Assembly (NCBI GenBank): GCA_965223155.1
Contig: CBDCVR010000013.1
Span: 864,001 to 928,000 of the forward strand
DNA: 64,000 nt
From: Candidatus Multivoradales bacterium
GTDB lineage: Bacteria; Acidobacteriota; Thermoanaerobaculia; Multivoradales; JAHEKO01
Reading direction: 5' to 3'
Shown: in pieces, positions 1 to 64,000 of the stretch
Position numbering within the stretch: the first letter of the stretch is position 1
Layout of the letters: every line of letters starts with the position of its first letter
Notes under the pieces: generated by a model
What the model saw: only the letters and a program-made list of their open reading frames with translations
What the model was told of the DNA's origin: nothing
Databases searched by the model: none
Program-made: the position numbers and the translations under genes

Positions 1-1
1 G

Positions 2-2446
2 GCCGGCGAGGGCCGAGTTCATGTCGGTCAGCTCGACACCGTAGCCGGTCGAGCGCAGACCGCAGAACTGAATCACGCCGTCGGCGTCGGAGACGTCGCT
101 CGCAAGGACATCGCCGCCACCCGAGGTCAGAGTCGCGGTAACCCCGGCGATGGGCGTGTCCGAACCGCCCGGAGTCGGCTCGTAGAGACCATCGGCATCG
201 GCGTCGTACCAGACCCGCTCACTGATGCAATAGCGCTCGGCAGGAGCCAGGGCCTGGTACCCAAAGTCCGCGGCGAGATAGACATCGCCCGCGGCCACGT
301 TGATGTTCTGAGTCGGCCCCAACGGGGTCGTCAGGGTCAAGTCGGCAACCAGTCCGGCCGCGTCGATCACGACGACCGTGTAGCAGCCGGGAGCCAGGTC
401 GCCGAAGAAGTACGAACCATCGGGCCCGGTCTTGGTCAGCGCCAGGCTCGTGCCCGGATCCGTGCAGTCCTCGAGACTCAAGGTCACGCCGCCGATGCCG
501 GCCTCTTCCGGCTCACGCACGCCGTTGCCGTTGTCGTCCAGCCAGACGAAGTCGCCGATCGCGGCCAGAGTCGGATCGATGGTGTAGCCGAAGTCCAGAT
601 CGTTAAAGGTCTCATCCGTGGTGATCGTGCGCGATACGCTGGGATTCGTGCCTCCGCTCAGCGTCAAACCGGACGGTAGCGTGCTCTCATCGACCTGGGT
701 GCAGTACGTGTCGGCCGCCAAGTTGTCGAACCAGTAGAAACCGTCCGCATTTGTCTGCGTGGCCTCCTTCGACACCAAGCTGACGCAATCCACCAGCCGC
801 ACCGTCACGTTGCTAAGTCCGGGTTCGCCACCGTCCTGGGCTCCGTCCCCATCCACATCTAGCCACACCCGGTCGCCCACCGCGCCCGTCGGAACCGGCG
901 CGAAGTTCTCATCCGCTACCTCGACCGTGTAGGTCCCCGGCACCACGTCATAGAAGTACATGCCGTCGGCGTCGGTCACCCGCTGGCCGATAACGGTACC
1001 GCTCGAGTCGAAAATGTTGACCACCACGCCCGGAATCCCGTCTTCGCCCGGATCCTGGGTGCCGCTCTCATCCAGATCCAGCCAGACCGTGTCGCCGATC
1101 AGGTAGGGATCCGGAGGACAGACGGGGGCACCGTTGATCAGGCCGCAGGCGACCTGCTCGAAACGCCAGAAATTACTGTTGCTGAGATCCAGTCCCCGCA
1201 CCTCGACCTTCCACAGCCCGGAGGGCAGGAGCCCACCACCCGCGACCAGATGGTCGGGATTGTCGGCGGCGTCGGTCGAGATCAAGAACTGCTCCCATTC
1301 CCGCTGCCCGGAGGGGTTGTCGTTGGCGTAGACGTTGGCGTTCGGGCCTCGCACCGCGTAGCGCACGCACGGGCTCCTGAGCACCACAGGGTTGGTGCTG
1401 TCGTCCTCGGGGTTCCCCGCTCCCTGAGCGCCCTCTGCCACCGCGTCGGGCCCCGCGAAAGGCGGAATCCCCGAGCTGTTGAAATCGTCCGTGTCCGAGC
1501 AGGCCTCCGCAACGCCGGACGCCGTCAGGCTGTTGCCGTGATCGAAGTCCCCGTCCCAGATGCGAAGCGCCTGAATGTTGAACGGCACGTCCAGAAAGAA
1601 AACGTACATGCCGTCGTAGGTGGTCGGCGCATTCTGGTGGTCGAACGGCACGCCCGGGTTGTTCAAGATGAACTCCGCCAGGGTCGGGTAGACGACGAGC
1701 TGCTCGTTGTTGCCGAGGCCGAAACCGCCCTCGAAACCGAACTGGGCGCTGAAAACCGCCAGCGGAACGTCCGCGAAGACCTTGTAGTTCGAAACACCTT
1801 CGCAGCCCGCCGGCGCGGGATCGACGTCACACTCGGGAGCGTCCTTCAGATCGATGACGACGTTGTAGAAGGCGGTGTCGCTTCCCGGCAGCGCGGCATC
1901 GGGGTTGCCATCGCCGTCACCGTCGATCTCGACGAGAACGTCCCAGAAGTCGTTGTTGGGCATCCGCGCCGGACTCGCCGTCCAGACACCGGCCGGATCG
2001 GCCAGCGGATTGTCTTCGTTGCCGAACCACTCACCGACCATGTCGGCCGGGTTGGTATTGCCGATGCGCGTGGGATCCTCGAACATCCGGACCCGAATCG
2101 CCCGGGTGCCTTCGTCCCAATGGCCCTGAGTCGGAGCGAAGCAGGTTGCATCCACCGACGGCCAGTCCAGCACGCAGGGATCGCCGGTGTCGCCGTCGAA
2201 CATCCGGAACAGGAACGTGCCGCCCGCCTTGTCGACCGGAACCGAGAGGCCGACCGAAGTGGTCTGGTCGCTGAGCCCGGCAAAACCCGAGACCGCGGAC
2301 AGGAACTTGGCGTCGGTAACGTCCTCGCTCGGGAAAGCCGTAAACGGTCCCGCCGTGAGCTGGGCCGAGGCCGGAGCTACCGCCACTGCAATCAGCAGCG
2401 CGGTCGCCAGCGTGATCGAAAAACCCTTGTACATTCTCGTCGTCAT
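2..2446 (-). CDS. Large secreted protein with SdrD B-like repeats (partial, runs off window start)
   Basis: Absent from ORF track because it is open to the edge. Manual translation: signal peptide MTTRMYKGFSITLATALLIAVAVAPASA, then repeats IGDTVWLDLDESGTQDPGEDGIPGV, VGDRVWLDVDGDGAQDGGEPGLSNV, IGDFVWLDDNGNGVREPEEAGIGGV; GGAG RBS upstream. Confidence 0.88.
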   Translation of the reverse strand, partial: MTTRMYKGFSITLATALLIAVAVAPASAQLTAGPFTAFPSEDVTDAKFLSAVSGFAGLSDQTTSVGLSVPVDKAGGTFLFRMFDGDTGDPCVLDWPSVDATCFAPTQGHWDEGTRAIRVRMFEDPTRIGNTNPADMVGEWFGNEDNPLADPAGVWTASPARMPNNDFWDVLVEIDGDGDGNPDAALPGSDTAFYNVVIDLKDAPECDVDPAPAGCEGVSNYKVFADVPLAVFSAQFGFEGGFGLGNNEQLVVYPTLAEFILNNPGVPFDHQNAPTTYDGMYVFFLDVPFNIQALRIWDGDFDHGNSLTASGVAEACSDTDDFNSSGIPPFAGPDAVAEGAQGAGNPEDDSTNPVVLRSPCVRYAVRGPNANVYANDNPSGQREWEQFLISTDAADNPDHLVAGGGLLPSGLWKVEVRGLDLSNSNFWRFEQVACGLINGAPVCPPDPYLIGDTVWLDLDESGTQDPGEDGIPGVVVNIFDSSGTVIGQRVTDADGMYFYDVVPGTYTVEVADENFAPVPTGAVGDRVWLDVDGDGAQDGGEPGLSNVTVRLVDCVSLVSKEATQTNADGFYWFDNLAADTYCTQVDESTLPSGLTLSGGTNPSVSRTITTDETFNDLDFGYTIDPTLAAIGDFVWLDDNGNGVREPEEAGIGGVTLSLEDCTDPGTSLALTKTGPDGSYFFGDLAPGCYTVVVIDAAGLVADLTLTTPLGPTQNINVAAGDVYLAADFGYQALAPAERYCISERVWYDADADGLYEPTPGGSDTPIAGVTATLTSGGGDVLASDVSDADGVIQFCGLRSTGYGVELTDMNSALAG

Positions 2447-2479
2447 CGTCCTGTCTCCCCGATCGATCTCCCCGATCGA

Positions 2480-2740
2480 CTATGCCGTGTCGCGTTTCCG
2501 GCCGAGCGCGGACTCCGAAGTCGCGCTCTTGCCGCTGTCATCCAAGCCCGCAGTCAGGAGCTCGGCGATTCTCGAACCGTCGCCCATGAAGCGCTCTTCC
2601 CCGGTCCGCAGGTCCCGCAGATAGAAGCGCGGACCTGACTCGGCTCCCGGCTCCCGCAGTACGCGAACCAGGTACGACGTGCTGGCTTGGTGGGTCGTTT
2701 CCATCTCGGCGTTCTCTTCCTGTTCTCTGTCTCGATGCAT
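2480..2740 (-). CDS. Small hypothetical protein (SYLVRVLRE...LRDLRTGEERF)
   Basis: ORF co-oriented just upstream of the SdrD gene and divergent from the BTAD regulator; start uncertain. Confidence 0.6.
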   Translation of the reverse strand: MHRDREQEENAEMETTHQASTSYLVRVLREPGAESGPRFYLRDLRTGEERFMGDGSRIAELLTAGLDDSGKSATSESALGRKRDTA

Positions 2741-2844
2741 CACCGAGCCCCTTTCCGATCGCCGAGGTGCACCTGCATTCCCGTCAGGGAATCGCCGGCC
2801 CCGAGCTCGGTTTTTCTCTATGGCGGGCGAGGCTGGCCGGCGAG

Positions 2845-2864
2845 CGTCAGGGCAACGTCAGGGC
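2845..2864. promoter_or_regulatory. Direct repeat CGTCAGGGC x2 with 11-bp period; candidate SARP operator
   Basis: Copies at 2845-2853 and 2856-2864, further CGTCAGGG at 2782-2789, in the intergenic region next to a SARP/BTAD gene. Confidence 0.45.
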
Positions 2865-3004
2865 GAAATCGAAATATCGAGATATACAAACTTTCGTAAG
2901 GAACTTGACAGGCGTCTGGCATGCTAGACTGAGCGCCGGGCTCTAGCACCGACTTCCCCTACAAACCAAACGTCCAACGGGTATTCCGCTCGACCTCCGC
3001 TCCC

Positions 3005-5254
3005 ATGCAACTCGAAATTCGGCTCCTGGGTGGTTTCGAGGCACGCTTGGGCGACCGCTCGGTGGAGCGGTTCGAGTCGCAAAAGGTCCGAGCCTTATTG
3101 GCGTTTCTGGCACTCAACCGAGCTCCGGTTGACCGGGACCGCCTGGCCGGCCTGTTCTGGCCGGACCGCTCCGACGAAGCCGCACGCCGGAACCTGCGAC
3201 AGGCCCTCTACAGCATTCGCACGGCCCTGGCCCAAGAAGCGGGCAGCCAGCCCACCTTGGAGGCCTCCCAGAGCGCGGTCGGACTGCATCCGGATCTGGA
3301 ATGCCGCGTGGACGTCGAGGTCTTCCGCCGGAACCTCAGGGAGGGCCTGACCGACCAAGGACCCGACCCGCAGCGGCTGACCGACGCGGCCCGTCTCTAC
3401 AAAGGCGACCTCCTGGCCGGTTTCTTCCTCAAGAACTGCATCGAATTCGAGGAATGGCTGGTCACCGAGCAGGAGCTCCTGCGCGAGGAAGCGCTCGAGG
3501 TGTTCCGCACCCTCGTCCAGATCTATCTCGCCCGCGGCGAGCATCGCGTCGGCATTCAGTACGCCAAACGCCTGCTGGCGATCGATCCGCTCTCGGAAGA
3601 AGCGCATCGCCAACTCATGAGCCTCTATACCCTTGCCGGCCGGCGGAACCGGGCCCTGGCCCAGTACGAGCAGCTCCTGAACACCCTGCAGCAGGAGCTG
3701 GGCGTCGAGCCCCTTGACGCGACCAAGAACCTCTACCGCTCGATCCTGCTGGAAGCCAGCGGCCAAACACCGGACAAGCCCGACGAGGACGCAGCGCCGC
3801 CGATCGTGCCGCTGGTCGGGCGCTCCGAGGCCACCGAAGCACTGCAAGAGACCTGGCGTTCGGTCCTCGCCGGCGAAGGGCGCCTGACGGCTCTCGTGGG
3901 CGAAGGCGGCGTCGGCAAGAGTCGGCTGGGCAAGTCATTCCTGGATCGAGCCACCTCGAAACGGCACGCCATCGTGCTGCGGGGACGCTGCTACGAGGCG
4001 GCGCCTCTCGTCAGCTACCGGCCGTTCCTCGAGATCTTGCGAGCGCTGTTCACGGACGTCTTGGTCGATGAGCCCGAGACTCTGCAGTCGCTCGATCCCC
4101 GGCACCTCGCCAACCTTCTCCACCTCTATCAGGATCCACTCGAGGGTCCCCTCGCCGACTTGGGCTTGGAGAGCCTGCCGGACGCCAATCCGGACGGCAT
4201 CGGGGCCTCGCTGGCCGCGCTGATCGACGCCATGATCGCCGCCGGTATCGGCGACGCGCGGCCGGTGGTGCTCATGCTCGAGGACGTGCAGCACGCCGAC
4301 GGCGCCAGCCGCCGTCTCCTCGAGGCTCTCGTCGAAGGCTTGGAGCGACGGCCGCTTTGGATCCTGTGCACCTGCGAGTCGGAGCGGACGCTTCGCCCCG
4401 CGATCGCGGCGGCCGGAGCGGCTTCCCGGTCGCTAAATCTCGGCCGTCTCCACTACGAAGACGTCCAGGAAATCGCCAAGGCTCTGGTGGACCTGGCCGG
4501 TGTCCCGGAGCTGACCGAATTTCTCTGGGCCGCCGGCGGCGGCCTACCGCTGGCGGTGACCGAGCTCATCAATCTCCTGTGGGACGAGAAGGCCCTGGTC
4601 CCGGCCGGTCCCGGGCATTGGTCGCTGGATCGAGACCTCGCCGCCATCGACGCTCCCACCGATCTGACCGAGCTCATCGGCCGGCGGGTGGACAAGCTTC
4701 CCAATTCGGCCCGCCGCCTGCTGTCGCTGGCTGCCATCATGGGACATCAGTTCGAGGTCGATGCGCTCGCCACCGCGGGCAACGAGCACATGACCGTCGT
4801 CGAGACCTTCGTGCGCCTGACCCTGGAACGCTGGCTCCTGCGCCAGTTCCCGAAGGCCTGGTCCCGAGCCGGGCTGCAGAAAGACCTCGTCCTCTGGGCC
4901 CGCGGGGCGCGCCGGGGCTTTTTCGAGTTCTCGCACCGATCGATCCGGGTCGCCGTCCTGGAACGCATCAACCCGCTGCGCAAGCGCATCATGCACGGAG
5001 AAGCGGCCAGTGCCCTGGCGAGCCGGCATGCCGACGACGTCGAGGACTTCAGCGAATCGCTGGCCTTCCATTTCTTGGCAGCCGGTGACCCCGCCGCCGC
5101 TCGCCCGTGGCTCGAGCGCTCCGCCCAGCGCGCCGAAGAGGTCGGTGGCCACGAGATCGCCGACGAATACCGCTCGCTCGCAGAGCGGGCGGCCGAGCGC
5201 GAGCACCTGCGCGCGGTCGACGGCCCGCGCCCCCTCACTCGGCCCAACCGCTAG
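3005..5254 (+). CDS. SARP/BTAD transcriptional activator with AAA (STAND) ATPase domain
   Basis: N-terminal LLGGF...ALLAFLAL...LAGLFWPD...ARRNLRQAL; BTAD DPLSEEAHRQLM; Walker A GEGGVGKS; Walker B LMLEDVQHAD. Confidence 0.92.
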   Translation: MQLEIRLLGGFEARLGDRSVERFESQKVRALLAFLALNRAPVDRDRLAGLFWPDRSDEAARRNLRQALYSIRTALAQEAGSQPTLEASQSAVGLHPDLECRVDVEVFRRNLREGLTDQGPDPQRLTDAARLYKGDLLAGFFLKNCIEFEEWLVTEQELLREEALEVFRTLVQIYLARGEHRVGIQYAKRLLAIDPLSEEAHRQLMSLYTLAGRRNRALAQYEQLLNTLQQELGVEPLDATKNLYRSILLEASGQTPDKPDEDAAPPIVPLVGRSEATEALQETWRSVLAGEGRLTALVGEGGVGKSRLGKSFLDRATSKRHAIVLRGRCYEAAPLVSYRPFLEILRALFTDVLVDEPETLQSLDPRHLANLLHLYQDPLEGPLADLGLESLPDANPDGIGASLAALIDAMIAAGIGDARPVVLMLEDVQHADGASRRLLEALVEGLERRPLWILCTCESERTLRPAIAAAGAASRSLNLGRLHYEDVQEIAKALVDLAGVPELTEFLWAAGGGLPLAVTELINLLWDEKALVPAGPGHWSLDRDLAAIDAPTDLTELIGRRVDKLPNSARRLLSLAAIMGHQFEVDALATAGNEHMTVVETFVRLTLERWLLRQFPKAWSRAGLQKDLVLWARGARRGFFEFSHRSIRVAVLERINPLRKRIMHGEAASALASRHADDVEDFSESLAFHFLAAGDPAAARPWLERSAQRAEEVGGHEIADEYRSLAERAAEREHLRAVDGPRPLTRPNR

Positions 5255-5305
5255 CAGGCCGGGCTCGGCCTGACGGTCTCGCCGGCATCCGGCGGACAGA
5301 TCCGG

Positions 5306-6208
5306 CTAGCCGCCCAGGCCCAGAGTCGCCCGGATGACGTGCTTTGCCACCTCGGGATTCTCCCGTAGACGCCGTATGGAGTACGGATACCAATCGCGGC
5401 CGTAGGGAACGTACACCCGCAGCCGGTGCCCGCGGCCGAGCAAGATCGAGCGCAGCTCCTCATCCACCCCCAGCAGCATCTGAAACTCGTAGCGATCCCG
5501 CGCGACATCCAACCGATCCAGAAGCACCTCGGCTTCGCAGGCAAGGTGCTCGTCATGGGTGGCGATGCCAACGTAAACGTCGTTGCGCAGGAGCTTGTCG
5601 AGGGCGGCCGTGAAATTGGCGCGCACGGTTTCGTAACCCTTCCAGGCGATCTTGCGGGGCTCGATATAGATGCCCTTGCAGAGCCGAACGTTGGGTGTGC
5701 GGGCCGGCAACGCCCCGACGTCGTCCAAGGTACGGCGCATGTAGGCCTGAAGCACGGCGCCGACGTTGCCCAACTCTTCCTGAACCGACCGGTAGATTCT
5801 CAGGGTGACTTCGGTGACGCTCGAATCCTCCATGTCGATGCGCACGAAGTTGCCGTACCTGGCGGCGGTCGCGGCGATGCGCCGGACGTTTTCGCGGCAG
5901 AAGTCCTCATCCACCTTGAGTCCCAGGAGAGTCAGCTTGATCGACACGTTGGCATCCAAGCCGGCGCCGTCGATGTCCGCGAACAGCCGCTCGTACTCCT
6001 CCACGGCGGCCTCGGCCTTGCCTCGCTCGCTCACTTCTTCGCCCAGTAGATCCAGAGTCGCCATCGCCCCCTCTGCGTTGAGCTTCCGGACCGACGCCAG
6101 AGCGTCGTCCCGAGTTTCGCCGGCGACGTAACGACTTGCCACCCGGCCCACTAGGAACCTCGGCACCAGAGGCAGGGTGGCGACGATCAGCCGGCTACTG
6201 AGATTCAC
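5306..6208 (-). CDS. Monofunctional proline dehydrogenase
   Basis: RYVAGE, SIKLT, VRIDMED, VRLCKG, IATHD, FQMLLG, RVYVPYG, RRLRENP motifs. Confidence 0.93.
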   Translation of the reverse strand: MNLSSRLIVATLPLVPRFLVGRVASRYVAGETRDDALASVRKLNAEGAMATLDLLGEEVSERGKAEAAVEEYERLFADIDGAGLDANVSIKLTLLGLKVDEDFCRENVRRIAATAARYGNFVRIDMEDSSVTEVTLRIYRSVQEELGNVGAVLQAYMRRTLDDVGALPARTPNVRLCKGIYIEPRKIAWKGYETVRANFTAALDKLLRNDVYVGIATHDEHLACEAEVLLDRLDVARDRYEFQMLLGVDEELRSILLGRGHRLRVYVPYGRDWYPYSIRRLRENPEVAKHVIRATLGLGG

Positions 6209-6226
6209 CGCGGCCGCGCGTCCCGC

Positions 6227-7582
6227 TTAGTTGGCGCTCGGAGCGTCGTCGGACCGAGGGTCGCCGTTGCCATTGCCGTTGGCAGCCACCCAGCGCACCG
6301 ACTTGGAGCACGGGCAGACGCCGCCGACCCGGCTGAGCGCGGGCATCTGCTTCGATGCCTCACCGGCGGTCAGCTCGTCGTCATCGTCATGGACCCGCAT
6401 CAGGAGCTCGACGTAGCCCTTGAAATCACGTCCCGCGCGGTAGACGTCCGGCAGATGCTTCTGGAGCTCGGTGAGATAGGCCTCGACGTCGTCGAAGGCC
6501 TCGCCCTCGAAACCGACCAGCTCGAACGCCGGTACGCCGCGCCGCCGGAAGAAATGCGGGTGCGGCGCGCGGATCAACTCCTCATAGGCGATGCCGCGCA
6601 CCGTGCCGCCGTCGGCCAGGAGCTGATCCAGAACCTCCTCGGCCTGAGCGGGCGAGACCTCGGGCAGGCGCGCGCGGATGAAGCGCAAGTTGAGATCCCG
6701 GAAGACCTTCTTGACCTCTTCGAGATAGTCGGCCTGAGCCTCGGCGTTCTTCATCGGCTTCAAGCCGAAGCGCACGTTGGTGCCGCCGCCGCGCTCGTCG
6801 CCGAACATCTCGAGCCCGCGCGGCAGCCACTTGTTGATCGCCTTCTGGATGTCCGCCGTGCTGACGAAGTGAGAGCCGCGGGCGGCCTTCTCCATGTAGC
6901 GGCGCAGCGGCACCACTCCGGCGGCGAGATGAAACGCCTCCTCGCGCAGCATCTGCGGCATGCTCTCGGCCATGGGCTTGTAGGCGCTGACCTTCTGCAT
7001 CGTGAGCTGGTACTTGCCGACCCGATCGATCAGCGCGCAAAAGGTGACGTTATCGATGAACGAGTCAAAGTCGATGTTGAAGGCGCCCAGGATGTGCGAG
7101 CCCGTACGCATGGACAGGATGCGCTCGACCATGTCCTCTTCGGAGACGTCGGAGACGCCTGACCAGTCGTCTTCGAGCAGCAGGTGCAGCATCTGGTAGC
7201 CGTGGCGCAACTCTTCGGCCATCATGCGCAGAATCCAGACCTGCTCTTCTTCTTCTTGCGCCCGGGCCAGGGTGAGCTGGTGCTGCTGAATCGAGCCGAA
7301 CTCGGTCGAGGCTTGCGCCTGGATCGCTCCCAGCAGGTGCCCCGCCTGCTTGGGATGCATCTTGCCCGCCTTCTTGAACTTGTCGTTGCCCTTGAGGTCG
7401 CCGCACTCGATCTCGTCGCACATCCCGAGCTCGCGGTAGGCGCACAGGCGAAACTGCGGATCGCGGGGGAAATAGGTGTCCCAGGTCTCGAGCAAGAAAT
7501 CGTAGTCGGGCAAGAAGCGGTCCCGCCACTTCTCCACCGCTTGATGGAACTTCTTGGGTAGCTCGGTTTGCCTGGTAGTCAT
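6227..7582 (-). CDS. Ferritin-like di-iron protein, BoxB/PaaA (aryl-CoA epoxidase) family
   Basis: QASTEFGSIQQH, EELRH and EEAFH ExxH di-iron motifs, DRVGKYQL, IQKAINKW. Confidence 0.75.
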   Translation of the reverse strand: MTTRQTELPKKFHQAVEKWRDRFLPDYDFLLETWDTYFPRDPQFRLCAYRELGMCDEIECGDLKGNDKFKKAGKMHPKQAGHLLGAIQAQASTEFGSIQQHQLTLARAQEEEEQVWILRMMAEELRHGYQMLHLLLEDDWSGVSDVSEEDMVERILSMRTGSHILGAFNIDFDSFIDNVTFCALIDRVGKYQLTMQKVSAYKPMAESMPQMLREEAFHLAAGVVPLRRYMEKAARGSHFVSTADIQKAINKWLPRGLEMFGDERGGGTNVRFGLKPMKNAEAQADYLEEVKKVFRDLNLRFIRARLPEVSPAQAEEVLDQLLADGGTVRGIAYEELIRAPHPHFFRRRGVPAFELVGFEGEAFDDVEAYLTELQKHLPDVYRAGRDFKGYVELLMRVHDDDDELTAGEASKQMPALSRVGGVCPCSKSVRWVAANGNGNGDPRSDDAPSAN

Positions 7583-7609
7583 GGTTCTCCTCGTTCGATC
7601 AGAAGCCGG

Positions 7610-8074
7610 TCAGGAACCGGCCTCGTCGAACCGCTTGACGAACGGCCGAAGGCCCGCGGGCTCGAAGCCGAGGGCATCGAAGAATTGAGCGATGCCCGTC
7701 ATCTCCTCATCGACCAGTGTACGCACGCTGGTGGCTCCCCGGCGCCGAAAGTGTTCGAGCATTGCCTCGGCCAATCGCCGGCCGACCGAGCGCCCGCGCG
7801 CCTCGGGGTCGACCCCGAGGACCTCGATCCAGCCGGTCGGCTCTTCCAGGCCGAACTCTCCGGACCGGACCTCGCCCATCATGAAGCCGATCACCCGGCC
7901 GTCGCTTTCGGCGACCACCGAGGCCTCCGGATCGCGCCGCATGTAGTAGCTCAGGCGACTCTCCCAGACCTCGGGCCGGTAGCCGCCGCCGATCTTCTCG
8001 TCCAGAGTTGTGATGTCCCCCAGATCCGTGTCCTCCACGGCCCGGACGCGTACGTCTTGAGAGGCTTCAGGCAT
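7610..8074 (-). CDS. GNAT family N-acetyltransferase
   Basis: LGVDPEARGRSVGRRL acetyl-CoA motif; FFDALGF. Confidence 0.88.
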   Translation of the reverse strand: MPEASQDVRVRAVEDTDLGDITTLDEKIGGGYRPEVWESRLSYYMRRDPEASVVAESDGRVIGFMMGEVRSGEFGLEEPTGWIEVLGVDPEARGRSVGRRLAEAMLEHFRRRGATSVRTLVDEEMTGIAQFFDALGFEPAGLRPFVKRFDEAGS

Positions 8075-8281
8075 TTCGATTGTCCCGGAAGACGACCGGA
8101 AGTAAGGACCGGCCGACGCCAAAATTCTATCGCCCGGCGCCCGCCCCGTAAACCGCCGCGCCGCGTCCCGGACCGATCCTGGATCGGCCCCACTCCGTCT
8201 CGACGGTCCCTAAGATCCGTGCGGCCAGCCGAACTCGGCAAGGCTCAGAAGTTGGCTAGAAAACCCGCTCGCGGCCGTCGT

Positions 8282-9226
8282 TCAGCTCCGCGCCACGTGC
8301 TCGTGGGCGTGGTAACTGCTCCGCACCAACGGTCCGGCCTCGCAATGATCGAAGCCCAGTTCGAGAGCCGCTTCCCGGTACTTGGCGAACTCGTCGGGAT
8401 GGACCCACCGGTCCACCGGCAGGTGACCGCGAGTCGGCTGCAAGTACTGCCCGATCGTCAGAATCTCGACGCCGGCGTCTCGGATGTCGTGCATCGTCGC
8501 CAGCACCTCGTCCGGGGTCTCGCCCAAGCCGACCATGATCCCGGTCTTGATGCGTCCGGAGTAGCGGCCGTCGCTGCGACGGTGCGCCGCCTCCCGCAAG
8601 AGTTCGAGCGAGCGGCGGTACCGGCTTCCAGGCCGGGCCACGCGGTACATCCGCGGCACCGTTTCGACGTTGTGCGAGAACACCGCTGGCCCGGCGGCTA
8701 GCACGACCTCCAGCGCCTCGGGAACCCCGCGAAAGTCGGGGGTCAGCAGCTCGACCGCGGTCGCCGGGTTCCGGCGGTGAATGGCCTCAACGACCGCGCG
8801 GAAGTGTCCGGCGCCGCCGTCGGGGAGATCGTCGCGATCGACCGAGGTGATGACGGCGTGCCGAATTCCCATCGCCCGAACCGCTTTCGCCACGTTCGCC
8901 GGCTCCTCGGGATCCACGCCGGGATCGGGGCGGCCCGACATCACCGAACAGAAACCGCACCGGCGGGTACAGATGTCCCCGAGAATCATGAACGTGGCGG
9001 TGCCATGCCGTCCCCAGCATTCATAGATATTGGGGCACCGGGCCTCCTCGCACACGGTGTTGAGCTTGAGGTCGGCCACCAGCCGGCGCACCTCGTGGTA
9101 CCTGGCCGGCGTCTCCAGCTTGATGCGTAGCCATGGCGGACGAGGTTCTCGCCGGCCGTTGCTGGACTCGGTCTCGGTTCCAGCCCCAGGGCCGGCTCCG
9201 GAGCCGATCTGAACCAAGCGGCTCAT
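8282..9226 (-). CDS. lipA: Lipoyl synthase
   Basis: CEEARCPNIYEC, CTRRCGFC radical SAM motif, RSSYHA; start placed at MSRLVQIG. Confidence 0.97.
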   Translation of the reverse strand: MSRLVQIGSGAGPGAGTETESSNGRREPRPPWLRIKLETPARYHEVRRLVADLKLNTVCEEARCPNIYECWGRHGTATFMILGDICTRRCGFCSVMSGRPDPGVDPEEPANVAKAVRAMGIRHAVITSVDRDDLPDGGAGHFRAVVEAIHRRNPATAVELLTPDFRGVPEALEVVLAAGPAVFSHNVETVPRMYRVARPGSRYRRSLELLREAAHRRSDGRYSGRIKTGIMVGLGETPDEVLATMHDIRDAGVEILTIGQYLQPTRGHLPVDRWVHPDEFAKYREAALELGFDHCEAGPLVRSSYHAHEHVARS

Positions 9227-9345
9227 CGCGCAAGTGTACCGGATGGCACAACGGGCCGAAGGCCTGCCGGCGGCGCGACGACGCGCCGACCGCGCAACTG
9301 GCAACCGGTCAGCAGGCCAAGTCAGCGACCTGGCCGGCGACCCAA

Positions 9346-10053
9346 TCAGGCGACCCGATCGGCGCCGCGAACCGCAGCCGGCAACTCGGCGACGCGCTCG
9401 TAGTCGAAGACTTCGGCGAAACGATCCATCGCCGCCACGGCTACCGCCTTCAGGGCCGGAACCTCGCTCGGTCGCTCGTGTTCGATCGAGGTCATCACCA
9501 CCCCGGGGAGCCCGCAAGCCACGATACCTGCGAACAGGGACAGGTCGGTGGCAACGTTGAGGGCGAAACCATGAGTGGTGACCCAGCGGCTCAAATGGAC
9601 GCCGATCGACGCGATCTTGCGCTCCTCCACCCAGACCCCGATCTCGGCCTGCTCGCGACCCGGGGCCGCGGTGATGCCGAAGCCCTCGAGCACCCGCACA
9701 AGCACCTCCTGGAGGTCACGCACGTACCGACGCACGTCCTTCCTGTCTGGAGCCAGATTCAGAATCGGATACCCGACCAGCTGGCCCGGACCGTGGTACG
9801 TCACCTGCCCTCCCCGGTCAGTCGAGGCCAGATCGATGCCCTCTCCGGCCAGCATCTCCGGACTCAGCAACACGTCGCCCTCGCTCGCGGACCGGCCCAG
9901 CGTGTAGATGTGCGGATGCTCCAAGAGCAGCAGGTAGTCCGCGTCTCCGGCTCGCACATCCGCGCGTAGCCGTTCCTGCAGGGCGGTCGCCTGCCCGTAC
10001 TCGAGCCGGCCCAGATACCCGGCCCTCAGCGTCCTCTGTCGACGCGTCGTCAC
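9346..10053 (-). CDS. lipB: Lipoyl(octanoyl) transferase
   Basis: LEHPHIYTLG, DRGGQVTYHGPGQLVGYPI, KIASIG, HGFALN, IVACG. Confidence 0.96.
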   Translation of the reverse strand: MTTRRQRTLRAGYLGRLEYGQATALQERLRADVRAGDADYLLLLEHPHIYTLGRSASEGDVLLSPEMLAGEGIDLASTDRGGQVTYHGPGQLVGYPILNLAPDRKDVRRYVRDLQEVLVRVLEGFGITAAPGREQAEIGVWVEERKIASIGVHLSRWVTTHGFALNVATDLSLFAGIVACGLPGVVMTSIEHERPSEVPALKAVAVAAMDRFAEVFDYERVAELPAAVRGADRVA

Positions 10054-10189
10054 CCGCCCATTCTAGGCGTTTCGGAAAACCCGGCCGAGTTCCGTCAGAA
10101 AAACCGGGGGTCGCGGCAACCCAAGTACAAGAGGGCAACAAGAGCCGATCATGGGGACCGGTTTCGGAGTGCCCTCGGAGGGTTTCCGA

Positions 10190-10429
10190 ATGACCGCCAT
10201 CCGCAACAACCGTCGCCTTCTCGCCGCCCTGTGCCTGGTTCTCGCCAGCCTGGCCTTCGGCACCACGCCGGCAGCCGCCACCGAGACCCGCGTCCCGGCC
10301 GTCGAAGAACGCCTCCAGGAACGGATCTCCGACCTCGTCTTCCACGTTCAGGCGTTCCTCGCCGGCTGGCTCAACCAGTTCGAGAGCGCCCGCGAAGAAG
10401 AAGGGGCGAAGCTAGAAGACGGCAGCTAA
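10190..10429 (+). CDS. Small secreted peptide precursor (79 aa)
   Basis: GGAGG RBS; signal peptide MTAIRNNRRLLAALCLVLASLAFGTTPAAA; acidic tail EEEGAKLEDGS; hairpin follows the stop. Confidence 0.7.
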   Translation: MTAIRNNRRLLAALCLVLASLAFGTTPAAATETRVPAVEERLQERISDLVFHVQAFLAGWLNQFESAREEEGAKLEDGS

Positions 10430-10437
10430 TCCGTTCG

Positions 10438-10471
10438 GGAACGCCCGGTCTTCTCCGGAGCCGGGCGTTCC
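10438..10471 (+). terminator. GC-rich hairpin after the peptide gene
   Basis: GGAACGCCCGG...CCGGGCGTTCC perfect 11-bp inverted repeat; no U-tract. Confidence 0.55.
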
Positions 10472-10518
10472 TGGACAGCCAGACGGGCGGGTGGTAGCTT
10501 GTTGCGACGGAAAGTCAA

Positions 10519-11049
10519 ATGGCTGTGTCCAACGAGTACCGACGCACGGATGTCGATGACATCGTCGGGCTGTTCCGCTCTAGGTCAAGACGGCTGTTGG
10601 TTCGCTTCCGGATTCCCGTTGAGGACGCCGAGGATTTGGTTCAGGATTCACTCGTTCTCTTCCTGCGAAGGCAGCCGGACACGAAGAACGAAGTCGCTTG
10701 GCTCGAAGCAGCCCTTCGATATCGGTGCCTGACCTATTGGAGGGAGCGCCGAAGGCAAACGTACCTTCAGGTGGACCAGTCGATTCTCGAATCCCTCTCG
10801 GAAAAAGATCCGCCGAAACAGGAGCATCGCGTTTTTCTTCACGAGCTGTCATCAATCGTCGACTCGTTGCCCAAGAAGTGTCGCGTTCTACTCAGGCTCA
10901 GATACAAGACCGACCTGAGGCCTGCCGAAATCGCAGACCGACTTGGCTACCGCCGGAGCGGGATCTACAAACTCATCGACCGATGCATTGGAGTCGTAAC
11001 CCGCAAGATCTTTTCCTCCGGATTAGCAAGGCCGAGACGCTATCAATGA
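10519..11049 (+). CDS. ECF-type sigma-70 factor
   Basis: Region 2 EDAEDLVQDSLV...AWL; region 4 LPKKCRVLLRLRY...AEIADRLGY. Confidence 0.88.
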   Translation: MAVSNEYRRTDVDDIVGLFRSRSRRLLVRFRIPVEDAEDLVQDSLVLFLRRQPDTKNEVAWLEAALRYRCLTYWRERRRQTYLQVDQSILESLSEKDPPKQEHRVFLHELSSIVDSLPKKCRVLLRLRYKTDLRPAEIADRLGYRRSGIYKLIDRCIGVVTRKIFSSGLARPRRYQ

Positions 11050-12401
11050 ACCACTTCTCGGCCGAGCAACTTCAGCGATTCTCAGCAGGCAAGCTACCTC
11101 GGAAAGAGCGGGTGATGGTCGCTAGGCACTTGGTGAGTCGCTGTCCCAAGTGCATGCAGATCGCCGATGTCCACTGGAAGAACAGCTTCGCTGGGACCTC
11201 TTCGTCAACTTCTACTGAGGACGACTACTCCGAAGCCTTCGAACGAGGGATCGAAAAGGGATACAGCACTTGGACCCTACTCGGACGCGAACGGAGAGGG
11301 GTCGATGCCCTGTTGCAAGAGCTTCTTGAGCTCCCAGCGAGCCGACAACAGCTCGTCACTGCAAACAGCCCCAGATACTGGAACGCCACGCTCTGCCGGG
11401 AGTTGCTGGAAGAAGCAACCACAGCAGGTGGCTCGGACACCTCACATGCCGTTCATCTCACGCGGTGCGCGATCCAAATCAGCCAGAAGCTTGAGGAAAG
11501 CAAGTACGGCAAGGCTCTGGTCTCAGACCTGCAGGGGCGAGCCTGGACAACGCTCGGATCGATCCTGAGGCTAGCGTCCGACTACGATGGAGCAGAAGAA
11601 GCCTTGACAAAGGCTGCCTACTTCCTCCACACGGGAAGTGGTGATGAGCTAGAAGCCGCCCATCTACTTGCGGTGCAAGCCAGTCTTCTTGTCGCTCGGA
11701 GAAACTTCGATCAGGCATTGCGGATTCACAAGAAGCTGGACAGGGTTTATCGACGCCGCGGCGACAGGCACATGGTCGGCAGAGTTTTCTTGAAGAAGGC
11801 GTGGGTCTTCGCGAAGATGCATGATTCGACGAGGGAGATTGAAGCTCTAAGACAGGCTCGAACTCATCTCGATCCGGCCCAAGACCCGAGGCGTTGGGCC
11901 ATTGCTCAACATCATCTACTTGCGGTATTTGTCGACCAAGGTGAGCTTGAAAAGGCGCAGTCGATGGTCCTAGGTGTCCGCGAAGCGCACTTGGCGCTAG
12001 GGGACGCTCTGGCTCTCATTCGCCTCGAGTGGCTCGAAGCTCGAATCGCCTACAAGAAAGGCGACCTGGCCGAGGCCACGGCCAAGCTCAAGAGCGTTCG
12101 CGACCAGTTCGTTGAGCGGGAGATTGGGATCGACGTCGCGCTGTCGTCCCTGGAGCTGGCCGAGATGCACGCCTCGCAGGGCGAGGTCGAGGCGGCCAAG
12201 GCCCTGCTCGCCGAAGCCATCCCGATTCTCAAGGCCCTCCGGGTAGGCCCCGACACAGTCGCGGCGATGGCCTTCCTCGGCGAGCTGGTCGCTCGCGAGA
12301 CGGTGGAACGCGAGATCTTTCGCCGCGCCGTTGCCTTCGTGCGCAAGGCCCAGAACGATCCCCAGGTGCGCTTCGAGCCCGCCGAGCTGCTAGGCGACTA
12401 G
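11046..12401 (+). CDS. Zinc-finger (HxxxxCxxC) anti-sigma-like domain fused to TPR-like helical repeats
   Basis: ATGA overlap with the sigma stop; MNHFSAEQL...RHLVSRCPKC; helical repeats GRAWTTLGSILRLASDYDGAEEAL; no TM segment evident. Confidence 0.75.
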   Translation: MNHFSAEQLQRFSAGKLPRKERVMVARHLVSRCPKCMQIADVHWKNSFAGTSSSTSTEDDYSEAFERGIEKGYSTWTLLGRERRGVDALLQELLELPASRQQLVTANSPRYWNATLCRELLEEATTAGGSDTSHAVHLTRCAIQISQKLEESKYGKALVSDLQGRAWTTLGSILRLASDYDGAEEALTKAAYFLHTGSGDELEAAHLLAVQASLLVARRNFDQALRIHKKLDRVYRRRGDRHMVGRVFLKKAWVFAKMHDSTREIEALRQARTHLDPAQDPRRWAIAQHHLLAVFVDQGELEKAQSMVLGVREAHLALGDALALIRLEWLEARIAYKKGDLAEATAKLKSVRDQFVEREIGIDVALSSLELAEMHASQGEVEAAKALLAEAIPILKALRVGPDTVAAMAFLGELVARETVEREIFRRAVAFVRKAQNDPQVRFEPAELLGD

Positions 12402-12449
12402 GACCGGCCAGGGCTTCCGGCGCGGCCGCGCCGATCCGGGTCCGGTCTC

Positions 12450-13889
12450 CTAGAGGAAGGGATCCAACTCGCCCCAGGTTTCCTCGGCCAGGGTGCGCTT
12501 GACATCGTTCATGAAGTGGTCGGCGTCGGCCCCGTCCACCAGCCGGTGGTCGTAGGTGATCGCGAAGTACGACATATGCTTGATGGCGATGATGTCGTTG
12601 CCTTCGCGGTCCATATCCACGACTGGACGCTTCTCGATCGCGCCCAGGCCCAGGATCGCCACCTGCGGTTGATTGATGATGGGGGTGCCGAAGAGCGAGC
12701 CGAAGACCCCCGGATTGGTCACGGTGAAGGTCCCGCCTTGCACCTCGTGCGGCTGGAGCTTCTTTGCGCGAGCGCGCTCCGCCAGGTCATTGGCGGTCTT
12801 GGCCAGCCCGACCAGATTGAGCTGGTCGGCGTTCCGGATCACCGGCACGATGAGTCCCCAGTCCAGAGCCACCGCCATGCCGACGTTGATGTCTTTCTTG
12901 AACACGATGTTGGTGCCGTCGACCGAGGCGTTGAGCTTAGGGTGCGCCTTGAGCGCGCTTGCCACGGCCCGGAAGATGAACGGCATGTACGTCAGCTTGG
13001 TGCCGTGGGCGGCCTGGAAGCCGCCTTTAGCGCGGTTCCGGATGCGGGCCACGCGGGCCATATCGATATGGAAGACCGTGGTGACGTGGGCGGAGGTAGC
13101 CTTCGAATAGGTCATGTGCGCCGAGGTGATCTGGCGGATCTTCGACATCGGAACGATCTCGACGCTATCGCCCTCCGAGTACGGCGCCACCGAAAAATCG
13201 CCGGCGTCTCGACGCATCGGAGTCACGACCTGCGCCTGGACCGCGCCCGACGGCGCCGGCGTCGGAACCTCCGAAGCCGCCGCGGCCGCTGGCTCGGCTG
13301 GCTCGGCAGGGGCGGCGTCCGCGCCACCTCCGGCGAGAAAGGCCTCCAGGTCCCGCTTGGTTACCCGGCCGTGGATCCCAGTCCCTGAGACCTGCGAGAG
13401 ATCGACCCCGGCCTCCTTCGCCATCTTGCGCACCACCGGGCTCGAGAACTTGCGGACCCGCTCGGTATCCGGGTCGTCGGCACCGGAGCCATCCGAGAGG
13501 TCTGAAGAATCTGGGTCATCGGAGCCAGCGGAGCCAGCAGAGTCATCGGAGCCAGCGTCCGAGGTCGGAGCTTTCGCGGCGGCCTTCTCCGCCGGCTCGC
13601 TGCCGGCGGCAGCAGGCTCGGCCTCGGCTGGAGCCTCCCGAGGCTGGTCTCCGGGCTCGCCCAGGATCGCCACGATCTCGTTGATGGCAACCGTCGCGCC
13701 CTCCTCGAACTTGACCTCCAGCAAGACGCCGTCGGCCGGGCTCGGGATCTCGGCATCGACCTTGTCGGTCGAGATCTCGAAGAGCGGCTGATCGCGCTCG
13801 ACGCTGTCTCCGACCTTTGCGAGCCAGCGGGTGATAGTACCCTCGGCGATCGACTCGCCCATCTGCGGCATGATGACTTCGGTTGTCAT
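12450..13889 (-). CDS. sucB: 2-oxoacid dehydrogenase E2 (dihydrolipoamide acyltransferase, SucB-like)
   Basis: Lipoyl domain EISTDKVDAEIPSP, E3-binding SPVVRKMA...GTGIHGRVTKRD, catalytic YDHRLVDG. Confidence 0.88.
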   Translation of the reverse strand: MTTEVIMPQMGESIAEGTITRWLAKVGDSVERDQPLFEISTDKVDAEIPSPADGVLLEVKFEEGATVAINEIVAILGEPGDQPREAPAEAEPAAAGSEPAEKAAAKAPTSDAGSDDSAGSAGSDDPDSSDLSDGSGADDPDTERVRKFSSPVVRKMAKEAGVDLSQVSGTGIHGRVTKRDLEAFLAGGGADAAPAEPAEPAAAAASEVPTPAPSGAVQAQVVTPMRRDAGDFSVAPYSEGDSVEIVPMSKIRQITSAHMTYSKATSAHVTTVFHIDMARVARIRNRAKGGFQAAHGTKLTYMPFIFRAVASALKAHPKLNASVDGTNIVFKKDINVGMAVALDWGLIVPVIRNADQLNLVGLAKTANDLAERARAKKLQPHEVQGGTFTVTNPGVFGSLFGTPIINQPQVAILGLGAIEKRPVVDMDREGNDIIAIKHMSYFAITYDHRLVDGADADHFMNDVKRTLAEETWGELDPFL

Positions 13890-13937
13890 GAAGCTCTCTC
13901 CATCGGGCCGGGCCGGGTCGGGCTCGACCGGTCCGTT

Positions 13938-15332
13938 CTAGACGTGAATGGCGTGTCCCGCGGCCGCGTGGGCCGCCTCGGCCATCGCCTCCGACAAGGT
14001 CGGATGCGCATGAATCGTGCGAAACAACTCTTCCGTTGTGGATTCGATCTTGAGTGCTACGCAGGCTTCGGCAATGAGGTCCGTCGCCCGGGTTCCGATG
14101 ATGTGGACCCCGAGAAGCTGGTCGTGCCGAGTTTCGCGTACGACCTTGACGAAGCCGGCGGTCTTGCCTTCGATCGCCGCCTTGCCCGAGGCCGAGAACG
14201 GAAACTTGCCAACCGCGACCTCGTAGCCCCGCTCACGAGCTTCGGCTTCGGACAGGCCGACGCTTCCGACCTCGGGCTCGCAATACGTCACCGACGGAAC
14301 CTGGTCGTAGTCGAGCGGCCGGGTCTCGGCTCCGGCCATGTGCTCAGCCGCGACGATGCCCTCGGCCGAGGCGACATGCGCCAACCAACGGGTCGGAACC
14401 ACGTCTCCGATCGCGTAGATCGAAGGCACGGACGTCTGCAAGAACTCGTTGACCGTGACGTAGCCGCGCTCGGTCGCCACGCCGGCCTCGTCCAGCCCCA
14501 GCCCTTCCGTGACCGGCGCACGCCCGATGGCAATCAGGAGTATCTCGGCGGTCACCGGCTCTTGCTTGGCGTTCTTCTCCAGTACCACTTCGACCGCGCC
14601 GCCCCGAACCTCGGCTCCGGCCAACTTGGTCGCGGTCTTGACCTTGATGCCGCGCTTCTTGAAATTGCGAGCCAGCTCCTTCGAGATCTCTTCATCTTCG
14701 AGCGGCAGGATCCTGGGCAACATCTCGACCAGTGTGACCTCGGAGCGAAACGAGCGAAAGATAGACGAGAACTCGCTTCCCACCGCTCCCGATCCGACCA
14801 CAACCAACGACTCGGGGACCCGGTCCACTTCGAGCAGGTGATCGGAGTTGACGATGTGCCGCCCATCGGTTGGCGCCATCGGAATCTCGCGCGGTACCGA
14901 GCCGGTCGCGATGAGGATGTTCTTAGTCTCGATCCGGCGCGTGCCGTCCGGGCTCGCGACCTCGACAACTGAAGGCGAGACGACCCGGCCGAGGCCGTGG
15001 ATCCCTTCGATCTTGTTTTTCTTGAACAGAAATTCGATGCCTTTTGCGTTCTTGTCGACCACGCCGCGCTTGTAGGCCTGGGCGGTCTCGAGCTCGAGCT
15101 CGGGATCGCCCACCGCAACGCCGAAGCGGCCGGCCTCGCGCACCTCTTCGAGCACGTTCGCTGTGTGGAGCAACGCTTTCGTGGGAATGCAGCCTCGGTG
15201 GAGACAGGTCCCGCCGAACTTGGGGTCCTTCTCGACCACGGCTACGTTGAACCCCAGCTGAGCCGCCCGAATGGCGGCCACGTAGCCTCCTGGGCCGCTG
15301 CCGATGACAACCAGGTCCTTCGCGTCGCTCAT
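13938..15332 (-). CDS. lpdA: Dihydrolipoyl dehydrogenase
   Basis: GSGPGGYVAA, GGTCLHRGCIPTK, HAHPTLSE; start MSDAKD. Confidence 0.96.
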   Translation of the reverse strand: MSDAKDLVVIGSGPGGYVAAIRAAQLGFNVAVVEKDPKFGGTCLHRGCIPTKALLHTANVLEEVREAGRFGVAVGDPELELETAQAYKRGVVDKNAKGIEFLFKKNKIEGIHGLGRVVSPSVVEVASPDGTRRIETKNILIATGSVPREIPMAPTDGRHIVNSDHLLEVDRVPESLVVVGSGAVGSEFSSIFRSFRSEVTLVEMLPRILPLEDEEISKELARNFKKRGIKVKTATKLAGAEVRGGAVEVVLEKNAKQEPVTAEILLIAIGRAPVTEGLGLDEAGVATERGYVTVNEFLQTSVPSIYAIGDVVPTRWLAHVASAEGIVAAEHMAGAETRPLDYDQVPSVTYCEPEVGSVGLSEAEARERGYEVAVGKFPFSASGKAAIEGKTAGFVKVVRETRHDQLLGVHIIGTRATDLIAEACVALKIESTTEELFRTIHAHPTLSEAMAEAAHAAAGHAIHV

Positions 15333-15375
15333 CGTCCCGCTCACTTTATCCCTTCGCGGCCGATCGCCGTCGCTT

Positions 15376-16239
15376 TCATTCGGCCGCCACCGGCTCGACC
15401 GCGAACCGGCCCGGCTTGTCCTCGATGAGGTGCCCGACGGGGACGTCAGGATCGTGCTCGAACACACATAGCCAGCCTTCATCGAAGGCGCGCGGCAGCC
15501 AGCGTTGCTTGTTCTCAAGGGTCTCGACCGGATAGAGATCAAAGCCCATGATCCAGGGAAGCGGCACATGCGCCGTGGTCGGCACGAGATCCGCCCAGTA
15601 GACGGCGCGCTCGGCCCCCGAGCCTCCGGCCCCCCCACCTCGGATACAGACTACGCACATGTCCGCGTTGTGGCCCGACACCTTGACCGCCCGCACGCCG
15701 GGAATCGGTTCCGCCTCCCCATCGAACTCGCGTACCACGCCCGCCTCGAAGAGCGGCTGCCAGTTGCGCTTGTCGTAGCTTGCCCGGTCCCGAAGAGTGG
15801 GATTGCGGGCGTGGGCCAGCTCGCCCCGCTCGATCCAGTAGGTGGCGCGCGGGAAGGTCGGTACGAGCTCGGCACCGTCACTCCGGGTATTCCAGCCGCA
15901 GTGATCGAAATGGAGATGGGTCAGAAGGACATGATCCACGTCCTCCAAGGAGAAGCCGGCCTCCTGGATCGACTCCGGCAGCCTTCGGGCTCCTTCCTCC
16001 AGGCCAAAGATGTCCGCGAACTTCTCGTCGTTCTTGTCCCCAAGACCGGTGTCGATGAGCACTAAGCCGGCCTCGCTCTGAACCAGCAGGCAATTCGTGG
16101 CCATGCGAATCCGGTTGCGCTCGTCCGGAGGGGCGACTCTCTGCCACAGAACCTTCGGCACAACCCCGAACATGGCCCCTCCGTCGAGCCGGAAGCCGCC
16201 GTCGCTGACCACGTGAAGATCGAACTCGCCCAGCCGCAT
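15376..16239 (-). CDS. MBL-fold metallo-hydrolase (YtnP-like)
   Basis: LDGGAMFGVVPK, THLHFDHCG, FEHDP. Confidence 0.9.
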   Translation of the reverse strand: MRLGEFDLHVVSDGGFRLDGGAMFGVVPKVLWQRVAPPDERNRIRMATNCLLVQSEAGLVLIDTGLGDKNDEKFADIFGLEEGARRLPESIQEAGFSLEDVDHVLLTHLHFDHCGWNTRSDGAELVPTFPRATYWIERGELAHARNPTLRDRASYDKRNWQPLFEAGVVREFDGEAEPIPGVRAVKVSGHNADMCVVCIRGGGAGGSGAERAVYWADLVPTTAHVPLPWIMGFDLYPVETLENKQRWLPRAFDEGWLCVFEHDPDVPVGHLIEDKPGRFAVEPVAAE

Positions 16240-16318
16240 CGGGAGCGAGAGTCTATCGAACCCGGCGGGAGGCCGGTTTGACCCGTACCGGCTCGGAAGA
16301 GGACAATCCGACCGCGTC

Positions 16319-17500
16319 ATGCGAGACCACACCGCAGCCGATCCGCCCGGCGAAGTCGCCCTCGTCCTGACCGGAGGTGGGGCCCGCGCCGCCTACCAGG
16401 TCGGCTTCCTGCGGTGCCTCGCGAACCATATGCCCGAGGCCCGGATCCCGATCATCACCGGCGTCTCGGCCGGCGCCATCAACGCCGTCTACCTGGCCTC
16501 GCACCGAGGCAACCTGCGCGAAGCTGCCGACGGCCTCTCGGCCCTGTGGGAGTCCCTGGATCCCGAGGACATCTACCGGGTAGGCACCTGGCATCTCTTC
16601 GGCAACATGATGCGCTGGGGCTTGCGCCTGCTTTCGGGTGGCTCGAAGGCCGCGCCGGAGCCCGACAGCCTGCTCGACGTCACCCCGCTACGGAACTTCC
16701 TGCGGGTGGCCCTCGACACCGTCGATGGCCCCATCGAAGGAATCGAGCAGAATCTCGAAAGCGGCGAGCTTCGGGCCGTGGCGCTGTCAACCCTGCGCTA
16801 CGCTACCGGTCAGACCATCACCTGGGTTCAGGGCCGGGACTTCGATGCTTGGGAACGGCCCCGGCGCCGCGGCGTCAAGTCGCGGCTGACCATCGAGCAC
16901 GTGATGGCCTCCGCCGCCTTGCCGCTGATGTTTCCGGCGGTCGAGATCGGAGACTCCTGGTACGGAGACGGCGGCATCCGGCTGTCCTCGCCGCTGGCGC
17001 CGGCCATCCACCTCGGCGCTGACCGCATCTTGGCGATCTCGACCAAGCAGAGGAAGGACTTCACCGAGGCCGACGACCCGGACTTTACCGGCTACCCACC
17101 ACCGGCCCAGGTCGCGGGCACCATGCTCAACGCCGTCTTCCTGGACGCCATCGATCAGGACGCCGCCAACCTGCGACGGATCAACCGCATGCTCGAGCAC
17201 CTGCCCGAGCACCGGTACGGTCAGCTCCGGCCGATCCAAACTCTGGTGCTACGGCCCTCGGTGGACCTGGGACGCCTGGCGGCCAAGTTTGAGGCCAAGC
17301 TCCCAGGCGCCTTCCGCTTTCTGACCCGCGGTTGGGGCACCAAGGAAACCAGCAGCCCAGACTTCCTGAGTCTTCTGATGTTCCAGAGCGACTACCTGTG
17401 CGAGCTCATGAGAATCGGCCAGCGCGACGCCGAAACCAGGCTGGACGAGATCCGGGAGCTGTTCGCGCCGCTACCGGGCGCCTCAGCCAAGGACGCCTGA
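16319..17500 (+). CDS. Patatin-like phospholipase
   Basis: GGGARAAYQVG, GVSAG, DGG motifs. Confidence 0.92.
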   Translation: MRDHTAADPPGEVALVLTGGGARAAYQVGFLRCLANHMPEARIPIITGVSAGAINAVYLASHRGNLREAADGLSALWESLDPEDIYRVGTWHLFGNMMRWGLRLLSGGSKAAPEPDSLLDVTPLRNFLRVALDTVDGPIEGIEQNLESGELRAVALSTLRYATGQTITWVQGRDFDAWERPRRRGVKSRLTIEHVMASAALPLMFPAVEIGDSWYGDGGIRLSSPLAPAIHLGADRILAISTKQRKDFTEADDPDFTGYPPPAQVAGTMLNAVFLDAIDQDAANLRRINRMLEHLPEHRYGQLRPIQTLVLRPSVDLGRLAAKFEAKLPGAFRFLTRGWGTKETSSPDFLSLLMFQSDYLCELMRIGQRDAETRLDEIRELFAPLPGASAKDA

Positions 17501-17645
17501 AGAACCGCTTCCCAGTCGCCGCCGTCCTAGCCAAAGCGTGCCCGTGCCGTGACCGTTCCACGCAACAGACTCCAGAAAACGGGAGCGAGCTTCGAGAGAC
17601 TCGCTTCCGGCCACCACTCGTATCGTCTACCTCGAGTACCACTTT

Positions 17646-18105
17646 GTGAACCACGCCAGACGCTTCCGATTCCTGCTCCTACCAATCTTCCTGGCCGGCT
17701 GCGCGTCACAGCCCGAGCGGCCGGTCGCGGTAGTGCCGGAAGCGCTCGCTCGCATCGCGGACCAGCTCCACGTCTCTCCGGCGGTCATCGACGGCGACCG
17801 TGTCTTCGTTTCCGGGGTCGTCGCGGTCCTGCGCGAGCCTGGCGCCGCCGGCCTGGAAGCGGCCTTCGTCGCCGCCTTCGAGCGCATCGGCCGGATCCTC
17901 GCCGAAGCCGGCGCCTCGGGGCGGGACGTGGTCGATATGACCACGTACCACGTCGACCTGGACGGGCGGAAGACGCTCTTTCTGGAAGTCAAGGATCGCT
18001 ACCCTTGCCAGCAAGCCATACCCAGCCTGGACGGCGATCGACATCGAAGGCCTGTGGACCGCAGAGGCCATCACCGAGATCAAGGTCGTCGCCCGGCCGC
18101 GCTGA
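17646..18105 (+). pseudogene. RidA/YjgF family lipoprotein with a one-base frameshift at ~18002-18004
   Basis: LAGC lipobox; SPAV...VFVSG, DVVDMTTYH; after KDRY the family-like tail LASKPYPAWTAIDIEGLWTAEAITEIKVVARPR* continues in the +1 frame. Confidence 0.75.
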
Positions 18106-18174
18106 GCTTGACCAGACCGGAAGAGACCGGCAGTCGACGGCTACGCGCCGCCGACTCAGCAGCTCCGCTCGCGG

Positions 18175-18648
18175 CTACCCGTCCCGGCCGCCGCTGCCCC
18201 CGTCCGGATCGGTAGGCTCCTTCTCCGGAGGATCCGCACCGGCGGTGGTGCAAGGGCCACAGGACTCCTTATAGTTCGTATAGGTGTCGCGACCGTCACC
18301 ACCCGCGCAGTCCCGCTTCTTGTACGTACACACCTCGAGTCCCTGCCCCCCTTCCGGGAGCGAGCAAGGACGGGTGAACGTACCCTCCTCGAAGCCGGTC
18401 TGCCAATCCCCGGGATTGCAGTCTTCCGGCTCCGGAGCTTCCAAAGCTCCCTCGTCTCCGGCGCCTTCGACTTCGGCCGTGGGTCCGGAGTCCCCGGCCA
18501 ACTCGCCCGCGGGAGCGGTGCCTCCGGCCGGAGTCTCGGCCCCGACCTCGAGAGAGACTTCGCCGGCGGACTGGGTGTCGTCACAGGCGGCGAGGCCGAA
18601 CAGCAGTAGGAGCGATCCGCAAATTCGTAAGATTCTTTGTTGTTTCAT
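18175..18648 (-). CDS. Hypothetical Cys-rich lipoprotein
   Basis: LAAC lipobox, acidic linker, C-terminal domain with six Cys. Confidence 0.6.
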   Translation of the reverse strand: MKQQRILRICGSLLLLFGLAACDDTQSAGEVSLEVGAETPAGGTAPAGELAGDSGPTAEVEGAGDEGALEAPEPEDCNPGDWQTGFEEGTFTRPCSLPEGGQGLEVCTYKKRDCAGGDGRDTYTNYKESCGPCTTAGADPPEKEPTDPDGGSGGRDG

Positions 18649-18788
18649 GTGCCGAAGCATACCAAACGCCGCTCACCGTCTACCCAGCCTCACGTGCACG
18701 CTCGTCCGGGTTCACCGAGAGCCGAAAACCTTGCGGTGATTCCCGAGAACGCGGTACGATCCCGCCGTCAACCGTAAGGAGGTGCGCA

Positions 18789-19184
18789 ATGTCGCAACGC
18801 TCGATTCTCGCCGCGATCGCGGGCGCGATCACCCTGTTTGTGCTCGGATTCGTGATCTACGCTGTCGTCCTCAAGGACTTCTTCGCCTCCAACGGCGCCG
18901 CCGTCGTGGAGGCTCCGGTCTACTGGGCCATCGCCCTGGGCGAGCTCGCCTTCGGCGTCCTGCTCGCCTACATCTTTAGCCGCTGGGCCTCGATCAGCAC
19001 CTTTGCCGGCGGATTCCAGGGCGGAGCCGTCCTCGGCGCACTCATCGCCCTGGGCATCGGGCTGGTTCAATTCGGCGCCCTGGGCGGGCCGAACCTGACC
19101 GCGGTCATCGCGGACACTGTCGTCTCGGCGGTTCGGGTCGGGATCGCGGGCGGCGTAGTCGGCATGGTTCTCGGCCGCGACTAG
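18789..19184 (+). CDS. Small four-TM membrane protein (DUF1761-like)
   Basis: AAGGAGG RBS; four hydrophobic segments. Confidence 0.75.
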   Translation: MSQRSILAAIAGAITLFVLGFVIYAVVLKDFFASNGAAVVEAPVYWAIALGELAFGVLLAYIFSRWASISTFAGGFQGGAVLGALIALGIGLVQFGALGGPNLTAVIADTVVSAVRVGIAGGVVGMVLGRD

Positions 19185-19195
19185 GGCCTCGTCGG

Positions 19196-19909
19196 CTAGC
19201 GCAGCTCAAAGCGCACGGTCAGCGTGTAGCGGACGGCGATTGGCCGCCCGTCGAAGGTAGCCGGCTCGAAGCGCCAGCCGCTGACCGCGGCGACCGCCGC
19301 CTCGGTCAGCCCGAAGCGCAGTCCCTTGAGGACCTCGAGATCGGTGACGCGACCGTCGGTTGCGATGACCGCGTCGAGAATGACCACGCCGCGCTCCCGA
19401 ACCCGCCGGGCCGCCTCGGTGTAGGCGGGCTCCGCGCCAGACTGCCGAACCGGACGCTTCATGTCGCCGCGAAATCGAACCGGAGCCTCCGTGACCGGAG
19501 GCGGATCCGGAATCGCCGCCTGAGCGATCGTAGGAACAGCCGGGATCGCCACCGGTACCGGCTCGAACCTCGGGACATCGGGCTCGGGCGCCGGCGGCTC
19601 CGCTGGCAGCAGTTCGGCCGGCACCGGGATCTTGACCGGCGACTCGATCGGTTGCCGTTCCGATTCGACGACCGGCAACGGCTCCTTCTCCTTGAGCGCC
19701 ACGCGAGTGGTCGGAAAAATGACGGCCTCGACCTTGGGTGGGAGGACCGTTTCCTCTTGGACCCAGCGGACTACGAAGAGCCCAGCGTGGAGCACCGCCG
19801 CAAGCGACAGAGCCACCTTCCAACGCTCGCGATCCTCGCGGCGATCCGACTCGATCGCGGGCGCCCAGTCCGGTGTCGGCGATTGTCTCGGCGGTCGGCT
19901 CCTGCGCAT
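19196..19909 (-). CDS. Energy transducer TonB family protein
   Basis: TM anchor AAVLHAG, Pro-rich linker, C-terminal PAYTEAARR...G.VIL...WRFEPA. Confidence 0.88.
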   Translation of the reverse strand: MRRSRPPRQSPTPDWAPAIESDRREDRERWKVALSLAAVLHAGLFVVRWVQEETVLPPKVEAVIFPTTRVALKEKEPLPVVESERQPIESPVKIPVPAELLPAEPPAPEPDVPRFEPVPVAIPAVPTIAQAAIPDPPPVTEAPVRFRGDMKRPVRQSGAEPAYTEAARRVRERGVVILDAVIATDGRVTDLEVLKGLRFGLTEAAVAAVSGWRFEPATFDGRPIAVRYTLTVRFELR

Positions 19910-20205
19910 CGTGACGTCTCCCTTCTCTGAGTTGGACACGGCGGGAGCCTGCGGGGTTCCGGCCCAGGCATCACACTGCGCAAGGAAGACTTCCGACTAG
20001 ATCGCCGCTGAAGCCCTCAGATCAAAGACGCCGCCAGCGAACATCTTGCTCGACGGTTTCGATGAGATCTCCCGCAACTGGTCCCAACGATCAACCACCT
20101 GTCCCCGCGCGTCGGCGGCCGAAGCGGCCCCCGTATTGCTTTCTGGGACAACCTTCTGCCGGGCGTAGCCCACCTCGCAACCGGTGCTCGGGAGCAGGCC
20201 GACTA

Positions 20206-21020
20206 GGGCCTGTTAACACTTAAGGGTTAGGATCGTATAAGCTCCGTGCATGGAAATCACGGAGAAACAGTACGAGCGCATTGCAGATTGCTTTCCAGTG
20301 CAGCGAGGCAACGTCAGCGTGCCGAATGTTCAAGTGCTGAACGCAATTCTCTACGTTGCCGAACACGGCTGCAAGTGGCGCGGGCTCCCGAAACGATTCG
20401 GGAATTGGCACACGATCTACACTCGCATGAACCGTTGGTCCAAGAACGGCGTGTTGGATCGGGTGTTCGCGCGGCTCCAAGAGGAGCAGATCGTGCGAGT
20501 CAAGATCGAGGCCGTGTCACTTGACAGCACGATCGTGCGGGTTCACCCCGACGGTACGGGAGCATTAAAAAAAACGGCCCCCAGGCCATTGGAAAGTCCC
20601 GCGGTGGATGGACCACCAAGATTCATATGGTTGCCGCAGATGCTCGAACAGCCATCACCTTCTGCCTCTCGCCCGGCCAAGCGCACGATGCGCCCGTCGG
20701 CCGATGCTTGCTGAAAGACCTGGGCCGACCGAAGCAACCGATCGCGCTTGTCATGGACCGAGCCTACGAAGGCAACGAAACCCGACAACTCGCTCTGAAT
20801 CTCGGCTATACCCCTGTCGTGCCACCCTTGAGCACTCGCCTTCGGCCCTGGGCCTACGACCGGCTCCTCTACAAACGTCGCAACGAGATCGAACGGCTCT
20901 TTCGCCGGCTCAAAGGCTACCGGCGCATCTTTTCCAGATTCGAGAAGCTCGACGTCATGTACATCGCCTTCATCCATTTCGCCCTCATCGCTGATGCACT
21001 GCGACAGTGTTAACACGCCC
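20206..21020 (+). mobile_element. IS5-family insertion sequence (IS427-like), 815 bp
   Basis: Terminal IRs GGGCCTGTTAACACT / AGTGTTAACACGCCC (14 of 15 match); TA duplicated, empty site GACTAGTC; two overlapping transposase ORFs. Confidence 0.93.
20250..21013 (+). CDS. IS5-family transposase, OrfA/OrfB joined by -1 frameshift at A8 (20567-20574)
   Basis: OrfA GCKWRGLPKRFGNWHTIYTR...LDSTIVRVH; -1 frame continues KNGPQAIGKSRGGWTTKIHM...DRAYE...RNEIERLFRRLK. Confidence 0.9.
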
Positions 21021-21465
21021 TAGTCCTTCAAAGCTGCCCGCGAGATCGCCCGGCAGGGAGTCGTCATCATTCCGCAGAACCAGTTCCTTTCGCGGCCCTG
21101 GCGTTCTCGGAGGCCATGCTGGACAACCGGCAGGCCACCCTGGGTGCAATCGACCGCGCCGCGGAGTTGCTGGCCCCCGATCGCTTCGTGGCGCCACAGT
21201 TCGACGAATCTCGCGCCGAGACGAGGAAGAGGCCGGAGACTTCATCGAGCAGAGGCCGGGGCGCTGCTACGACGAACCACTAAGGATCCTCGTGCTACGA
21301 CCCAACCCTCCACGGGATCCGCTACGGGACTACCCGCGCTTCGAAGGTCTGGTCGACCGGCGATCGGCCCAAGAAGGCCGCCGCCACCCAGCCACTCCGC
21401 GATCTCGGGCCGACGAAGCAAGGTCAAGCTCGAGAGTCCAGCTGGCGGCTACATGCCACATCAAT

Positions 21466-22776
21466 CTAGCCGGGACAAGGCGACCAAGACAAGGGCACCA
21501 TCTTCTCAGCCGTTTCCAGGAAGATCAGGGCTCGGAACTCGTCCCGAGGGACCATGACGCGTCCGTTGACTTCCTGTGGGGTGCCATGTGGGAAGAACGG
21601 CTCGGACGTTCCCGGGAAGTCGAGATCGATCAGAAGGAAGGGTTCTTCCAACTCGTGCAGCTTTCCCTCGAGCGACGACGGACTGGCGACGCCGGTCGAG
21701 CCACAACCGACCCCGGGCCAGTCGATGTGGCTTTCATAGGCGACGAGACCTAGCGCCTCGTACTCCGCACCCAGTTCTCCTTTCAGGACGGATCCCATCG
21801 GCAGGATGCCCGACGCGGTACCGAAGTAGGTCCCGCCCGACGAGATATGGCTGTTATGGGCCCAGAGAGCCGTTTTCGCGCCGGGAAAGCGGATCTCGCG
21901 AATCGCGGCGGCGATGTATGCCATTCCCCGATCCCGTTCGCCAAACGCACGTGCAGGTTCGGTTTCCCGGAAGAACTCTTCGAGGTGCCACGATCGAAGG
22001 CCCACGATGTGGATCCGAGCCCATTCGATGTCCGCGGCCGTCGCCTTTCGCGCACGGACGAGGCGCCCACCGCGGCGATCCAGAAACTTCCAGCCCCGTG
22101 TCAGAGCTTGGAGACAGCGCCTGTTCTCGGCATCTGAGATTGCCCTGCTCCTCGAGAAGTAGAGACTGGCGCTTCGTGCGGTCGCGCCAGCGCATTCATC
22201 CAGCCATCTGACTTTTCGGTTGGCGGCTCCCACTCCGAACTGCTGCAGCAGCAGCTTCAAGCGCGGCGCATCGTCCCAGCCCTGCTGATGGTCAAAACCG
22301 TAGAAGTGCAGCGGATCTCCGGGGTTCCTCTGGTTGTACCGACACATCCAGAGAACAAGATCTCGCACGCTCTCGTTCTGCCACACACCGAACAAGCCCC
22401 CGATTGCCGCCTCCGGCGTGCCCTCGCAGGTCTCGACATACGTCGCGACGCTCTCGGCGCGGATCCACGGGCTCTCGAAGCCAAACACCCGGTAGCCATG
22501 TCGGGTTACCAAGTACTTGAAGAGTCTGAACTTGGCTCGTGAGAAGCCGCGCGTCGTGTGCACGTCCTCGCCAAGGCCCAAGACCTTGACGCCTCGAACG
22601 ATCTTCTTCAGAGGGTTGAGATCGCTCACGGCCAGCGTCTCTTCGATACCGTCGAGCCGGTAGATGCCCGGCAGGATTTCCTCATTCGCCTGCACCGACG
22701 TCGCGGAGATTCCACCCAAAGACATAGCCAAAGCGAGGACCAGGAGCCGGGCAAGAAAACCAGGGGCTGATCGCAT
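21466..22776 (-). CDS. Erythromycin esterase family protein, secreted
   Basis: LGLGEDVH, FGFES, FYGFD, RDRGMA, LWAHNSHI, PMG. Confidence 0.85.
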   Translation of the reverse strand: MRSAPGFLARLLVLALAMSLGGISATSVQANEEILPGIYRLDGIEETLAVSDLNPLKKIVRGVKVLGLGEDVHTTRGFSRAKFRLFKYLVTRHGYRVFGFESPWIRAESVATYVETCEGTPEAAIGGLFGVWQNESVRDLVLWMCRYNQRNPGDPLHFYGFDHQQGWDDAPRLKLLLQQFGVGAANRKVRWLDECAGATARSASLYFSRSRAISDAENRRCLQALTRGWKFLDRRGGRLVRARKATAADIEWARIHIVGLRSWHLEEFFRETEPARAFGERDRGMAYIAAAIREIRFPGAKTALWAHNSHISSGGTYFGTASGILPMGSVLKGELGAEYEALGLVAYESHIDWPGVGCGSTGVASPSSLEGKLHELEEPFLLIDLDFPGTSEPFFPHGTPQEVNGRVMVPRDEFRALIFLETAEKMVPLSWSPCPG

Positions 22777-22995
22777 CGAAACCTCCTCCTTCGGACGTCG
22801 ATTGACTTCTTCCTCCCAGAAGCAAGAACCGCGCCGAACCTGCGGAACTGGTCAAGCGACACGACCGCGCATGCCCTGCGGATCGGGTTCCGGTCACTCG
22901 GCCGGCCGGCGGCCGACCTCGTCCTCGACCGAGGACGACGACCGGATCGACTTCGGGCGCGAGCCACCTCTCGAGTCGTATCGCTGCAGCGGCCG

Positions 22996-23769
22996 CTACT
23001 CGGTCGGCCGCCGCTCTTCCCACCGAGTCTCTGCCCACTGCTCGAGACCGTGCTGTGTCCGGTAGTGATAGGCGAACTTCTTCGCCTTGGCATCACCCGC
23101 CAACCATCGAATCGGCAGAGTGAGACACCCTGGCGGCTTGTCGGACTCCGGGCGCCCGCCGGCGGTCAACGCCGACAAGTCGCTCAGCGTCTTGAAGGCC
23201 GCGAAGACCAGGAAAAAGCCTCGCGGTCCCCCAAACCACTCCATCCCCACCATGCCGAAAATGATGGTCGCGTGCACAACAACTACCCGACCGAGGACCC
23301 GGCTCGCAAGACGCCGGATCCAGGCGAACTTGCGCGAGCCGATGCCGACCGCGTCGTAGCCGAACCCTCCAAGGAGCAACAGTGCGACGATTCCCAGTCC
23401 CCGGACCAGGGCGCCCGCATCGACACCCGCCGCCTCCGGAAACTCATTGGGGATCGCTAGAAACAGGACCGCGGCGAGAAACACCGCGTGGCCACCGGTG
23501 AAGATGAGCCCCGTGCTCAGAAACTCCGAAAGGAAATCCCCGCTTCCCGCCTTGCGGAAACCGGAGGAAAGGCTCGCCTCCCAATGCCCCCGCTTCCGGG
23601 TCGCCCGCCGGTGCAGCCAACCACGGAGTCCGACGAGGAGAATGAGGAGTACGTTCTCGCACCAGTAGAGCGCCAGCGCTGTCGAGGCACTCCAATTCGC
23701 CGCCAGCACTCCGAAGGCGGGCACCGAATTGACGCCGAGCACCTGAACGAGGCGAACGCTCCAGCCCAT
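22996..23769 (-). CDS. Membrane protein (DUF6498-like)
   Basis: LYWCEN motif, RVVVVH, several TM segments. Confidence 0.7.
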   Translation of the reverse strand: MGWSVRLVQVLGVNSVPAFGVLAANWSASTALALYWCENVLLILLVGLRGWLHRRATRKRGHWEASLSSGFRKAGSGDFLSEFLSTGLIFTGGHAVFLAAVLFLAIPNEFPEAAGVDAGALVRGLGIVALLLLGGFGYDAVGIGSRKFAWIRRLASRVLGRVVVVHATIIFGMVGMEWFGGPRGFFLVFAAFKTLSDLSALTAGGRPESDKPPGCLTLPIRWLAGDAKAKKFAYHYRTQHGLEQWAETRWEERRPTE

Positions 23770-23966
23770 GGACCGCGCCAGCGTACCTCACCCCCGTGGT
23801 GGGATCTTGGATCGATGTTCTCGAACCCGAAGCCGGCTGCTGTGATCCATCCAGCGTCAGAGACGCACGAAGGCATGGAGCCGCTGGGCGACGAAACCGG
23901 AAGACCGTAGAATCTCTCGAGAGCAAGCACCCCAGTCGCGTCAGCGCTAAGATTCCCTCGAGACCG

Positions 23967-25109
23967 ATGCGACACACCACCCGCTACCTTCTGCATCTCC
24001 TCGCCGTCGCCCTCGTAGCCGCGATCTTGGCGTGGCCCGGAGCGCTCGAAGCGGCTTGCGAGACCACGATCGATCTGGGGCGGGGTCCGGTGCGGGTCGT
24101 GGTGCCGGACTCCTACGATCCCGACCGACCGGCGCCGCTCGCGATTCTGCTCCACGGCTACGGCAGCACAGGCGACTGGTGGCGCAATTACCTCAAGTTC
24201 GACCAAGCGGCCGAAAGCCGGGGCATGGTCTTCGTCTACCCAGATGGCTCGGTCGACTGGCTGGGGAACCGTTTCTGGAATGCCACCGACGTCTGCTGCG
24301 ACTACCAGGCCGTCGGGATCGACGACGCCACCTACGTCCGGTCGCTCATCGACGCGATCGGCGAGCAGTGCAACATCGACTACCGCCGGATCTACTTCAT
24401 CGGCCATTCGAACGGCGGGTTCATGTCCTATCGTATGGCCTGCGACTACGCACCGTTGGTAGCCGCGGTCGTCAGCCTCGCCGGCGGGACCTATCTCGAC
24501 CCGGCGGACTGCCGGCCGAGCGCTCCGGTTCACGTTCTACAGATCCACGGCACCGAGGACGTCGAGTATCCCTATGAAGGCAGCATTGCCTACGCCATTC
24601 CGACCGCAGTCGAAAACGCCGAGATCTGGGCAGGCTACAACCGCTGCGCCATCCAGCCCCGGGACGGCGGGACCCTGGATCTCGACCGCGGCATCCCGGG
24701 GCAGGAAACAGACATCTCCCGCTACGACCGGCAGTGCAAGCCGGGTGGATCTGCCGAGCTCTGGACCGTCTGGGGAGCTGGCCACGAACCCTCCCACGAC
24801 GGCAGCCTCTCGGACACGGTCACGGACTTTCTCCTCGAGCACCAGAGCTGCCGCGGCCGCGAGCGTCTTGCCAAGATCCGTTGCGACGCTCGTCGCGGAC
24901 GCCTCAAGGTCAAACTCCGCGGCGCCTTCCCCAACGACCCCGTCGAGATCTCGGTACGCAGCGCCTCCACGCACCGCTCCAGGCAGACCAAAGTCAACCG
25001 CCGTGGCAACGCCACGGTCGTCTTCCGCGATCTGGACCTCGACCGGGGCGAGGTGACGGTCGAGTGGAACTGCTCGGGCACCTCGACCCGGAAGATTGTT
25101 TGTCGATAG
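23967..25109 (+). CDS. Secreted PHB-depolymerase/LpqC-like esterase with basic C-terminal extra domain
   Basis: LLHGYG, FWNATDVCC, GHSNGGFM, QIHGTED, GAGH; signal peptide. Confidence 0.85.
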   Translation: MRHTTRYLLHLLAVALVAAILAWPGALEAACETTIDLGRGPVRVVVPDSYDPDRPAPLAILLHGYGSTGDWWRNYLKFDQAAESRGMVFVYPDGSVDWLGNRFWNATDVCCDYQAVGIDDATYVRSLIDAIGEQCNIDYRRIYFIGHSNGGFMSYRMACDYAPLVAAVVSLAGGTYLDPADCRPSAPVHVLQIHGTEDVEYPYEGSIAYAIPTAVENAEIWAGYNRCAIQPRDGGTLDLDRGIPGQETDISRYDRQCKPGGSAELWTVWGAGHEPSHDGSLSDTVTDFLLEHQSCRGRERLAKIRCDARRGRLKVKLRGAFPNDPVEISVRSASTHRSRQTKVNRRGNATVVFRDLDLDRGEVTVEWNCSGTSTRKIVCR

Positions 25110-25159
25110 GCGGCCTCGCCAGATCAGGCCGTCCAGCGCCCGACGGCGGACCGGCCTCC

Positions 25160-26050
25160 CTATCTCAGAGGCTCGAATCTCCCCCGGGCCGTCACCAGCC
25201 CATCAGGTAGCGAAACACCGGAAGGTCCCGCTGCCTGCAACTCGAAGTTGATGGTCAGGTTGTATCGAGCCGCAACGGGTTGGCCGCCGATTCGTGCCGG
25301 TTCGAACCGCCACTGCGAGAGGGCGTCCACACCAGCCAGGTCCAACCCGTGCGACAACCGCTTCAAGATTCGAAGCCTCGTGACACGTCCCGTACAGTCG
25401 AGGATCGCCTCGAGGAGGACGTCGCCCGTGATACCCGCTATTCGGGCGGCAACCGTATACCGAGGGATCGGCCAGAAGAGCTTCCTTGGCGGCGTAATCT
25501 CGCCCTCACCGTTCTCGGGCGGCGAGCAGGCCAGAAAGCTGTCGGACTCGGACAATGTCGTTTCGAGCGTTACGCGCTGGAAAGGACCGAGTCTTGGCAT
25601 CCTCCGGAACCGAGCTCGCCAGAGGACCAGGTCGCCGGCTTGGAGCCGAGGCAGGGGACCGACATCGGCCAGAAGAGCGTGCTGCTTGACCCTGCCACGC
25701 ACCGAGTGCTTCTCGACGATGTCCGTCTTCCCGTCATCGTCCGTGTCGCGGTGGACTTCGATATCGATCACGATCGAGCCTCGGCCCGGCCTCTTCTCAA
25801 GGGTCCGCCAGTAGTCGAACCGCAGGTGGCCGCCCTTCTTCAGATCCCGCGGAACGACCAGCGTCCCCTGCCATGACTCCGGGTGTCGGGCAAACCAATT
25901 CCCGGTCCTGAGGAAGTCCTCGGCCGAGACCACACGATCGGCAGCGGCCGGCTGAACCATCACGATGGCCAGGAAGAGCCCGACCCAGAGAAAGGCCGCT
26001 CGTATCCGCCTTCTTGGCGCCCGAAGCTCCATCTCCGAAGTCACGGGCAT
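25160..26050 (-). CDS. Secreted protein with uncharacterised N-domain and TonB C-terminal domain
   Basis: Signal peptide; PRYTVAARIAGITGDVLL...WRFEPA. Confidence 0.78.
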   Translation of the reverse strand: MPVTSEMELRAPRRRIRAAFLWVGLFLAIVMVQPAAADRVVSAEDFLRTGNWFARHPESWQGTLVVPRDLKKGGHLRFDYWRTLEKRPGRGSIVIDIEVHRDTDDDGKTDIVEKHSVRGRVKQHALLADVGPLPRLQAGDLVLWRARFRRMPRLGPFQRVTLETTLSESDSFLACSPPENGEGEITPPRKLFWPIPRYTVAARIAGITGDVLLEAILDCTGRVTRLRILKRLSHGLDLAGVDALSQWRFEPARIGGQPVAARYNLTINFELQAAGPSGVSLPDGLVTARGRFEPLR

Positions 26051-26547
26051 GCCGGCTCGCGCAAAGTCGCCTCCAGTGAGGCACTCTCGTAGGCCCCGAG
26101 TGGAGGCATGCCGATCAACCGTGATGAAACTCGAACGACATCTCCATCGCGAAGAGACAACGGCTCGACCGTCGTGCGCCGAAAGAGCTGCCGAAAGACT
26201 CCTCCCTGGAGCCGTCGCCGCTCGACCGGACGGAGCTTGCCTCCGGCATCACTGCGCAGGACAACGATCTTGGAGCGGACCCTGCCTCGGTCCGGCTGCT
26301 CGGACGAGCTTCGCCAATACATCAGGTCCAGACGTGCGACTAAGTCCAGATTGACCTCGATCACCTGATCGATCGACATCAGATGTGGCTTCTGGCGGAG
26401 ACCGGCCACCTCCGACGTCGCGGATTCGGCCACTACGCATTGCGCGCTTGCCGTTGAAGACGCGCCTATGCTCAGGAGCCACCAACCCGTGCACAAAACT
26501 GCCCGCGCGGCAACGCGAATCACGCTGTTCTGTCTCGAGTCCGACAT
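26041..26547 (-). CDS. Hypothetical secreted protein, paralog of the N-domain of the downstream gene
   Basis: Signal-like N-terminus; shared pattern YWR...GRG...GD.V...MP.LG...LE.TL. Confidence 0.62.
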   Translation of the reverse strand: MSDSRQNSVIRVAARAVLCTGWWLLSIGASSTASAQCVVAESATSEVAGLRQKPHLMSIDQVIEVNLDLVARLDLMYWRSSSEQPDRGRVRSKIVVLRSDAGGKLRPVERRRLQGGVFRQLFRRTTVEPLSLRDGDVVRVSSRLIGMPPLGAYESASLEATLREPACP

Positions 26548-26739
26548 CGATCCCAAGCCACTCACCGAAGCAACCGACTCGAGTGTCTCATGGAGCACCA
26601 GGATTGGCGAGTGACCGCCGCGGGCGTTGCTGCTCTCCAGTCCGCCTGCTTCTGGCGCAGCCGATCGCCCGGGGCGCCAGTCAGACTCCTCAGGTGCACC
26701 TCGATTTCGGCATAGATCTCGCAGCCGTGTCACGAAGAA

Positions 26740-27537
26740 ATGCCTATCGCGCCAAAACGACCGATTCTTGCCCTGTCGTGGTTCCTGGCAGCAGCCCTAA
26801 CGGCACTGCCGGCTCGTTCGATCGACTGGAAACCGCAAATGGTCGTCCTGGCTTTCGTGGATGATCTGGACTCGGCAAGGAAGGAGGCGGAGCGCGCCAG
26901 CTACCTTCTCGACTACGGGATCGACGAAGTGTCGCTCGAGGAGCCCAGCTTGGCTCGGGAAATCCAAGGGCCTCTCATCTCCGTTCACCGAACCGCTCAT
27001 GGTCGGTTCGAGATCTCGAGTTTTCTGGGCGCCGAGCAACAAGTCGGAGGAGCTCTCAGAAAGGCCCGACAATTCTTCCCGGCAGCCGAGATCCGTCAAG
27101 TCACCAAGCCAGGCGAGCCGCGGCTGGTTCCCTACCGCAGGACAGGTGTCGTCATCGCGGGCAGTTACGGGACCTACGAAGCCGCACTCTCGGCCGCAGA
27201 CGAGTTGGCGACTGCTTCCGAGTTTGAGATTGGAACCCGCGGACTCGTCTATTCCGCAGAGTACGGCCTCCACTGGCCGGATGGGACCGGCTCTGGCGAG
27301 ACTTGGAGTTTCTTTCCCCGCAGGTACGACGACAGCTGCGGCGACGACCGAGCCGCACCTTGTCTGACAGTCGAGCCCTCCGCAGCCTACCGAGGCTTCG
27401 CTCCTGGCTACTACATCCTGGTTGCCGGGGTGCTCTCTCGGGGGCCGGCACGAGCCCAGCGGTTGGAGTCGGTACGCACGCACGTGCCGGATGCATTCGT
27501 CAAGGAGACCAACCTCTGGTTCGGCTGCACCCGCTAG
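26740..27537 (+). CDS. Hypothetical secreted protein with SPOR-like segments
   Basis: Signal peptide; VIAGSYGTYEAA, GYYILVAG, VPDAFVK. Confidence 0.65.
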   Translation: MPIAPKRPILALSWFLAAALTALPARSIDWKPQMVVLAFVDDLDSARKEAERASYLLDYGIDEVSLEEPSLAREIQGPLISVHRTAHGRFEISSFLGAEQQVGGALRKARQFFPAAEIRQVTKPGEPRLVPYRRTGVVIAGSYGTYEAALSAADELATASEFEIGTRGLVYSAEYGLHWPDGTGSGETWSFFPRRYDDSCGDDRAAPCLTVEPSAAYRGFAPGYYILVAGVLSRGPARAQRLESVRTHVPDAFVKETNLWFGCTR

Positions 27538-28409
27538 CCCTCGCCACCCTCCTCGCCCTCACCGCGGCGCTGGCTTGCGCGGCCGCACAACCGGGCGGCG
27601 ACCCACCCGTCGCGGTCGGCGCATCGCCCGGCGACGGCCTCGAGATCCGCTGGGTCGCCAACGAGGGGTTTCTGGTCGAAGGTGCCGGCAAACGAGTCTT
27701 GATCGACGGGCTGGTCGGACCAATCGACGGCTATCCGGCCCTGCCCAACGCGCTGCGGGATCCGATCGAGTCCGGCCGCGGCGAGTGGGGGCAGATCGAC
27801 GTCGCCATCGCCAGTCACAAGCATCGTGACCATTTCGACGCCGGCTCGGTCGCGCGTTTCCTTGTGGCGAATCCCTACGCCGTCTTCGTCTCGACGCCGC
27901 AGGCAGTGCGCCAAGTCGAGGAGTTGATCCAGGACCCGACAACTCTGGCGCGCGTCCACGCGATCTTGCCTGCCGAAGGGGAGGTCCAGAGCTTGGACCT
28001 CGGCGGGGTCGCGGTCGAAGTCCTCAACCTTCATCATGGGCGGCGCACGCCTCCGGTCGAGAACCTGGGAGTCGTCGTGACTCTGGGTGGGCGGAGCTTT
28101 CTCCATTTCGGCGATACCGAAGCCAAGATGGAGACGTTCGAGCCCTATCTGGACGTGTTGCAGGGAGTCGACGTGGCGCTTTTGCCGTTCTGGTTCCTGT
28201 CGAGTGCCTGGCGCGCCGAGCTAGTCCGCGACGACATCGCTCCGGTTTGGACGGTTGTCGGTCACCTACCCACTCGGGACGCTCCCGCCGGCTACTTCGG
28301 CCGTTGGAACAACTACGATGAGCTGGTTGCCACGATTCGGAACGGATTCCCGGACGCCTGGATCCCGCAGGCTCCGGGTGAGTCGAGACGCTACGGCACA
28401 GAGGACTAG
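27516..28409 (+). CDS. MBL-fold metallo-hydrolase, secreted; possible CTG start
   Basis: WVANEGFLV, LIDG, SHKHRDHF, LHH, HFGD; no ATG/GTG before the signal peptide, AAGGAG lies 8 nt before CTG 27516. Confidence 0.78.
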   Translation: MVRLHPLALATLLALTAALACAAAQPGGDPPVAVGASPGDGLEIRWVANEGFLVEGAGKRVLIDGLVGPIDGYPALPNALRDPIESGRGEWGQIDVAIASHKHRDHFDAGSVARFLVANPYAVFVSTPQAVRQVEELIQDPTTLARVHAILPAEGEVQSLDLGGVAVEVLNLHHGRRTPPVENLGVVVTLGGRSFLHFGDTEAKMETFEPYLDVLQGVDVALLPFWFLSSAWRAELVRDDIAPVWTVVGHLPTRDAPAGYFGRWNNYDELVATIRNGFPDAWIPQAPGESRRYGTED

Positions 28410-28567
28410 AGCCCGACTCCCGACGGGCGCCGACTGGTTCGCTCATCTCACAAGAGCGGCCATTCGAGCGATCACCGGCAACGCGCCGAGCGCCCTGCCT
28501 TGCGGGTCGGGCCTCCACTACCCGTTCGTGCGTTGCGCGGGACGCTCCGGATGGCTAGGTTGAAGGG

Positions 28568-28663
28568 TGGCGCGAAAGGGCAAAGCCGGCGAAAGCCGGT
28601 GACGCAAAGCCGCGTCTCCTCCCGCCCTCTCCGGACGAAAGACCGCCGGGCTGCCGAACGCTG
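28568..28663 (+). ncRNA. Cyclic di-GMP-I (GEMM-I) riboswitch
   Basis: GAAAGGGCAAAGCCGGC-GAAA-GCCGGTGACGCAAAGC...GCCGGGCTGCCGAA matches the GEMM consensus (GNRA-capped P2, GACGCAAAGC, GGG.TGCCG). Confidence 0.88.
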
Positions 28664-28710
28664 GATTGCCTGACGCGATGGAGTGTCAGCGAGACAGGCA
28701 GGAGGTTGGC

Positions 28711-28866
28711 ATGAACCGCATCATCACTCACACCGCCAAGCCCGGCGGAACGATTCGCGCGGTCGCGGGCATCACCCCGAACGGCCGGAGTTGGAAGCCG
28801 TGTTCCCGCGACGAGGCGGTAGCCGACGACCACAGCTATTTCGTGGCCCGCCCGGACGACGCCTAG
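28711..28866 (+). CDS. 51-aa ORF downstream of the riboswitch, resembling the N-terminal half of a DUF3892 protein (possibly truncated)
   Basis: GGAGG RBS; MNRIITHTAK...W.P.SRDEAVAD.HSYFV. Confidence 0.5.
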   Translation: MNRIITHTAKPGGTIRAVAGITPNGRSWKPCSRDEAVADDHSYFVARPDDA

Positions 28867-28920
28867 CAACCCAGTCGCGCTCGAGCTAGCGGTCCGGAGC
28901 ACCAGCCCCCTTCCGATCGC

Positions 28921-30753
28921 CTAGTGCTCGGGCGCGGCTTCGATGACCACCGCCGGTCCGGCCCCTTCCGGCTCGTGAATGGTGTCGATCAACTCCCGCA
29001 CCGACCGCGAGGGTCCGGGAGCGAACGGGGTCAGGGCAAGCGTCACGGCGAAGTTCAGAAGCATGCCGACGACGCCGATGCCCTGCGGCCCGATGCCGAA
29101 GCACCAGTCGGGCATGCCGGCGTACACGGAGCCGATGATGTAGGTGGCGGTAAAGCCGATTCCCACGACCATGCCGGTAACCGCGGGCACCGTGCCGACT
29201 CGCTTCGAGAAGATGCCAAGGACGATCGCGGGGAAAAAGCTCGCCGCCGCCAGGCCGAAGGCGAAGGCCACGACCTGGCCAACGAAACCGGGTGGAAAGA
29301 TGCCGAGAAGCCCCGCCACCACCACGGCAAAGCCGATCACCACCCGCCCGACCATCAGGCGCCGCGCCTCGGAGGCCGTCGGATCGAGGATCCGGAAGTA
29401 GAGATCGTGGGCGACGCTCGACGAGATGACGAGAAGCAGTCCGCTCGCGGTTGACAGAGCCGCCGCCAGGCCGCCGGCGGCGACCAGGGCGATGATCCAG
29501 TCCGCGAGCCCGGCCATCTCCGGAGTCGCCAGCACGATGATGTCCCGGTCCGGCCCAGCTAAGCCGCGTTCCGCCAGGGTTCGGCGCCCGTCCCGCCCCT
29601 CCGAACCTCCGCTCGAGAGCCACTTCTGATGCTCGATCCGGATTACGGCGACCTCCGCGGCCGGCAGCTTGCCGCTCCGGAAGATCTCGTTCCCACCCTC
29701 CTCGCCCGGACCGTGGTACGCGACCCGGCCGTCCCCGTCGTCGAGCCAGAGAATGAGCCCGGTCTGCTCCCAATTGTGGAACCAATCCGGCAAGTTCTCC
29801 TCGGCCTGGCCGTGCAGGCTCTGGATCATGTAGTAGCGGGCGAAGGCTCCGGTCGCGGGCGCGGTCAGATACAACACCGCGATGAAGAGAAGCGCCCAGA
29901 AAGCGCTCCAGCGCGCCGCCCGCACCGACTTGACGGTATAGAAGCGCACGATGACGTGCGGGAGCCCCGCCGTCCCCACCATCAAGGCCAGGGTGACGCA
30001 GAAGACGTTGAGCTTGTTCCAACCCCCGCCGAAGGCCTCGGTGTAGCTGCCGAAGCCGAGGTCGGCGTGGAGTTGGTCGAGCTTTGCTAGCAGCGGCACG
30101 CCGCCGTCCAGCAGCCGGCTGCCCATCCCGATCTGGGGAACCGGATTGCCGGTGAGTTTGAAGCTGATCGCGATCGCCGGAATCAAAAAGGCCGTGATCA
30201 GCACCCAGTACTGAGCGACCTGGGTCCAGGTGATGCCCTTCATCCCTCCGAGGGTGGCGTAGGTGAAGACAATCGCCATGCCGATCACCACGCCAACGTT
30301 GATATCGACCTCGAGGAAACGCGAGAAGACGATCCCGACCCCGCGCATCTGGCCGGCAACGTAGGTGAAGCTCACGAAGATGGCGCAGACGACAGCCACC
30401 AGGCGGGCGGCGTTCGACTCGTAGCGGTCGCCGACGAAATCCGGCACGGTGTAGTGGCCAAACTTCCGAAGGTAGGGCGCCAGCAGGAGGGCGAGGAGGA
30501 CGTACCCGCCGGTCCAGCCCACGAGATACATGCCGCCCGCGTAGCCGAGAGTCGAGATCAGCCCGGCCATCGAAATGTACGAAGCCGCGCTCATCCAATC
30601 GGCCGCGGTCGCCATGCCGTTCGCCATCGCCGGCACGCCACGGCCGGCGACGTAGAACCCGGTCGTATCGCGCACCCGGCTCAGCCACGCGATCGCCAGG
30701 TAGGCCCCGAACGTGATCCCGACGAACGCGAAGGTCCAGAGCTTGATGCTCAT
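28921..30753 (-). CDS. Sodium:solute symporter (ActP-like)
   Basis: NGMATAADWMSAAS, GGMKGITWTQVAQY, GTAGLPHVIVRFYT, AGGLAAALSTASGLL. Confidence 0.93.
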   Translation of the reverse strand: MSIKLWTFAFVGITFGAYLAIAWLSRVRDTTGFYVAGRGVPAMANGMATAADWMSAASYISMAGLISTLGYAGGMYLVGWTGGYVLLALLLAPYLRKFGHYTVPDFVGDRYESNAARLVAVVCAIFVSFTYVAGQMRGVGIVFSRFLEVDINVGVVIGMAIVFTYATLGGMKGITWTQVAQYWVLITAFLIPAIAISFKLTGNPVPQIGMGSRLLDGGVPLLAKLDQLHADLGFGSYTEAFGGGWNKLNVFCVTLALMVGTAGLPHVIVRFYTVKSVRAARWSAFWALLFIAVLYLTAPATGAFARYYMIQSLHGQAEENLPDWFHNWEQTGLILWLDDGDGRVAYHGPGEEGGNEIFRSGKLPAAEVAVIRIEHQKWLSSGGSEGRDGRRTLAERGLAGPDRDIIVLATPEMAGLADWIIALVAAGGLAAALSTASGLLLVISSSVAHDLYFRILDPTASEARRLMVGRVVIGFAVVVAGLLGIFPPGFVGQVVAFAFGLAAASFFPAIVLGIFSKRVGTVPAVTGMVVGIGFTATYIIGSVYAGMPDWCFGIGPQGIGVVGMLLNFAVTLALTPFAPGPSRSVRELIDTIHEPEGAGPAVVIEAAPEH

Positions 30754-31139
30754 GCTTCGGAGGTCCTTGCTGCCTCCTCCAGAGCGGCACCTGCCGAAGC
30801 AGCATCTTCCGAGAGGATCCGTTCGAGCTCTCGGTGGTGCTCGGCGTCCAGGCGATTGAGCCTCAAGCAGTAGACCAAGATCAGCAAGACGAAGACCACG
30901 ATGCTCCCCTGCTGCGCGAACCAGAATCCCAGAGGAAAGCCGCCGAGCCGAAAGCCGTTGAGCCAGTCCGCCGCGAGCACTCCGCAGCCCAGGCCGACCG
31001 CGGCCCACACCAGCAAGAGACCCACCATGATCCGGACGTTGCGGCTCCAGTAGCGCGCGACCGCATCGGCAATCCGCGGGTCGCGCACGTCCGGGCCGCT
31101 GTCGCGACCCACCGAGCTCGGGTTTCGATCAGTCATCAT
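30750..31139 (-). CDS. DUF4212 small membrane partner of the symporter
   Basis: YWSRN, GGFPLGFWFAQQGSI; overlaps symporter start. Confidence 0.88.
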   Translation of the reverse strand: MMTDRNPSSVGRDSGPDVRDPRIADAVARYWSRNVRIMVGLLLVWAAVGLGCGVLAADWLNGFRLGGFPLGFWFAQQGSIVVFVLLILVYCLRLNRLDAEHHRELERILSEDAASAGAALEEAARTSEA

Positions 31140-31324
31140 GAGCCTGTCGCAAAGCGCGCCGAGTCTACCTCCGTGCCGGGCACTCCCTTCCCCGAAATCC
31201 TGATAGCCGTCGCTCCTGCCCTCTCGCTATACTCGGAAAAATTGATTTTCAGGGCGTCGGGATGAAACGCCCCAGAACTCGTTGACCGGCGACAGCATCC
31301 CCTCTGCCGCCGAAAGGAGAGGCC

Positions 31325-32146
31325 ATGAAGAAACCCCTAGCGATTGCAGCGATTGCAGCACTGGCGACCCTGGCGATCGCGGCCAGCGCCGCCGCCATCA
31401 CCTTTGGAGAGCCCGACGGCGACGCGCATCCTCACGTCGGAACGCTCCTGTTCGTGCAGGACGGCGTCGGCTTCTTTAGCTGCACCGGCACCCTGATCAG
31501 CCCGACGGTGATGCTCACCGCCGGACACTGCGTCGAAGGCAATGGCAATGAGAACGACGTGACCTACGTTCGATTCGACGAGGACGCCCTCGAGGGCATC
31601 GGCGATTTCGGATCGCTGCAGGACTGGCTGGATGACCGCTGGATTCTGGCCGAAGACGTCATCCCGCATCCCGACTTCGACGACTTCAGCGCCTTCCCGC
31701 ACACCTTCGACGTCGGACTCGTCATCCTGCCCGATCCGGGTGTGTCGCTCTCCACCTACGGGATGCTGCCACCCCTGGGCTTTCTCGACGACGTCCTGGC
31801 GCAGCCCGGGAACTCCTCCAACTGGTGGACCGCCGTGGGCTATGGGTCGCAGGGCGTCTTGGATCCGTTCTCCGGCAACGACTACGCCCGCTACCGCTCG
31901 ACGGTCCGGCTCATCGAGGTCAACAGCTTCGACACCGGACCCGGGGCGAGCGCCAAGTTCACCAACAATCCCGGCGGCGGCAAGGGAGGCACGTGCTTCG
32001 GAGACTCGGGCGGCCCGATCTTCTACCAGGATACGAACATCATCGGGGCGGTGGTCTCGTTCGGCATCACGCCCTGCATCGGCGTCGATTTCCAATTTCG
32101 GGTCGACACCGAAACGGCACAGGACTTCATCGCCGACAACCTGTAG
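31325..32146 (+). CDS. Secreted trypsin-like serine protease (S1)
   Basis: CTGTLI, LTAGHC, DVGLV, CFGDSGGP; signal peptide; AAAGGAG RBS. Confidence 0.92.
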   Translation: MKKPLAIAAIAALATLAIAASAAAITFGEPDGDAHPHVGTLLFVQDGVGFFSCTGTLISPTVMLTAGHCVEGNGNENDVTYVRFDEDALEGIGDFGSLQDWLDDRWILAEDVIPHPDFDDFSAFPHTFDVGLVILPDPGVSLSTYGMLPPLGFLDDVLAQPGNSSNWWTAVGYGSQGVLDPFSGNDYARYRSTVRLIEVNSFDTGPGASAKFTNNPGGGKGGTCFGDSGGPIFYQDTNIIGAVVSFGITPCIGVDFQFRVDTETAQDFIADNL

Positions 32147-32162
32147 GCGCTACGAAACATCG

Positions 32163-32199
32163 GTTCGAGTGGGGCGCTCCCCGAGCGCCCCACTCGAAC
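32163..32199. terminator. Perfect 17-bp hairpin between convergent genes
   Basis: GTTCGAGTGGGGCGCTC-CCC-GAGCGCCCCACTCGAAC. Confidence 0.7.
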
Positions 32200-32243
32200 G
32201 ACATCCGCCCGACACCACAGCCTCGGTCGTTTCCGTCCGTGGG

Positions 32244-33542
32244 CTACTCGGCTTCCCGGAAGATCAGGCCCCGCGAGAAGGCGGCCACGGCCTCGGCCCC
32301 TTGGAGCACTCTAGGAGCGATGTCTTCAACAGGCACCGAACGAACGGTCCGGGAGCGTTCGACCGCCGCCAGCGCCTCGGCACCGTCGTAATCACAGACC
32401 GAGAGCCGCAACGTAAGGCTGTCCTCAGATGCCCCGAACGCGGCTCCTGGCAGCGCCAGGACATCGAAATCCTCAAGCAAGGCTCGGGCGAGATCGCGCG
32501 AGGTTCGGATGCCGCGCCTGGAGAGCGACCGGCGGACTGGCGCGAAATCGGGCCAAAGATAGAACGCTCCCTGGGGAACAGCGCATCGCACGCAGTCACC
32601 GGCGACCCGTCCGGCGGCTTCACGGGCCACGGCTCCATGAATCCGCGTGCACGACTCGATGAAACGCTCGATCTCGGGATCCCCGGAGAGCGCCACAAGA
32701 GCCGCCTGCTGAACGGGAGCGGCCACCGCCGACCAGGTTTCGCTGGCAATGGCCCGGACCGCGTCGAAGAGGCCGGTGGCCGCTTTCGGCACGAATCCGA
32801 ACCCCATCCGCCAGCCACCGAGCGAGAGATGCTTGGAGAGACCGGTCGTGATCGCGGTGCCCTCGGGCAACGCGTTCGCAATGCTTGGCCCGATGCCGTC
32901 GAATTCGACCAAACCGTAGATGCGATCGCTGATCACGAAGATCCCCTCCTCCCGGCAGGCTCGAGCGAGGGCGTCGTGATTGTCCGGGGGCAGCGACAGT
33001 CCGGTCGGATTGTTCGGCGAATTGAGAATCAGCTTCGTGGGATTGAGTCCACTCTGGCGGGCCGCTCGGATCGCCGACCGGAACCGATCCGGATCGACGC
33101 GGTATCCGTCGTTCGACAGCTCCACTTCGACCGGAATGACCCGGTCGCCCAACATCGCAGCCTGCGGCTGGTAACTGACCCACGACGGTACCGGCAAGAC
33201 GAGATCCCCTTCGATGGCGGCCTGGAGAGCGTAGAGAACGAGCTTGCTCCCCGGCGCCACGAGGACCTCGTAGGCTTCGGGGTCGAAGCCCAACTTCGCC
33301 GCGAAGTACCGGCAAGCCGTCTCGCGCAGAGCCTCGGTGCCGGCAACCGGCTCATAGCCGTTGGCGCCGGCCGCCATCGCGAGCGCCTCGGCAAGCTTCG
33401 GGTGTACCGGGAAGGGAGCCTGCCCAAAGCCCATGTGGAGGACGGTATGGCCGTCCCGGCGCCGGTCGGCGGCGACTTGATTCGCACCGAGCGTCGGCGA
33501 GACCGGCAAGCCGGCGATTGCGTGCCGTATTCGAATGGTCAC
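32244..33542 (-). CDS. Class I/II PLP-dependent aminotransferase
   Basis: NSPNNPTG, SDRIY, GLSKHLSLGGWRMG; GTG start assumed. Confidence 0.9.
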   Translation of the reverse strand: MTIRIRHAIAGLPVSPTLGANQVAADRRRDGHTVLHMGFGQAPFPVHPKLAEALAMAAGANGYEPVAGTEALRETACRYFAAKLGFDPEAYEVLVAPGSKLVLYALQAAIEGDLVLPVPSWVSYQPQAAMLGDRVIPVEVELSNDGYRVDPDRFRSAIRAARQSGLNPTKLILNSPNNPTGLSLPPDNHDALARACREEGIFVISDRIYGLVEFDGIGPSIANALPEGTAITTGLSKHLSLGGWRMGFGFVPKAATGLFDAVRAIASETWSAVAAPVQQAALVALSGDPEIERFIESCTRIHGAVAREAAGRVAGDCVRCAVPQGAFYLWPDFAPVRRSLSRRGIRTSRDLARALLEDFDVLALPGAAFGASEDSLTLRLSVCDYDGAEALAAVERSRTVRSVPVEDIAPRVLQGAEAVAAFSRGLIFREAE

Positions 33543-33613
33543 GGCGAGGGTCCTGGAACGACCGCTATGATACCGCTCCCTGCACCCAGCTTCGTGAACC
33601 AATGGAGATCGCA

Positions 33614-34786
33614 ATGCGGAATAGAGGCCTTCTTGTCTGGACCCTGCTGGCAACCTCCGGAATCCTCTCCGCGGCGCCTCCTGTGGAATCCACCACTCGT
33701 CCCAGAGCTCGAGAAGCGGGAGTCGTCGTTGGCGTATTCCCGACCGGCCCGCTCAATGCCATCACCGATGTCGCCGGAGTCGAGGTCGGTCACGCAACCG
33801 TGATCCGGGGCGACGACGTTCGTACCGGCGTCACCGCCATCATTCCCGCACCCGGCAATCTCTACACCCACCCGGTGCCGGCATGGATTCACGTGGGTAA
33901 CGGCTACGGGAAGCTCATCGGCGAAACCCAGGTTCGCGAATTCGGTGAGATCGAAACGCCGATTCTCCTTACCTGCACGCTCTGTGTCTGGCGCGCCGCC
34001 GACGCCCTCAAAGAGTGGATGTACGAACAGCCCGGCATGGGAGAGCACACCCTCAACCCGGTCGTGGGCGAGACCAACGACTCCATCGTCAACAACATGT
34101 GGGCCAATCCGATCGGCCGGGAGGAAGTCTACGAGGCACTCGAGCAAGCCGGCGGCGGTGCCGTCGCCGAGGGGAGCGTAGGCGCCGGCACCGGAACCCA
34201 GGCCTTCTTTTGGAAGGGCGGTATCGGGACCAGCTCTCGCGTGCTGCCGGAGTCGCTCGGCGGGTACACGATCGGCGTCCTCGTGCAGACCAACTTCGGG
34301 GGCACGCTAAGCGTGAACGGGGCGCCCGTCGGCAAGGAGCTGGATGCCTACGCCTACAGAAGCGAACTCACGTCGGAGGCGAAGAGCGACGACCGCGAAG
34401 ATGGGTCCATCATGATGGTGGTCGCCACCGACGCACCGCTCAGCGCGCGCAGCCTCGACCGGCTGGCTCAGCGGGCCATGCTCGGGCTCGGCCGAACCGG
34501 ATCCTTCGCCCACAACGGATCCGGAGACTACGTCATCGCATTTTCGACGGACCCGCGAGTGCGCCGGCCACGCTCGAGTCCAAGACCCGTGACCGTCCCG
34601 ACAGTCGTCAACGAATCGATGTCGCCGCTCTTCGCCGCGACGGTCGAGGCGACCGAAGAGGCCATCTACAACGCCATCTTCAAAGCCACCACCGTGTCCA
34701 GCTCCCGCGGCTCGCTGGAGGCGATCCCGCTGGCGCGATTGCTCGAGATCTTGAACAGCTACAACGTCCTCGAGAGCGATCAGTAG
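33614..34786 (+). CDS. DmpA/P1 family aminopeptidase (S58)
   Basis: NAITDVAGVEVGH, NGYGK, VVGETND, EGSVGAGTG, KGGIG, NGSGD. Confidence 0.92.
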   Translation: MRNRGLLVWTLLATSGILSAAPPVESTTRPRAREAGVVVGVFPTGPLNAITDVAGVEVGHATVIRGDDVRTGVTAIIPAPGNLYTHPVPAWIHVGNGYGKLIGETQVREFGEIETPILLTCTLCVWRAADALKEWMYEQPGMGEHTLNPVVGETNDSIVNNMWANPIGREEVYEALEQAGGGAVAEGSVGAGTGTQAFFWKGGIGTSSRVLPESLGGYTIGVLVQTNFGGTLSVNGAPVGKELDAYAYRSELTSEAKSDDREDGSIMMVVATDAPLSARSLDRLAQRAMLGLGRTGSFAHNGSGDYVIAFSTDPRVRRPRSSPRPVTVPTVVNESMSPLFAATVEATEEAIYNAIFKATTVSSSRGSLEAIPLARLLEILNSYNVLESDQ

Positions 34787-34893
34787 AAACCGTAGCCGTG
34801 CCCTCCCGGCGAAGTACCACGCACGCCTCCCCTCGTCTCGCACGGCAGTCCGAAGGAGCGTCCCCGGCGACACCTGACTGGTACACTTCCTCC

Positions 34894-35073
34894 ATGAAAG
34901 GCGTCGTTTCTCCGCAGCCCGAGACGTCCGGCTCACGAGGCCAGGTGAAGACCGACACCACCGAGATCGACCTTTCCCTGATTCGCTGGACGCTCTCCAT
35001 GTCGCCTGTCGAGCGCCTTCGCTACGCAGTCCGATCGGGCAAGACGATCGCTAGACTCCGACGTGCCCGCTGA
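34894..35073 (+). CDS. Small protein overlapping the nucleotidyltransferase gene (antitoxin-like partner)
   Basis: IDLSLIRWTLSMSPVERLR; stop overlaps the next start. Confidence 0.6.
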   Translation: MKGVVSPQPETSGSRGQVKTDTTEIDLSLIRWTLSMSPVERLRYAVRSGKTIARLRRAR

Positions 35074-35560
35074 ACAAGCCGACCTCGAAGGCCTGCTCCT
35101 CGCTCTGACCAACGCCAGGGTCGAATTCATCGTCATCGGCGGCACCGCGGCGGTCCTGCACGGCTGTCCTACGACAACGCTTGACCTCGACATCGTCCCT
35201 CGGCTGGATCCGGAAAACTTGGACTCCTTGCAAGCAGTCCTCTCACAACTTCGAGCCACAGTCCGCGACCCAGGCCAACGGCAGCTTTTTCCCGACCGCG
35301 CTCATCTGGAAGCAGGCGGGCAACTGCATCTGAGCACCAGTCTAGGCCCCTTGGACATCATTGGCAGACTCAACGATGGATCTCGGTACGAAGACCTCGA
35401 ACCTCACACTCTGGTCGTTGAAGACGGAGGTCTCTACGTACGGATCGTCGACCTCGAGACACTCATCGAGCTCAAGAAGAGCACCGGCCGTACCCGCGAC
35501 AAGCTCCTCGTACCCATCCTGCTCGCTCTGCTCGATACCCGGGAGGCCGGCGAAAAGTAG
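35063..35560 (+). CDS. Nucleotidyltransferase-fold protein (DUF6036/AbiEii-like)
   Basis: VIGGTAAVLHG...TLDLDI, LIELKKSTGRTRD. Confidence 0.82.
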   Translation: MPAEQADLEGLLLALTNARVEFIVIGGTAAVLHGCPTTTLDLDIVPRLDPENLDSLQAVLSQLRATVRDPGQRQLFPDRAHLEAGGQLHLSTSLGPLDIIGRLNDGSRYEDLEPHTLVVEDGGLYVRIVDLETLIELKKSTGRTRDKLLVPILLALLDTREAGEK

Positions 35561-35618
35561 AAGAACGCATTGACTTCGGAACCGACGCATCCATTACCTC
35601 AGACCGAGAGCCACGATC

Positions 35619-37067
35619 ATGACCGAATATGACTTCCGCCAGTTCTACATCAACGGCGCCTGGGTCGAGCCGGCCGAGCCCAACGACTTCGCCGTCATCA
35701 ACCCCGCGACCGAAGAGCCTGTCGGCACCATCTCTCTAGGCGGCGAGCAAGACGTCGATCGAGCCGTGGCCGCGGCGCGGCAGGCGTTTCCCGAGTTCAG
35801 CTCCACGACCCGTACCCAGCGGATCGAGCTCATGGAGGCCATCCTCGCCGTCTACGCCACCCGCCACGACGAGATCGCGCGGGCGATCACCGAGGAGATG
35901 GGCGCGCCCTTCGCGATGTCCAAACGATCCCAAGCGGCGATGACCGTCAAGCACTTCACGACGACCCTCGATGCCCTGCGGACGTTCGAGTTCGAAGAGC
36001 ACCACGGCACGACCTCCGTCGTCCGCGAGCCCATCGGCGTCTGCGGCCTCATCACGCCCTGGAATTGGCCGATGAACCAGATCGCCTGCAAGGTGGCGCC
36101 GGCGCTAGCAGCCGGTTGCACCATCGTCCTCAAGCCTTCGGAGCTGTCGGCTCTGTCGGCCTGCCTCTTCGCCGAGGTCCTGGACGCGGCCGGCGTGCCG
36201 GCGGGCGTCTTCAACCTTGTCAACGGCGACGGCCCCACCGTGGGCGCCGCCATCGCCGCCCACGCGGAGGTGGATCTGGTCTCCTTCACCGGCTCGACGC
36301 GGGCCGGGATCCAGGTCGCTCTCAACGCGGCGCCGACGGTCAAGCGGGTGGCCCAGGAACTGGGCGGCAAGTCCGCCAACATCCTGCTCGACGACGCCGA
36401 CTTCGAGAAGGCCGTGGCCTCGGGCGTCAACCACTGCATGGGCAACTCCGGTCAATCCTGCAACGCCCCGACCCGGATGCTGGTCCCGGTCGAACGGCAG
36501 GCCGAGGCCGCAGAGATCGCCGCCCGCGCCGCCCGAAAGATCAAGGTGGGCGACCCTCATGCCGAAGACACCGTCATTGGCCCGGTGGCCAGCCGCGGTC
36601 AGTGGGAGCGCATTCAGGCACTTCTCGAAGCGGGTATCGCCGAAGGCGCCGAGCTCGTCACCGGCGGTCCTGGCCGCCCCGACGGGCTCGACAAGGGCTT
36701 CTACGTGCGGCCCACGGTCTTTGCCGGCGTCACCAACGACATGGTGATCGCGCGCGAAGAGATCTTCGGCCCGGTGCTCTCGATCCTGCCCTACGACGGC
36801 GAAGAGCAAGCCATTCGCATCGCCAACGACAGTCCCTACGGTCTTTCCGGATACGTTCACTCGGCCGACCACGAGCGGGCCCGCCGCGTTGCCCGGCGCA
36901 TCCGGACCGGCATGGTCCACGTCAACGGCGCACCCAACGACTACACCGCCCCGTTCGGCGGCTACAAACAGTCGGGTAACGGCAGAGAGTGGGGCGCCCA
37001 CGGCCTCGAAGAATTCCTCGAGACCAAAGCCATCATCGGCGACCGGCCGAAAGCGGCGAGCGGCTAG
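35619..37067 (+). CDS. Aldehyde dehydrogenase
   Basis: ITPWNWP, FTGST, ELGGKS, GQSC, EEIFGPV, PFGGYKQSG. Confidence 0.96.
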   Translation: MTEYDFRQFYINGAWVEPAEPNDFAVINPATEEPVGTISLGGEQDVDRAVAAARQAFPEFSSTTRTQRIELMEAILAVYATRHDEIARAITEEMGAPFAMSKRSQAAMTVKHFTTTLDALRTFEFEEHHGTTSVVREPIGVCGLITPWNWPMNQIACKVAPALAAGCTIVLKPSELSALSACLFAEVLDAAGVPAGVFNLVNGDGPTVGAAIAAHAEVDLVSFTGSTRAGIQVALNAAPTVKRVAQELGGKSANILLDDADFEKAVASGVNHCMGNSGQSCNAPTRMLVPVERQAEAAEIAARAARKIKVGDPHAEDTVIGPVASRGQWERIQALLEAGIAEGAELVTGGPGRPDGLDKGFYVRPTVFAGVTNDMVIAREEIFGPVLSILPYDGEEQAIRIANDSPYGLSGYVHSADHERARRVARRIRTGMVHVNGAPNDYTAPFGGYKQSGNGREWGAHGLEEFLETKAIIGDRPKAASG

Positions 37068-38262
37068 AGCACGGCATAGCTAGTCGAGACGAGAACGTCG
37101 TCGGGACAATCTGCTGTGAAGATCGAGAAATTCTCCACCCACTACCGGGTGATCCCCTCGTCATGAGCGTTCAGTATCTGTCTCAGCCCAAGCCGGACCG
37201 CACCTTCACTCTGGAGGAGCTCCGCCACCTCACCGGAGCCCTCGACGGGACCGTTCCGGGAGGTTTCAACGATACCTTCCCTAGCCACGCCATGACCACG
37301 ATCTCCGGCGACGGGCACGACACGCTGCCCTCCCTGGCACTGCCATCCAGCCTGGAAATCGACTCCATCTCAATCGCCAGCGGAAGGATACGCGACTTGG
37401 CTCCGGGGGACCTGGCCCGCCGTCTCTTGGAAACCGTACCCGGGCATTGGGACCCGCGGTTCTTCCCCTTGATTGCGGCAGACTGCACTTTGGATTCAGC
37501 GCGGCTCGACCCTGACCATCCCCAGGCGCTGATGGTGCGCCCAGGAGCTGCAACCCCTAACACAACGCTTCACTTCCTCTACGCTTCTTCCCCCGCCACG
37601 ACCGAGCGCGGCCGATGGTACGACGTTGTGTCCCAAAGAATGGACTTGCCCTGGCGCGTCGTGTGGGGCGAGGGCGGCAGTTTCACTATCAAAGCCACGA
37701 GCGAGCTCGAAATCCGAGTTCACCCTGACGTCGAGCCCACAATGGTGACATGGCCCATTCCCGATCTCGAGCTTCGGGAAATACCGCTATTTTTCCACCG
37801 GTTTCTCGAAGCCATTCCATCCGCGCAGGTCTTCGAAACTCAGTGGGCCGTATACCGCCTGGGCAACTTTCCGGGCGTACTTAGTATCTACTACGATCTG
37901 CTCGCGCTGCAATGGCCGATCGGGTCGGAGGGATCCCGCCTCTACCTGAGCGGTAACCTCGGACGATTCGAGGATCTCGACGAGTTTCGCGCCCTGCCCT
38001 CCGGCATTGCAGCCGAGACCTGGATCGGCAGCTGCACCAGTTTCCTCGACCCCGAGAGCTTCGAGGTCGAACCGGGCCACTTCGGCTACTGCCGCCTTCT
38101 CGTTCTGACCGACGGCGATGGGCACCGCCTGCGGGTCGAGGGCCAGCATGAAGAGGGTGCCGAGCACTTGTACGCTGCCTTGGGGCTCGACTGGGAAGGA
38201 CGATACAGCTAGATGGTCCCAAACCGCATCATCGGCGACCGGCCGAAGGCGGCGAGCGGCTA
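37031..38262 (+). repeat. 36-bp direct repeat of the ALDH 3' end (37031-37066 and 38227-38262) flanking one gene
   Basis: CATCATCGGCGACCGGCCGAA(A/G)GCGGCGAGCGGCTA, one mismatch. Confidence 0.9.
37163..38212 (+). CDS. Hypothetical protein lying between the direct repeats
   Basis: 349-aa ORF from MSVQYLS, less GC-biased than neighbours, no recognised motif. Confidence 0.7.
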   Translation: MSVQYLSQPKPDRTFTLEELRHLTGALDGTVPGGFNDTFPSHAMTTISGDGHDTLPSLALPSSLEIDSISIASGRIRDLAPGDLARRLLETVPGHWDPRFFPLIAADCTLDSARLDPDHPQALMVRPGAATPNTTLHFLYASSPATTERGRWYDVVSQRMDLPWRVVWGEGGSFTIKATSELEIRVHPDVEPTMVTWPIPDLELREIPLFFHRFLEAIPSAQVFETQWAVYRLGNFPGVLSIYYDLLALQWPIGSEGSRLYLSGNLGRFEDLDEFRALPSGIAAETWIGSCTSFLDPESFEVEPGHFGYCRLLVLTDGDGHRLRVEGQHEEGAEHLYAALGLDWEGRYS

Positions 38263-38389
38263 AGCGGGCAACGAATCAGGAAACCTACCCGTCATCAGGC
38301 CTTGAGCCTTCGAATCCAAGAGCTCTCACGGCACGGCCTCCCCGAACGACATGGCAACCGACAGCCAAGGCTGGTAGCTTCCGGAAGTC

Positions 38390-39514
38390 ATGACGAACGC
38401 CTTCACGTTTTCCGACACGCCCTATCCGATACGCGACGATCTCGTCGCCGCGTATCGCAACTTCTGGCGCCAGTTGGCGGATCCCGGCACCTGGTGGACC
38501 GGCGAGGAACGGGTGGCGATCGCCGAGGCAGTGCGCTCGGCCAGCCACTGTGCGTTCTGCGCCGAACGAAAGACTGCCTTGTCTCCGTATGGACTCGCTG
38601 GCGAGCACGACGCCGCCCCCGACTCGCCTTTGGACGCGACTACTATCGATGCCGTGCACCGAGTCGTCACCGACCAGACGCGCATTACGAAGTCCTGGAT
38701 CCAAGACAACGCGGCGAATGGCCTGTCGGAGGGAAAGTACGTCGAGCTGGTTGGCGTAGCTGTCTGCGTTCTCGGCATCGATGAGTTTTGCCGTTCGCTC
38801 GGATTGCCGCTCGAGCCCTTGCCAGCGGCGATCGACGGCCAACCAACCGAATACGTGCCGGACGGTCTGGAAAGCGAGACAGCCATGGTGTCGGTGATCG
38901 GCGCCGACAAGCTCGGACCGGCGGAAAGTGACCTGTGGCCGCCAAACGGAACGGCCAATGTCATTCGCGCGCTCAGCCAGGTGCCCGACGCGGTCAGGCA
39001 GTGGGTTGCCCTGAGTGAGGCCCAGTATCTGGCGGCCGGCGATGTGGGCAACCCCGCCGCCGACACGAATCGCGCGCTCAACCGCATGCAGATGGAACTC
39101 GTCGCGGGGCGCGTGTCTTCGTCGAATGAGTGCTTCTACTGAACCGCCTCGCACGCAACGCTGCTCCGTGCGAGCGCGCAGATCCATGACACCGTTGCGG
39201 ACCTGCAGCAGGTTCACGGCGGAGCCAGTGAGACCAGCGAGATCGAACTCTCGAACGAGTTGACCTCGTTCGCGACGGCGGTTGTCGGCCAAGACGAAGC
39301 GGCCTTGGCCGAAAGCCGCGAGCGACTACTCGCCGCTTCGAACGCCCAAGTGCTGGTCGATGCCGCAGCCGTTGCCGCGAATTTTCAACGTCTGGTGCGG
39401 ATCGCCGACACGATCGGCATCCCGCTTGACGAGGACTTCGCGCGGATGGCCGAACCTGCGGTCGCCGGCCTCGAGCTGCGCCGCTTCAGGACCGCGGAAC
39501 ATACGCCTGGATAA
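38390..39514 (+). CDS. AhpD/CMD-like peroxidase-related protein, probable selenoprotein (UGA 39140-39142 read as Sec)
   Basis: N-terminal CAFC; ELVAGRVSSSNECFY-UGA-TASH forms CxxUxxxH; frame stays open to 39514 and joins ORF 39260-39514. Confidence 0.82.
39148..39174 (+). promoter_or_regulatory. SECIS-like hairpin just 3' of the UGA
   Basis: CTCGCACG...CGTGCGAG 8-bp stem starting 5 nt after the UGA; identical in the second copy. Confidence 0.55.
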
Positions 39515-39661
39515 GGGGCCTCGGACTCTGGTCTCGGCGGCAGCTTGAAGGCGGCGAGTCCCTAGTGAGACGGCGGTCGCCGCAACGACCTCCTCCCCAC
39601 GGTTCGATTCAGCGATCCGCCAAGTACCGATTCGCCACCCTCGCGTGCGCTCGCGACGGAC

Positions 39662-40576
39662 TCAAGGAGCGTCTGGAAGAGAAGCAAGAAACTCCTCGAG
39701 AGCCTGATTGAACCGCTCCGGCTCATCCACGAAGGCCGCGTGGCCGGAATCCTCGACCACCGCCCCGCGACCTTGCGGCCAGCGCTCGCTGACTCCTTCG
39801 GCAATTGCCCTTGCCCACTCTTGCGACGAAGCCAGATACAAGAACGGTAGTTCCATCTCATCCAAGACCGGGCGCCAGTCGCGTTCCTCGATCAGCATCA
39901 GGTTGGCGAGAAGGGTCACCGCGGTGTTGGTGGGTATCTGCATCACCGCCTCGACCAAGTCCTCGAGGTACTCCTCCGAGGGCTCGCTCGCGTGGAGGGC
40001 GCGAACCCACTTCTCCGTCCACTTGAGCCGATCCGACTGCATACTCTTCATCCAACCGCTCCAGAAGGGCGTAGCTGGATGCGGCTCCTCGAGGGGGGCG
40101 TCAAATCCAAGACTCATGTCCACCAGGACCAGGGCACGGAACGAATCGACTCCGAACTCGCGCACATGGGTCAGCGTTTCCAAGACCCCTAGCGACCACG
40201 CGACGACCACCGCCTGCTCCTCCCCCAAGTGCTCGATCAGTTCGCCGATATCTTGGCCTCTGCGGACCAGATGGTGTCCGTCGGTTACCTTTTCGGACCG
40301 CCCCTGGGATCGCGGATCCAGAGCCACGGCGCGATGGGTTTGCGCGAAATGACGCAACTGCGCCATCCACACCTCCGCCGGCATCAAGTAGCCGGGGACG
40401 AACACGATCGTCGGTCCCGAACCCGCCTCCAGGTAGTGCAGTCTGGCGGCATCGCTGGTCAAGAAGTAGCGAGAGTGAATCTCCTCTTGCGCCTGCGCCT
40501 TGGCCTGCGCCGGCGGTGCGACAGCCACGCTCACAGCGATCAGCAATGTGCCGAGCCCGGCTCCATGCAGTTTCAT
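39662..40576 (-). CDS. Secreted alpha/beta hydrolase (non-heme haloperoxidase-like)
   Basis: DPRSQGRS, AWSLG nucleophile elbow, SGHAAFVDEP. Confidence 0.88.
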   Translation of the reverse strand: MKLHGAGLGTLLIAVSVAVAPPAQAKAQAQEEIHSRYFLTSDAARLHYLEAGSGPTIVFVPGYLMPAEVWMAQLRHFAQTHRAVALDPRSQGRSEKVTDGHHLVRRGQDIGELIEHLGEEQAVVVAWSLGVLETLTHVREFGVDSFRALVLVDMSLGFDAPLEEPHPATPFWSGWMKSMQSDRLKWTEKWVRALHASEPSEEYLEDLVEAVMQIPTNTAVTLLANLMLIEERDWRPVLDEMELPFLYLASSQEWARAIAEGVSERWPQGRGAVVEDSGHAAFVDEPERFNQALEEFLASLPDAP

Positions 40577-40652
40577 CGCGCTGGTCCTCCTTGGGGGCAG
40601 TGTAGCGCGAGGGTGGAGATTGATCCCGGCGCCTCGGTCCTAGCTTCGCCTC

Positions 40653-41282
40653 CTAGACGACCTCGGGCCAGAAGTACTTGACTCCAGATACCGGCAAGAT
40701 CGGTTCGCGAGCGAGCGTCATGAGGTCGGTCTTCCAGACACCCGAGAAGCCCTGCCACGCGGCGATGGCGGAGAGCGCCGCGTCCCACTCGTGCTCGTTG
40801 GCGGCAGTCACCGAGACTTCGAACTCGGCCTCCAACCAATCTGTCATCGCGCGCCGGCTCCCCCAGTCGTATTTCGTGCCCGCGAGGGCGAAATACACGA
40901 CCTTGGGATGAGTCTCCGTCACCTCCAAGTCCGGCCAGTGACGGCGCAAGGCCAGGACCACGGCCGGCCCCTGAATCGCCATGGATCCGAACAGGCTGTT
41001 GGGACTCGATACGGAGTTTCTGACCTCAGGGTACCGCTCGCGCAGCGCCAGATCCGCTCCCCGCCAGCCCGACGGGCCGAGCTCCCAACTCAGAATCGTA
41101 TCGACCCCGATGGCTCGCGGCGGACTCGCGCAGCGCTCACGAAACCAGCCGATCGCCGCCCGGCCGTCACTCGCCGTGCCGACTTCCAACCTGCGCGTCG
41201 AGGAACCAACCGTCAGCGCCGCAACGCCATGCTTGCCATTGCCGCCCGGGTCGTAGCCGAGAAAGACTAGAGCCAGCAGCAT
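40653..41282 (-). CDS. DUF429-like predicted nuclease (RNase H fold)
   Basis: LGYDPGG, IGVD, R.AD, ETHPK, HEWDA. Confidence 0.72.
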   Translation of the reverse strand: MLLALVFLGYDPGGNGKHGVAALTVGSSTRRLEVGTASDGRAAIGWFRERCASPPRAIGVDTILSWELGPSGWRGADLALRERYPEVRNSVSSPNSLFGSMAIQGPAVVLALRRHWPDLEVTETHPKVVYFALAGTKYDWGSRRAMTDWLEAEFEVSVTAANEHEWDAALSAIAAWQGFSGVWKTDLMTLAREPILPVSGVKYFWPEVV

Positions 41283-41319
41283 CTGCGCGAAACGCGGCTG
41301 GCCCGTCCCGTCACAGAAC

Positions 41320-42003
41320 TCAACAGCCCAGCGCCATCTCGATGGTGACCGTCTGGACAGGAAGCCAAGCGCCCGATTCCCAACGCACCAGGCGCACCCG
41401 ATAGACATTCACCAAAACGGCAGCGGGATAGTCGTCGGGAGCCGTTGCCGCCGCGGCGTGATCGGCCCAGTCGTCTCCGGCAACCTCCCGCACTCGCTCC
41501 ACCAGCTCGGCCATATCGACCTCCGGGAAACGGCGCGCTTGCTCTGGGCTCAGCGCAGGCAACACGAATCGTCCCTCGTCTTGCTCGAGCGTCCGCCACT
41601 CGGACGTGAAGTGCTTCCAATCCGTGAGGTCGATGTGCGGGCCCTCACCGAGTATCGAGACAGTCGTCTCATACTGCCACTCCAGTCGAAACTCGCCGAG
41701 ACAGTCCTCTTCGTCCGCGATGAGGATCTCCCATCCTGCAACGTCCGCCATCCCGACGGAGACGTACGCTTCGGCATCGGGCGGAATCATGAACGCCTCT
41801 TCGGGATTGTCGATGTAGCCGGTGCTCAACGATTCCGGATCCGGCTCGAGCTTCAGACTCGGTTGGCACTCAGAAGTCGCCATTCCGGCACTTGCGGTGC
41901 CCATCACGAGCAAGGCAAGAACGGTGCTCGCCAGACGTGGCAGTCGCGAATCGCGCCCACAGCCCTCCTTGGTTGCTACCTCCGAGCGGTTTACTCCATA
42001 CAT
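41320..42003 (-). CDS. Hypothetical secreted protein
   Basis: GGAGG RBS before ATG 42003; hydrophobic segment; EGPHIDLTDWKH; ends in GC. Confidence 0.65.
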   Translation of the reverse strand: MYGVNRSEVATKEGCGRDSRLPRLASTVLALLVMGTASAGMATSECQPSLKLEPDPESLSTGYIDNPEEAFMIPPDAEAYVSVGMADVAGWEILIADEEDCLGEFRLEWQYETTVSILGEGPHIDLTDWKHFTSEWRTLEQDEGRFVLPALSPEQARRFPEVDMAELVERVREVAGDDWADHAAAATAPDDYPAAVLVNVYRVRLVRWESGAWLPVQTVTIEMALGC

Positions 42004-42211
42004 CGCTGACCTCCGTCCCATTTCGAGCCGGCTCAACTTGCATCGCAGGCGCCCTCACTCAGGAGCGAGCTGGTGCAAGACGCAAACCAAGATGTCGCTA
42101 TCTCCGCGGACGAGAGCGAGACGGAACACCGGCTGGGGGGACGCAGCAGCCGGCCAGGGTTTCGCGAAGCAACGATCCTGCGAGGGATAAGTATCCTGCC
42201 ACCGAATCCAT

Positions 42212-42790
42212 ACGTTTCCGCGGAAACGTTTCCTTACGCCGAGTTGACCGCTCCTTCCGAACCCTCGGGCTCCCGCCGCAGTGCCCGATAGGCCTGAACC
42301 GCCCAGGCGAGATCGATCGACCTGCCGTTCCAGGTCGGAAAGCCCGTCATCGCATCGACCTCGATCCCGCGCTCGGCGTTCTGAGACCGGATTGCTTCGC
42401 CGGGCCGCGCCGGCAACGGTGGCGGGGCCGGCGCTTCTTCGATCCGAAGTCCATTTGGCGTAAAGAAATCGACTGAACCGCTGCGGTGCAAGAGCACCTT
42501 GAAGCCCTCTTCGTGGACGGCTCGATGGTGGCGGCGGCAGAGGAGAACCAGGTTGTCGAGGCGTGTGGCGCCGCCGTCGGCCCAATGTTTGACATGGTGG
42601 GCGTCGCAAATCCTGACGCCACAACCAGGGAAGCGACAGCCTCGGTCCCGAAAACGTAGAGCTCGGCGGACAGCGGGAGGCACGGTGCGCGTTTTCCGCC
42701 CGACGTCGAGGGTCGAACCGTCACGAGCGTGGCGCATGTCCCCCTTCGAAGCATCGCAGGCGAGACGGCGGGACGTTTCCGCGGAAACGT
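42212..42790. repeat. Perfect 18-bp palindrome ACGTTTCCGCGGAAACGT at 42212-42229 and 42773-42790
   Basis: Read directly; one copy encodes NVSAET inside the HNH gene, the other lies just past its stop. Confidence 0.9.
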
Positions 42791-43634
42791 TCGTGCCGCC
42801 CTCGACAACCGCGTGGCCGGAGTCCGAGCGATCCGCCAAGGCCTCGGCGTCAACGTGCACGACCACCTGGTGGTGGTCACCGCCGGTCGTCGCGTCGGCG
42901 CCGCCCAGCCCGCGACCGAGCGCGGCTTCGGCAACCAGGCCAAAGGCGTCGGCACGCCGCCTCTCGGCACCGCGCTCGCCTTCCTCGACCGTCGCGGCGT
43001 CCTCAGCCTCTGAGTCCGAGCGATAGAGCTTGTCCTCGGCGGCTTCGAGCGCCTTCAAGAACATCGCCCCGGCTTCCGGTTCGAGCCGAGCGCGGACCAC
43101 CCGCATGCCGTCTTCGTCGGTGTAGGCGCGCACGTACCGCTGGCTCCGCCGACGCTTGGAGACTTCCGCCTCCTCCAGCCGGTCCATGCGGCGCCAGGCA
43201 CGAATCAGTCGTTCGACGTGCGAGGCCGTACCCGCTCGGGCAAAGGTTAAGAGCTCCGCCTCATTCTCGGTGGTGGCAACACGCGTCAGGGCGCGCACCT
43301 TCGAGTACGAGATCTCGCCGCGCTCCATCGCCGCACCGATCTTCGGGAGATTCCCGAGGGCCCGCGCCACCCGGACCTTTTCGCGAGCCGCACCCAGGTC
43401 CAGGCCCGTACGCCATGAGAGCCAGTGCGCACAGGAACGAGCACCCTTGGCGTGCCAACCCTCGCGCCGGTCGAACTCCCGAATCAGAGTGAGTACGCGA
43501 TACGTGGCGGCCTGAATCTGAGCCGAGAGCTCGGCGATCCGATCCCCTATCTGGTCGAGATCGCCCGCGGCCTCGAACGGTTCGTCTGCGGAACTGGCGG
43601 TGACTCGTTGCGGTGCGGAAGCGGCGAAGTTCAT
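42234..43634 (-). CDS. DUF222 domain HNH endonuclease (13E12-like)
   Basis: SCAHWLSWRTG, SYSKVRALTR, RRADA, RRLACDA, RDRGCRFPGC, DAHHVKHWADGG, NLVLLCRRHHRAVH. Confidence 0.9.
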   Translation of the reverse strand: MNFAASAPQRVTASSADEPFEAAGDLDQIGDRIAELSAQIQAATYRVLTLIREFDRREGWHAKGARSCAHWLSWRTGLDLGAAREKVRVARALGNLPKIGAAMERGEISYSKVRALTRVATTENEAELLTFARAGTASHVERLIRAWRRMDRLEEAEVSKRRRSQRYVRAYTDEDGMRVVRARLEPEAGAMFLKALEAAEDKLYRSDSEAEDAATVEEGERGAERRRADAFGLVAEAALGRGLGGADATTGGDHHQVVVHVDAEALADRSDSGHAVVEGGTNVSAETSRRLACDASKGDMRHARDGSTLDVGRKTRTVPPAVRRALRFRDRGCRFPGCGVRICDAHHVKHWADGGATRLDNLVLLCRRHHRAVHEEGFKVLLHRSGSVDFFTPNGLRIEEAPAPPPLPARPGEAIRSQNAERGIEVDAMTGFPTWNGRSIDLAWAVQAYRALRREPEGSEGAVNSA

Positions 43635-43640
43635 TGACTG

Positions 43641-43669
43641 AATTTACGCTTTATTTGCGCCATTGTCAA
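43641..43669 (-). promoter_or_regulatory. Sigma70 promoter for the HNH gene, leaderless
   Basis: TTGACA-17 nt-TAAATT-6 nt-ATG on the minus strand; no SD. Confidence 0.72.
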
Positions 43670-43763
43670 GGCAAGCCTGCCTCCCAGATCAAGCCTGCGT
43701 CGAGCAGAAAATCCAAGCAGCTATTGGCGTCTACGAAAACGGTGGTACCCGGGACCCCCAGCT

Positions 43764-44429
43764 AGCCACTGTGCGTTCTGCGCCGAACGAAAGACTGCCT
43801 TGTCTCCGTATGGCCTGGCCGGCGAGCACGACGCCTCCCCCGACTCGCCTCTGGAGGCGACTGCCATCGATGCCGTGCACCGAGTCGTCACCGACCAGAC
43901 GCGCATTACGAAGTCCTGGATCCAGGAGAACTCGGAGAGTGGCCTTGCGGAGGGGAAGTACGTCGAGCTGGTCGGCGTGGCCGTCTGCGTCTTCGGTATC
44001 GACGAGTTTTGCCGTTCGCTCGGATTGCCGCTCGAGCCCTTGCCCGCGGCGATCGACGGCCAACCAACCGAATACGTGCCGGCCGGTCTGGAAAGCGAGA
44101 CAGCCATAGTGTCGGTGATCGGCGCCGACAAGCTCGGACCGGCGGAAAGCGACCTATGGCCGCCAAACGAAACGGCCAATGTCATTCGCGCGCTCAGCCT
44201 GGTGCCCGACGCGGTCAGGGAATGGGTTGCCCTGAGTGAGGCGCAGTATCTGGCGGCCCACGATGTGGGCAACCCCGCCGCCGACACGAATCGCGCGCTC
44301 AACCGCATGCAGATGGAACTTGTCGCGGGGCGCGTGTCTTCGTCGAATGAGTGCTTCTACTGAACCGCCTCGCACGCAACGCTGCTCCGTGCGAGCGCGC
44401 AAATCCACGACACCGTCGCCGACCTCCAG
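43764..44429 (+). pseudogene. 666-bp diverged internal duplicate of the AhpD-like gene (38543-39208)
   Basis: Colinear and same length; lacks the 5' start and 3' end; keeps CFY-TGA and the hairpin. Confidence 0.85.
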
Positions 44430-44594
44430 TACCCCGAGACAGATCACTCCTGTTTCGGCGTAGCAGTGTCGCTGGAGTTAGATCAGAGCTCTACCAAGAA
44501 ACTAAGATTCTTGTCAGAAACGCCCCTGTTCCGGAAATTAGATAGGTAGAGCTACCCAAACTTCCTTGGAGTAGATGAGGCAAGAGGAGCGAGA

Positions 44595-45407
44595 ATGCGA
44601 GTGACAAGAAATCTAAAGAAGAGTACTGCGAGTATCGCTGCACTGTGTGCAGTTCTATCCCCCGCAGCCGCCACCGCGCAGTCCACAGGACCCCGCACTC
44701 AGTTTGGCGCCGAAAGTTTCCACGAGAACCACAGTGCCACGGCGACATCCTTGACGACTTCGCGCGGCTTCTCCGTGGTCGTCGTCGAAGCACACGAGCA
44801 CGTTGGCGAAAAGCTATTCAACGACGCCATTCGAGTGAGCGTCAGCAGCCCCTGGGGAGAGCACTTCGAGGCCTACTTCGTAGATCACAGGAGCTTCAAG
44901 AGAATCCGAATCGTCGGAGTGGGAGAGTACAAGTTCTACCCCGGTCCAGAGGCGGGCCCTCTCACAACACCCATGGACTTCGTCTCGATCGAGACAGCTC
45001 AAGGTGTTCGAGGAGAGCACGTCGGCAACCGTGTAGAACGAGTGACCCATGGCCTGGAAACGATCGACAACATCGACCTGTACCAGGACATGGCGCTCGA
45101 GATCCACAAGAGCTTCTCGCCAGAATTCCTTGAGGGTCTTAGAGAGCTCAGCCGTCCCAGCCTCGTGCCGGCAGGCTGCAGTCTCGAGATACTGGAATGT
45201 TCTCTCGCGGTGATAGGGTGGATTGGAAGCGTAGCCGCTTTCGGACCGGCCTGTGTATATGGACTGACTCTGGGGTGTATCGCCGCGATCCTTGTCCATG
45301 AAGCTGCCAACGGCAGCGTCATCATCGCTTGCGGCAAAGCCGGCGCCTGCCTACAGGCAGAACAAGAGGAGGCTCAGCATCCCCGGACCAATCCGGACTG
45401 CGGATAG
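44595..45407 (+). CDS. Secreted protein with Cys-rich hydrophobic C-terminal region (bacteriocin-precursor-like)
   Basis: GAGGAG RBS, signal peptide, C-terminal GCSLEILECS...ACVYGLTLGCIAAIL...ACGKAGAC. Confidence 0.68.
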   Translation: MRVTRNLKKSTASIAALCAVLSPAAATAQSTGPRTQFGAESFHENHSATATSLTTSRGFSVVVVEAHEHVGEKLFNDAIRVSVSSPWGEHFEAYFVDHRSFKRIRIVGVGEYKFYPGPEAGPLTTPMDFVSIETAQGVRGEHVGNRVERVTHGLETIDNIDLYQDMALEIHKSFSPEFLEGLRELSRPSLVPAGCSLEILECSLAVIGWIGSVAAFGPACVYGLTLGCIAAILVHEAANGSVIIACGKAGACLQAEQEEAQHPRTNPDCG

Positions 45408-45431
45408 AGTCAATCCTCTGAGGAGCGCGTC

Positions 45432-45734
45432 GTGGATTCAACACCTTGGCTCATCGCTCAACTCGTCATTGGCAACGTACTCTTGCTGATCATGCTCGGG
45501 TCCATGCGCGTCGGAGATCTCGAGAGGCAGGGAAAGAGGCTTCCCGCAATCGGGATGTTCGTCGCGTGTCTTTCCCTCTTTCTGTTGGCCGGAATCGCAC
45601 TCGCCCGGAACCTGGGTACGTGGTCCGAAACGCAAGTGGTCTTGAGCGCACTAGGCTTCGGCGCCCTATCGGCACTTACGATTCTGGCTGGCGTGCGGGT
45701 GTGGCGGTTTCCTTCTTCTCGGCACGGCGCATGA
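45432..45734 (+). CDS. Small three-TM membrane protein (possible immunity protein)
   Basis: GAGGAG RBS; three hydrophobic helices; directly follows the previous gene. Confidence 0.65.
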   Translation: MDSTPWLIAQLVIGNVLLLIMLGSMRVGDLERQGKRLPAIGMFVACLSLFLLAGIALARNLGTWSETQVVLSALGFGALSALTILAGVRVWRFPSSRHGA

Positions 45735-45981
45735 CCGAATAGCCGAACCGTCGAAAAGGCGACGAAAGGCTATTCGAGGCCGACGTCAAGCGAGGCGTCC
45801 GGTGTAGGTAGCGGCTGCTTGCACGAAGTGCCAGGCACGTCCAAATGAGGGACCGTTGGCGAGAGACCGTCGCGGCCGGCAGGATTGCGAGGAATAGGTA
45901 TCCTTCTATGAGTCGGTCGGTTGGCGTCAAGAGTTTCGTTTCTTCTTTTTGTAGTTTTCCTTAGGTTTGGATCGAGGCTTG

Positions 45982-46116
45982 GGACGAGCTTCTATTCGCA
46001 CTCTGTAGGGTTCTTCTTTGAACCGGTGCATGGTGAGTTTTGCGTCCGTTTAGGAATCGATGCTCCCATCTGTCACACGGTGTCGGGGCCACCAAGGATA
46101 CTTTCGGAGTCATCGA
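45982..46116 (-). ncRNA. Bridge/seek RNA in the 3' noncoding end of the IS
   Basis: Two stem-internal loop-stem units; loop 1 carries GTATCCTT and GTGACAGA, which match the two flanks of the insertion site. Confidence 0.8.
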
Positions 46117-46160
46117 ACCTCTCAATCCGTCCTTGCTTGTTGGTCGTCTAGTTATCTCTT

Positions 46161-47174
46161 CTACGCTGCCTTGGGAAAGGCTCGGAAGCTCTCACCTGTC
46201 ACCCACAGCCTGTGGAGCAACACCGCGATCTTCCTAGCTAGCGCGACCACGGCCTTGCCCTTACCCAGCCTCTCGACCAGGCCCTCAGCCCATCTCTTGA
46301 GTGACGACTCTTTGCGACAGTTCAACGCCGCATGAGCTGCCTGCACCAAGAGTCTGCGCATCTCCGAGTCGCCCTCGCGAGTGATCCGGCCCCTGACCTC
46401 ATGCCCTCCTGAGCTGCGAAGCGACGGTCTCAAGCCCAGACACGCTCCGACGTCGCGGCTTTTCTCGAACCGATCCGGACGATCCATCCAGCCGACGAAC
46501 GCAAGGCTCACCAGAGGCCCCACACCAGGAACCGTCTGCAGCCGACGGACCAGCTCGTTTGATCTCGACTCGGAGATGAGGTCGTCTTCGAGATGGTGGA
46601 TCCGATCGGTCAGCTCGCCGATTGTCGTTACCAGAGGTTCGAGCGCTCCCAACAGGCCGGCTTCGACCGACATCGACGCGTACCGAGCCACGAAGCTCTT
46701 CGCCGGACATGAGGGCACTCGGTAGCCCTGTGCCCGCAGCGTTCCGCGTACGGAGTTGATCAGCGAGGTCCTGGTCTTCACCAGACTCGTTCGGACCCGA
46801 AGACGCGTCCGAAGCTCTTGGGCCTCACCTGTGCGCTGGTAGACTGGTCGAAGCAAACCCAGATCCAACCGGCTCAAACGAGCCAGGATCTCGGCGTCGA
46901 TTCCGTCCGTCTTCAGGGTCGATTCCGCGATCAGACGTACCCGGCGTGGATTGACCACCATCACCTCATGGCCGAGCTCAGACAGCAGTCGATAGACCCA
47001 GGGTGTGACCGGACCGCTCTCGAGCGTCACCTGCGAGCGTTCCCGATTGGCGAAGAACCTTCGCAGGCCCGTCTCGGTCGTCGGAACCCGCCGGCGAACC
47101 GTCACCTCACCGTCTTCTGATACGCCACACACCTCGCTGTACTTCGAGTGAACATCGATGCCAAGATACTCCAT
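46161..47174 (-). CDS. IS110-family DEDD transposase/recombinase
   Basis: LGIDVHS, LESG, KTDGIDAEILA, VPGVG, GLRPSLRSSG, ALARKIAV; AAAGGAG RBS. Confidence 0.95.
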   Translation of the reverse strand: MEYLGIDVHSKYSEVCGVSEDGEVTVRRRVPTTETGLRRFFANRERSQVTLESGPVTPWVYRLLSELGHEVMVVNPRRVRLIAESTLKTDGIDAEILARLSRLDLGLLRPVYQRTGEAQELRTRLRVRTSLVKTRTSLINSVRGTLRAQGYRVPSCPAKSFVARYASMSVEAGLLGALEPLVTTIGELTDRIHHLEDDLISESRSNELVRRLQTVPGVGPLVSLAFVGWMDRPDRFEKSRDVGACLGLRPSLRSSGGHEVRGRITREGDSEMRRLLVQAAHAALNCRKESSLKRWAEGLVERLGKGKAVVALARKIAVLLHRLWVTGESFRAFPKAA

Positions 47175-47520
47175 GGTCGGTCTCCTTTCTCGGCTCTGAT
47201 GCCGATTCTTGGTTATCTCCAACTGGCACAGTGTCCCAGCTGGAGACCGACCGACTCATCTCATCTGTCACCGCTTCGACCGTTTCGACAGCTCGGAGCT
47301 TCGCGGCACCGTCAATCCACCACCGGCCAGCCGGGTCGGCCCGTTCAGGCCAGTGTTCTGCTCCACGAGCCTACGGCCCCTCCCTTCTAAGGCTTCCACC
47401 CTGAATCTGCCGCTGAACTGTCGGGACAACGGGGTCTGCTTCTAAAATCCCGCTACCATGCCGACCATCGCCGTAACTCCTGGCATCTCGATTCGCCGCT
47501 CCCCGTAGGTCGAGGAGAAA

Positions 47521-48045
47521 CTACACGAACCGCAGTCGCACATTAAACTCCTCCCAGAGTCTCCGAACGATCTCCTCTTCACAACTACCGGACCTTACGT
47601 CTGCCACGACACGGCCCTTGCTCTCGTCCTGAAAAAGCAGCAATACGAACTCAAAATCGCCGCTCAATGTATGGACGATTGACTGCCCAATCCCTTGCTT
47701 GATTGTCGAACCATAAGGGCTCTTCTTGTACTCGACCGCAACACGATAAGGGTGCGTGAGGATGAAGTCCGGGTAGTTGCGAGAACCAAATACCGGCCGC
47801 CGCTCCCGCCCGTAGACTCCCTCTTGCCCCTCCCAGTAGAAGGATGCATGAGCTTTGGCAATTGAATCCTTGTAACCAAGCTCCGAGAAGTACATCTCTA
47901 GGTATCGCACGATCAGAGGCCGGATCTCCGTCTGCACAGCGGACTCGGACTTCTTCGCGGTTTTCCTTCTGAACTGCGGATGCTTGACAATCGCAGTCAC
48001 GAGACCGTCGAGGAATTCGGTGGCTTTCTTGGTCTTCTTTCTCAC
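47521..48045 (-). CDS. Hypothetical PD-(D/E)xK nuclease-like protein
   Basis: YPDFIL...VAVEYKK...QGIGQ; AT-richer than flanks. Confidence 0.62.
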   Translation of the reverse strand: MRKKTKKATEFLDGLVTAIVKHPQFRRKTAKKSESAVQTEIRPLIVRYLEMYFSELGYKDSIAKAHASFYWEGQEGVYGRERRPVFGSRNYPDFILTHPYRVAVEYKKSPYGSTIKQGIGQSIVHTLSGDFEFVLLLFQDESKGRVVADVRSGSCEEEIVRRLWEEFNVRLRFV

Positions 48046-48048
48046 CCC

Positions 48049-49128
<1,080 letters not shown>

Positions 49129-49261
49129 CACGAGACTCCTTCTGGTTTCTTTCTGCTCTGGCAGTCTTCTTGGACTGGTTTCTGGTGGTTTCGCGGGAGA
49201 TCCAGGATATCTCACCCGGGGTCTCCTCCTCGCGACAGAAAGGCCCGTTGCCGATCCCCAA

Positions 49262-51256
49262 CTAGCCCGGGTCTGCCGCTACGCGGCGCATCAGGACACC
49301 CTGTCCGAAGGTACCGACGTAGAGCTTGCCGCTCGCGGACAGCGACAAGCCTTGAAGGACCGTACCGTCGTTGATTCCGGTACTGAAGGGCTTCCAACGC
49401 CTGCCGCCATTCGTCGATCGGAAGACACCCATGGTTGTCGCAAGGTAGAACCGATCGCGATGGAAGGCGTCGCCCACGACTGCGGAGGGCCGCGCGCGCG
49501 GCGGCAGGCCTCGTGCGCTCCGCCGCCAACTCGCACCGCCATCCGTGCTTCGATAGAGGCAGCGCGCCCCGGTACCGCAAACGGCGACAAGGGTATTCTG
49601 CCGCCGCCGATCGATGGCAAGGTCGAGGATTCTTCGTACCTGGAGGCCGGTTCGCTGCCACGTGACTCCACGATCGTCGCTACGGGCAAGACCGTCCCGC
49701 CCACCGGCGTACACGACCCCTGATCCCGAGACCGCTCGCACGACCCCGACGAACCCCTCCAGCTCGACGTCGGAACTCGACAGCGCCTCCCAGGTCGTCC
49801 CCCGGTCCTCGCTGATGAAGAGACCTTGCCCCGTCATCGCAGAGTACACGCGGGAAGAATCGTCCGGGTCGAACTCGATGGCGAGCATCTCGCCATCACC
49901 TTCTCCGACAACCGACGAGCCCGCCAGCGTCTCGCCACCGTCCCGGGACATCGAAATCTCGTTGCGAAACCCGACAAGAACGTAGGCGGGGTCCTGAGGA
50001 TCGATGGCTATCGAGAACGCATCGTCCAGCGCGCTGCGGCGCCAGCGGCGACCGGCCTCATCCAGAAAGAAGAGTGGGGCGCCGCATTGAGCGGCGGCGA
50101 AGGTCCTCCAGGGTCCTCTTGGAGGCGCTCCGGGAGGCGCCGACACCAGCAGAGACACGGCGGCCGCCCCAACACCGTGGTCCCGCAATCGCCACCGCCG
50201 GCCAGCGTTCACGCCTCGAAAGAGGCTGCTCCGCGTGCCCGCCCAGAGATCCCTGGGCCTTCGAAGGCTCCGCAGGAGCAGCAACACCTGCTCGCCACGC
50301 AGTCCCGCTTCCACCCATGTGCGGCCTCCGTCGTTGCTCACGGCAATGCCGGGCCCTCCGTCGCTTCGCACCAGCCCCGCGGTCAGTCGATCGGGCCTGC
50401 GCGGGTCTGTTGCCAGGGCCGTAAAGACCGCGTTCGAGGGAGCGACCGACACAGCCTGCCAGTCGAGGCCACCAGGGGTGCGAAACAGGCGATCTTGCCA
50501 GGTCGCAAAGACCTCCGCGCCGGCCGAGCCAAAGGTGAAGTTGGACAACCGCTCCGGCGGCGAATTCGCAGGGCCGCTCCAGGTTCGACCGCCGTTTCTC
50601 GTCCGAAACACGCCCCGAGACGTGGAAGCGTAGACAACCGACGGCCTCTCTGGATCGACTCCAAAGTCGTTGACGTCCGCTGCCGGCGTGATCTGCTGCC
50701 ATGAGGCGCCGTCGTCACGGGAAACAAACAATCCGCCTCCCCCGGCCGGCCGGGCAGCGAGCGCATATACGGGAAAAGGAGCGGCCTGTGCGATTCGGAG
50801 ATCTCGCACTTCAAGGCTCGGCAGCCCTGCGTTTCGTCGCGTCCAGGTGTCCCCGAAGTCGTCGCTTTGAAGAACCCCGTGGAGACGATTGGCGGCAACG
50901 ATCCGCGCCGGCCTTCCTGGATGGATGGCTGCCGCCGAGAACGCGCCATCAAAGAGTCCGCTGGCGATCTCGGCCCAATTTCGGCCCCGGTCCCCGCTGG
51001 CGAAGAGCCTGCCCGTCCGACCCGAACCGACAACGGCTACGAGGAAGCCAGTCCCTACCCGTCCTTCGGCAAGGGATCGGGTCTGGTCGCAGGCCGGGCC
51101 TCCGGAGCTCTCCCAGACGTTGGTGGCAGCCATCCCTGGCGAGCTCGGTCCCGACCCCGAGACACCCAGGGCCAGGGTCAGGGACAGCGCCACGGGGAGG
51201 CTGCTCCGGCGGCGGCGAGTTCCGGACGCGGCCGTCGACCTCCTGCCTGATACCAT
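49262..51256 (-). CDS. Secreted BNR/Asp-box beta-propeller protein (VPS10/YCF48-like)
   Basis: Many S.D.G.TW Asp-box repeats; start uncertain. Confidence 0.8.
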
Positions 51257-51379
51257 CTGCGACCCGGGGCGTCCTACTCCTCCCGCGACCACTCGACTCA
51301 AACCGGACACCCGGCGATCATACTGAAGTCTTCGTCTCAGTCGGATCCACCCGGCAAAGACAACACACCGGCTCCGACG

Positions 51380-51406
51380 CGGCGCGACCGGCCTCCGGTC
51401 GCGCCG
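51380..51406 (-). terminator. 12-bp hairpin after the hydrolase gene
   Basis: CGGCGCGACCGG-CCT-CCGGTCGCGCCG. Confidence 0.5.
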
Positions 51407-51409
51407 TCA

Positions 51410-52303
51410 CTAGCCTCTCAGGAACTCGCGAAGCCGCTCCCAGACAACGTCCCGCCCCAGGAGATCGTTATGGCCGGCGCCGACGACTTCGAGGTATTCG
51501 GCCAGATTGGAGCCCCAGCCCGGGTCTGAGTCTGAACCTGAACGGCTACCGAGCTCTCGAACGCTCGCCGCCAGGTCCCGTCCCAGCTCGGCCGGAATGA
51601 TGCGGTCGTCGGTGCCGTGGACGACGAGCACCGGAAGCGGATTCGCCGTCAGCGCCGAAGCCAGCGCGGACCGGGTGTCGTAGGTCTCGCGCAGAAGCAT
51701 GCCTACCATCCAGGCCGGGTAGTGGCGGGACGCGATCTCATGGAGGGTCGTCCAGGGGCTCAGGAGAGCCAGCCCGGCAAAGCCATCTCCGCCGGAAGCA
51801 TCCGGATCGGCAGAGCCGGGCGCGGCCGCTGACGCGCTAGCGACCTGCGCCGCGACCGCGGCGCCGAGCGACCAGCCGACAAGGTAGACGCGGCTGTCGG
51901 GATGCCGGCGGGCGAGCTCAGCGGCGGCGGCCGCTCCGGCGGCTATGTTGGCCTCCTCGGACGGGCTCCCGCCGCTTCGGCCGTAGCCGGGATAGTCGAC
52001 CACCAGGGCGTGGACGCCGAGTGCGTGGAGACGATCGAGGGTCCCCGCCTGGCGCAGGGTCTCGAGGTTCTCGCCGTTGCCGTGGAAGAAGACGACCGCC
52101 GGCGCGGACGGTTCGGCAGCCGTGTGAGCCCAGGCCACGCTCCCAGCCTCCGAGCCGTCGCCCAGCACGACTTCCTCGAAGCCCGGAGGAGGCGGCCCCA
52201 CCGCGATCGGCGGCGCCGGGTACAGAAGCGACTTCATCGAGCAGGCCGGCAGCAGGAGCAGTCCCGCCATCCAGACGAGGCAGGACGGTAGGCGGGCGCC
52301 CAC
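51410..52303 (-). CDS. Alpha/beta hydrolase (ABHD17-like), probable lipoprotein
   Basis: FHGNGEN, DYPGYGRS, GWSLG, HGTDD, GAGHND. Confidence 0.88.
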   Translation of the reverse strand: MGARLPSCLVWMAGLLLLPACSMKSLLYPAPPIAVGPPPPGFEEVVLGDGSEAGSVAWAHTAAEPSAPAVVFFHGNGENLETLRQAGTLDRLHALGVHALVVDYPGYGRSGGSPSEEANIAAGAAAAAELARRHPDSRVYLVGWSLGAAVAAQVASASAAAPGSADPDASGGDGFAGLALLSPWTTLHEIASRHYPAWMVGMLLRETYDTRSALASALTANPLPVLVVHGTDDRIIPAELGRDLAASVRELGSRSGSDSDPGWGSNLAEYLEVVGAGHNDLLGRDVVWERLREFLRG

Positions 52304-52310
52304 GAGCCGA

Positions 52311-52934
52311 TCAAGCCGGCACCGGCAGCTCGAGGCCGCAGCGCTCCAAGAGGTTCTGGATGATCCGGGCGGTCAGGCCCCAGACCTGGTGCCGGCCGAC
52401 GTGGTAGATGCGAATCGACCGGTCCACGTCGTTGACGGTGACCACCCGGTCCTCGACCACCCTGGCGTCGGCGAAGGCGGTCAGGGGAATCGAGAAGACT
52501 TCGGCGATCTCGGCCTCGTTGATGCGGGTCTCGAACGGAAAGGGCACGGCTCCGACGCAGGGCCGAATGGTGTAGCCGCTGAAGGTCTCCAGATCGTCGA
52601 GCTGGCCGATCCGCGCCACTCGCCGGCCGTCCAGACCGACCTCTTCATTGGATTCACGGAGCGCTGCGTCCCAGGCGGCCTCGCCCAGCTCGCAGCCGCC
52701 GCCCGGAAACGCCACCTGCCCGCTGTGCTGGGGCAGCTCGTCCGAGCGCCTGGTCAAGAACAGCCAGAGCTCGCCCGCTTCGACGTACAGAGGCACCAGC
52801 ACGGCGGCGCGGCGGCTGGCGCCCGCCTGCTTCCGAACCGGCTCCGGCTCGGCCAAGCGGGCACGCAGCTCGGTGATCCAGCTCGGGCCAGCGGCGGAGA
52901 CCTCGGTCGGCTCGCTCGTTTCGGTCGCGGACAT
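52311..52934 (-). CDS. Nudix CoA pyrophosphatase
   Basis: AAVLVPL, LTRRS, HSGQVAFPGG, ALRESNEEVGL, VWGLTA. Confidence 0.92.
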   Translation of the reverse strand: MSATETSEPTEVSAAGPSWITELRARLAEPEPVRKQAGASRRAAVLVPLYVEAGELWLFLTRRSDELPQHSGQVAFPGGGCELGEAAWDAALRESNEEVGLDGRRVARIGQLDDLETFSGYTIRPCVGAVPFPFETRINEAEIAEVFSIPLTAFADARVVEDRVVTVNDVDRSIRIYHVGRHQVWGLTARIIQNLLERCGLELPVPA

Positions 52935-53147
52935 CGGGCAAGTTTCGCCGATCTCGGCGCGGCGGGGCAACTCCCGGCCAGCATGCGGTCTCGAACCGCG
53001 TCCGGCAAGTCCCGTCCCGCTGCATCGCTTCCCTACTCCTTCGGAGCGGACTCCCTCCGCTCCATGCGCGCAGCCGTCTCCTCTATGACAGTCTTTGACT
53101 GCGAGGTCGCGTGCAGGCGACGGTCGCAACCACCTACCGCTACCGTC

Positions 53148-53804
53148 ATGGGACTCGTCACCGACCGCCTCGCCGGCTCCGAGCCCGTCCTGGACAAGGG
53201 TGACGTCACCGTCCTCGACGCCGTCTTACGATCCTGGCGGGATCCCGAGCATCCCGATCGGGACGCGATCGGCGCCGAGATGGCCGAGCTGCTGTCATCT
53301 GAAGACAACCGCCTGCGAGCGGCGGCCTGTGTCTTCTTCCGCACCTTCGGCGAGGCACCCGACGCCGGCCGGCTCTTCGAGGCGATCACGAACACGCCCG
53401 AGGCCTTCGACGGCGTCGAGAATCCTTGGACCCAGGAGGCCGCCGATCTGCGCGGCCTCGTGGCGGCCGCGCTCGCCGCCCGGCTCCCGGCCGCGGGTGA
53501 GGCCGTCCGGCGTTGGGTCCAGGCCGAAGCTCTGGCTCCCGGGCGCGGTAGCACCAAGGTTCTGGCCGGGCTGACTCGCGCCGAGCCGGATTGGGTGCAC
53601 GAGCACGCCGGCGAGATCGCCACCGCGAATCCGAAGACCCTGCCACTCCTCGTGACCCTGCTGCAGCGCGCCGGGCGGCTCGACGCCGAAGTCGTGCAGC
53701 GGCTGGCCGAGATCGATTCGTCCGAGGTCCTCGCCGCGCTCGAGCGCTTCCCGGGCGACGGACCCGAGCGGGCGCTCCTGGCCGAGCTTCGGAGCGGGGC
53801 TTAG
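53148..53804 (+). CDS. Hypothetical alpha-helical protein
   Basis: ORF from MGLVTDRL with host-like codon usage, filling the gap between minus-strand genes. Confidence 0.62.
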   Translation: MGLVTDRLAGSEPVLDKGDVTVLDAVLRSWRDPEHPDRDAIGAEMAELLSSEDNRLRAAACVFFRTFGEAPDAGRLFEAITNTPEAFDGVENPWTQEAADLRGLVAAALAARLPAAGEAVRRWVQAEALAPGRGSTKVLAGLTRAEPDWVHEHAGEIATANPKTLPLLVTLLQRAGRLDAEVVQRLAEIDSSEVLAALERFPGDGPERALLAELRSGA

Positions 53805-55654
53805 GAGCCCGGGCTCTCGGGTACGACCGCCGGCACGACCGAAAAGGCAACGCCGGCCTCGCCGGCCTGATCCACCGCCAGACGCATCCGGAACATCCGG
53901 TAGGAGCGCTCGCCGGTCCAGAGACGGTGCCGGGCAAGGCCCTGCTTTTCGGGCTCGAAGCGGTAGGTGGTGCCGCCATCGGGCCGGAAGATGAGGTTCT
54001 GGAGGGTCGCTCCTCCGACTTCGACCGCGTCCTCCGAGCCCGCGCGGCCGGCCGCTCCCGCCCTCATCTCGACGTCGAAATACGCAAGCTCGCCGGCGGT
54101 CGCGATCAGAAGTTCGCCGGACGCCCGCCGTCCTGGCGAGCCGGCCGGGCGCAGCACGAAGTGCGAGCGCCGGCCGCCGGAGTCGAGGTTGGCGCTTACC
54201 GCCCGCACGATCGAATCGTTGGTCACCACCTCGGCCGCGGTCGGCAGGTAGCGCTGGGTGCTCTCGACCGGCAGGCGGGCCGCCACCGGTCCGACGATCG
54301 CGTTCTGGCGCAGATCCCCGGCGTGGCTGAGCGGGTGGGCCCAGAGCGGCAGCGTCAAGACGCCGCCGAGGATCGCCGCGGCGGCGGCGATTGCCGGCCG
54401 CGCCGGCATCCGGACTCCAGCCGCTAGGACCGGCAGGGCCGGCAGCAGACGCCGGCAACCCAGGGCCTCGGCCCCTCCCAAGAGATCGAAGGGCTCGAGC
54501 AGCACGATGGCGGCGAGACTCACCGCCGCGCCGGCCGTGACGACCCGGTCGACGCCCCCAGAGGTGGCGACGAGAATCCAGAGCGGCAAGGCCAGGAGGA
54601 GCACGCCACCGGTGCGCCCGACGAGGGCATAGACGAGGTTCCAACCGACGAGGCTCGGCTCCAGAGCCAAGCGGTCCGAAACGGCGACGCCGCTAGCCGT
54701 CGCCGCGCGCTCGGCCCAGGTTCGGGCTTGGCCGACTTTGTCGGTCGCCAAGACACCGACGCTCGGGTCGTCGGCGAAAACGTTGCCGTCCGGCACCGCC
54801 AGCCGGTCGGTCAGGAAGAGCCCGCCGAGGACCAAAATCGCCCCCAGGGCCAGGGCGGCGAGCCGGGTCGGCGTCGCCAGGCCGCGGCCGGCGAAGGCCA
54901 CGGCCAGGGCCACCGGCGCGAGATAGGGCTCCTGCGCCACGGCCGCGCCGAGCAGAATCCCGGCCAGGAGCCAGGCCGGAGCCGGTAGCGCCGCGGATCC
55001 CAGATCCACGAAGATCTCGGGTAGAGGGCCGCTGGGAAGCGCCCCCCAACGCAGGATCACGTAGGCGGCGAGCAGGGCGGCCGCCACCAGGAGCTCGGGC
55101 CAGGCCGACCGGGCATAGGCGGCGAGCGGCGTTCCGGCGAGGACGGCGACGGCCCAGAGGGGCGCCGAGGATGGGTTCTCGGCTCGGAGCCAATAGGCCA
55201 GAAGCCAACCCAGGAACACCAGAAGAGCGGCGTTTAACAACAACATCCCTCGCTCCGGGGCCACCAGGGCCAAGGGCGCGGCCGCCAGGGCGAACGGGAG
55301 GGGCCGGTAGTAGCGAAGCTCGGGCTCGGCGGTTTCGGAGCCAGCGCTTCCGCCCGAGGCCAGGCGAACCTGGAGATCTTCGGGCCAGCCTTCGTCCGCG
55401 GCCGCCGCCTTCTCCAAGAAGCGCTCGCGGTCCTCTTGGGTGTAGGCAAGATCGCCGTCCCGCGCGAGGCTTTCGGCCTGAAGGTACGCGGTCGCCTCTT
55501 GGTCTCCGCGAGGCGTCGGATCCACGACCAGCGAGGCGCCGACGGCGGCTACTAGGAGCGCCGCCAGGAGCAGCCAGCCAAGGGCCTGGCTCAGGACCTG
55601 GTTCGGAGCCTGGCTCGCAGATGGGCCCGCTAGCTTCTTGACGAGTTCTTGCAC
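53801..55654 (-). CDS. Polytopic membrane protein (GT-C glycosyltransferase-like)
   Basis: GDQEATAYLQAESLARDGDL loop after TM1, many TMs, G.RRLLP; next to a GT4 gene. Confidence 0.65.
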   Translation of the reverse strand: MQELVKKLAGPSASQAPNQVLSQALGWLLLAALLVAAVGASLVVDPTPRGDQEATAYLQAESLARDGDLAYTQEDRERFLEKAAAADEGWPEDLQVRLASGGSAGSETAEPELRYYRPLPFALAAAPLALVAPERGMLLLNAALLVFLGWLLAYWLRAENPSSAPLWAVAVLAGTPLAAYARSAWPELLVAAALLAAYVILRWGALPSGPLPEIFVDLGSAALPAPAWLLAGILLGAAVAQEPYLAPVALAVAFAGRGLATPTRLAALALGAILVLGGLFLTDRLAVPDGNVFADDPSVGVLATDKVGQARTWAERAATASGVAVSDRLALEPSLVGWNLVYALVGRTGGVLLLALPLWILVATSGGVDRVVTAGAAVSLAAIVLLEPFDLLGGAEALGCRRLLPALPVLAAGVRMPARPAIAAAAAILGGVLTLPLWAHPLSHAGDLRQNAIVGPVAARLPVESTQRYLPTAAEVVTNDSIVRAVSANLDSGGRRSHFVLRPAGSPGRRASGELLIATAGELAYFDVEMRAGAAGRAGSEDAVEVGGATLQNLIFRPDGGTTYRFEPEKQGLARHRLWTGERSYRMFRMRLAVDQAGEAGVAFSVVPAVVPESPGS

Positions 55655-55682
55655 GGTGACGACGGGCGGCTTGCCGGCTCGA

Positions 55683-57287
55683 TCAGTCGTACTCGCCGAC
55701 CCAGGACGGGCCGCCCAGGCCGGCCAGCCCCGAGATGAACTCGACGTGCGGCTCGATCACCAGGAACCGGCTCTGTCGAGGACGGCGCAAGGCGAAGCGG
55801 AAGGTGTAGGCGTCTCCGGTGTCCAGACGCCGCGGCAGCTCTTCTTGCAGATCCACGAGCGCGTCACCGCCTCGCTCGCTTCGCCACTCGACCCCCAGGA
55901 GCACGCCACCGGGCTTGTCCTTCGTCGCCAGCCAGCGCGCCCGACCGGTGTTGGTCAGCGTGACCTCGAGCTCGCGCCGCGCGCCCTCGGGCCAATCGGC
56001 GTCGGCGCCCGAGACCGCGATCTCGCCGGGGAGCTCACACCAGAGAAGCGAGGTGGGCGGCGCCACCTTGGCTTCGCGCTCGGGCGGCGGCTCGAGCCCA
56101 GCCAGCTCAGAGGCCGCGGCCACCACGGCCTCGGCCGCCCGGCGCGGGTCGTGGGTCTCGGCGACGTAGGCCCTTGCCCGCTCCCCCATCTGGGCAAGCC
56201 GCTCAGGCTCGGCCAGGATCTCGCCGGCGGTCGCCGCCAGGGCCTCGGCTTCGCCCTCCCCCAGTGGCACGTGAACCACGATGTCCGGCGACAGCTCCCG
56301 GAACTGGGCGTAGTCGGAGACGATCGTGGGCCGGCCGAGGGCCAGCACCCGAAGCAGCGAGGCCGAGGTCTCGCCCGCGGTCGGATACCGGAGGTTGATA
56401 CAGAGGTCGCAGGCCGCGATCGCGGTGCCGAACTCGGCATAGGGCAGAAAGCCGGTGACGTGAACGCGGTCGGCGACTCCGAGGTCCGAGGCCCTCTCTT
56501 CCAGGCCCATCCCCGCCGAGACTTCTCCGGCGATCACCAGATGGGCGTCTTCGAGGCCGGGCTGGGCCAGCGCCTCGATCGCCACCGCCGTACGCTTGAT
56601 CGGCGTCTGGAATCCGAAGGAACCCAGGAGCGGCCGGTCTCCGGGCAGACCGTGACGCTCGCGGAACGCGGCGGCGGCGTCCGCGCCCTCCGGCTCGGGC
56701 AGGGGAACGCCCATGGGCACGACCCGGACGGCGACGTCCGGGTTCTCTTCGAGCACCTGATCGGCAGCCCAGCGGCTATGGACCAACACTCCCCGCTGGG
56801 AGCGCACCAGGGTGCGGTGCGCCGGCAGCTCGAACATGGCGGCGCTCGAAAGCTCACCCCAGGCCCTGGCCTTGGCGGTCAGCCGGCCGATCCAGCCGTG
56901 ATCGGCTTCCAGCCGTTCGGCATAGGCGTCGAAGTCGCCGTGCGCCAGCGTGGCCTCGATCAGGAGGTGGTGGAGGACGACGTCATGGAGCGTCACCACG
57001 CCCGGAATCTCGAGGGCCAGGCACAGAACCTCCTCGTGGTGCGGGTTGTTGCCCATCTGGAAGAGCGGCAGCCGGCCGTCTTCCCCGAGCCGATCCGCCT
57101 CGACCGGGGCGTAGGTCGCCACCATCTCGTCCGAGACCTCCTGGCCGGGAAGCCTCACCACCCGGACGTCGGCCAGGTCGGCCAGCGCAGCTAGTAGGTC
57201 GCGGCTGTAGTCGGCGATGCCCGAGCGCACCGGCGGCAGCGGTGAGACGTAATCGAGCGAAAGCGAGCGGTCGGCGGAGTCGGACAT
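55683..57287 (-). CDS. Glycosyltransferase family 4
   Basis: SPLPPVRSGIADYS, QMGNNPHH, LHD, NLRYPTAGETSA. Confidence 0.9.
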   Translation of the reverse strand: MSDSADRSLSLDYVSPLPPVRSGIADYSRDLLAALADLADVRVVRLPGQEVSDEMVATYAPVEADRLGEDGRLPLFQMGNNPHHEEVLCLALEIPGVVTLHDVVLHHLLIEATLAHGDFDAYAERLEADHGWIGRLTAKARAWGELSSAAMFELPAHRTLVRSQRGVLVHSRWAADQVLEENPDVAVRVVPMGVPLPEPEGADAAAAFRERHGLPGDRPLLGSFGFQTPIKRTAVAIEALAQPGLEDAHLVIAGEVSAGMGLEERASDLGVADRVHVTGFLPYAEFGTAIAACDLCINLRYPTAGETSASLLRVLALGRPTIVSDYAQFRELSPDIVVHVPLGEGEAEALAATAGEILAEPERLAQMGERARAYVAETHDPRRAAEAVVAAASELAGLEPPPEREAKVAPPTSLLWCELPGEIAVSGADADWPEGARRELEVTLTNTGRARWLATKDKPGGVLLGVEWRSERGGDALVDLQEELPRRLDTGDAYTFRFALRRPRQSRFLVIEPHVEFISGLAGLGGPSWVGEYD

Positions 57288-57294
57288 GTCTCGG

Positions 57295-58417
57295 CTAGGA
57301 GCCCGTCGCGGAGCTGGCGGCGCTCGAATCGATTTGGCTTTCCAGCAGGGCTTCGATGAATGGGTCGATGCCCCCGTCCAGAACTTTCTGCGTGTCCCCC
57401 ACTTCAGCCTTGGTGCGGTGGTCCTTGACCATGCGATACGGGTGCAGGACGTAGCTTCGAATCTGGCTGCCCCAGGCGATATCCAACTTCTCGCCCTCAC
57501 GCTCGGCCTGCTCTTCGCGCCGCTTCTGCATCTCCAGGTCGTACAGCCGGGCTTTCAGGATCTTCATCGCGGTCGCCCGGTTCTTGATCTGGCTGCGCTC
57601 GTTCTGGCAGGCCACGACGATGTTGGTCGGCATGTGGGTGATGCGCACGGCGGACTCGGTCTTGTTGACGTGCTGGCCGCCGGCGCCCGAGGCTCGGTAG
57701 GTGTCGATGCGGAGGTCCTTGTCCTCGATGTCGATCTCGACGTCGTCGTCCACCTCGGGATAGACGTAGACCGAGGCGAAGGACGTGTGCCGGCGGTTCT
57801 GGGAGTCGAACGGGCTGATCCGTACCAGCCGGTGCACGCCGCTCTCGCCCTTCAAGTAGCCGTAGGCGTAGTCGCCGCGCACCGCCACGGTGGCGCTCTT
57901 GATCCCGGCCTCTTCGCCGTCCAGGCGCTCCAGAAGCTGGATCTCGTAGCCGTGCTCCTCGCCCCAGCGCAGGTACATGCGCAGCAGCATCTCGGCCCAG
58001 TCCTGGGACTCGGTGCCGCCGGCGCCGGGATGAATCGCCACCAGTGCCGCCTTCTCGTCGTCCGGCCCGGAGAGCTTCAGCAGCAGCTCCAGCTCCTGGA
58101 TCTCGGTGTCGATACGCGCCAGGAAGGCCTCGGCCTCGGCGTCCATCTCGCCCTCGGCCAAGAGCTCGCGCCAGGTGGCCAGCTCTTCGCCGTCAGTGCG
58201 AAGCTTGTCCAGGGTCTCGATCCGCCGCTCCAGACCGCGGCGGCGCCTCAGAGTCGTTGCGCTTTGCTTGGGGTCGTCCCAGAAGCCGGGCGCTTCCATC
58301 TCGCGATCGATGGCAGCGATCTCGTGCTCGAGGCCGGTATCCTCAAAGATACCCCCTGAGCAGCTCGAGGCGGCTTGCCAGCTGCTCCATGTGTTGCTGC
58401 GTTTCGATCGGAATCAT
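57295..58417 (-). CDS. prfB: Peptide chain release factor 2 with programmed +1 frameshift
   Basis: ...LRGYL then AGGGGG TAT CTT TGA G (UGA 58343-58345); SPF and GGQ motifs. Confidence 0.97.
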
Positions 58418-60012
58418 GACGCGTCCCGGCTGTTCTCTCGGGCCTCCTCCTGACGACTGGACCGGATCGAAGCCCGACGCAATATAGCAAAGGCCACCAC
58501 CAGCCAGGCCACGACCGGAACCGCCCACGGAGCCCTAGAATAAGGGCTCAGGCGCTCGCGGCCGACGACCGATTCGGTGATCGTGCCGAGCTCCCCGACG
58601 CCCAGTTGGCGCCGCACCGAGCCGTCCGCGTCAATGACTACCGAAACGCCCGTGATCGCGGCCCGGAGAAGCACTCGCCGGTTCTCGGCGGCCCGGAAGC
58701 GGGCCGCCCGCAGATGCTGCCAGGGAGCCCAGGTGTCCCCGTACCAGGCGTCGTTGGTGACCGTGGCCAGAAGTGTCGCGCCCCTCTGGACCTTGCCGGC
58801 CACGCTCGACGGGAAGATGACTTCGAAGCAGATCGACACTCCGATCGCCTCCTCGCCCCAGGCCACGTTGCCGGCGGCCTCGCCCTTCGAAAAATCCCCG
58901 GCCGCCCGAGCCAAACGCTGTAGGAACGGTAGCGCGCCGTCGAAGGGGACGTACTCGCCGAAGGGCACCAGGTGCTGCTTGTCGTAGCGTCCGACGGTCC
59001 CGAGCTCGTCGCCCGGTTCGACCAGCAGAGCGGCGTTGAAGTGCTCGCCGGCCCGGTCTCCCCGACCCTCGAAGGGCGAGTTCAAGAGTACCGAACAACC
59101 GCCCTCGCCCAGGCGGGCGAGATCGGCGCGCAGGTGCGGGTGCCGCTCGTAGGCGTAGGGCCAGACCGCGCTCTCGGGCCAGAGCAGAAGCGTGTCCGGC
59201 CGGCAGGCGGGCGAAGATTGCTCAAAGATCTTGGCGTAGTTGCGCTGGACCGTCGCCGGATCGTAGGCCGTGGCGTTGGGAATATTCGGCTGGAGCACGG
59301 CGACCGCAACCGGCTGGCGGGCCGCGCTGCCGCCACCGCTCCGAGCGTGGCGAGTGCCGGCAGTCTCGAGATGATGGTCCCGCGCCGCCACCGAAGCCAG
59401 CGCCGCGATCGCGAGCGCCGTCCAGACCGGCAGCCGCCAGCTTCGGCCCCTGAGGCCGTGGGCGATGGCGACATTGCCGGCCACTAGCAGGGCCGAGACA
59501 CCATGGACGCCCAGCCAGGAGCTTGCCGCCAGCATTCCGGGAACGTCCAGCGCGGCGTAGCCGGCCAGATTCCACGGAAAGCCGGTAAAGACCCAGCCGC
59601 GAAGTAGCTCGGTCACGACCCACAGAGCCGGCAAGACGGCGAGTGCCCGAGCCGTTGCTCTGCGTCCACCCAGCAGCCAAGCGCCCAGGCCGGCGAAAAG
59701 CGCCGGGTACACGGCAAGGTACCCGGCAAGGAGCACGAGCGCAATCCAGGCCAGCGCCGGCGACAGGCCGCCGTAGGTGTCAACGGTCGCCGGGATCCAG
59801 GCCATCGAGGTCGCCCAAAAGGAGAGTCCGAAGAGCCAGCCGGACAGCACCGGCCGGCGACCTTCCAGGAGCAGGATGAGGGGCACCAACGCCAGCCAGG
59901 GAACGACCACCAGCGGCTCGGGCGCGAAGCAAAGCGCCCACAGAGCGCCCGCGGCCAGGGCGACCGCGGCACGGCACGCCGCCGAGAACCAGGAGGAACG
60001 TCGCTTGGTCAT
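58414..60012 (-). CDS. lnt: Apolipoprotein N-acyltransferase
   Basis: GFPWN, QPNI, WPES, YDKQHLVPFGEY, ICFE, TNDAW. Confidence 0.95.
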   Translation of the reverse strand: MTKRRSSWFSAACRAAVALAAGALWALCFAPEPLVVVPWLALVPLILLLEGRRPVLSGWLFGLSFWATSMAWIPATVDTYGGLSPALAWIALVLLAGYLAVYPALFAGLGAWLLGGRRATARALAVLPALWVVTELLRGWVFTGFPWNLAGYAALDVPGMLAASSWLGVHGVSALLVAGNVAIAHGLRGRSWRLPVWTALAIAALASVAARDHHLETAGTRHARSGGGSAARQPVAVAVLQPNIPNATAYDPATVQRNYAKIFEQSSPACRPDTLLLWPESAVWPYAYERHPHLRADLARLGEGGCSVLLNSPFEGRGDRAGEHFNAALLVEPGDELGTVGRYDKQHLVPFGEYVPFDGALPFLQRLARAAGDFSKGEAAGNVAWGEEAIGVSICFEVIFPSSVAGKVQRGATLLATVTNDAWYGDTWAPWQHLRAARFRAAENRRVLLRAAITGVSVVIDADGSVRRQLGVGELGTITESVVGRERLSPYSRAPWAVPVVAWLVVAFAILRRASIRSSRQEEARENSRDAS

Positions 60013-60095
60013 GACGGGAGCGGTCCGGGCCGAACCCGATCGCCGGCCAGCACCGGCCTCAGGCCCCGCGGCGGGTTCCCGGTGAGCAGGTCAGG

Positions 60096-60950
60096 CTAGC
60101 TGGCTCCGTGCGTGATCCAGGTATCCAGCTTGAAAGCCCTGCGCACGCGATCCGCGACCTCCTGGGCCTGGTCCGGATCCAAATAGGGCCCGATCCGAAC
60201 CCGGTGGAGCGTTCGCCCTTCGACGTCAACCGGCGACAGGACCGCCGGATAGCCGCCGTCGCGCAGCCTCTGCACCACCCGCCGGGCCTGCGCCTCGTCG
60301 GTCGAAGAAAAGACCTGGATCACCAGCTCGTTCGTGGCGCTGGCGGGCGCGCTCGCTTCCGAGATGCGCACGGAGCCGGTCGCGCCCGTTCCGCCTGTCC
60401 CGGCAACAGAGCTTGGCGCCGGTTCGTCAGCGGCATCGATCACGCGATCCGCGACCCGCTCGGGCGTCAGATCCTCCAGGAAGGTCGAAGGCGGCGCCGA
60501 GCGGTCGCTGCCGCCGTCTTCGATGATGACCGGAACCTCTTCGGAGCCGGCGGCCTGGTCCTGTGCCCCGGAGTCGCGGGGACGGCGGCGGCGGCGCGGC
60601 CGGTCTCGCTGCTCCGAGCCCGCGACCGCGTCTTGCTCGGACGGGGTGACGGCGGCACCACCAGCAGGGTCCTCTGAGCCAGCCGAGCCCGTCGAGCTCG
60701 TCGAGCCCGTCGAGCCAGCACTCCGGTCGCGGTTGAAAAAGTCCAGCTCGCCAATGGCTTCGTCGCCGACCTCGGGGGCGGCGGCGATGACCTGGGTCGA
60801 GGATGCGCTCATCGAACCGTCGTCGCGGCCCAGCCAGACGCCGCCCAGGAACGCCCCCACGATGCACAGCAGCAGGACGACGAAGATCGTCATCACCTGC
60901 CGGTTGGTCAGCGCGATCTCGTAGTAGCTTTGTCCGGTTCCCTGGCTCAA
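60096..60950 (-). CDS. SPOR-domain cell division protein (FtsN/DedD-like)
   Basis: N-terminal TM, disordered linker, IQVFS...HRVRIGPY. Confidence 0.85.
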   Translation of the reverse strand: MSQGTGQSYYEIALTNRQVMTIFVVLLLCIVGAFLGGVWLGRDDGSMSASSTQVIAAAPEVGDEAIGELDFFNRDRSAGSTGSTSSTGSAGSEDPAGGAAVTPSEQDAVAGSEQRDRPRRRRRPRDSGAQDQAAGSEEVPVIIEDGGSDRSAPPSTFLEDLTPERVADRVIDAADEPAPSSVAGTGGTGATGSVRISEASAPASATNELVIQVFSSTDEAQARRVVQRLRDGGYPAVLSPVDVEGRTLHRVRIGPYLDPDQAQEVADRVRRAFKLDTWITHGAS

Positions 60951-61018
60951 GGGCTAAAGTGCCTCCAAGAAAGAAAGTTTAGCCCGCTTCGCGGCCGCTG
61001 TCAGGTCCCCGGAACGAC

Positions 61019-61768
61019 CTACTTCCCGCGATCCAGAAACGCCTTGAACAGGTCGATCGGAATCGGGAACAGAACCGTCGAGTTCTTCTCCGAGGCAATC
61101 TCGGTCAGCGTCTGAAGATAGCGAAGCTGGAGGGTCGTCGGGTTGGTGCTGATGGTGTCGGCGGCGGCGGCCAGCTGCTGGGAGGCCTGGAGCTCGCCGT
61201 CGGCGTGAATGATCTTGGCTCGCTTCTCACGCTCCGCTTCGGCCTGCCGGGCCATGGCCCGCTGCATCTCTTGCGGCAGATCGACGTGCTTGACCTCGAC
61301 CGCGGAAACCTTGATACCCCAGGGGTCGGTCTGCGAGTCGATGATCGACTGCAGTTCTTCGTTGAGCTTCTCCCGCTCGGAGAGAAGCTCGTCGAGCTCG
61401 GCCTGGCCCAGCACCGAACGCAAAGTGGTCTGGGCGATCTGGCTGGTGGCGACGAGGTAGTTCTCCACCTCGACCACCGCCTTGGCCGGATCCACGACCC
61501 GGAAGTAGACCACCGCGTTGACCTTGACCGAGACGTTGTCGCGGGTGATGACGTCTTGTGACGGCACGTCGTGGACGATGGTCCTCAGGGAGACCTTCAC
61601 CATCTTCTCGATCGGGTAGAAGACGAAGACGAGACCCGGCCCCTTGGGTTTCGACGACAGACGGCCGAGCCAGAAGGTCACCGCCCGCTCGTACTCGTTC
61701 AAGATGTTGACCCAGCGGGAGAATAGAAATATCGCGATTGCGACCAAGGCGATCAATCCGTAGCTCAT
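61019..61768 (-). CDS. Slipin/stomatin (SPFH) family protein
   Basis: [39 protein letters not shown]. Confidence 0.95.
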
Positions 61769-63180
61769 AGCAACTCCTCTTGCTCCGATAATTCCGGTTC
61801 GGGCATGGCCCCGGCAGCGGGCCGTACCCGCAGGGTCATGCCGTCGACGTCCTCGACCACGATCTCGGCGCCGTCGGCGACGGGCACTTCGGCCACCGCC
61901 GTCCACAGCTCGCCGTGAACGAATACCCTGCCCTTGGCGCCGTGGGGACCGACTTCACTTCGCGCCACGCCCCGCTTGTTGACCAGGCCTTCGGAGCCCG
62001 TGGTCACCTGGGACCGGTGAGCCCGAATCGCCATCGACATCAGCGACCCAACCACCAGCGCCGAGAACAAGACCACCGCGGCGATGACGTCGAGCCCCAC
62101 CCGCACCGCCGGATCCACCGACTTGAAAAGCATCAACGAGCCCAGGGCCAACGCCACCAGGCCGGCCACGGTCAGAAGCCCGTAGCTGGTGACCTTGACC
62201 TCGGCGATGAAAAAGATCATCGCCAGCAGAATCAAGGCGATGCCGGCGTAGTTGACCGGCAGCACCGACATCGCGAAGAAGGCCAGGATCAGGCAGATGG
62301 CGCCAATCACCCCGGGCAGTACCGCGCCGGGGTTGGAGAGCTCGAAGTACAGTCCCAGGCCGCCGAGGGTCATCAGGATGTAGGCGATGTTGGGATGCGC
62401 CAGGGCCGACAGCAGCCGCTGGAATCCCGACATCTCGTGCCGTTCGATGAGAGCCCCCGCGGTTGCTAGCGTTCCGGCGGCGTCGGCCCGACCGATCTCG
62501 CGACCGTCGATCGCCTGAAGCAGCGACGACAGGTCGTCCGCCATCAGGTCGATCAAGCCGTTCTCGAGCGCCTCTTCGGCGGTGAACGAACGGCTCTCGA
62601 CCACCGCCGCCTCGGCCAGCTCTTCGTTGCGGCCGTTGCTGGCCGCGAGCGACCGGATCGTCGCAGCCGCGTCCTGCTCGACCTTGTCCGCCATGACGCC
62701 TTCGATCTCCTCACCCGAACCGGCCACCGGATGGGCGGCGCCGGTGTTGGTGCCAGGCGCCATGGCGGCGACGTCGGCCGCCATCACCAGGAAGAAACCG
62801 GCCGAGGCCGCCTGCGCGCCCGACGGCGAGACGTAGACCACCACCGGCACTTCCGAGCCGAGCATGGCGGTGAAGATCTCGCGGGTCGAGGTCAGAAGAC
62901 CGCCCGGAGTCGAGAGCTCCAGTACCAGCGCCCGGGCGTCCATTCGCTCGGCCGCGTCGATGGACTCCTGGACGAACTCGGCCGCGGGCGGATGGATGAT
63001 GGAATTCACCCGGATGGCGAGGACGGGCCCGGTCGCCTCGCGCGACTCCGGAAGCTCGCCCTCGGCCCGGGCGATCAGGGACACCAGCGGCGTTCCCAGG
63101 ATCACCGCCAGTGCGGTGGCCGCAAGCCGGCGCCGGTTCCCAGCCGCCCGAAGGCGGGATCTGCAACGCGGCACACCCAT
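61765..63180 (-). CDS. nfeD: NfeD family membrane-bound serine protease
   Basis: [21 protein letters not shown] region, C-terminal OB fold VHGELW; coupled to slipin. Confidence 0.92.
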
Positions 63181-63221
63181 CGGGCTCAGTATATCGATCG
63201 TATCGGGCGCCCAGCAGTCCG

Positions 63222-64000
63222 TTAGGGGTCGGCGCCGTTTTCGATCCATTCGACGATGCCCGCGATCTCGGCGCCAGTCAGAAAGGGCCCACCCAAAGGC
63301 ATCCGGCCGCCCACCGGAGTGCCGCCCCGGAGCTTCCGCACGAGATAGCTGCGCTCGGGGTCCCTGGGCCGCACCCGCAAGAGCGGCGCTTGCCGCGCCG
63401 GCGCCTCGACCAGGTTGGCGTAGGCCTCGCCCGCGATCAGGACCAGGCCCTCCTCGGCGGTGGCCGGATCGTGGCAACCGCTGACGCCACAACGGGGAGC
63501 GAGGATCCGCGCCTCGATCTCGGGAAATGTCGTTGGCGCATCGCCGGCGGCGCAGCTCGCGAACGCCCGAAACTCGGTCTTGCGGCGAGCCATGTCGAGA
63601 CAGACGGTCAGCCCGGTCCCGGCCGGAAGAGCGGCGCCCAGGGGTTCGACGCTGACGGTCACCAGCGAACCCGCCGCCAGGCTCCGCGCGAAGAGCTTGG
63701 CGCCCCGAAAGGCGTCGTCCGGCGTCCGGGTCAAGGCCAGGCGGAACCGCTTGCGGACGCGTCCGGTTTCGGACGAGAGCACGGTCGCCCGGACGACTAC
63801 TTGCCGGGGCAGAGCGGCCTGCTGCTGCCCGGCACGCGCCGGCCGCTCCAACCGGCCCGAGAGCTGGACGAACCGGCCGGCCAGCTCGACCTTGGCCGGA
63901 ACCAGCCAGCTCGCGACCACCCGCTCGGCGCCCTCGTCGAGGGACGCCGGCAGGCGCACCGCGATCTCGACCGGCCGCCGGGCCGCGGGATCCGGAATCA
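63222..64000 (-). CDS. Hypothetical protein with C-terminal cytochrome c-like domain (5' end probably outside the window)
   Basis: CGVSGCH, RVRPRDPERSYL, RMP, WIENGA. Confidence 0.68.
   Translation of the reverse strand, partial: IPDPAARRPVEIAVRLPASLDEGAERVVASWLVPAKVELAGRFVQLSGRLERPARAGQQQAALPRQVVVRATVLSSETGRVRKRFRLALTRTPDDAFRGAKLFARSLAAGSLVTVSVEPLGAALPAGTGLTVCLDMARRKTEFRAFASCAAGDAPTTFPEIEARILAPRCGVSGCHDPATAEEGLVLIAGEAYANLVEAPARQAPLLRVRPRDPERSYLVRKLRGGTPVGGRMPLGGPFLTGAEIAGIVEWIENGADP

Follow-up and report, generated by a model that had tools for sequence, protein, structure and literature searches.

A three-gene cassette of a secreted small protein, an ECF-type sigma factor and a zinc-finger/TPR protein from Acidobacteriota looks like a peptide-signalling switch

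The window, that is, the whole stretch of 64,000 nucleotides that was analysed, contains a cassette in which the gene of a small secreted protein precedes the genes of an ECF-type sigma factor and a zinc-finger/TPR protein. This arrangement raises the question of whether the small protein is a signal that reaches the sigma factor through the TPR protein, or a product that the sigma factor controls. The small secreted protein gene (10190..10429, + strand) encodes 79 aa, the sigma factor gene (10519..11049, + strand) 176 aa and the zinc-finger/TPR protein gene (11046..12401, + strand) 451 aa. The last two reading frames overlap and share the ATGA at 11046-11049. The cassette is antisense to both flanking genes, lipB (9346-10053, - strand) and the E2 gene (12450-13889, - strand). 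All of these elements had been named in the original prediction, and all were found in place: the 79-aa signal-peptide ORF with its hairpin, the ECF sigma factor and its ATGA coupling, the antisense position between E2 and lipB, and the soluble 451-aa protein with an HxxxxCxxC finger (H28-x4-C33-x2-C36) and TPR-like repeats (TPR_12, E = 2.5e-9). The trio between lipB and E2 is syntenic in all five genomes of the genus. When G000 was compared with its genus, identity was 38-40% for the TPR protein, 47-50% for the sigma factor and 27-34% for the small protein; for E2 it was 76-78%. Thus, all three cassette genes co-diverge fast, which we count in favor of a signalling cassette. The arrangement is far beyond chance, which is excluded as the cause of the gene neighbourhood.

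The N-terminus of the 79-aa protein possesses an n-region with R, N, R and R and a hydrophobic core, and a cleavage-type site, A-A-A, is found around residue 30. The signal peptide (residues 1-30) is followed by an amphipathic helix and by the C-terminal sequence E-E-G-A-K-L-E-D-G-S, the full end being EEEGAKLEDGS. A GGAGGG sequence is located 7-12 nt 5′ of the ATG codon. Translation from another in-frame ATG farther upstream, at 10151, would yield a protein of 92 aa; the orthologues begin at the position equivalent to 10190. The GC contents of the three codon positions (0.71/0.46/0.82) are as in neighbouring real genes, public annotations call the ORF as a gene, and it is kept in 5/5 genomes of the genus, a conservation on which the original prediction depended. 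The 79-aa protein matches no family in Pfam or NCBIfam. In its own genome, neither the small protein nor the TPR protein has paralogues.

Family members in other genomes show how the small protein is built. A Sec signal is followed by a conserved W/L-rich helix and then by one to six near-identical copies of a unit, G-x-x-phi-D-P-N-G, and several of the proteins terminate exactly at this motif. The copies vary from paralogue to paralogue. In 11 multi-copy precursors, the six variable motif positions were 73% identical within precursors and 28% between them, and none of 5000 label shuffles attained the observed value. The conserved C-terminal motif that the original prediction expected in adjacent small ORFs is accordingly present, often repeated and paralogue-specific. 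The "short polar tail" described for the 79-aa protein exists; however, it is actually a degenerate copy of the family motif with the conserved helix before it. Because of this helix, the functional unit may be a protein of 30-50 aa instead of a short peptide. In several paralogues (L049, L042, L037, P0024 and the G002 orthologue), pairs of Cys residues surround the motif. They suggest that the protein folds outside the cytoplasm and has a disulfide-closed loop that works there. Two other readings of the small proteins were rejected. They are not lipoproteins, because no lipobox precedes a Cys in the signal peptides, and the motif units are not RTX-like calcium repeats, because they are not contiguous nonamers.

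The small gene is associated with the TPR family beyond this genus. Matches to the small-protein profile adjoin 32 of 42 TPR-family gene clusters at 37 loci, a biased and related sample in which 18/37 loci come from one genome. In 26 of these clusters, the match lies within 700 bp and reaches the motif; in six more, it lies just upstream of the aligned start of the TPR gene. Within the 37 loci, there were no other full-length matches to the profile. Three further clusters have variant small ORFs, which were spotted by eye, and in the remaining 7/42 clusters a small ORF was not detectable. Thus, the expectation that homologous sigma/ZF-TPR or ZF-TPR genes have a small ORF beside them holds for most clusters and fails for these seven. 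For example, the syntenic sigma-TPR pair of the sister genus (G022) has a 241-bp intergenic region without such an ORF, and a profile search of the G022, G010 and G019 genomes found nothing convincing. It should be added that in G006 a copy of the small gene upstream of the TPR gene was found by the locus search only and was missed by the genome profile search. A cruder test counted signal-peptide-like ORFs with [ILMVFWTA]-D-P-x-G, and it misses variant motifs. By this test, 19/34 ORFs were positive in 55.4 kb near family genes and 0/48 in 179.8 kb farther away; in the 4.0-Mb genome of the cassette itself, 6/812 were positive. Among 83 neighbouring ORFs, no third conserved partner (peptidase, exporter, importer or kinase) was present, and the neighbours are heterogeneous.

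ECF (group 4) sigma-70 factors comprise just the sigma-2 and sigma-4 regions in about 170-200 aa. The 176-aa protein has this size, and its match to the superfamily model TIGR02937 (52.7 bits, cut-off 42.9, residues 29-159) assigns it to this class at the level of sequence. Two Pfam models fell just below their cut-offs (Sigma70_r2, 23.2 versus 24; r4_2, 18.4 versus 25.7). A profile of 19 family sigma factors matches the solved ECF sigma factors CnrH, SigL, SigE and RpoE with E values of about 1e-5 to 1e-7. All NCBIfam subfamily and equivalog models were far under cut-off, the best being TIGR02989 (60.1 versus 124.55). A family sigma gene is directly upstream of 15/50 family TPR genes, and 35/50 lack one.

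Residues 1-50 of the 451-aa protein (11046..11195, + strand) are predicted to form a three-helix, ZAS-like anti-sigma zinc-finger domain with the ligands H3, H28, C33 and C36. In the model, helices span residues 6-13, 19-30 and 34-49, and a disordered linker follows at residues 51-56. Conservation of each of the four ligands is at least 90% across 42 sequences. As in ZAS domains, the N-terminal domain is helical (three helices, residues 6-49) and an additional upstream ligand, H3, is present. The finger H28-x4-C33-x2-C36 is, however, one residue longer than the canonical H-x3-C-x2-C. In the family, 40/50 TPR genes encode an H-x3-5-C-x2-C finger, and both x3 and x4 spacings occur. Matches to known anti-sigma factors were weak: the ChrR model TIGR02451 gave 20.4 bits (cut-off 124.5, E = 3.6e-4) over residues 3-41, and the solved anti-sigma factor DdvA gave E = 0.22 in an alignment that needs a one-residue gap at the finger. 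Pfam zf-HC2 did not match the 451-aa protein and matched 2/21 paralogues weakly (21.9 and 16.8 bits, cut-off 22.2). From the ATGA coupling, the adjacency of the genes and the near-invariant ligands, we propose that this domain may bind the sigma factor.

Residues 58-451 (11217..12401, + strand) were modelled as a long helix and about eight TPR hairpins in a superhelix (pLDDT 93.1), which is the proposed sensor. The 451-aa protein has no hydrophobic segment, and the TPR-family alignment contains no membrane segment in any member. The best fold matches overall were TPR superhelices that hold a peptide in their groove. Among bacterial proteins, these were RapI, NprR-NprX, RapH-Spo0F, the pLS20 Rap and the phi105 Rap with peptide, and RapJ with its peptide ranked fourth in Foldseek. 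The VIA-align Z values were 24.8 for LGN, 24.1 for Pins, 21.8 for RapI, 20.2 for NprR-NprX, 19.6 for RapH-Spo0F and 16.5 for PlcR; a designed CTPR gave 18.9. Kinesin light chain TPRs, which hold tryptophan-acidic cargo peptides, were also among the matches. Thus, the modelled fold belongs to the class of the RRNPP receptors and is not clearly separated from generic TPR proteins such as LGN and CTPR. None of the 18 Pfam matches at E up to 1 was an RRNPP-specific family. When TPR residues 58-451 and the mature small protein (residues 31-79) were co-folded once, both with alignments, the outcome was neutral (score 0.05, mark 0.32). In genome G040, HTH_3 or HTH_31 replaces the finger above the Pfam cut-off in 6 of 10 finger-less paralogues scanned (6/50 of the family). 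Such an HTH paralogue gave Z values of 19.7 with RapI, 18.6 with NprR, 16.2 with PlcR including its HTH and 15.5 with AimR. A single genome has up to 41 matches to the TPR family, which was found in one class only among 151 genomes of the phylum. G040 has 39 TPR matches versus 8 sigma matches, 6 of the latter with E below 1e-50. By analogy, this ratio of many receptors to few sigma factors resembles the convergence of many Rap proteins on few targets.

The regulatory sequences suggest two transcription units. Upstream of the small gene, a three-block element (10094..10135, + strand) is conserved in 5/5 genomes of the genus: GTCAG (10094-10098), GGCAAC (10115-10120) and AAGAGGG (10129-10135). 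A TGTC[ACT][CG] block 85-100 nt (119 nt in one case) 5′ of the ATG is shared by four genus orthologues and nine distant cassettes, some of them without a sigma gene. The element is a candidate for a dedicated promoter of the small gene. Because it is common to cassettes with and without a sigma gene, it does not link individual peptides to their own sigma factors. The element was also compared by eye with sigma-54 promoters, and this reading was rejected because GG-N10-GC is absent. In the 4.0-Mb genome, the full three-block pattern occurs at one other site; this site falls within a gene of the opposite strand, and we take it as chance and not as a regulon member. After the small ORF, there is a hairpin (10438..10471, + strand) with perfect 11-bp arms (10438-10448 and 10461-10471). 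The 76-nt stretch that includes it folds with -45.1 kcal/mol (z = -4.6), and none of 200 shuffles folds as well. A terminator scan did not list it because it has no T-run. Inspection by eye of the other four genus genomes showed, at the same place, an inverted repeat that is GC-rich and differs in sequence. The hairpin is likely to be a transcript end or an attenuator between the two units. It is followed by a sigma-70-like promoter candidate of the sigma/TPR operon (10472..10500, + strand), TGGACA and TAGCTT separated by 17 nt, with a TG just 5′ of TAGCTT. A consensus scan did not flag this site because the second hexamer matches at only 3/6 positions; it is the conservation of TnGACA-N17/18-TAnCnT in 5/5 genomes of the genus that makes it a candidate.

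Which known systems does the cassette resemble? In the RRNPP systems (Rap-Phr, NprR-NprX, PlcR-PapR and AimR-AimP), the receptor is a cytoplasmic TPR superhelix, its gene adjoins that of a Sec-type pro-peptide with a conserved C-terminal part, and a genome may hold many diverging paralogous pairs. The cassette looks alike in these respects, and an adjacent gene of an exported pro-peptide is found in 5/5 genomes of the genus and in 32/42 clusters. Rap proteins consist of a three-helix domain, a linker and TPRs; the 451-aa protein was modelled with the same order of an N-terminal three-helix bundle, a flexible linker and TPRs. The combination of an XRE HTH with TPRs in PlcR, NprR and AimR is seen here in some paralogues. 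There are also clear differences. A zinc finger replaces the N-terminal HTH or Rap-type domain, and the output would be an anti-sigma activity on an ECF sigma factor. The small gene is upstream and not downstream, and the precursors combine a conserved helix with repeats of a D-P-N-G unit, which in some cases are flanked by Cys. At the sequence level, the cassette did not match RRNPP. The host belongs to the Acidobacteriota and is presumably diderm, whereas the available text of one study attributes the RRNPP systems to Firmicutes and their mobile elements (PMC10075063). We found no literature on RRNPP in Acidobacteria, and a search of titles and abstracts for RRNPP together with anti-sigma factors gave no such system.

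The zinc anti-sigma (ZAS) pairs ChrR-SigE, RsrA-SigR and DdvA-DdvS share with the cassette a translationally coupled anti-sigma gene (a putative one here) directly downstream of the ECF sigma gene. The zinc ligands of ChrR are His, His, Cys and Cys, and the N-terminal helical domain here has the same residues at ChrR-like spacing. In contrast with these pairs, the 451-aa protein has no membrane span, cupin or periplasmic domain; its sensor would be a cytoplasmic TPR superhelix of roughly 390 residues. Moreover, the finger is H-x4-C-x2-C, 35/50 family members have no sigma gene directly upstream, and a secreted small-protein gene is a conserved partner. In ECF42, a sigma factor is regulated via a cytoplasmic TPR domain that is thought to bind another molecule, according to the accessible parts of two studies (PMC8999054, PMC7826278). 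The cassette likewise appears to place an ECF sigma factor under cytoplasmic TPR control. However, as ECF42 is described in those parts, its TPR domain is fused to the sigma factor, there is no anti-sigma factor and a secreted-peptide gene is not mentioned (PMC8999054, PMC7826278); here, the TPR domain is on a separate zinc-finger protein. On the combination of ECF sigma factors, anti-sigma factors, tetratricopeptides and Acidobacteria, the same parts mention only ECF42 and ECF267 (PMC8999054, PMC7826278). The eukaryotic polarity proteins LGN and Pins have an eight-repeat superhelix with an extended peptide in the inner groove and align over about 300 residues (rmsd 3.9-5.0). Identity is only 16-17%, so that the fold alone is shared.

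On the observed genes, domains, fold and repeated specific association, we build a proposal in which we infer binding of the sigma factor, export, processing and uptake of the small protein, its binding by the TPR domain and the way in which the switch turns. The 451-aa protein would be a cytoplasmic anti-sigma factor, the three-helix zinc finger of which holds the co-translated ECF sigma factor, and the TPR superhelix would be its sensor. The small gene would encode a Sec-exported pro-protein that is probably processed and builds up outside the cell. The signal may be its conserved C-terminal part, the W/L-rich helix and the G-x-x-phi-D-P-N-G unit (here E-G-A-K-L-E-D-G-S); the labile D-P and N-G bonds of the unit might serve maturation, as a pure conjecture. 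The external small protein would then re-enter the cell and bind in the TPR groove, and this binding would alter the presentation of the zinc finger such that it lets go of the sigma factor or, with lower probability, captures it. The circuit would be autoinducing if the cassette sigma factor reads the conserved three-block element as a promoter. In RRNPP systems, Opp re-imports the mature peptide, which the receptor then binds. The genome encodes two SBP_bac_5 (Opp-type binding protein) genes, and uptake of a peptide is therefore possible. We give slightly less than an even chance to the idea that the cassette is such a peptide-gated anti-sigma switch, a large family of which is present in one Acidobacteriota class. 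The original prediction of a peptide switch gains from the adjacent conserved small ORFs, the paralogue-specific motif, the XRE HTH paralogues and the rank of Rap and NprR as best bacterial fold matches, and it loses from the seven clusters without a small ORF. These clusters, which include the syntenic pair of G022, count against peptide gating. So does the presumably diderm host, because a peptide must leave and re-enter across an outer membrane, and the 83 heterogeneous neighbouring ORFs scanned include no conserved transporter or peptidase. The Cys-flanked motifs, the conserved helix, the upstream element that sigma-less cassettes share, the small margin of the fold match over generic TPR proteins, the lack of a match to an RRNPP-specific family and the bias of the sampled loci weigh against it as well.

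The main rival of the peptide-gated switch reverses the direction: the small protein would be the controlled product, for example a diversifying effector or a bacteriocin-like or surface-active protein, and the ZF-TPR protein would sense something else, such as redox or metal at its Zn-Cys site or another protein that occupies the TPR groove. The small gene looks like a separate unit with its own conserved, family-wide upstream element and hairpin, and the promoter candidate of the sigma operon is of a housekeeping type. A folded product outside the cytoplasm, possibly a membrane-active one, would agree with the Cys-flanked motifs and the amphipathic, W-rich helix, and some sigma-TPR pairs have no small ORF. 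Some zinc anti-sigma factors sense redox, and the H/H/C/C ligands here are like theirs. However, this explanation provides no ligand for the large and conserved TPR sensor. Nor does it explain why the small gene sticks to ZF-TPR genes that lack a sigma gene (a sigma gene precedes 15/50 TPR genes and a small ORF adjoins 32/42 clusters) or why the same cassettes also include HTH-TPR paralogues. Identical multi-copy units, moreover, are found more typically in peptide precursors than in folded effectors. We consider control of an effector unlikely, and the two directions are not exclusive, because an autoinducing signal is both input and output.

The Cys-flanked loops imply an oxidising compartment, and no importer is linked to the cassettes. 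Both facts would fit a small protein with a role in the periplasm or on the cell surface, from where a membrane protein encoded elsewhere relays its presence to the TPR protein and the sigma factor is freed. TPR superhelices commonly bind the tails of other proteins, as the top matches LGN and Pins do. We regard this as quite improbable, since the neighbouring ORFs include no conserved membrane partner and a shared relay would lose specificity in genomes with 16-41 TPR paralogues, each with its own small protein. Re-import is also dispensable if the TPR domain binds the unexported precursor in the cytoplasm, where both partners are made, and the anti-sigma activity reports the progress of export. 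TPR chaperones of secretion systems bind cargo that is not yet exported, and the W/L helix could be a TPR-binding element, considering the kinesin light chain TPRs with tryptophan-acidic peptides among the fold matches. However, fast export would be predicted from classic Sec signals with A-x-A sites, neither the repetition of the C-terminal units nor their variation between paralogues is explained, and we know of no precedent for such a TPR switch with Sec substrates; this reading is very unlikely. Finally, the small ORF might be an unrelated or non-coding neighbour of an ordinary ECF sigma/anti-sigma pair, given that it has no database family and lies in a GC-rich part, with the sigma and TPR genes at lower GC3 in this genome. 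This is hardly credible: the conservation in 5/5 genomes, the signal-peptide features and the coding GC pattern contradict it, the family occurs beside TPR-family genes only, and public annotations call the gene.

ECF sigma factors are one of the main signalling devices of bacteria. The three-part cassette looks like an undescribed peptide-signalling switch, in which RRNPP-like logic acts on an ECF sigma factor and which has undergone an expansion of up to about 40-fold per genome in an environmentally abundant phylum that has received little study. In a broader and more doubtful reading, it would be the first TPR-receptor peptide-pheromone system outside Firmicutes and the first with an anti-sigma receptor. 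Each precursor, with one to six units, would be paired with its own ZF-TPR or HTH-TPR protein, and dozens of receptors per genome would converge on few ECF sigma factors in a combinatorial network for cell-cell communication or kin recognition. If the peptide is the ligand, the cassette would add a new way of controlling ECF sigma factors, open a first access to cell-cell communication in Acidobacteria and supply a large natural library of orthogonal peptide, receptor and sigma parts. Even as the output, the secreted small proteins would form an undescribed family, the genes of which are under dedicated control.

The gene calls in the window rest on an ORF listing (table 11) and its translation. 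Three plus-strand genes are enclosed by two minus-strand housekeeping genes, lipB (9346-10053) and E2 (12450-13889); this antisense position had been read correctly in the original prediction. The small ORF (10190-10429, +) encodes 79 aa that begin with a basic stretch and a hydrophobic core; an A-A-A site lies near residue 30, and the protein ends in EEEGAKLEDGS. The GC of the ORF by codon position (0.71/0.46/0.82) is the same as that of the adjoining genes. It is followed by a hairpin with perfect 11-bp arms (10438-10448 and 10461-10471, +), and the 76-nt stretch that contains this hairpin has a folding energy of -45.1 kcal/mol (z = -4.6), which none of 200 shuffles equalled. The hairpin has no T-run and is absent from the terminator scan list. 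The ECF sigma gene (10519-11049, +) encodes a protein above the cut-off of the ECF superfamily model (TIGR02937, 52.7 versus 42.9 bits), and its stop overlaps the start of the 451-aa gene (11046-12401, +) in an ATGA at 11046-11049. Thus, the small signal-peptide ORF, its tail and hairpin, the sigma and the overlap were all found as first described. The 451-aa protein (P0003) was claimed to be a soluble TPR protein with an H-x4-C-x2-C finger: it has a TPR_12 match (E = 2.5e-9), the finger is present, and no hydrophobic span was found in it. The ChrR anti-sigma model gives a weak match to its first 41 residues (E = 3.6e-4, far under the cut-off).

A sigma-TPR pair also occupies the lipB-E2 interval in each of the four further genus genomes and in G022, a genome from another genus. 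The small ORF proved to be conserved: in 5/5 genus genomes, an ORF of 76-88 aa with the same signal-peptide pattern and a helix-forming middle lies upstream of the sigma and ends as a G-x-x-[ILV]-[ED]-[DP] type. In G022, the 241-bp spacer at the pair is without a small ORF of this kind. Neither the TPR protein nor the small protein has a further copy in the own genome (G000, where the window is C13:864001-928000). Identities between G000 and the genus are 38-40% for the TPR protein, 47-50% for the sigma and 27-34% for the small protein, versus 76-78% for E2 and 56-61% for lipB; all three cassette genes diverge jointly, much faster than the flanking genes. In G000, the GC3 of the sigma and TPR genes (10519-12401) is 0.66-0.69 versus 0.81-0.84 for the neighbours and 0.82 for the small ORF, while in the other genus genomes it is alike across all three genes (0.71-0.83). 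The G000 cassette is also the outlier in identity within the genus, and these features may reflect allelic replacement of its sigma-TPR part. The paralogue in genome G040 that is most similar to P0003 (L030, G040:C3:387500-395500) has a small ORF and no sigma. Because this gene is also near lipoyl synthase, the lipA/lipB-side location seems, by gene order, to be old within the order. The same paralogue is also near a GNAT gene like window ORF 7610-8122 (by eye, in the L022 translation).

We examined 37 non-redundant loci, of which G040 supplied 18, G038 two and 17 other genomes the remainder; the family TPR and sigma genes marked in them by profiles form 42 gene clusters. The profile of the small proteins gave full-length matches at most 700 bp from 26 clusters. 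Six further matches, each just before an aligned TPR start, bring the total to 32/42, and the 37 loci held no other full-length match. Three more clusters carry variant small proteins recognized by eye (L010, L017 and L048), and in seven of the 42 no small ORF was detected. The expected small secreted ORF beside family genes is therefore found at most clusters. A cruder, independent count took signal-peptide-like ORFs of 50-160 aa and asked for [ILMVFWTA]-D-P-x-G behind the cleavage site. It agrees with the profile: 19 of 34 such ORFs near family genes (55.4 kb searched) carry the motif, as do 0 of 48 farther off in the same loci (179.8 kb) and 6 of 812 in the own genome (4.0 Mb), figures that are not independent trials because the loci are related and one genome predominates. 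One of the six own-genome matches, rejected as a chance match outside the cassette family, is a 157-aa lipoprotein-like ORF at window 18175-18648 (-; G000:C13:882175-882648), with a signal peptide ending L-A-A-C and a Cys-rich, acidic C-terminal half. None of 26 small proteins scanned reached a Pfam or NCBIfam cut-off, and the 13 profile matches in public collections are all unnamed or "hypothetical". NCBI labels the L015 small protein (P0017) "Deltaproteobacteria bacterium" (MAG), and its genome is placed in the order of G000; this is a labelling conflict and no evidence of another phylum. The link of the small secreted protein to the zinc-finger/TPR (ZF-TPR) family is as firm as comparative genomics allows.

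The small proteins consist of a signal peptide (small-x-small site), a conserved helix rich in W/F/L and, as third part, the unit G-x-x-phi-D-P-[ND]-G. The unit occurs in one to six copies, and several proteins end exactly at it, so that the conserved C-terminal motif looked for in neighbouring small ORFs is present, often repeated and variable between precursors. Among the 34 units of 11 multi-copy precursors, identity at the six variable positions is 73% within and 28% between precursors; none of 5000 label shuffles attained the observed value, and tandem duplication alone would also give this pattern. The window tail E-E-G-A-K-L-E-D-G-S aligns with the unit and resembles the end of the G006 small protein. 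Some relatives (L049, L042, L037, P0024, L044 and the G002 orthologue) have the unit bordered by Cys residues.

Each of the zinc ligands H3, H28, C33 and C36 is shared by at least 90% of 42 aligned family proteins; spacings of x3 and of x4, as in P0003, both occur, and 40 of 50 full-length family TPR genes have a finger of this kind. By sequence, the only solved relatives are weak (anti-sigma DdvA, E = 0.22, aligned across a gap of one residue in the finger). The model of P0003 (pLDDT 93.1) starts with three helices (6-49); residues 51-56 form a disordered linker to a long helix, after which come about eight TPR hairpins. VIA-align Z scores were 24.8 for LGN, 24.1 for Pins, 21.8 for RapI, 20.2 for NprR-NprX, 19.6 for RapH-Spo0F, 19.2 for pLS20 Rap, 18.9 for a designed CTPR (generic TPR), 18.7 for phi105 Rap with peptide and 16.5 for PlcR-PapR, and RapJ with its peptide ranked fourth in Foldseek. 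The modelled fold belongs to the peptide-in-groove superhelix class, but the RRNPP receptors are not set apart from generic TPRs. Of ten finger-less paralogues scanned, six, all in G040, carry an XRE-type HTH (HTH_3 or HTH_31 above cut-off) in place of the finger. A model of one HTH-TPR paralogue (pLDDT 89.5) matched RapI (19.7), NprR (18.6), PlcR (16.2, over HTH and TPR) and AimR (15.5) among generic TPRs. Because the HTH replaces the finger, one putative TPR sensor module is joined to two alternative output modules.

P0003 has matches in 32 of 41 related genomes, G000 included, and they are very numerous in some genomes of its order (best 41 candidates scored in each: at least 41 in G030, 39 in G040 and 27 in G026). 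Among 151 genomes from across the phylum, at least nine match the profile of the 42 aligned family proteins at E <= 1e-30 (best 11 candidates each), all in the class of G000; one of them, G063, is flagged unpublished, and this one count depends on it. In the protein Atlas, matching clusters are numerous, have 50-190 members each and are without exception either unnamed or called "TPR", with Acidobacteriota the phylum most often represented, and a relative at 40% identity is named "hypothetical protein [Acidobacteria bacterium]" in one public source. In G040, cassettes with ZF-TPR, HTH-TPR and small ORF (L042:7927-9501; L040:6317-7360 and 7751-8878) adjoin a MobA/VirD2 relaxase, an Mrr-type endonuclease and an AbiEii-like gene. 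These neighbours suggest carriage of some family members on mobile elements, like that of Rap-Phr pairs.

A family sigma is directly upstream of 15 of 50 TPR genes, and family sigmas are far fewer than TPR genes: the sigma profile matched 8 in G040 (6 below 1e-50), 8 each in G030 and G038, 4 in G026 and 2 in G000. The second G000 sigma (C15:31563-32114, +), outside the window, matches slightly better (E = 4.8e-69) than the window's own, with no TPR gene or small ORF beside it. A gene for a 729-aa signal-peptide protein lies divergently upstream of it. Downstream of the hairpin and before the sigma gene, TnGACA-N17/18-TAnCnT with an upstream TG occurs in 5/5 genus genomes; a consensus promoter scan passes over the window copy, whose second hexamer matches at only 3/6 positions. 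The genus also shares three conserved blocks ahead of the small ORF. In four genus orthologues and nine distant cassettes, some of the latter sigma-less, a TGTC[ACT][CG] block precedes the ATG by 85-100 nt (119 in one). The full three-block pattern has only one further site in the own genome, inside a gene. From these signals, we infer that the small gene is transcribed separately from the sigma and TPR genes, under a dedicated candidate element that is shared across the family. ORFs just upstream of two cassettes (L010:82-834 and L022:120-689) look, on inspection by eye, like the C-terminal region of sigma-54 activator ATPases; L010:96-956, an ORF overlapping the former, had no Pfam match at E <= 1e-8.

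In the most economical mechanism, which we regard as possible though short of probable, a re-imported peptide would bind the TPR groove and alter the hold of the zinc finger on the sigma. The small protein would be exported, its C-terminal part probably processed, and this part would re-enter the cell and bind the groove. Rap proteins rearrange on peptide binding, and a Rap-like rearrangement might change the hold of the zinc-finger domain. The originally predicted peptide switch stands in part: the conserved association of small ORF and TPR gene, the HTH paralogues and the Rap/NprR-like fold favour it, but seven clusters exist without a small ORF and the RRNPP likeness is shared with generic TPRs. 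The return of a peptide is also opposed by an outer membrane, presumed from the phylum, and by the apparent lack of a linked transporter or peptidase gene beside the cassettes. Moreover, the conserved helix and the Cys residues beside some units point to a product that is folded outside the cytoplasm, a further argument against this mechanism. That the small protein is instead an output controlled by the module is rather unlikely in our view. It is more doubtful still that the small protein is read from outside via a putative relay, and monitoring of the precursor by the TPR protein before export seems very improbable.

In the accessible text of Casas-Pastor et al. (PMC7826278), TPRs are mentioned solely for ECF42 extensions and a FecR-like protein of ECF267, and unrecognised soluble anti-sigmas are considered probably to exist; the consulted portion of a review (PMC8999054) says the same of TPRs for ECF42. 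The RRNPP_detector paper (PMC10075063), in the sections seen, assigns RRNPP systems to Firmicutes and the mobile elements of these bacteria, and the available part of PMC12700828 does not mention gram-negatives, sigma or Acidobacteria. Literature searches found no paper on RRNPP in Acidobacteria and only unrelated papers on RRNPP with anti-sigma. Supplementary tables of the ECF literature could still list a group with such a gene neighbourhood. The cassette appears to be a new combination of known kinds, ECF/ZAS control and RRNPP-like logic. Its interest lies in a family that is large, specific, undescribed in the literature searched and directly testable.

Follow-up and report, generated by a model that had tools for sequence, protein, structure and literature searches.

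An in-frame UGA most likely encoding selenocysteine in an AhpD-related redox protein gene of a Multivoradales bacterium

The family to which the gene described here belongs is already known: its description dates back to 2005, and NCBI has a dedicated model for it, NF041238, an NCBIfam equivalog named 'AhpD_rel_CFYUT, alkylhydroperoxidase-related (seleno)protein'. A table in a 2026 review (PMC13188914) equates NF041238 with 'hypothetical protein 1' of the Sargasso Sea selenoproteome, the survey of Zhang, Fomenko and Gladyshev 2005 (PMC1088965), in whose account a CxxU redox motif is reported. The table gives AhpD-like (TIGR01926) as a family separate from NF041238; selenoproteins of the AhpD-like family (COG2128 / TIGR01926, CxxU) appear in the results of the Sargasso and GOS surveys (PMC1088965, PMC2398784). 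In the family literature we found no experimental work on any NF041238 member. Interpreting the present gene as a selenoprotein gene, as the original prediction did, is correct, and its novelty is low.

We analysed a window of 64 kb, the whole stretch of DNA under study, from a Candidatus Multivoradales bacterium. On its forward strand an ORF starts at ATG 38390 and closes at 39142 as ...NECFY-TGA, the TGA occupying positions 39140-39142. Beyond this codon the frame remains open as TASHATLLRAS... until TAA 39515-39517, giving a complete gene (38390-39517) of 374 codons with one in-frame TGA; re-checked coordinates agree with the earlier observation that the frame continues to 39514. Judging from the sequence, we think it highly probable that 38390-39517 is a single gene for a 374-residue redox protein, and that its UGA codes for selenocysteine (U251). 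The TGA stands at the second position of the redox motif C248-F-Y-U251-T-A-S-H255 (39131-39154), and translation and alignments reveal an N-terminal C54-x-x-C57 motif (C54-A-F-C57; 38549-38560). Both cysteines of the latter are invariant in alignment A2 and reach at least 90% conservation in alignment A4, in which C248, Y250, position 251 and H255 are all invariant. The earliest in-frame ATG, GTG or TTG past the TGA is TTG 39260, 40 codons downstream; thus, the conserved residues 252-290, including the invariant H255, can be produced by read-through only. Global recoding of TGA (codes 4 or 25) was ruled out: TGA ends 17 of the 46 long ORFs of the window, among them that of lipoyl synthase, whose profile match reaches the last residues, indicating that the genome is not globally recoded.

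The read-through protein matches NF041238 with 425.1 bits (E 2.3e-127, cutoff 175), its residues 14-367 covering positions 1-356 of the 357 in the profile. The C-F-Y-U-T motif is present in the window as E-C-F-Y-TGA-T-A-S-H and recurs in 80/80 related loci. The window gene shares the C-F-Y-U-T and CxxU motifs with 'hypothetical protein 1' and the ~370-aa architecture with 79 of these 80 loci, and we see no essential difference from the NF041238 family. The protein shares at most 59% identity with family members from genome contigs and 70-73% with the closest metagenomic fragments. It lacks the ATG that most relatives have at position 258, and its genome bears an extra truncated copy. The earlier label of an AhpD-like selenoprotein stands as regards the AhpD-type CxxU, a placement in common with the AhpD-like selenoproteins, which the surveys place in the same kind of marine bacteria. 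It fails as regards the exact family, as the label belongs to the neighbouring TIGR01926, whose model gives the window protein 35 bits against a cutoff of 81.8. Likewise, the gene was called hidden, which it is not from the NCBI pipeline, whose model NF041238 carries the name of the motif. That pipelines cut the gene at the UGA is borne out by the nearest database proteins, 117 of 120 of which stop in ..C[FY]Y, with a length of about 247-250 aa.

A single scan of genome contigs, which gave Sec forms only, produced the 80 related loci, and in all 80 a TGA follows C[FY]Y. The frame stays open for at least 120 codons past the TGA in 76 of them; three others reach the contig end first, and one (L030) carries a 1-nt deletion 9 nt past the TGA. 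Among library representatives of at least 300 aa, full-length distant homologues, 25 of 30 have Cys aligned to U251, in a C-x-Y-C-x-x-x-H context that continues through the C-terminal part. The UGA is therefore aligned with a homologue Cys and flanked on both sides by conserved residues (C248, Y250 and H255), the pattern by which selenoproteins are recognised. Together with the full-profile match and the invariant TGA, the Cys homologues uphold the proposal of a 374-aa protein with both a CxxC and a CxxU site. The sole full-length database protein that NCBI names '(seleno)protein' (P0041) has, in the sequence used here, V at position 251, neither C nor U. Residues 1-185 retrieve from the ESM Atlas only clusters without a name, which are 236-263 aa long, and a single one of 378 aa, 60% of whose members carry CMD; these clusters look like the same family as the window protein.

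A profile search against the PDB matched residues ~165-346 to the AhpD-like proteins 3c1l, 6k40 and 2oyo (E 2e-15 to 2e-13). The CxxC of their CxxCxxxH motif aligns on C248/U251, which places the UGA in the middle of one domain. The register with 3c1l and 6k40 also agrees with the original assignment of the UGA to the second Cys of the AhpD CxxCxxxH motif. An AlphaFold2 model (pLDDT 95.7, pTM 0.94) shows one globule, unbroken at residue 251, in which helix 249-265 begins at the CxxU motif; its best PDB matches by Foldseek are the AhpD-core proteins 2prr, 6k40, 2oyo and 3c1l, with target-normalised TM-scores of 0.60-0.74. As modelled, then, the protein has a helical fold of the AhpD kind, and its CxxCxxxH motif opens a helix. 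Neither half of the split protein alone gives a Pfam match, and both PF02627 (CMD; 20.7 bits, gathering score 23) and TIGR00778 (20.5 bits, cutoff 27.8) remain below threshold. The N-terminal helical lobe of ~160 residues, with the invariant CxxC, has no counterpart among the sequence families of Pfam, NCBIfam or the PDB. Residues ~165-346, the C-terminal half, align with AhpD/CMD-fold peroxidase-related proteins (3c1l Mlr4105, 6k40 D. radiodurans AhpD, 2oyo, 2prr, TIGR01926), at profile E values of 2e-15 to 4e-11 for the PDB proteins and with CxxCxxxH in register. Compared with these, the window protein is twice as long, carries the extra N-terminal lobe with a CxxC of its own, and is predicted to have Sec replacing the second Cys. 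AhpD proper is marked by an adjacent ahpC or by demonstrated reduction of AhpC; no peroxiredoxin gene adjoins the window gene.

RNAalifold gives a family-conserved consensus stem-loop at 39159-39178 on the forward strand, a SECIS candidate with a 7-bp stem, a bulged U39162 and an apical loop CGUGC (39167-39171). Its core stem, 39163-39166 with 39172-39175, is paired in 78/78 distinct sequences; the changes seen in it are one compensatory CG-to-UA double change (2 sequences) and GC-to-GU in 12. The core stem lies within the local MFE structure of 77/77 sequences, the window's own local MFE being -8.8 kcal/mol. A synonymous-site test on 76 distinct genes showed that Leu259 is CTC in 74/76 (0.18 bits of entropy, where the remaining conserved Leu columns have 1.96-2.53), that Arg260 is CGT in 58/61 (0.28 bits, against 1.87-2.49), that Ser262 is encoded by AGC in 63 genes and AGT in 13, and that Tyr250 is TAC in 74/76. 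The frozen codons at Leu259, Arg260 and Ser262 are those building the RNAalifold stem-loop, thus localising the RNA-level constraint there.

According to the legend of Fig. 2 of the review (PMC13188914), a bSECIS has a loop of 3-9 nt, a stem of 4-16 bp and a distance of 16-37 nt from the UGA; the review also gives a G in the first two loop bases and an MFE of at most -7.5 kcal/mol. Against the bacterial SECIS consensus (bSECISearch) as given there, the 39159-39178 stem-loop falls within the loop, stem, G, spacing and energy rules: its loop is 5 nt, its stem 4-7 bp, its distance 24 nt from the UGA and its energy -8.8 kcal/mol, and the second base of its loop is G, followed by U. It differs from that consensus in being very small and unusually near-invariant in sequence (GCUC-NGUNN-GAGY), and only 12/77 sequences attain the -7.5 kcal/mol of the rule, the stem-loop being weaker in most relatives (median local MFE -6.0 kcal/mol). 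Covariation is weak against shuffles, the observed percentage paired being reached by 23/500 and the number of double-change pairs by 18/500, and most pairs of the stem-loop never vary across the family. Many relatives show another stem, a long-range one joining columns 8-18 with 28-38; we rejected it, as it pairs in 72.6% of cells with no covariation. At Rfam gathering thresholds, the 64-kb window contains no SECIS family match and only a c-di-GMP-I riboswitch.

The original prediction pointed to another hairpin starting 5 nt after the UGA. This hairpin is real: after a 5-nt spacer, a perfect 8-bp stem pairs 39148-39155 with 39167-39174, and the MFE fold extends over 39145-39178 (forward strand; window MFE -17.8 kcal/mol). 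This much more stable fold overlaps the conserved stem-loop, shares its 3' arm and so competes with it. In three short windows its z against dinucleotide shuffles is -1.9 to -2.4, with 9, 3 and 5 of 200 shuffles as stable, and in a 73-nt context z is -0.04, 82/200 shuffles folding as well. Across the 78 distinct sequences 66% of its cells pair, the lower pairs form in 5-22/78, and none of five measures rises above shuffles; synonymous sites in the codons of its 5' arm vary freely. We therefore rejected it as a conserved SECIS, given its poor family pairing and a loop, ACGC, that has G only in third place and starts 15 nt past the UGA, outside the published rules. It is probably not the functional SECIS core, and the RNA element that the family conserves is 39159-39178 instead.

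A diverged, truncated paralogous fragment, copy B, lies at 43761-44431 on the same strand and corresponds to residues ~52-273, with a TGA of its own at 44361-44363. The homology to the complete gene (copy A) is ungapped, runs from about 43761/43764 to about 44431 and is roughly 93% identical. The 39 nt after the TGA are identical in the two copies, and the five later differences (CAG/CAA, CAT/CAC, GTT/GTC, GCG/GCC, CTG/CTC) are all synonymous in the read-through frame; every one of these pairs, and the identity of TGA and hairpin, is as originally reported. Upstream of the TGA 33 codons differ, 18 of them synonymously and 15 not. Copy B has neither the CxxC nor the final ~100 residues; its first in-frame start, TTG 43800, is already past the CxxC, and the resulting ORF (43800-44363) is identical to a library protein (P0121). 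Directly upstream lies a DUF222/HNH endonuclease gene on the reverse strand (42234-43634; PF02720 114.9 bits, PF01844 31.6 bits), and downstream, on the reverse strand as well, an IS110-family transposase gene (46161-47222; NF033542 241 bits; Pfam PF01548, PF02371), which sits within a stretch of lower GC (0.52-0.60 over 44350-46300, against about 0.65 elsewhere). Copy B is most likely what is left, next to mobile-element genes, of a paralogue that was once under selection and is now dead. A six-frame scan of the window for TGA with CxxU or UxxC and open frames on both sides returned 20 candidates; those besides copies A and B were rejected by eye as Arg-rich off-frame stretches over other genes.

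In the 64-kb window ARAGORN and Rfam at gathering thresholds detected no tRNA-Sec, and neither NCBIfam on 47 ORFs nor tblastn with proteins from one related locus (L047) detected selA, selB or selD. Within 10 kb of the gene, 6/80 related loci have tRNA-Sec, 5/80 have selA and selB, and 3/80 have selD. The sel genes of L047 were confirmed (TIGR00474 582 bits, TIGR00475 373 bits, NF002098 530 bits), and at this locus a Prx-like ORF with UxxC divergently adjoins the AhpD-related gene. Relatives of the Woeseiaceae type show the order selA-selB-tRNA-Sec-(Prx-like UxxC)-AhpD-related-selD. From the sequences we infer that the source genome decodes Sec. When 14 window ORFs neighbouring the gene were compared with the 80 loci by tblastn, an aldehyde dehydrogenase was the sole match, present in 2 loci at distances that differ from that in the window; with no conserved synteny, the window neighbours offer no hint of function.

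We weighed three other explanations of the UGA. It could be a true stop in a genome whose Sec machinery was lost or never present, leaving a 250-residue product and a decaying selenoprotein relic like copy B. Such a relic would fit 64 kb free of sel genes and tRNA-Sec, set against the six relatives that keep them beside the gene, as well as the other window genes that end in TGA and the dead copy and mobile-element genes in the neighbourhood. However, 74/80 relatives have no sel genes within 10 kb either, so that their absence from the window says little. Moreover, the 123 codons past the TGA show no damage and follow the family profile as far as its end, the stem-loop is intact in the window, all 5 post-TGA changes relative to copy B are synonymous, and a 250-residue product would break off in the middle of the AhpD-like domain. 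We regard decay of this kind as unlikely. That the halves are independent genes, one for a 250-aa protein and the other an ORF with a start of its own, with the hairpin a terminator or chance fold, strikes us as extremely improbable. Gene callers do give exactly such a split, as the database proteins stopping at CFY attest, and the z-score of the hairpin is modest, but the first possible start lies 40 codons past the TGA and the conserved residues in between, H255 among them, would stay untranslated. The Cys homologues, besides, are continuous, and one PDB domain and one confident fold cross the junction.

The UGA could also be read through with no Sec, by near-cognate insertion of Trp or Cys or by Cys-tRNA(Sec), to give a full-length sulfur protein. 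Cys forms are evidently functional, being carried by 25/30 distant homologues, and the window contains no proof of selenium use. Yet the TGA is kept in 80/80 diverged loci with no drift to TGC or TGT, a frozen RNA element sits at the appropriate spacing, and some relatives have sel genes in physical linkage with the gene; all three favour SelB-dependent decoding, and we hold a sulfur protein made by read-through to be very unlikely.

The preferred reading thus remains selenocysteine insertion at UGA 39140-39142. The stem-loop at 39159-39178, starting 16 nt past the UGA, would recruit SelB with Sec-tRNA(Sec), and Sec would thereby take the place of the second Cys in the AhpD-type C-x-x-C-x-x-x-H motif. 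The product would be an all-helical, two-lobed thiol/selenol oxidoreductase of 374 residues, of the 'AhpD-related CFYUT' family. Its C248/U251 pair would cycle between selenol/thiol and selenenylsulfide and thereby reduce a partner peroxiredoxin or a small oxidant, and the invariant N-terminal C54xxC57 could serve as a relay or a metal site. More tentatively, and in our judgement rather improbably, the minimal, near-invariant 13-nt stem-loop GCUC-NGUNN-GAGY, 20 nt past the UGA, might be the entire SelB signal, the gene might travel in a portable Sec island, and copy B might be the footprint of a transfer and not a local duplication. Travel with such an island, which in Woeseiaceae-type relatives has the gene order given above, would be the reason why the stem-loop stays identical in this GC-rich lineage, in Gammaproteobacteria and in MAGs that carry the labels Bacteroidia and Verrucomicrobiota.

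The findings on gene, SECIS and linkage leave current understanding unchanged. For annotation, they mean a single CDS of 374 codons, of which 39140-39142 is the Sec codon, instead of a 250-aa 'hypothetical protein'. The paired Sec and Cys forms, the tiny frozen SECIS candidate and the linkage in some relatives to selA, selB, selC, selD and a Prx-like selenoprotein make the family convenient for the study of a minimal bacterial SECIS. Together our data make it probable that the source organism uses selenium, and they give a family known chiefly from marine Gammaproteobacteria a further member in a GC-rich lineage.

The AhpD-related gene at 38390-39517 on the plus strand (copy A) starts at ATG 38390 and runs in frame to a TGA at 39140-39142, directly after ...S-S-N-E-C-F-Y. 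When this TGA is read as selenocysteine (U), the frame continues T-A-S-H-A-T-L-L-R-A-S... to a TAA at 39515-39517, yielding 374 residues and no further in-frame TGA. Translation therefore confirmed the original prediction of a 374-aa protein whose frame runs on past ECFY and which harbors a CxxC and a CxxU site. The former, C54-A-F-C57, lies near the N-terminus, and in the latter, C248-F-Y-U251-T-A-S-H255, TGA takes the fourth position. The first in-frame ATG, GTG or TTG past the TGA is TTG 39260, 40 codons on. Thus residues 252-290, with the invariant H255, are obtainable by read-through alone, which contradicts a separately initiated downstream gene.

The read-through protein matches NCBIfam NF041238 with an E value of 2.3e-127 (425 bits, cutoff 175), its residues 14-367 covering positions 1-356 of the 357 in the profile. 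NF041238 is the equivalog model 'AhpD_rel_CFYUT', alkylhydroperoxidase-related (seleno)protein, and its name contains the motif found in copy A. Pfam returned no match for the 250-residue or the 123-residue part searched alone, and for the whole protein only CMD at 227-261, below threshold. The family is of low novelty, since it has been known since 2005, when the Sargasso Sea survey presented 'hypothetical protein 1', four sequences that share a conserved CXXU motif and for which a SECIS was predicted (PMC1088965), and since a curated NCBI model exists. A 2026 review (PMC13188914) equates NF041238 with this 'hypothetical protein 1'. The 'AhpD-like' selenoproteins of the Sargasso and GOS surveys (PMC2398784) belong to the larger COG2128/TIGR01926 family, which neighbours that of NF041238 and is distinct from it, as the copy A protein scores 35 bits against a TIGR01926 cutoff of 81.8.

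We examined whether the frame is maintained across the UGA in relatives. Among the best 120 matches in a collection of 5.8 billion proteins, nearly all are 246-263 residues long, covering 66% of the query, and 117 have [NS][EQ]C[FY]Y as their C-terminus. Such termini are what gene callers give on stopping at TGA, and the suspicion that pipelines split the gene was borne out. A scan of genome contigs, from which the best 80 of 520 relatives were kept, gave chiefly marine Gammaproteobacteria MAGs, at most 59% identical to the window protein. All 80 loci carry TGA after C[FY]Y; in 76 the frame stays open for 120-158 further codons, whose translation opens with T-x-[SA]-H-[AS]-x-M-L, and 3 reach the contig end past the TGA. 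The conserved frame is continuous across the UGA. One locus (L030:10733-10780) has a 1-nt deletion 9 nt past the TGA that breaks the frame, owing either to pseudogenisation or to faulty MAG assembly. Loci L029, L063, L066 and L078, from MAGs that carry the labels Bacteroidia, Flavobacterium, Verrucomicrobiales and Limisphaerales, show the same TGA and stem-loop, pointing to cross-phylum spread or binning contamination.

Homologues with cysteine at the UGA position, a check proposed with the original prediction, were indeed found. A full search with HMMER across 1.84 billion representatives gave 1460 relatives, 30 of them at least 300 residues long. In 25 of these 30, Cys stands exactly at U251 within C-x-Y-C-x-x-x-H and the C-terminal part continues, although a few of these residues may be converted U's; the other five have Gly (2), end at FY (1) or do not cover or align with the site (2). 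P0041, a full-length family member of 408 aa and the one protein that NCBI names 'alkylhydroperoxidase-related (seleno)protein', carries V at this position (CFYVTSSH) in the collection copy; this V may be genuinely encoded or may have been put in place of U in the database.

When solved structures were searched with the family profile, residues ~165-346 matched the AhpD-like 3c1l, 6k40, 2oyo and 2pfx at E 2e-15 to 4e-13, and the CxxC motifs of these structures fell in register with C248/U251. The UGA therefore falls in the middle of one domain and, as predicted, at the second Cys of the AhpD-type CxxCxxxH motif, where Sec and Cys correspond. An AlphaFold2 model built on a 56-row alignment is a single compact helical protein (pLDDT 95.7, pTM 0.94), with helix 249-265 beginning at the redox motif. 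Foldseek with this model recovered those AhpD-core structures at target-normalised TM-scores of 0.60-0.74 and, more weakly, the two-lobed Sestrin2.

A truncated second copy of the gene (copy B, ~43761-44431) is ~93% identical to copy A. From its TGA (44361-44363) through the following 39 nt it equals copy A exactly, and the first five differences after that (CAG/CAA, CAT/CAC, GTT/GTC, GCG/GCC, CTG/CTC) are all synonymous, just as the original prediction described. These five changes are consistent with coding constraint on the read-through frame. Their number is small, and given the proportion upstream of the TGA (33 differing codons, 18 synonymous and 15 nonsynonymous) five in a row have a chance of ~0.05. 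Overall, 23 of 38 differing codons are synonymous; most of the divergence thus arose with both copies under selection, and the truncation is recent. Copy B is missing ~51 codons at its 5' end and ~100 at its 3' end; translation could first start in frame at TTG 43800, past the CxxC, and this 187-residue ORF is identical to P0121 in the public protein library. On one side lies a DUF222/HNH endonuclease gene (42234-43634, minus strand), and on the other a lower-GC stretch (0.52-0.60) ending in an IS110 transposase (46161-47222, minus strand); 42234-47222 is a mobile-looking block. The GC dip contains two ORFs not assigned to any family: 44595-45407, whose start resembles a signal peptide, and 45432-45734.

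The predicted hairpin 5 nt after the TGA is present as described, a perfect 8-bp plus-strand stem (39148-39155/39167-39174) extending to 39145-39178 at -17.8 kcal/mol. For a 65% GC sequence it is only moderately unusual: in three short windows z was -1.9 to -2.4, with 9, 3 and 5 of 200 shuffles equally stable, and in a 73-nt context z was -0.04. We then aligned the 48 nt from the TGA of the window and the 80 loci (best 80 of 520). RNAalifold did not return this hairpin; its consensus pairs GCUC with GAGC across a 5-nt loop (alignment columns 24-27 and 33-36), equivalent to 39163-39166 paired with 39172-39175 on the plus strand. Every one of the 78 distinct sequences forms all four pairs, 2 of them with a CG-to-UA double change made of two synonymous substitutions and 12 with GC-to-GU. 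Shuffle controls for this stem-loop are weak (23/500 and 18/500 shuffles) because most pairs never vary. Across the same 78 sequences only 66% of cells of the predicted hairpin are paired, its lower pairs form in 5-22 sequences, and no measure exceeds shuffles.

The entropy of synonymous codon use, computed column by column at conserved positions of 76 distinct genes, separates the two structures. Leu259 is CTC in 74/76 (0.18 bits; other conserved Leu columns 1.96-2.53), Arg260 is CGT in 58/61 (0.28 bits; other Arg columns 1.87-2.49), Ser262 is AGC in 63 and AGT in 13 (0.66 bits), and Tyr250, preceding the UGA, is TAC in 74/76 (0.18 bits; other Tyr columns ~1.0). Codons of the predicted hairpin's 5' arm vary normally (Thr252 1.33, His255 0.98, Ala256 1.64 bits). 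RNA-level constraint therefore acts on the small stem-loop, frozen at SECIS distance, and the predicted hairpin is rejected as a family-conserved element. In the window the conserved element spans 39159-39178 (plus strand), with 7 bp, a bulged U at 39162, loop CGUGC and a local energy of -8.8 kcal/mol. The bSECIS rules in the Fig. 2 legend of PMC13188914 specify a loop of 3-9 nt, a stem of 4-16 bp, 16-37 nt from the UGA, G in the first two loop bases and at most -7.5 kcal/mol. The window stem-loop, 24 nt from the UGA, agrees with each rule in that legend; in relatives it is weaker (median -6.0 kcal/mol; -7.5 or below in 12/77). The apical loop of the predicted hairpin, ACGC, begins 15 nt past the UGA and has G only in third place, outside those rules; in the window, this hairpin and the conserved stem-loop would be competing folds. 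The SECIS candidate is thus a stem other than the one proposed, and apart from this assignment the original interpretation is right.

The main rival is that copy A is a relic gene in a genome devoid of Sec machinery. Within the 64-kb window we found no tRNA gene of any kind, no tRNA-Sec by Rfam at gathering thresholds, and no selA, selB or selD among 47 ORFs or by tblastn. In relatives, sel genes do lie beside the gene: among the best 80 of 520 loci, tRNA-Sec occurs within 10 kb in 6 (L001, L003, L014, L046, L047 and L050), selA and selB nearby in 5 and selD in 3. In L001, 59% identical and with L002 the most window-similar, 57 nt separate the end of tRNA-Sec from the gene. Woeseiaceae-type relatives have the gene within a Sec cluster, which in L047 (5686-13544) is ordered selA (582 bits), selB (373 bits), tRNA-Sec, a divergent Prx-like ORF, AhpD-related, GGDEF and selD (530 bits); L014 has the same genes, with selA, selB and tRNA-Sec divergently upstream. 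We regard a relic as improbable, and it is very likely that UGA is decoded as Sec in the source organism. A globally altered code is excluded because TGA terminates 17 of 46 long window ORFs, lipoyl synthase among them. The other stops are TAG (26) and TAA (3), while across this 65% GC window the trinucleotide TGA outnumbers TAG twofold (1271 vs 619); a TAG preference is unusual in a GC-rich genome.

Directly upstream of copy A, a 36-nt direct repeat (37031-37066/38227-38262, 97% identical) flanks a 1196-bp segment. The first copy of the repeat is the 3' end of an aldehyde dehydrogenase gene, and the segment looks like an insertion that rebuilt the end of that gene. The segment contains ORF 36989-38212 (plus strand, 407 aa), which has protein-like sequence and no Pfam or NCBIfam family match. 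Further away, a c-di-GMP-I riboswitch (28569-28658, plus strand; RF01051, 54 bits vs gathering score 35) is followed on its strand only by a 66-aa ORF (28666-28866) and faces a minus-strand sodium/solute symporter gene. In mycobacteria, AhpD receives its electrons from Lpd and the E2 protein DlaT. Genes for lipoyl synthase, SucB/E2 dihydrolipoamide acyltransferase (best model SucB_Actino, 436.6 bits vs cutoff 423) and dihydrolipoyl dehydrogenase occupy 8282-15638; being 23-30 kb upstream, their link to copy A is doubtful.

In the mechanism we envisage, SelB and Sec-tRNA(Sec) would decode UGA251. The Prx-like ORF of L047 (9134-9829, minus strand) has one in-frame TGA, in W-U-P-F-C, and this selenoprotein neighbour suggests a peroxiredoxin as partner; the window holds no Prx-like neighbour of copy A. 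The invariant C54xxC57, H73 and H90 of the N-terminal lobe may serve as a relay or metal site, and C248 and U251 would form a selenenylsulfide redox pair, by analogy with the CxxC of AhpD-like proteins.

Follow-up and report, generated by a model that had tools for sequence, protein, structure and literature searches.

The closest described systems are the IS1111-group insertion sequences ISEc11, ISPa11 and ISKpn4, for which a seekRNA has been shown experimentally (PMC11187229). They encode transposases of 330-350 aa with a serine motif, GL-P----SG, as defined for IS1111 transposases; their inverted repeats are subterminal, and a long non-coding region follows tnp. In IS1111 seekRNAs the segment complementary to the top strand is located 5' of the one complementary to the bottom strand, with an overlap at the crossover (PMC11187229). 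According to PMC11208160, the IS1111 group is distinguished from IS110 proper by subterminal inverted repeats of 7-17 bp, and bridge RNAs have already been predicted for 93% of the IS1111 elements in ISfinder. IS621, as described in PMC11208160 and PMC11208158, targets a REP sequence with an RNA that has two internal loops, each harboring a left guide for the bottom strand and a right guide for the top strand. A dinucleotide core is part of each guide, the donor loop has a discontiguous right guide, and handshake bases, a concept derived from this element (PMC11208158), adjoin the guides. The IS1111-group elements ISPpu9 and ISPpu10 of Pseudomonas putida, as described in PMC8450116 and PMC12288879, are present in multiple copies within repetitive palindromic sequences; an sRNA gene follows tnp, and the ribosome-binding site is covered by a structure in the leader. 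ISPpu9 also has modular circles.

The element analyzed here occupies positions 45905-47266 of the window, the whole stretch of 64,000 nucleotides under analysis, and all features described below are on the minus strand. The inserted unit of 1362 bp comprises a 1360-bp element and one copy of an AG core (47266-47265); its limits were already given correctly by the original prediction, as borne out by a sequence check. The left subterminal inverted repeat ATGAGTCGGTCGG (47247-47259) starts 7 nt inside the unit and is the reverse complement of 45908-45920, where the right repeat CCGACCGACTCAT is located 3 nt inside the right end. Both the length of these repeats (13 bp) and the distribution of non-coding DNA, with 256 nt downstream of tnp versus 92 nt upstream, are those of the IS1111 group. 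Insertion is site-specific, as a 13-bp target is common to all copies and only AG is repeated. The earlier assignment to an intact IS1111-type element with its own target specificity thus agrees with every sequence-level character of the IS1111 group and the IS110 family. We estimate a probability of about 0.9 that 45905-47266 is an intact, recently active IS1111-group insertion sequence of the IS110 family with a 3' bridge (seek) RNA. It is a clean, fresh example of the known IS110/IS1111 kind and no new kind of system, and it may already have an ISfinder name.

With ISEc11, ISPa11 and ISKpn4 the element shares the size of the transposase (337 aa), the serine motif, the subterminal repeats, the long downstream non-coding region and the order of the complementary segments, but it differs from them, when compared with their published description from sequence alone, in its target GGTGAC-AG-GATAC and its host lineage. 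One public relative of the element was found in an Acidobacteria MAG. The similarities to IS621 comprise the two internal loops with the same strand assignment of left and right guides, the inclusion of the core in both, a discontiguous right donor guide, handshake-like bases adjoining the guides, a REP-like target and a detectably homologous protein (6.2e-10). In contrast to IS621, the RNA follows the gene on its 3' side and has its guides in reversed order, with AG instead of CT as the core; the subterminal repeats measure 13 bp instead of 2-3 bp, and the protein similarity is distant. The multiple copies in palindromic repeats, the sRNA gene downstream of tnp (here predicted) and the leader structure are shared with ISPpu9 and ISPpu10, whereas the repeat family and the guides are different.

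The gene at 46161-47174 encodes a protein of 337 aa that is, by its domains, structural relatives and motifs, a DEDD/Ser recombinase. It contains the Pfam domains DEDD_Tnp_IS110 (PF01548, 8.5e-25) and Transposase_20 (PF02371, 4.5e-21) and reaches 241 bits for NCBIfam NF033542, 'IS110 family RNA-guided transposase' (cut-off 140); its relatives in the PDB are the transposases of ISCro4 and IS621. The DEDD positions lie in GIDV (D7), LESG (E52) and KTDGIDA (D90, D93), and the serine motif GLRPSLRSSG (S255-G256) fits GL-P----S(T)G. The D-x-x-D and SG regions align with the ISCro4 transposase. Residues D11/E60/D102/D105/S241 of IS621 are candidate counterparts of these catalytic residues at the level of motifs. 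Upstream of the gene, a long-range leader stem is predicted between GGTCGGTCTCC (47242-47252) and GGAGACCGACC (47175-47185), the latter covering the Shine-Dalgarno sequence GGAG directly before the ATG. For this stem RNAalifold predicted 11 pairs in 17 relatives, and in 5 of these pairs both sides have changed. The conserved stem would occlude the ribosome-binding site of the transposase gene, comparable to the 5'-UTR structure reported for ISPpu9 (PMC8450116).

The genome harbors 14 full-length copies of the element and one copy that is split by another IS. Twelve of the full-length copies are identical, one carries a single substitution and one an additional A in the non-coding end, and the open reading frames are intact in all 14. 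A check for a target shared by other copies had been proposed, and all 14 full copies as well as both ends of the split copy proved to be flanked by GGTGAC...AGGATAC. The left target half GGTGAC (47267-47272) is identical in 14/14 full copies and recurs unchanged at the split copy's left end; on the right, where the second core copy (45904-45903) and the target half GATAC together span 45898-45904, 13 of the 14 full copies read AGGATAC and one AGGATGC. Copies with an identical loop at unrelated sites, which would have spoken against a guide, did not occur among them: the target is constant and the distal flanks differ.

The uninterrupted target, GGTGAC-AG-GATAC (GGTGACAGGATAC), is present in 17 unoccupied exact copies in the genome versus 0.08 expected, whereas the 16-mer GGTGAC-AGA-AGGATAC that had been reconstructed as the empty site occurs 0 times. 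Two loci exist both ways, with the element on a small contig and without it on the main contig, which is otherwise near-identical (C11 vs C14:574424/5 and C7 vs C14:366085), with flank identities of 98.9% and 99.75%. The comparison of occupied and empty forms reveals a 1362-bp insertion with a 2-nt AG ambiguity, and therefore the core is AG. The 3-nt core AGA of the original prediction is excluded by the empty sites and was rejected. The target 13-mer is flanked by short inverted repeats that co-vary from site to site, and it is part of a REP-like hairpin repeat of the host genome.

The copies might instead be relics that were spread by duplication or recombination of repeat-containing segments, the element itself no longer transposing. 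Duplicated or repeat-rich DNA indeed harbors some of the copies (C13:297-308 kb and C15:950-982 kb), and regions of the main contig are similar to the small contigs C2 and C7, the right flanks of whose copies repeat those of main-contig loci. In addition, public contigs from 4 of 8 runs yielded no circle junction or joint and no empty allele of this site; being contigs only, they have no bearing on absence, and they displayed nothing but branching at the borders of element and target. Against this origin stand the identity of 12 of the 14 copies with all reading frames intact, the distal flanks, which differ by locus apart from the C7 and C2 copies, and the two loci found in both occupied and empty form. 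A spread as relics is therefore extremely unlikely, and recent transposition remains the preferred reading.

The non-coding 3' end encodes a predicted two-unit RNA whose structure is conserved and backed by covariation. It was modelled as a bridge/seek RNA of 142 nt (45980-46121, both being model ends), with the target-binding unit preceding the donor-binding unit. The stems named in the original prediction are present in both units. The outer stem of the target unit pairs TCGATGACTCC (46116-46106) with GGAGCATCGA (46066-46057) and encloses an inner hairpin GGUG...CACC (46079-46093). The donor unit has the outer stem GGACG (46043-46047)/CGTCC (45982-45986) and the inner hairpin GCAC...GUGC with a nested GGUUC/GAACC (45998-46029), and exposes CTCA and ATAGA. 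The folding check suggested for this end returned both units in the minimum-energy fold; their single-sequence fold energies are unremarkable (z -0.96 and -1.45). Among 25 relatives, 95.1% of the cells are paired, versus 78.3% in shuffles and 32-48% with partners slid, and double changes occur in 18 of the 29 pairs of a model to which the alignment used for these counts was fitted, which favours the structure. None of 500 shuffles reached any of the five pairing measures. In the outer stem of the target unit (helix 2), pairing reaches 96% and both sides have changed in 5/8 pairs, and the inner hairpin of this unit (helix 3) is 97.9% paired with double changes in 3/4 pairs; an 82% identical sibling element in the same genome harbors a compensatory GGAG/CTCC at the latter position. 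The outer stem of the donor unit (helix 4; 85.4% paired, double changes in 3/5 pairs) has the weakest support of all helices and numerous gaps in distant relatives, while its inner hairpin (helices 5 and 6), for which the sibling was also compared, is 99.2% and 98.3% paired. RNAalifold independently finds the outer stem of the target unit and the inner hairpin of the donor unit. A search of 45500-47700 against Rfam 15 (E up to 1) yielded no bridge-RNA family and only chance-level matches to NEAT1_1 and sR28. From the sequence we infer that the RNA would be made and bound by the recombinase.

The loop segments of this RNA match both strands of the target, and likewise those of the joined ends, by complementarity and overlap at the core. 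The right target guide (46094-46101) consists of GUAUCCU (46101-46095), which is the complement of AG+GATAC on the top strand, and a U at 46094. The left target guide (46067-46076) begins with GUGACAG (46076-46070), which is identical to the top strand of GTGAC+AG and so complementary to the bottom strand, followed by AUG (46069-46067), the first 3 nt of the left end. The two strings originally assigned to the target flanks, GTATCCTT at 46101-46094 and GTGACAGA at 46076-46069, are located where predicted, but their eighth letters belong to the element and not to the target, and so resemble handshake positions. The U at 46094 complements the final base of the right end and is a candidate for a handshake base. 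Both guide matches are better than chance: when the 256-nt non-coding end was dinucleotide-shuffled 20,000 times, GTATCCT was found in 0.35% and GTGACAG in 1.8% of the shuffles, and both together in that order within 60 nt in none. The target-unit guides would together direct insertion into the 13-bp GGTGAC-AG-GATAC.

Comparison of relatives supports that all four guide/DNA pairings change together with their DNA partners. For the right target guide, a shared substring of at least 7 with the cognate flank was found in 9/20 rows versus 2/354 non-cognate pairings, and for the left guide at least 4 matches beyond the core in 12/17 rows versus 2/230. These rows are not independent, as A_win/L047, L016/L017 and L027/L049 are each copies of one element. 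Rows were dropped for wrong anchor extraction or a truncated element (L035, L037, L040), a missing anchor (L030, L043) or a right end that was not found (L023, L033, L036, L041, L042, L044, L046). A search of genome contigs for related loci yielded only 2, one being the L022 element again, and a family-wide search gave a match in 6 of 45 genomes and no further close relatives. The sibling element has the same ends and donor loop but other target guides and, correspondingly, other flanks, its target being GGTGCC-A(C/G)-CCTTTT.

These data also bear on the possibility that the protein itself selects the target, for example by the shape of a REP-like hairpin, the guide-like 3' strings being incidental or captured target. 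A structure-specific reader is conceivable because of the co-varying inverted repeats around the 13-mer, and some relatives occupy sites that fit only one of the two guides; the right guides of L024, L029, L048 and L026 fit their present flank poorly. However, bridge recombinases are known to insert off-target at half-sites (bioRxiv 10.64898/2026.08.31.748434). Selection by protein alone is further opposed by the co-variation of guides and flanks in relatives, by the sibling, which differs in exactly these segments, by the facing of the two strings across one internal loop in the known IS1111 seekRNA order and polarity, and by their joint absence from all shuffles. It is hardly credible compared with targeting by the RNA.

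In the donor unit, the 5' side of the loop (46030-46042) contains the right donor guide CUCA (46037-46034), complementary to positions +2 to +5 of the left end (TGAG). This guide is discontiguous, and its 4-mer follows the left end in 14/19 relatives versus 34/228 non-cognate pairings. The left donor guide AUAGAAG (45989-45995) reproduces ATAGA, the terminal 5 nt of the right end, followed by the core AG. Its third position (A/G) agrees with the right end in all 22 relatives with a known right end, and all 5 nt agree in 21 of them. The tentative matches of CTCA and ATAGA thereby gain support from covariation with the ends, while the circle junction predicted as CAT-AGA-TGAG should, with an AG core, read CATAGA-AG-ATGAG. 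AUAGAAG and the discontiguous CUCA would recognise these joined ends, and we infer that a circle forms. Strands would be exchanged at the shared AG, with a chemistry taken by homology to IS621 and ISEc11, which would account for the AG on either side of the inserted element.

Circularisation had also been expected to place TTGACG 16 nt before TAGATG. The outward-facing, -35-like hexamer TTGACG is present at 45930-45925, 20 nt from the right end, and TTGAC is kept at the same place in 19 of 22 distinct right ends, but the hexamer 16 nt further on is TAGAAG. This is already present in the integrated state, and the best junction pair, TTGACG-16-TAGAAG, is not junction-specific. The -10 partners of the conserved TTGAC are weak, and a sigma-70 promoter scan of the integrated element detected 0 sites. 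The conserved TTGAC is probably the -35 element of an outward promoter that would read into the transposase gene after circularisation.

The 3' RNA could alternatively have no guide function and serve mainly to control expression of the transposase, as does Ssr9 of ISPpu9 by annealing to an antisense RNA of the leader. ISPpu9 combines a downstream sRNA with an RBS-occluding leader (PMC8450116), a leader stem of this type is also conserved in the present element, and the left end, to which the donor-loop segments are complementary, is part of the leader. This explanation, however, leaves the complementarity to the target flanks and its covariation unaccounted for, and regulatory and guide roles are not exclusive. 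A mainly regulatory RNA with no guide role is very unlikely, and a guide function is preferred.

The sibling lineage provides additional information on strand exchange. Its donor ends and left guides carry the core A-G, whereas the right target guide is written for A-C, which is present in 4/5 unoccupied sites of the sibling's repeat family. AG was found at 8/8 readable left junctions, and AC is kept at 4/7 right junctions. A 1-nt core (A) may apply to this lineage; for the element at 45905-47266 it is indistinguishable from AG. Tentatively, identity of donor and target might be needed only at the first core base and only one strand's exchange product be inherited, although we regard this as rather doubtful. 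Inheritance of one strand would be the expected outcome of inserting a single strand and copying the other, which is the copy-and-paste model recently proposed for IS621 from cell-free work (bioRxiv 10.64898/2026.08.31.748434).

The understanding of the family is unchanged by this element, as predictions of bridge RNAs already existed for most IS1111 elements. It is evidently recently active in its host and represents a bridge-recombinase system resolved in full, its 7+7-nt target guides, donor guides, AG core and exact target all being readable from sequence, in a lineage remote from the enterobacterial and pseudomonad models. Together with its sibling it constitutes a natural reprogramming experiment within one genome, in which the same donor loop and ends are combined with different target loops and different repeat families.

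The inserted unit (45905-47266, minus strand, 1362 bp) comprises, in minus-strand reading, a left end of 92 nt, a transposase ORF of 337 amino acids (47174-46161) and a non-coding right end of 256 nt. Subterminal inverted repeats of 13 bp are located on the left (ATGAGTCGGTCGG, 47259-47247) and on the right (CCGACCGACTCAT, 45920-45908). The transposase matches the Pfam families DEDD_Tnp_IS110 and Transposase_20 and the NCBIfam model NF033542 'IS110 family RNA-guided transposase' (241 bits, cut-off 140), and its closest relatives of solved structure are the ISCro4 and IS621 transposases. It harbors the motifs GIDV (D7), LESG (E52), KTDGIDA (D90, D93) and GLRPSLRSSG (S255-G256), the last of which corresponds to GL-P----S(T)G, the motif stated for IS1111-family transposases in section 6 of PMC11187229. 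The insertion is intergenic. The ORFs beside it (47521-48045, minus, 174 amino acids; 44595-45407, plus, 270 amino acids) have no Pfam match, and a DeoC/LacD-family aldolase gene comes next (48049-49215, minus).

The genome contains 14 full-length copies of the element, one copy interrupted by another IS and two copies of a sibling element. Each of the 14 full copies, and likewise the split copy at its two ends, is flanked by GGTGAC and AGGATAC, except that the right flank reads AGGATGC in one full copy (1/14, against AGGATAC in 13/14). The flanks farther out vary from locus to locus. Insertion at unrelated sites, which would have refuted the original prediction, is thus not what the copies show. 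Its strings and stems were likewise all found in place, but its empty site has to be revised: GGTGACAGAAGGATAC, with a core AGA, occurs nowhere in the whole genome (0 occurrences), whereas unoccupied GGTGACAGGATAC is present 17 times versus 0.08 expected from composition. Contig C11 matches contig C14 with 93.9% and 99.75% identity on either side of its element copy, and contig C7 matches C14 with 98.9% identity across 10.4 kb up to its copy. The C14 counterpart of both occupied sites is the intact 13-mer, and the flank alignments overlap by exactly two bases, AG. This shows that the core is the dinucleotide AG and the insertion 1362 bp; the circle junction should thus read CATAGA-AG-ATGAG. 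The eighth letters of the two predicted 8-mers (T of GTATCCTT, A of GTGACAGA) correspond to the ends of the element itself and not to the target. The small contigs may come from a second strain or represent diverged duplications; whichever their origin, the same locus exists both occupied and empty. Among the 14 full copies, 12 have the same sequence, one differs by a single substitution and one by an extra A in the non-coding end, and the reading frames are intact in all 14. Such near-identical copies with intact frames, together with the pairs of occupied and empty sites, point to recent transposition.

The target 13-mer sits between short inverted repeats whose sequence varies per site while their complementarity is kept, and sites are often paired in inverted orientation, 45-90 bp apart. 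The target can be classed as a REP-like repeat, a known target type of the family (ISPpu9, ISPa11, IS621). An unoccupied one-mismatch variant, GGTGGCAGGATAC, lies in the window itself (42191-42203, minus). The interrupted copy is split at its position 971 by a 1372-bp IS (C7:11411-12782; L015:2469-3840 in the numbered loci) encoding a 435-aa Mutator-family (PF00872) transposase, near-identical copies of which IS also occur at C14:571680, C13:299686, C15:374671 and in the small contig C11 (5664-7038). A hot spot of ~10 kb (C13:297857-307752) harbors one sibling copy, a left-end fragment, the Mutator-family IS, two element copies and six unoccupied targets. The fragment (C13:299287-299328; L017:2941-2975) consists of ~42 bp of left-end element sequence in inverted orientation, with GGTTCC and AG as flanks; it is located 126 bp downstream of the sibling copy and appears to be what is left of a copy that was deleted. 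Contig C2 matches several places in C15:950000-982000 at 85-97% identity, which suggests that this interval is an array of repeats, each several kb long; it contains two element copies (C15:955807 and 971334).

In the first loop of the modelled guide RNA (45980-46121, minus strand), GUAUCCU (46101-46095) is the reverse complement of AG+GATAC, and GUGACAG (46076-46070) corresponds to GTGAC+AG. The same strand and core arrangement is described for bridge RNAs in PMC11208160: bottom-strand pairing by the left guide, top-strand pairing by the right guide, and the core contained in each of them. The segment complementary to the top strand lies 5', the order given for IS1111 seekRNAs in section 9 of PMC11187229. 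Both 7-mers in this order were found in none of 20,000 dinucleotide shuffles of the non-coding end. Among relatives, the right guide and its own flank have a substring of at least 7 nt in common in 9 of 20 rows (non-cognate pairings: 2 of 354), and the left guide matches at least 4 nt beyond the core in 12 of 17 (non-cognate: 2 of 230). These rows are not all independent, as three pairs are copies of one element each (A_win/L047, L016/L017, L027/L049). Left out were L035, L037 and L040 (wrong anchor extraction or truncated element), L030 and L043 (without anchor) and L023, L033, L036, L041, L042, L044 and L046 (without right end). A 45%-identical relative from another genome occupies (C/G/T)GTAG-AG-ACG(C/T)CCC in 6 of 6 copies, in agreement with its guides CCGUAGAG and GGGCGUCU. 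The U that follows GUAUCCU complements the final base of the right end of the element described here, and the AU(G) that follows GUGACAG is identical to the opening bases of its left end; as candidate handshake bases they resemble the handshake guides of IS621 (PMC11208158).

The donor-loop matches, tentative in the original prediction, gain support because both donor guides follow the element ends across relatives. AUAGAAG (45995-45989, second loop) equals the last five right-end bases plus the core, and the variable third base of this left donor guide agrees with the right end (ATAGA or ATGGA) in 22 of 22 relatives, including one within-clade switch (L027 versus L034). CUCA (46037-46034, second loop) complements left-end positions +2 to +5; this right donor 4-mer tracks the left end (CUCA/TGAG, CCCA/TGGG, CCAA/TTGG) in 14 of 19 relatives versus 34 of 228 non-cognate pairings. 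A discontiguous right donor guide, like the one here, is also reported for IS621 in PMC11208160.

The minimum-energy fold of the single sequence contains both predicted stem/internal-loop units, with unremarkable fold energy (z -0.96 and -1.45). For 17 relatives whose genomes belong to the same order, RNAalifold recovered the unit 1 outer stem and the unit 2 inner hairpin, with double changes in 8 of 19 pairs. A covariance model built from five close sequences and a four-helix structure was run on 28 sources and located the RNA in 25 of them, 3' of the transposase gene. In its alignment, which is fitted to the model and hence biased in favor of the structure, 95.1% of cells are paired versus 78.3% when shuffled and 32-48% with partners slid, both-side changes occur in 18 of 29 pairs, and 0 of 500 shuffles equalled it in any of five measures. 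The modelled structure is also favored by the independent result from RNAalifold and by compensatory changes between element and sibling (GGTG/CACC to GGAG/CTCC, GGTTC/GAACC to GGTCC/GGACC). Rfam holds no family for these 3' RNAs.

In 19 of 22 distinct relatives, TTGAC occurs 25-26 nt from the right end, a position that would fit the -35 of an outward, junction-type promoter. The TAGATG predicted to form 16 nt after TTGACG on circularisation does not arise; the hexamer there is TAGAAG, the best partner at 16-nt spacing, which is present in the integrated state also, and the junction-specific partner GAAGAT at 18 nt is weak. A promoter scan found no sigma-70-type promoter within the integrated element. 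In the leader, GGTCGGTCTCC (47252-47242) pairs with GGAGACCGACC (47185-47175, both minus) in a stem that covers the Shine-Dalgarno sequence and has double changes in 5 of its 11 pairs (17 relatives), resembling the RBS-occluding leader reported for ISPpu9 in PMC8450116.

The sibling (~1367 bp; C15:372320 and C13:297857, L016:1501-2867 and L017:1501-2867) is 82% identical to the element and shares its ends and donor-loop sequences. The sibling's target guides, AAAAGGGU and GUGCCAG, are unlike those of the element, and its copies occupy GGT(G/T)CC-AC-CC(C/T)TTT sites, which belong to a second family of palindromic repeats. Within the sibling lineage, A-C is what the right guide fits (GU, not CU, opposite the core), while A-G is found in the donor ends and in the left guides. 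AC is present in 4 of 5 unoccupied sibling-type sites, and the left junctions show AG in 8 of 8 and the right junctions AC in 4 of 7, a small sample (L016, L017, L021, L024, L048, L050, L051) in which two AC cases have a common flank repeat. A single-base effective core would explain this pattern, as would inheritance of one strand's exchange product alone, which would be of the same type as the single-strand copy-and-paste model proposed for IS621 in bioRxiv 10.64898/2026.08.31.748434.

Because of the homology to known systems, we infer transcription and binding of the RNA, circle formation and the chemistry; no circle junction was seen in the assembled contigs of four public runs. Of 45 genomes from the same family, 6 contain close relatives (E 1e-100 or better), and among public relatives just one, an Acidobacteria MAG, carries a title. 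The element, or one closely related to it, may already have a catalogue entry. At the sequence level, the element has all the features that define the IS1111 group and its bridge/seek RNA. As bridge RNAs are predicted for 93.0% of the IS1111 elements in ISfinder (PMC11208160) and seekRNAs are experimentally shown for four members (PMC11187229), the element is a fresh example of these already known systems and not a new type. Judged by their guides and targets, element and sibling represent a natural reprogramming inside one genome.
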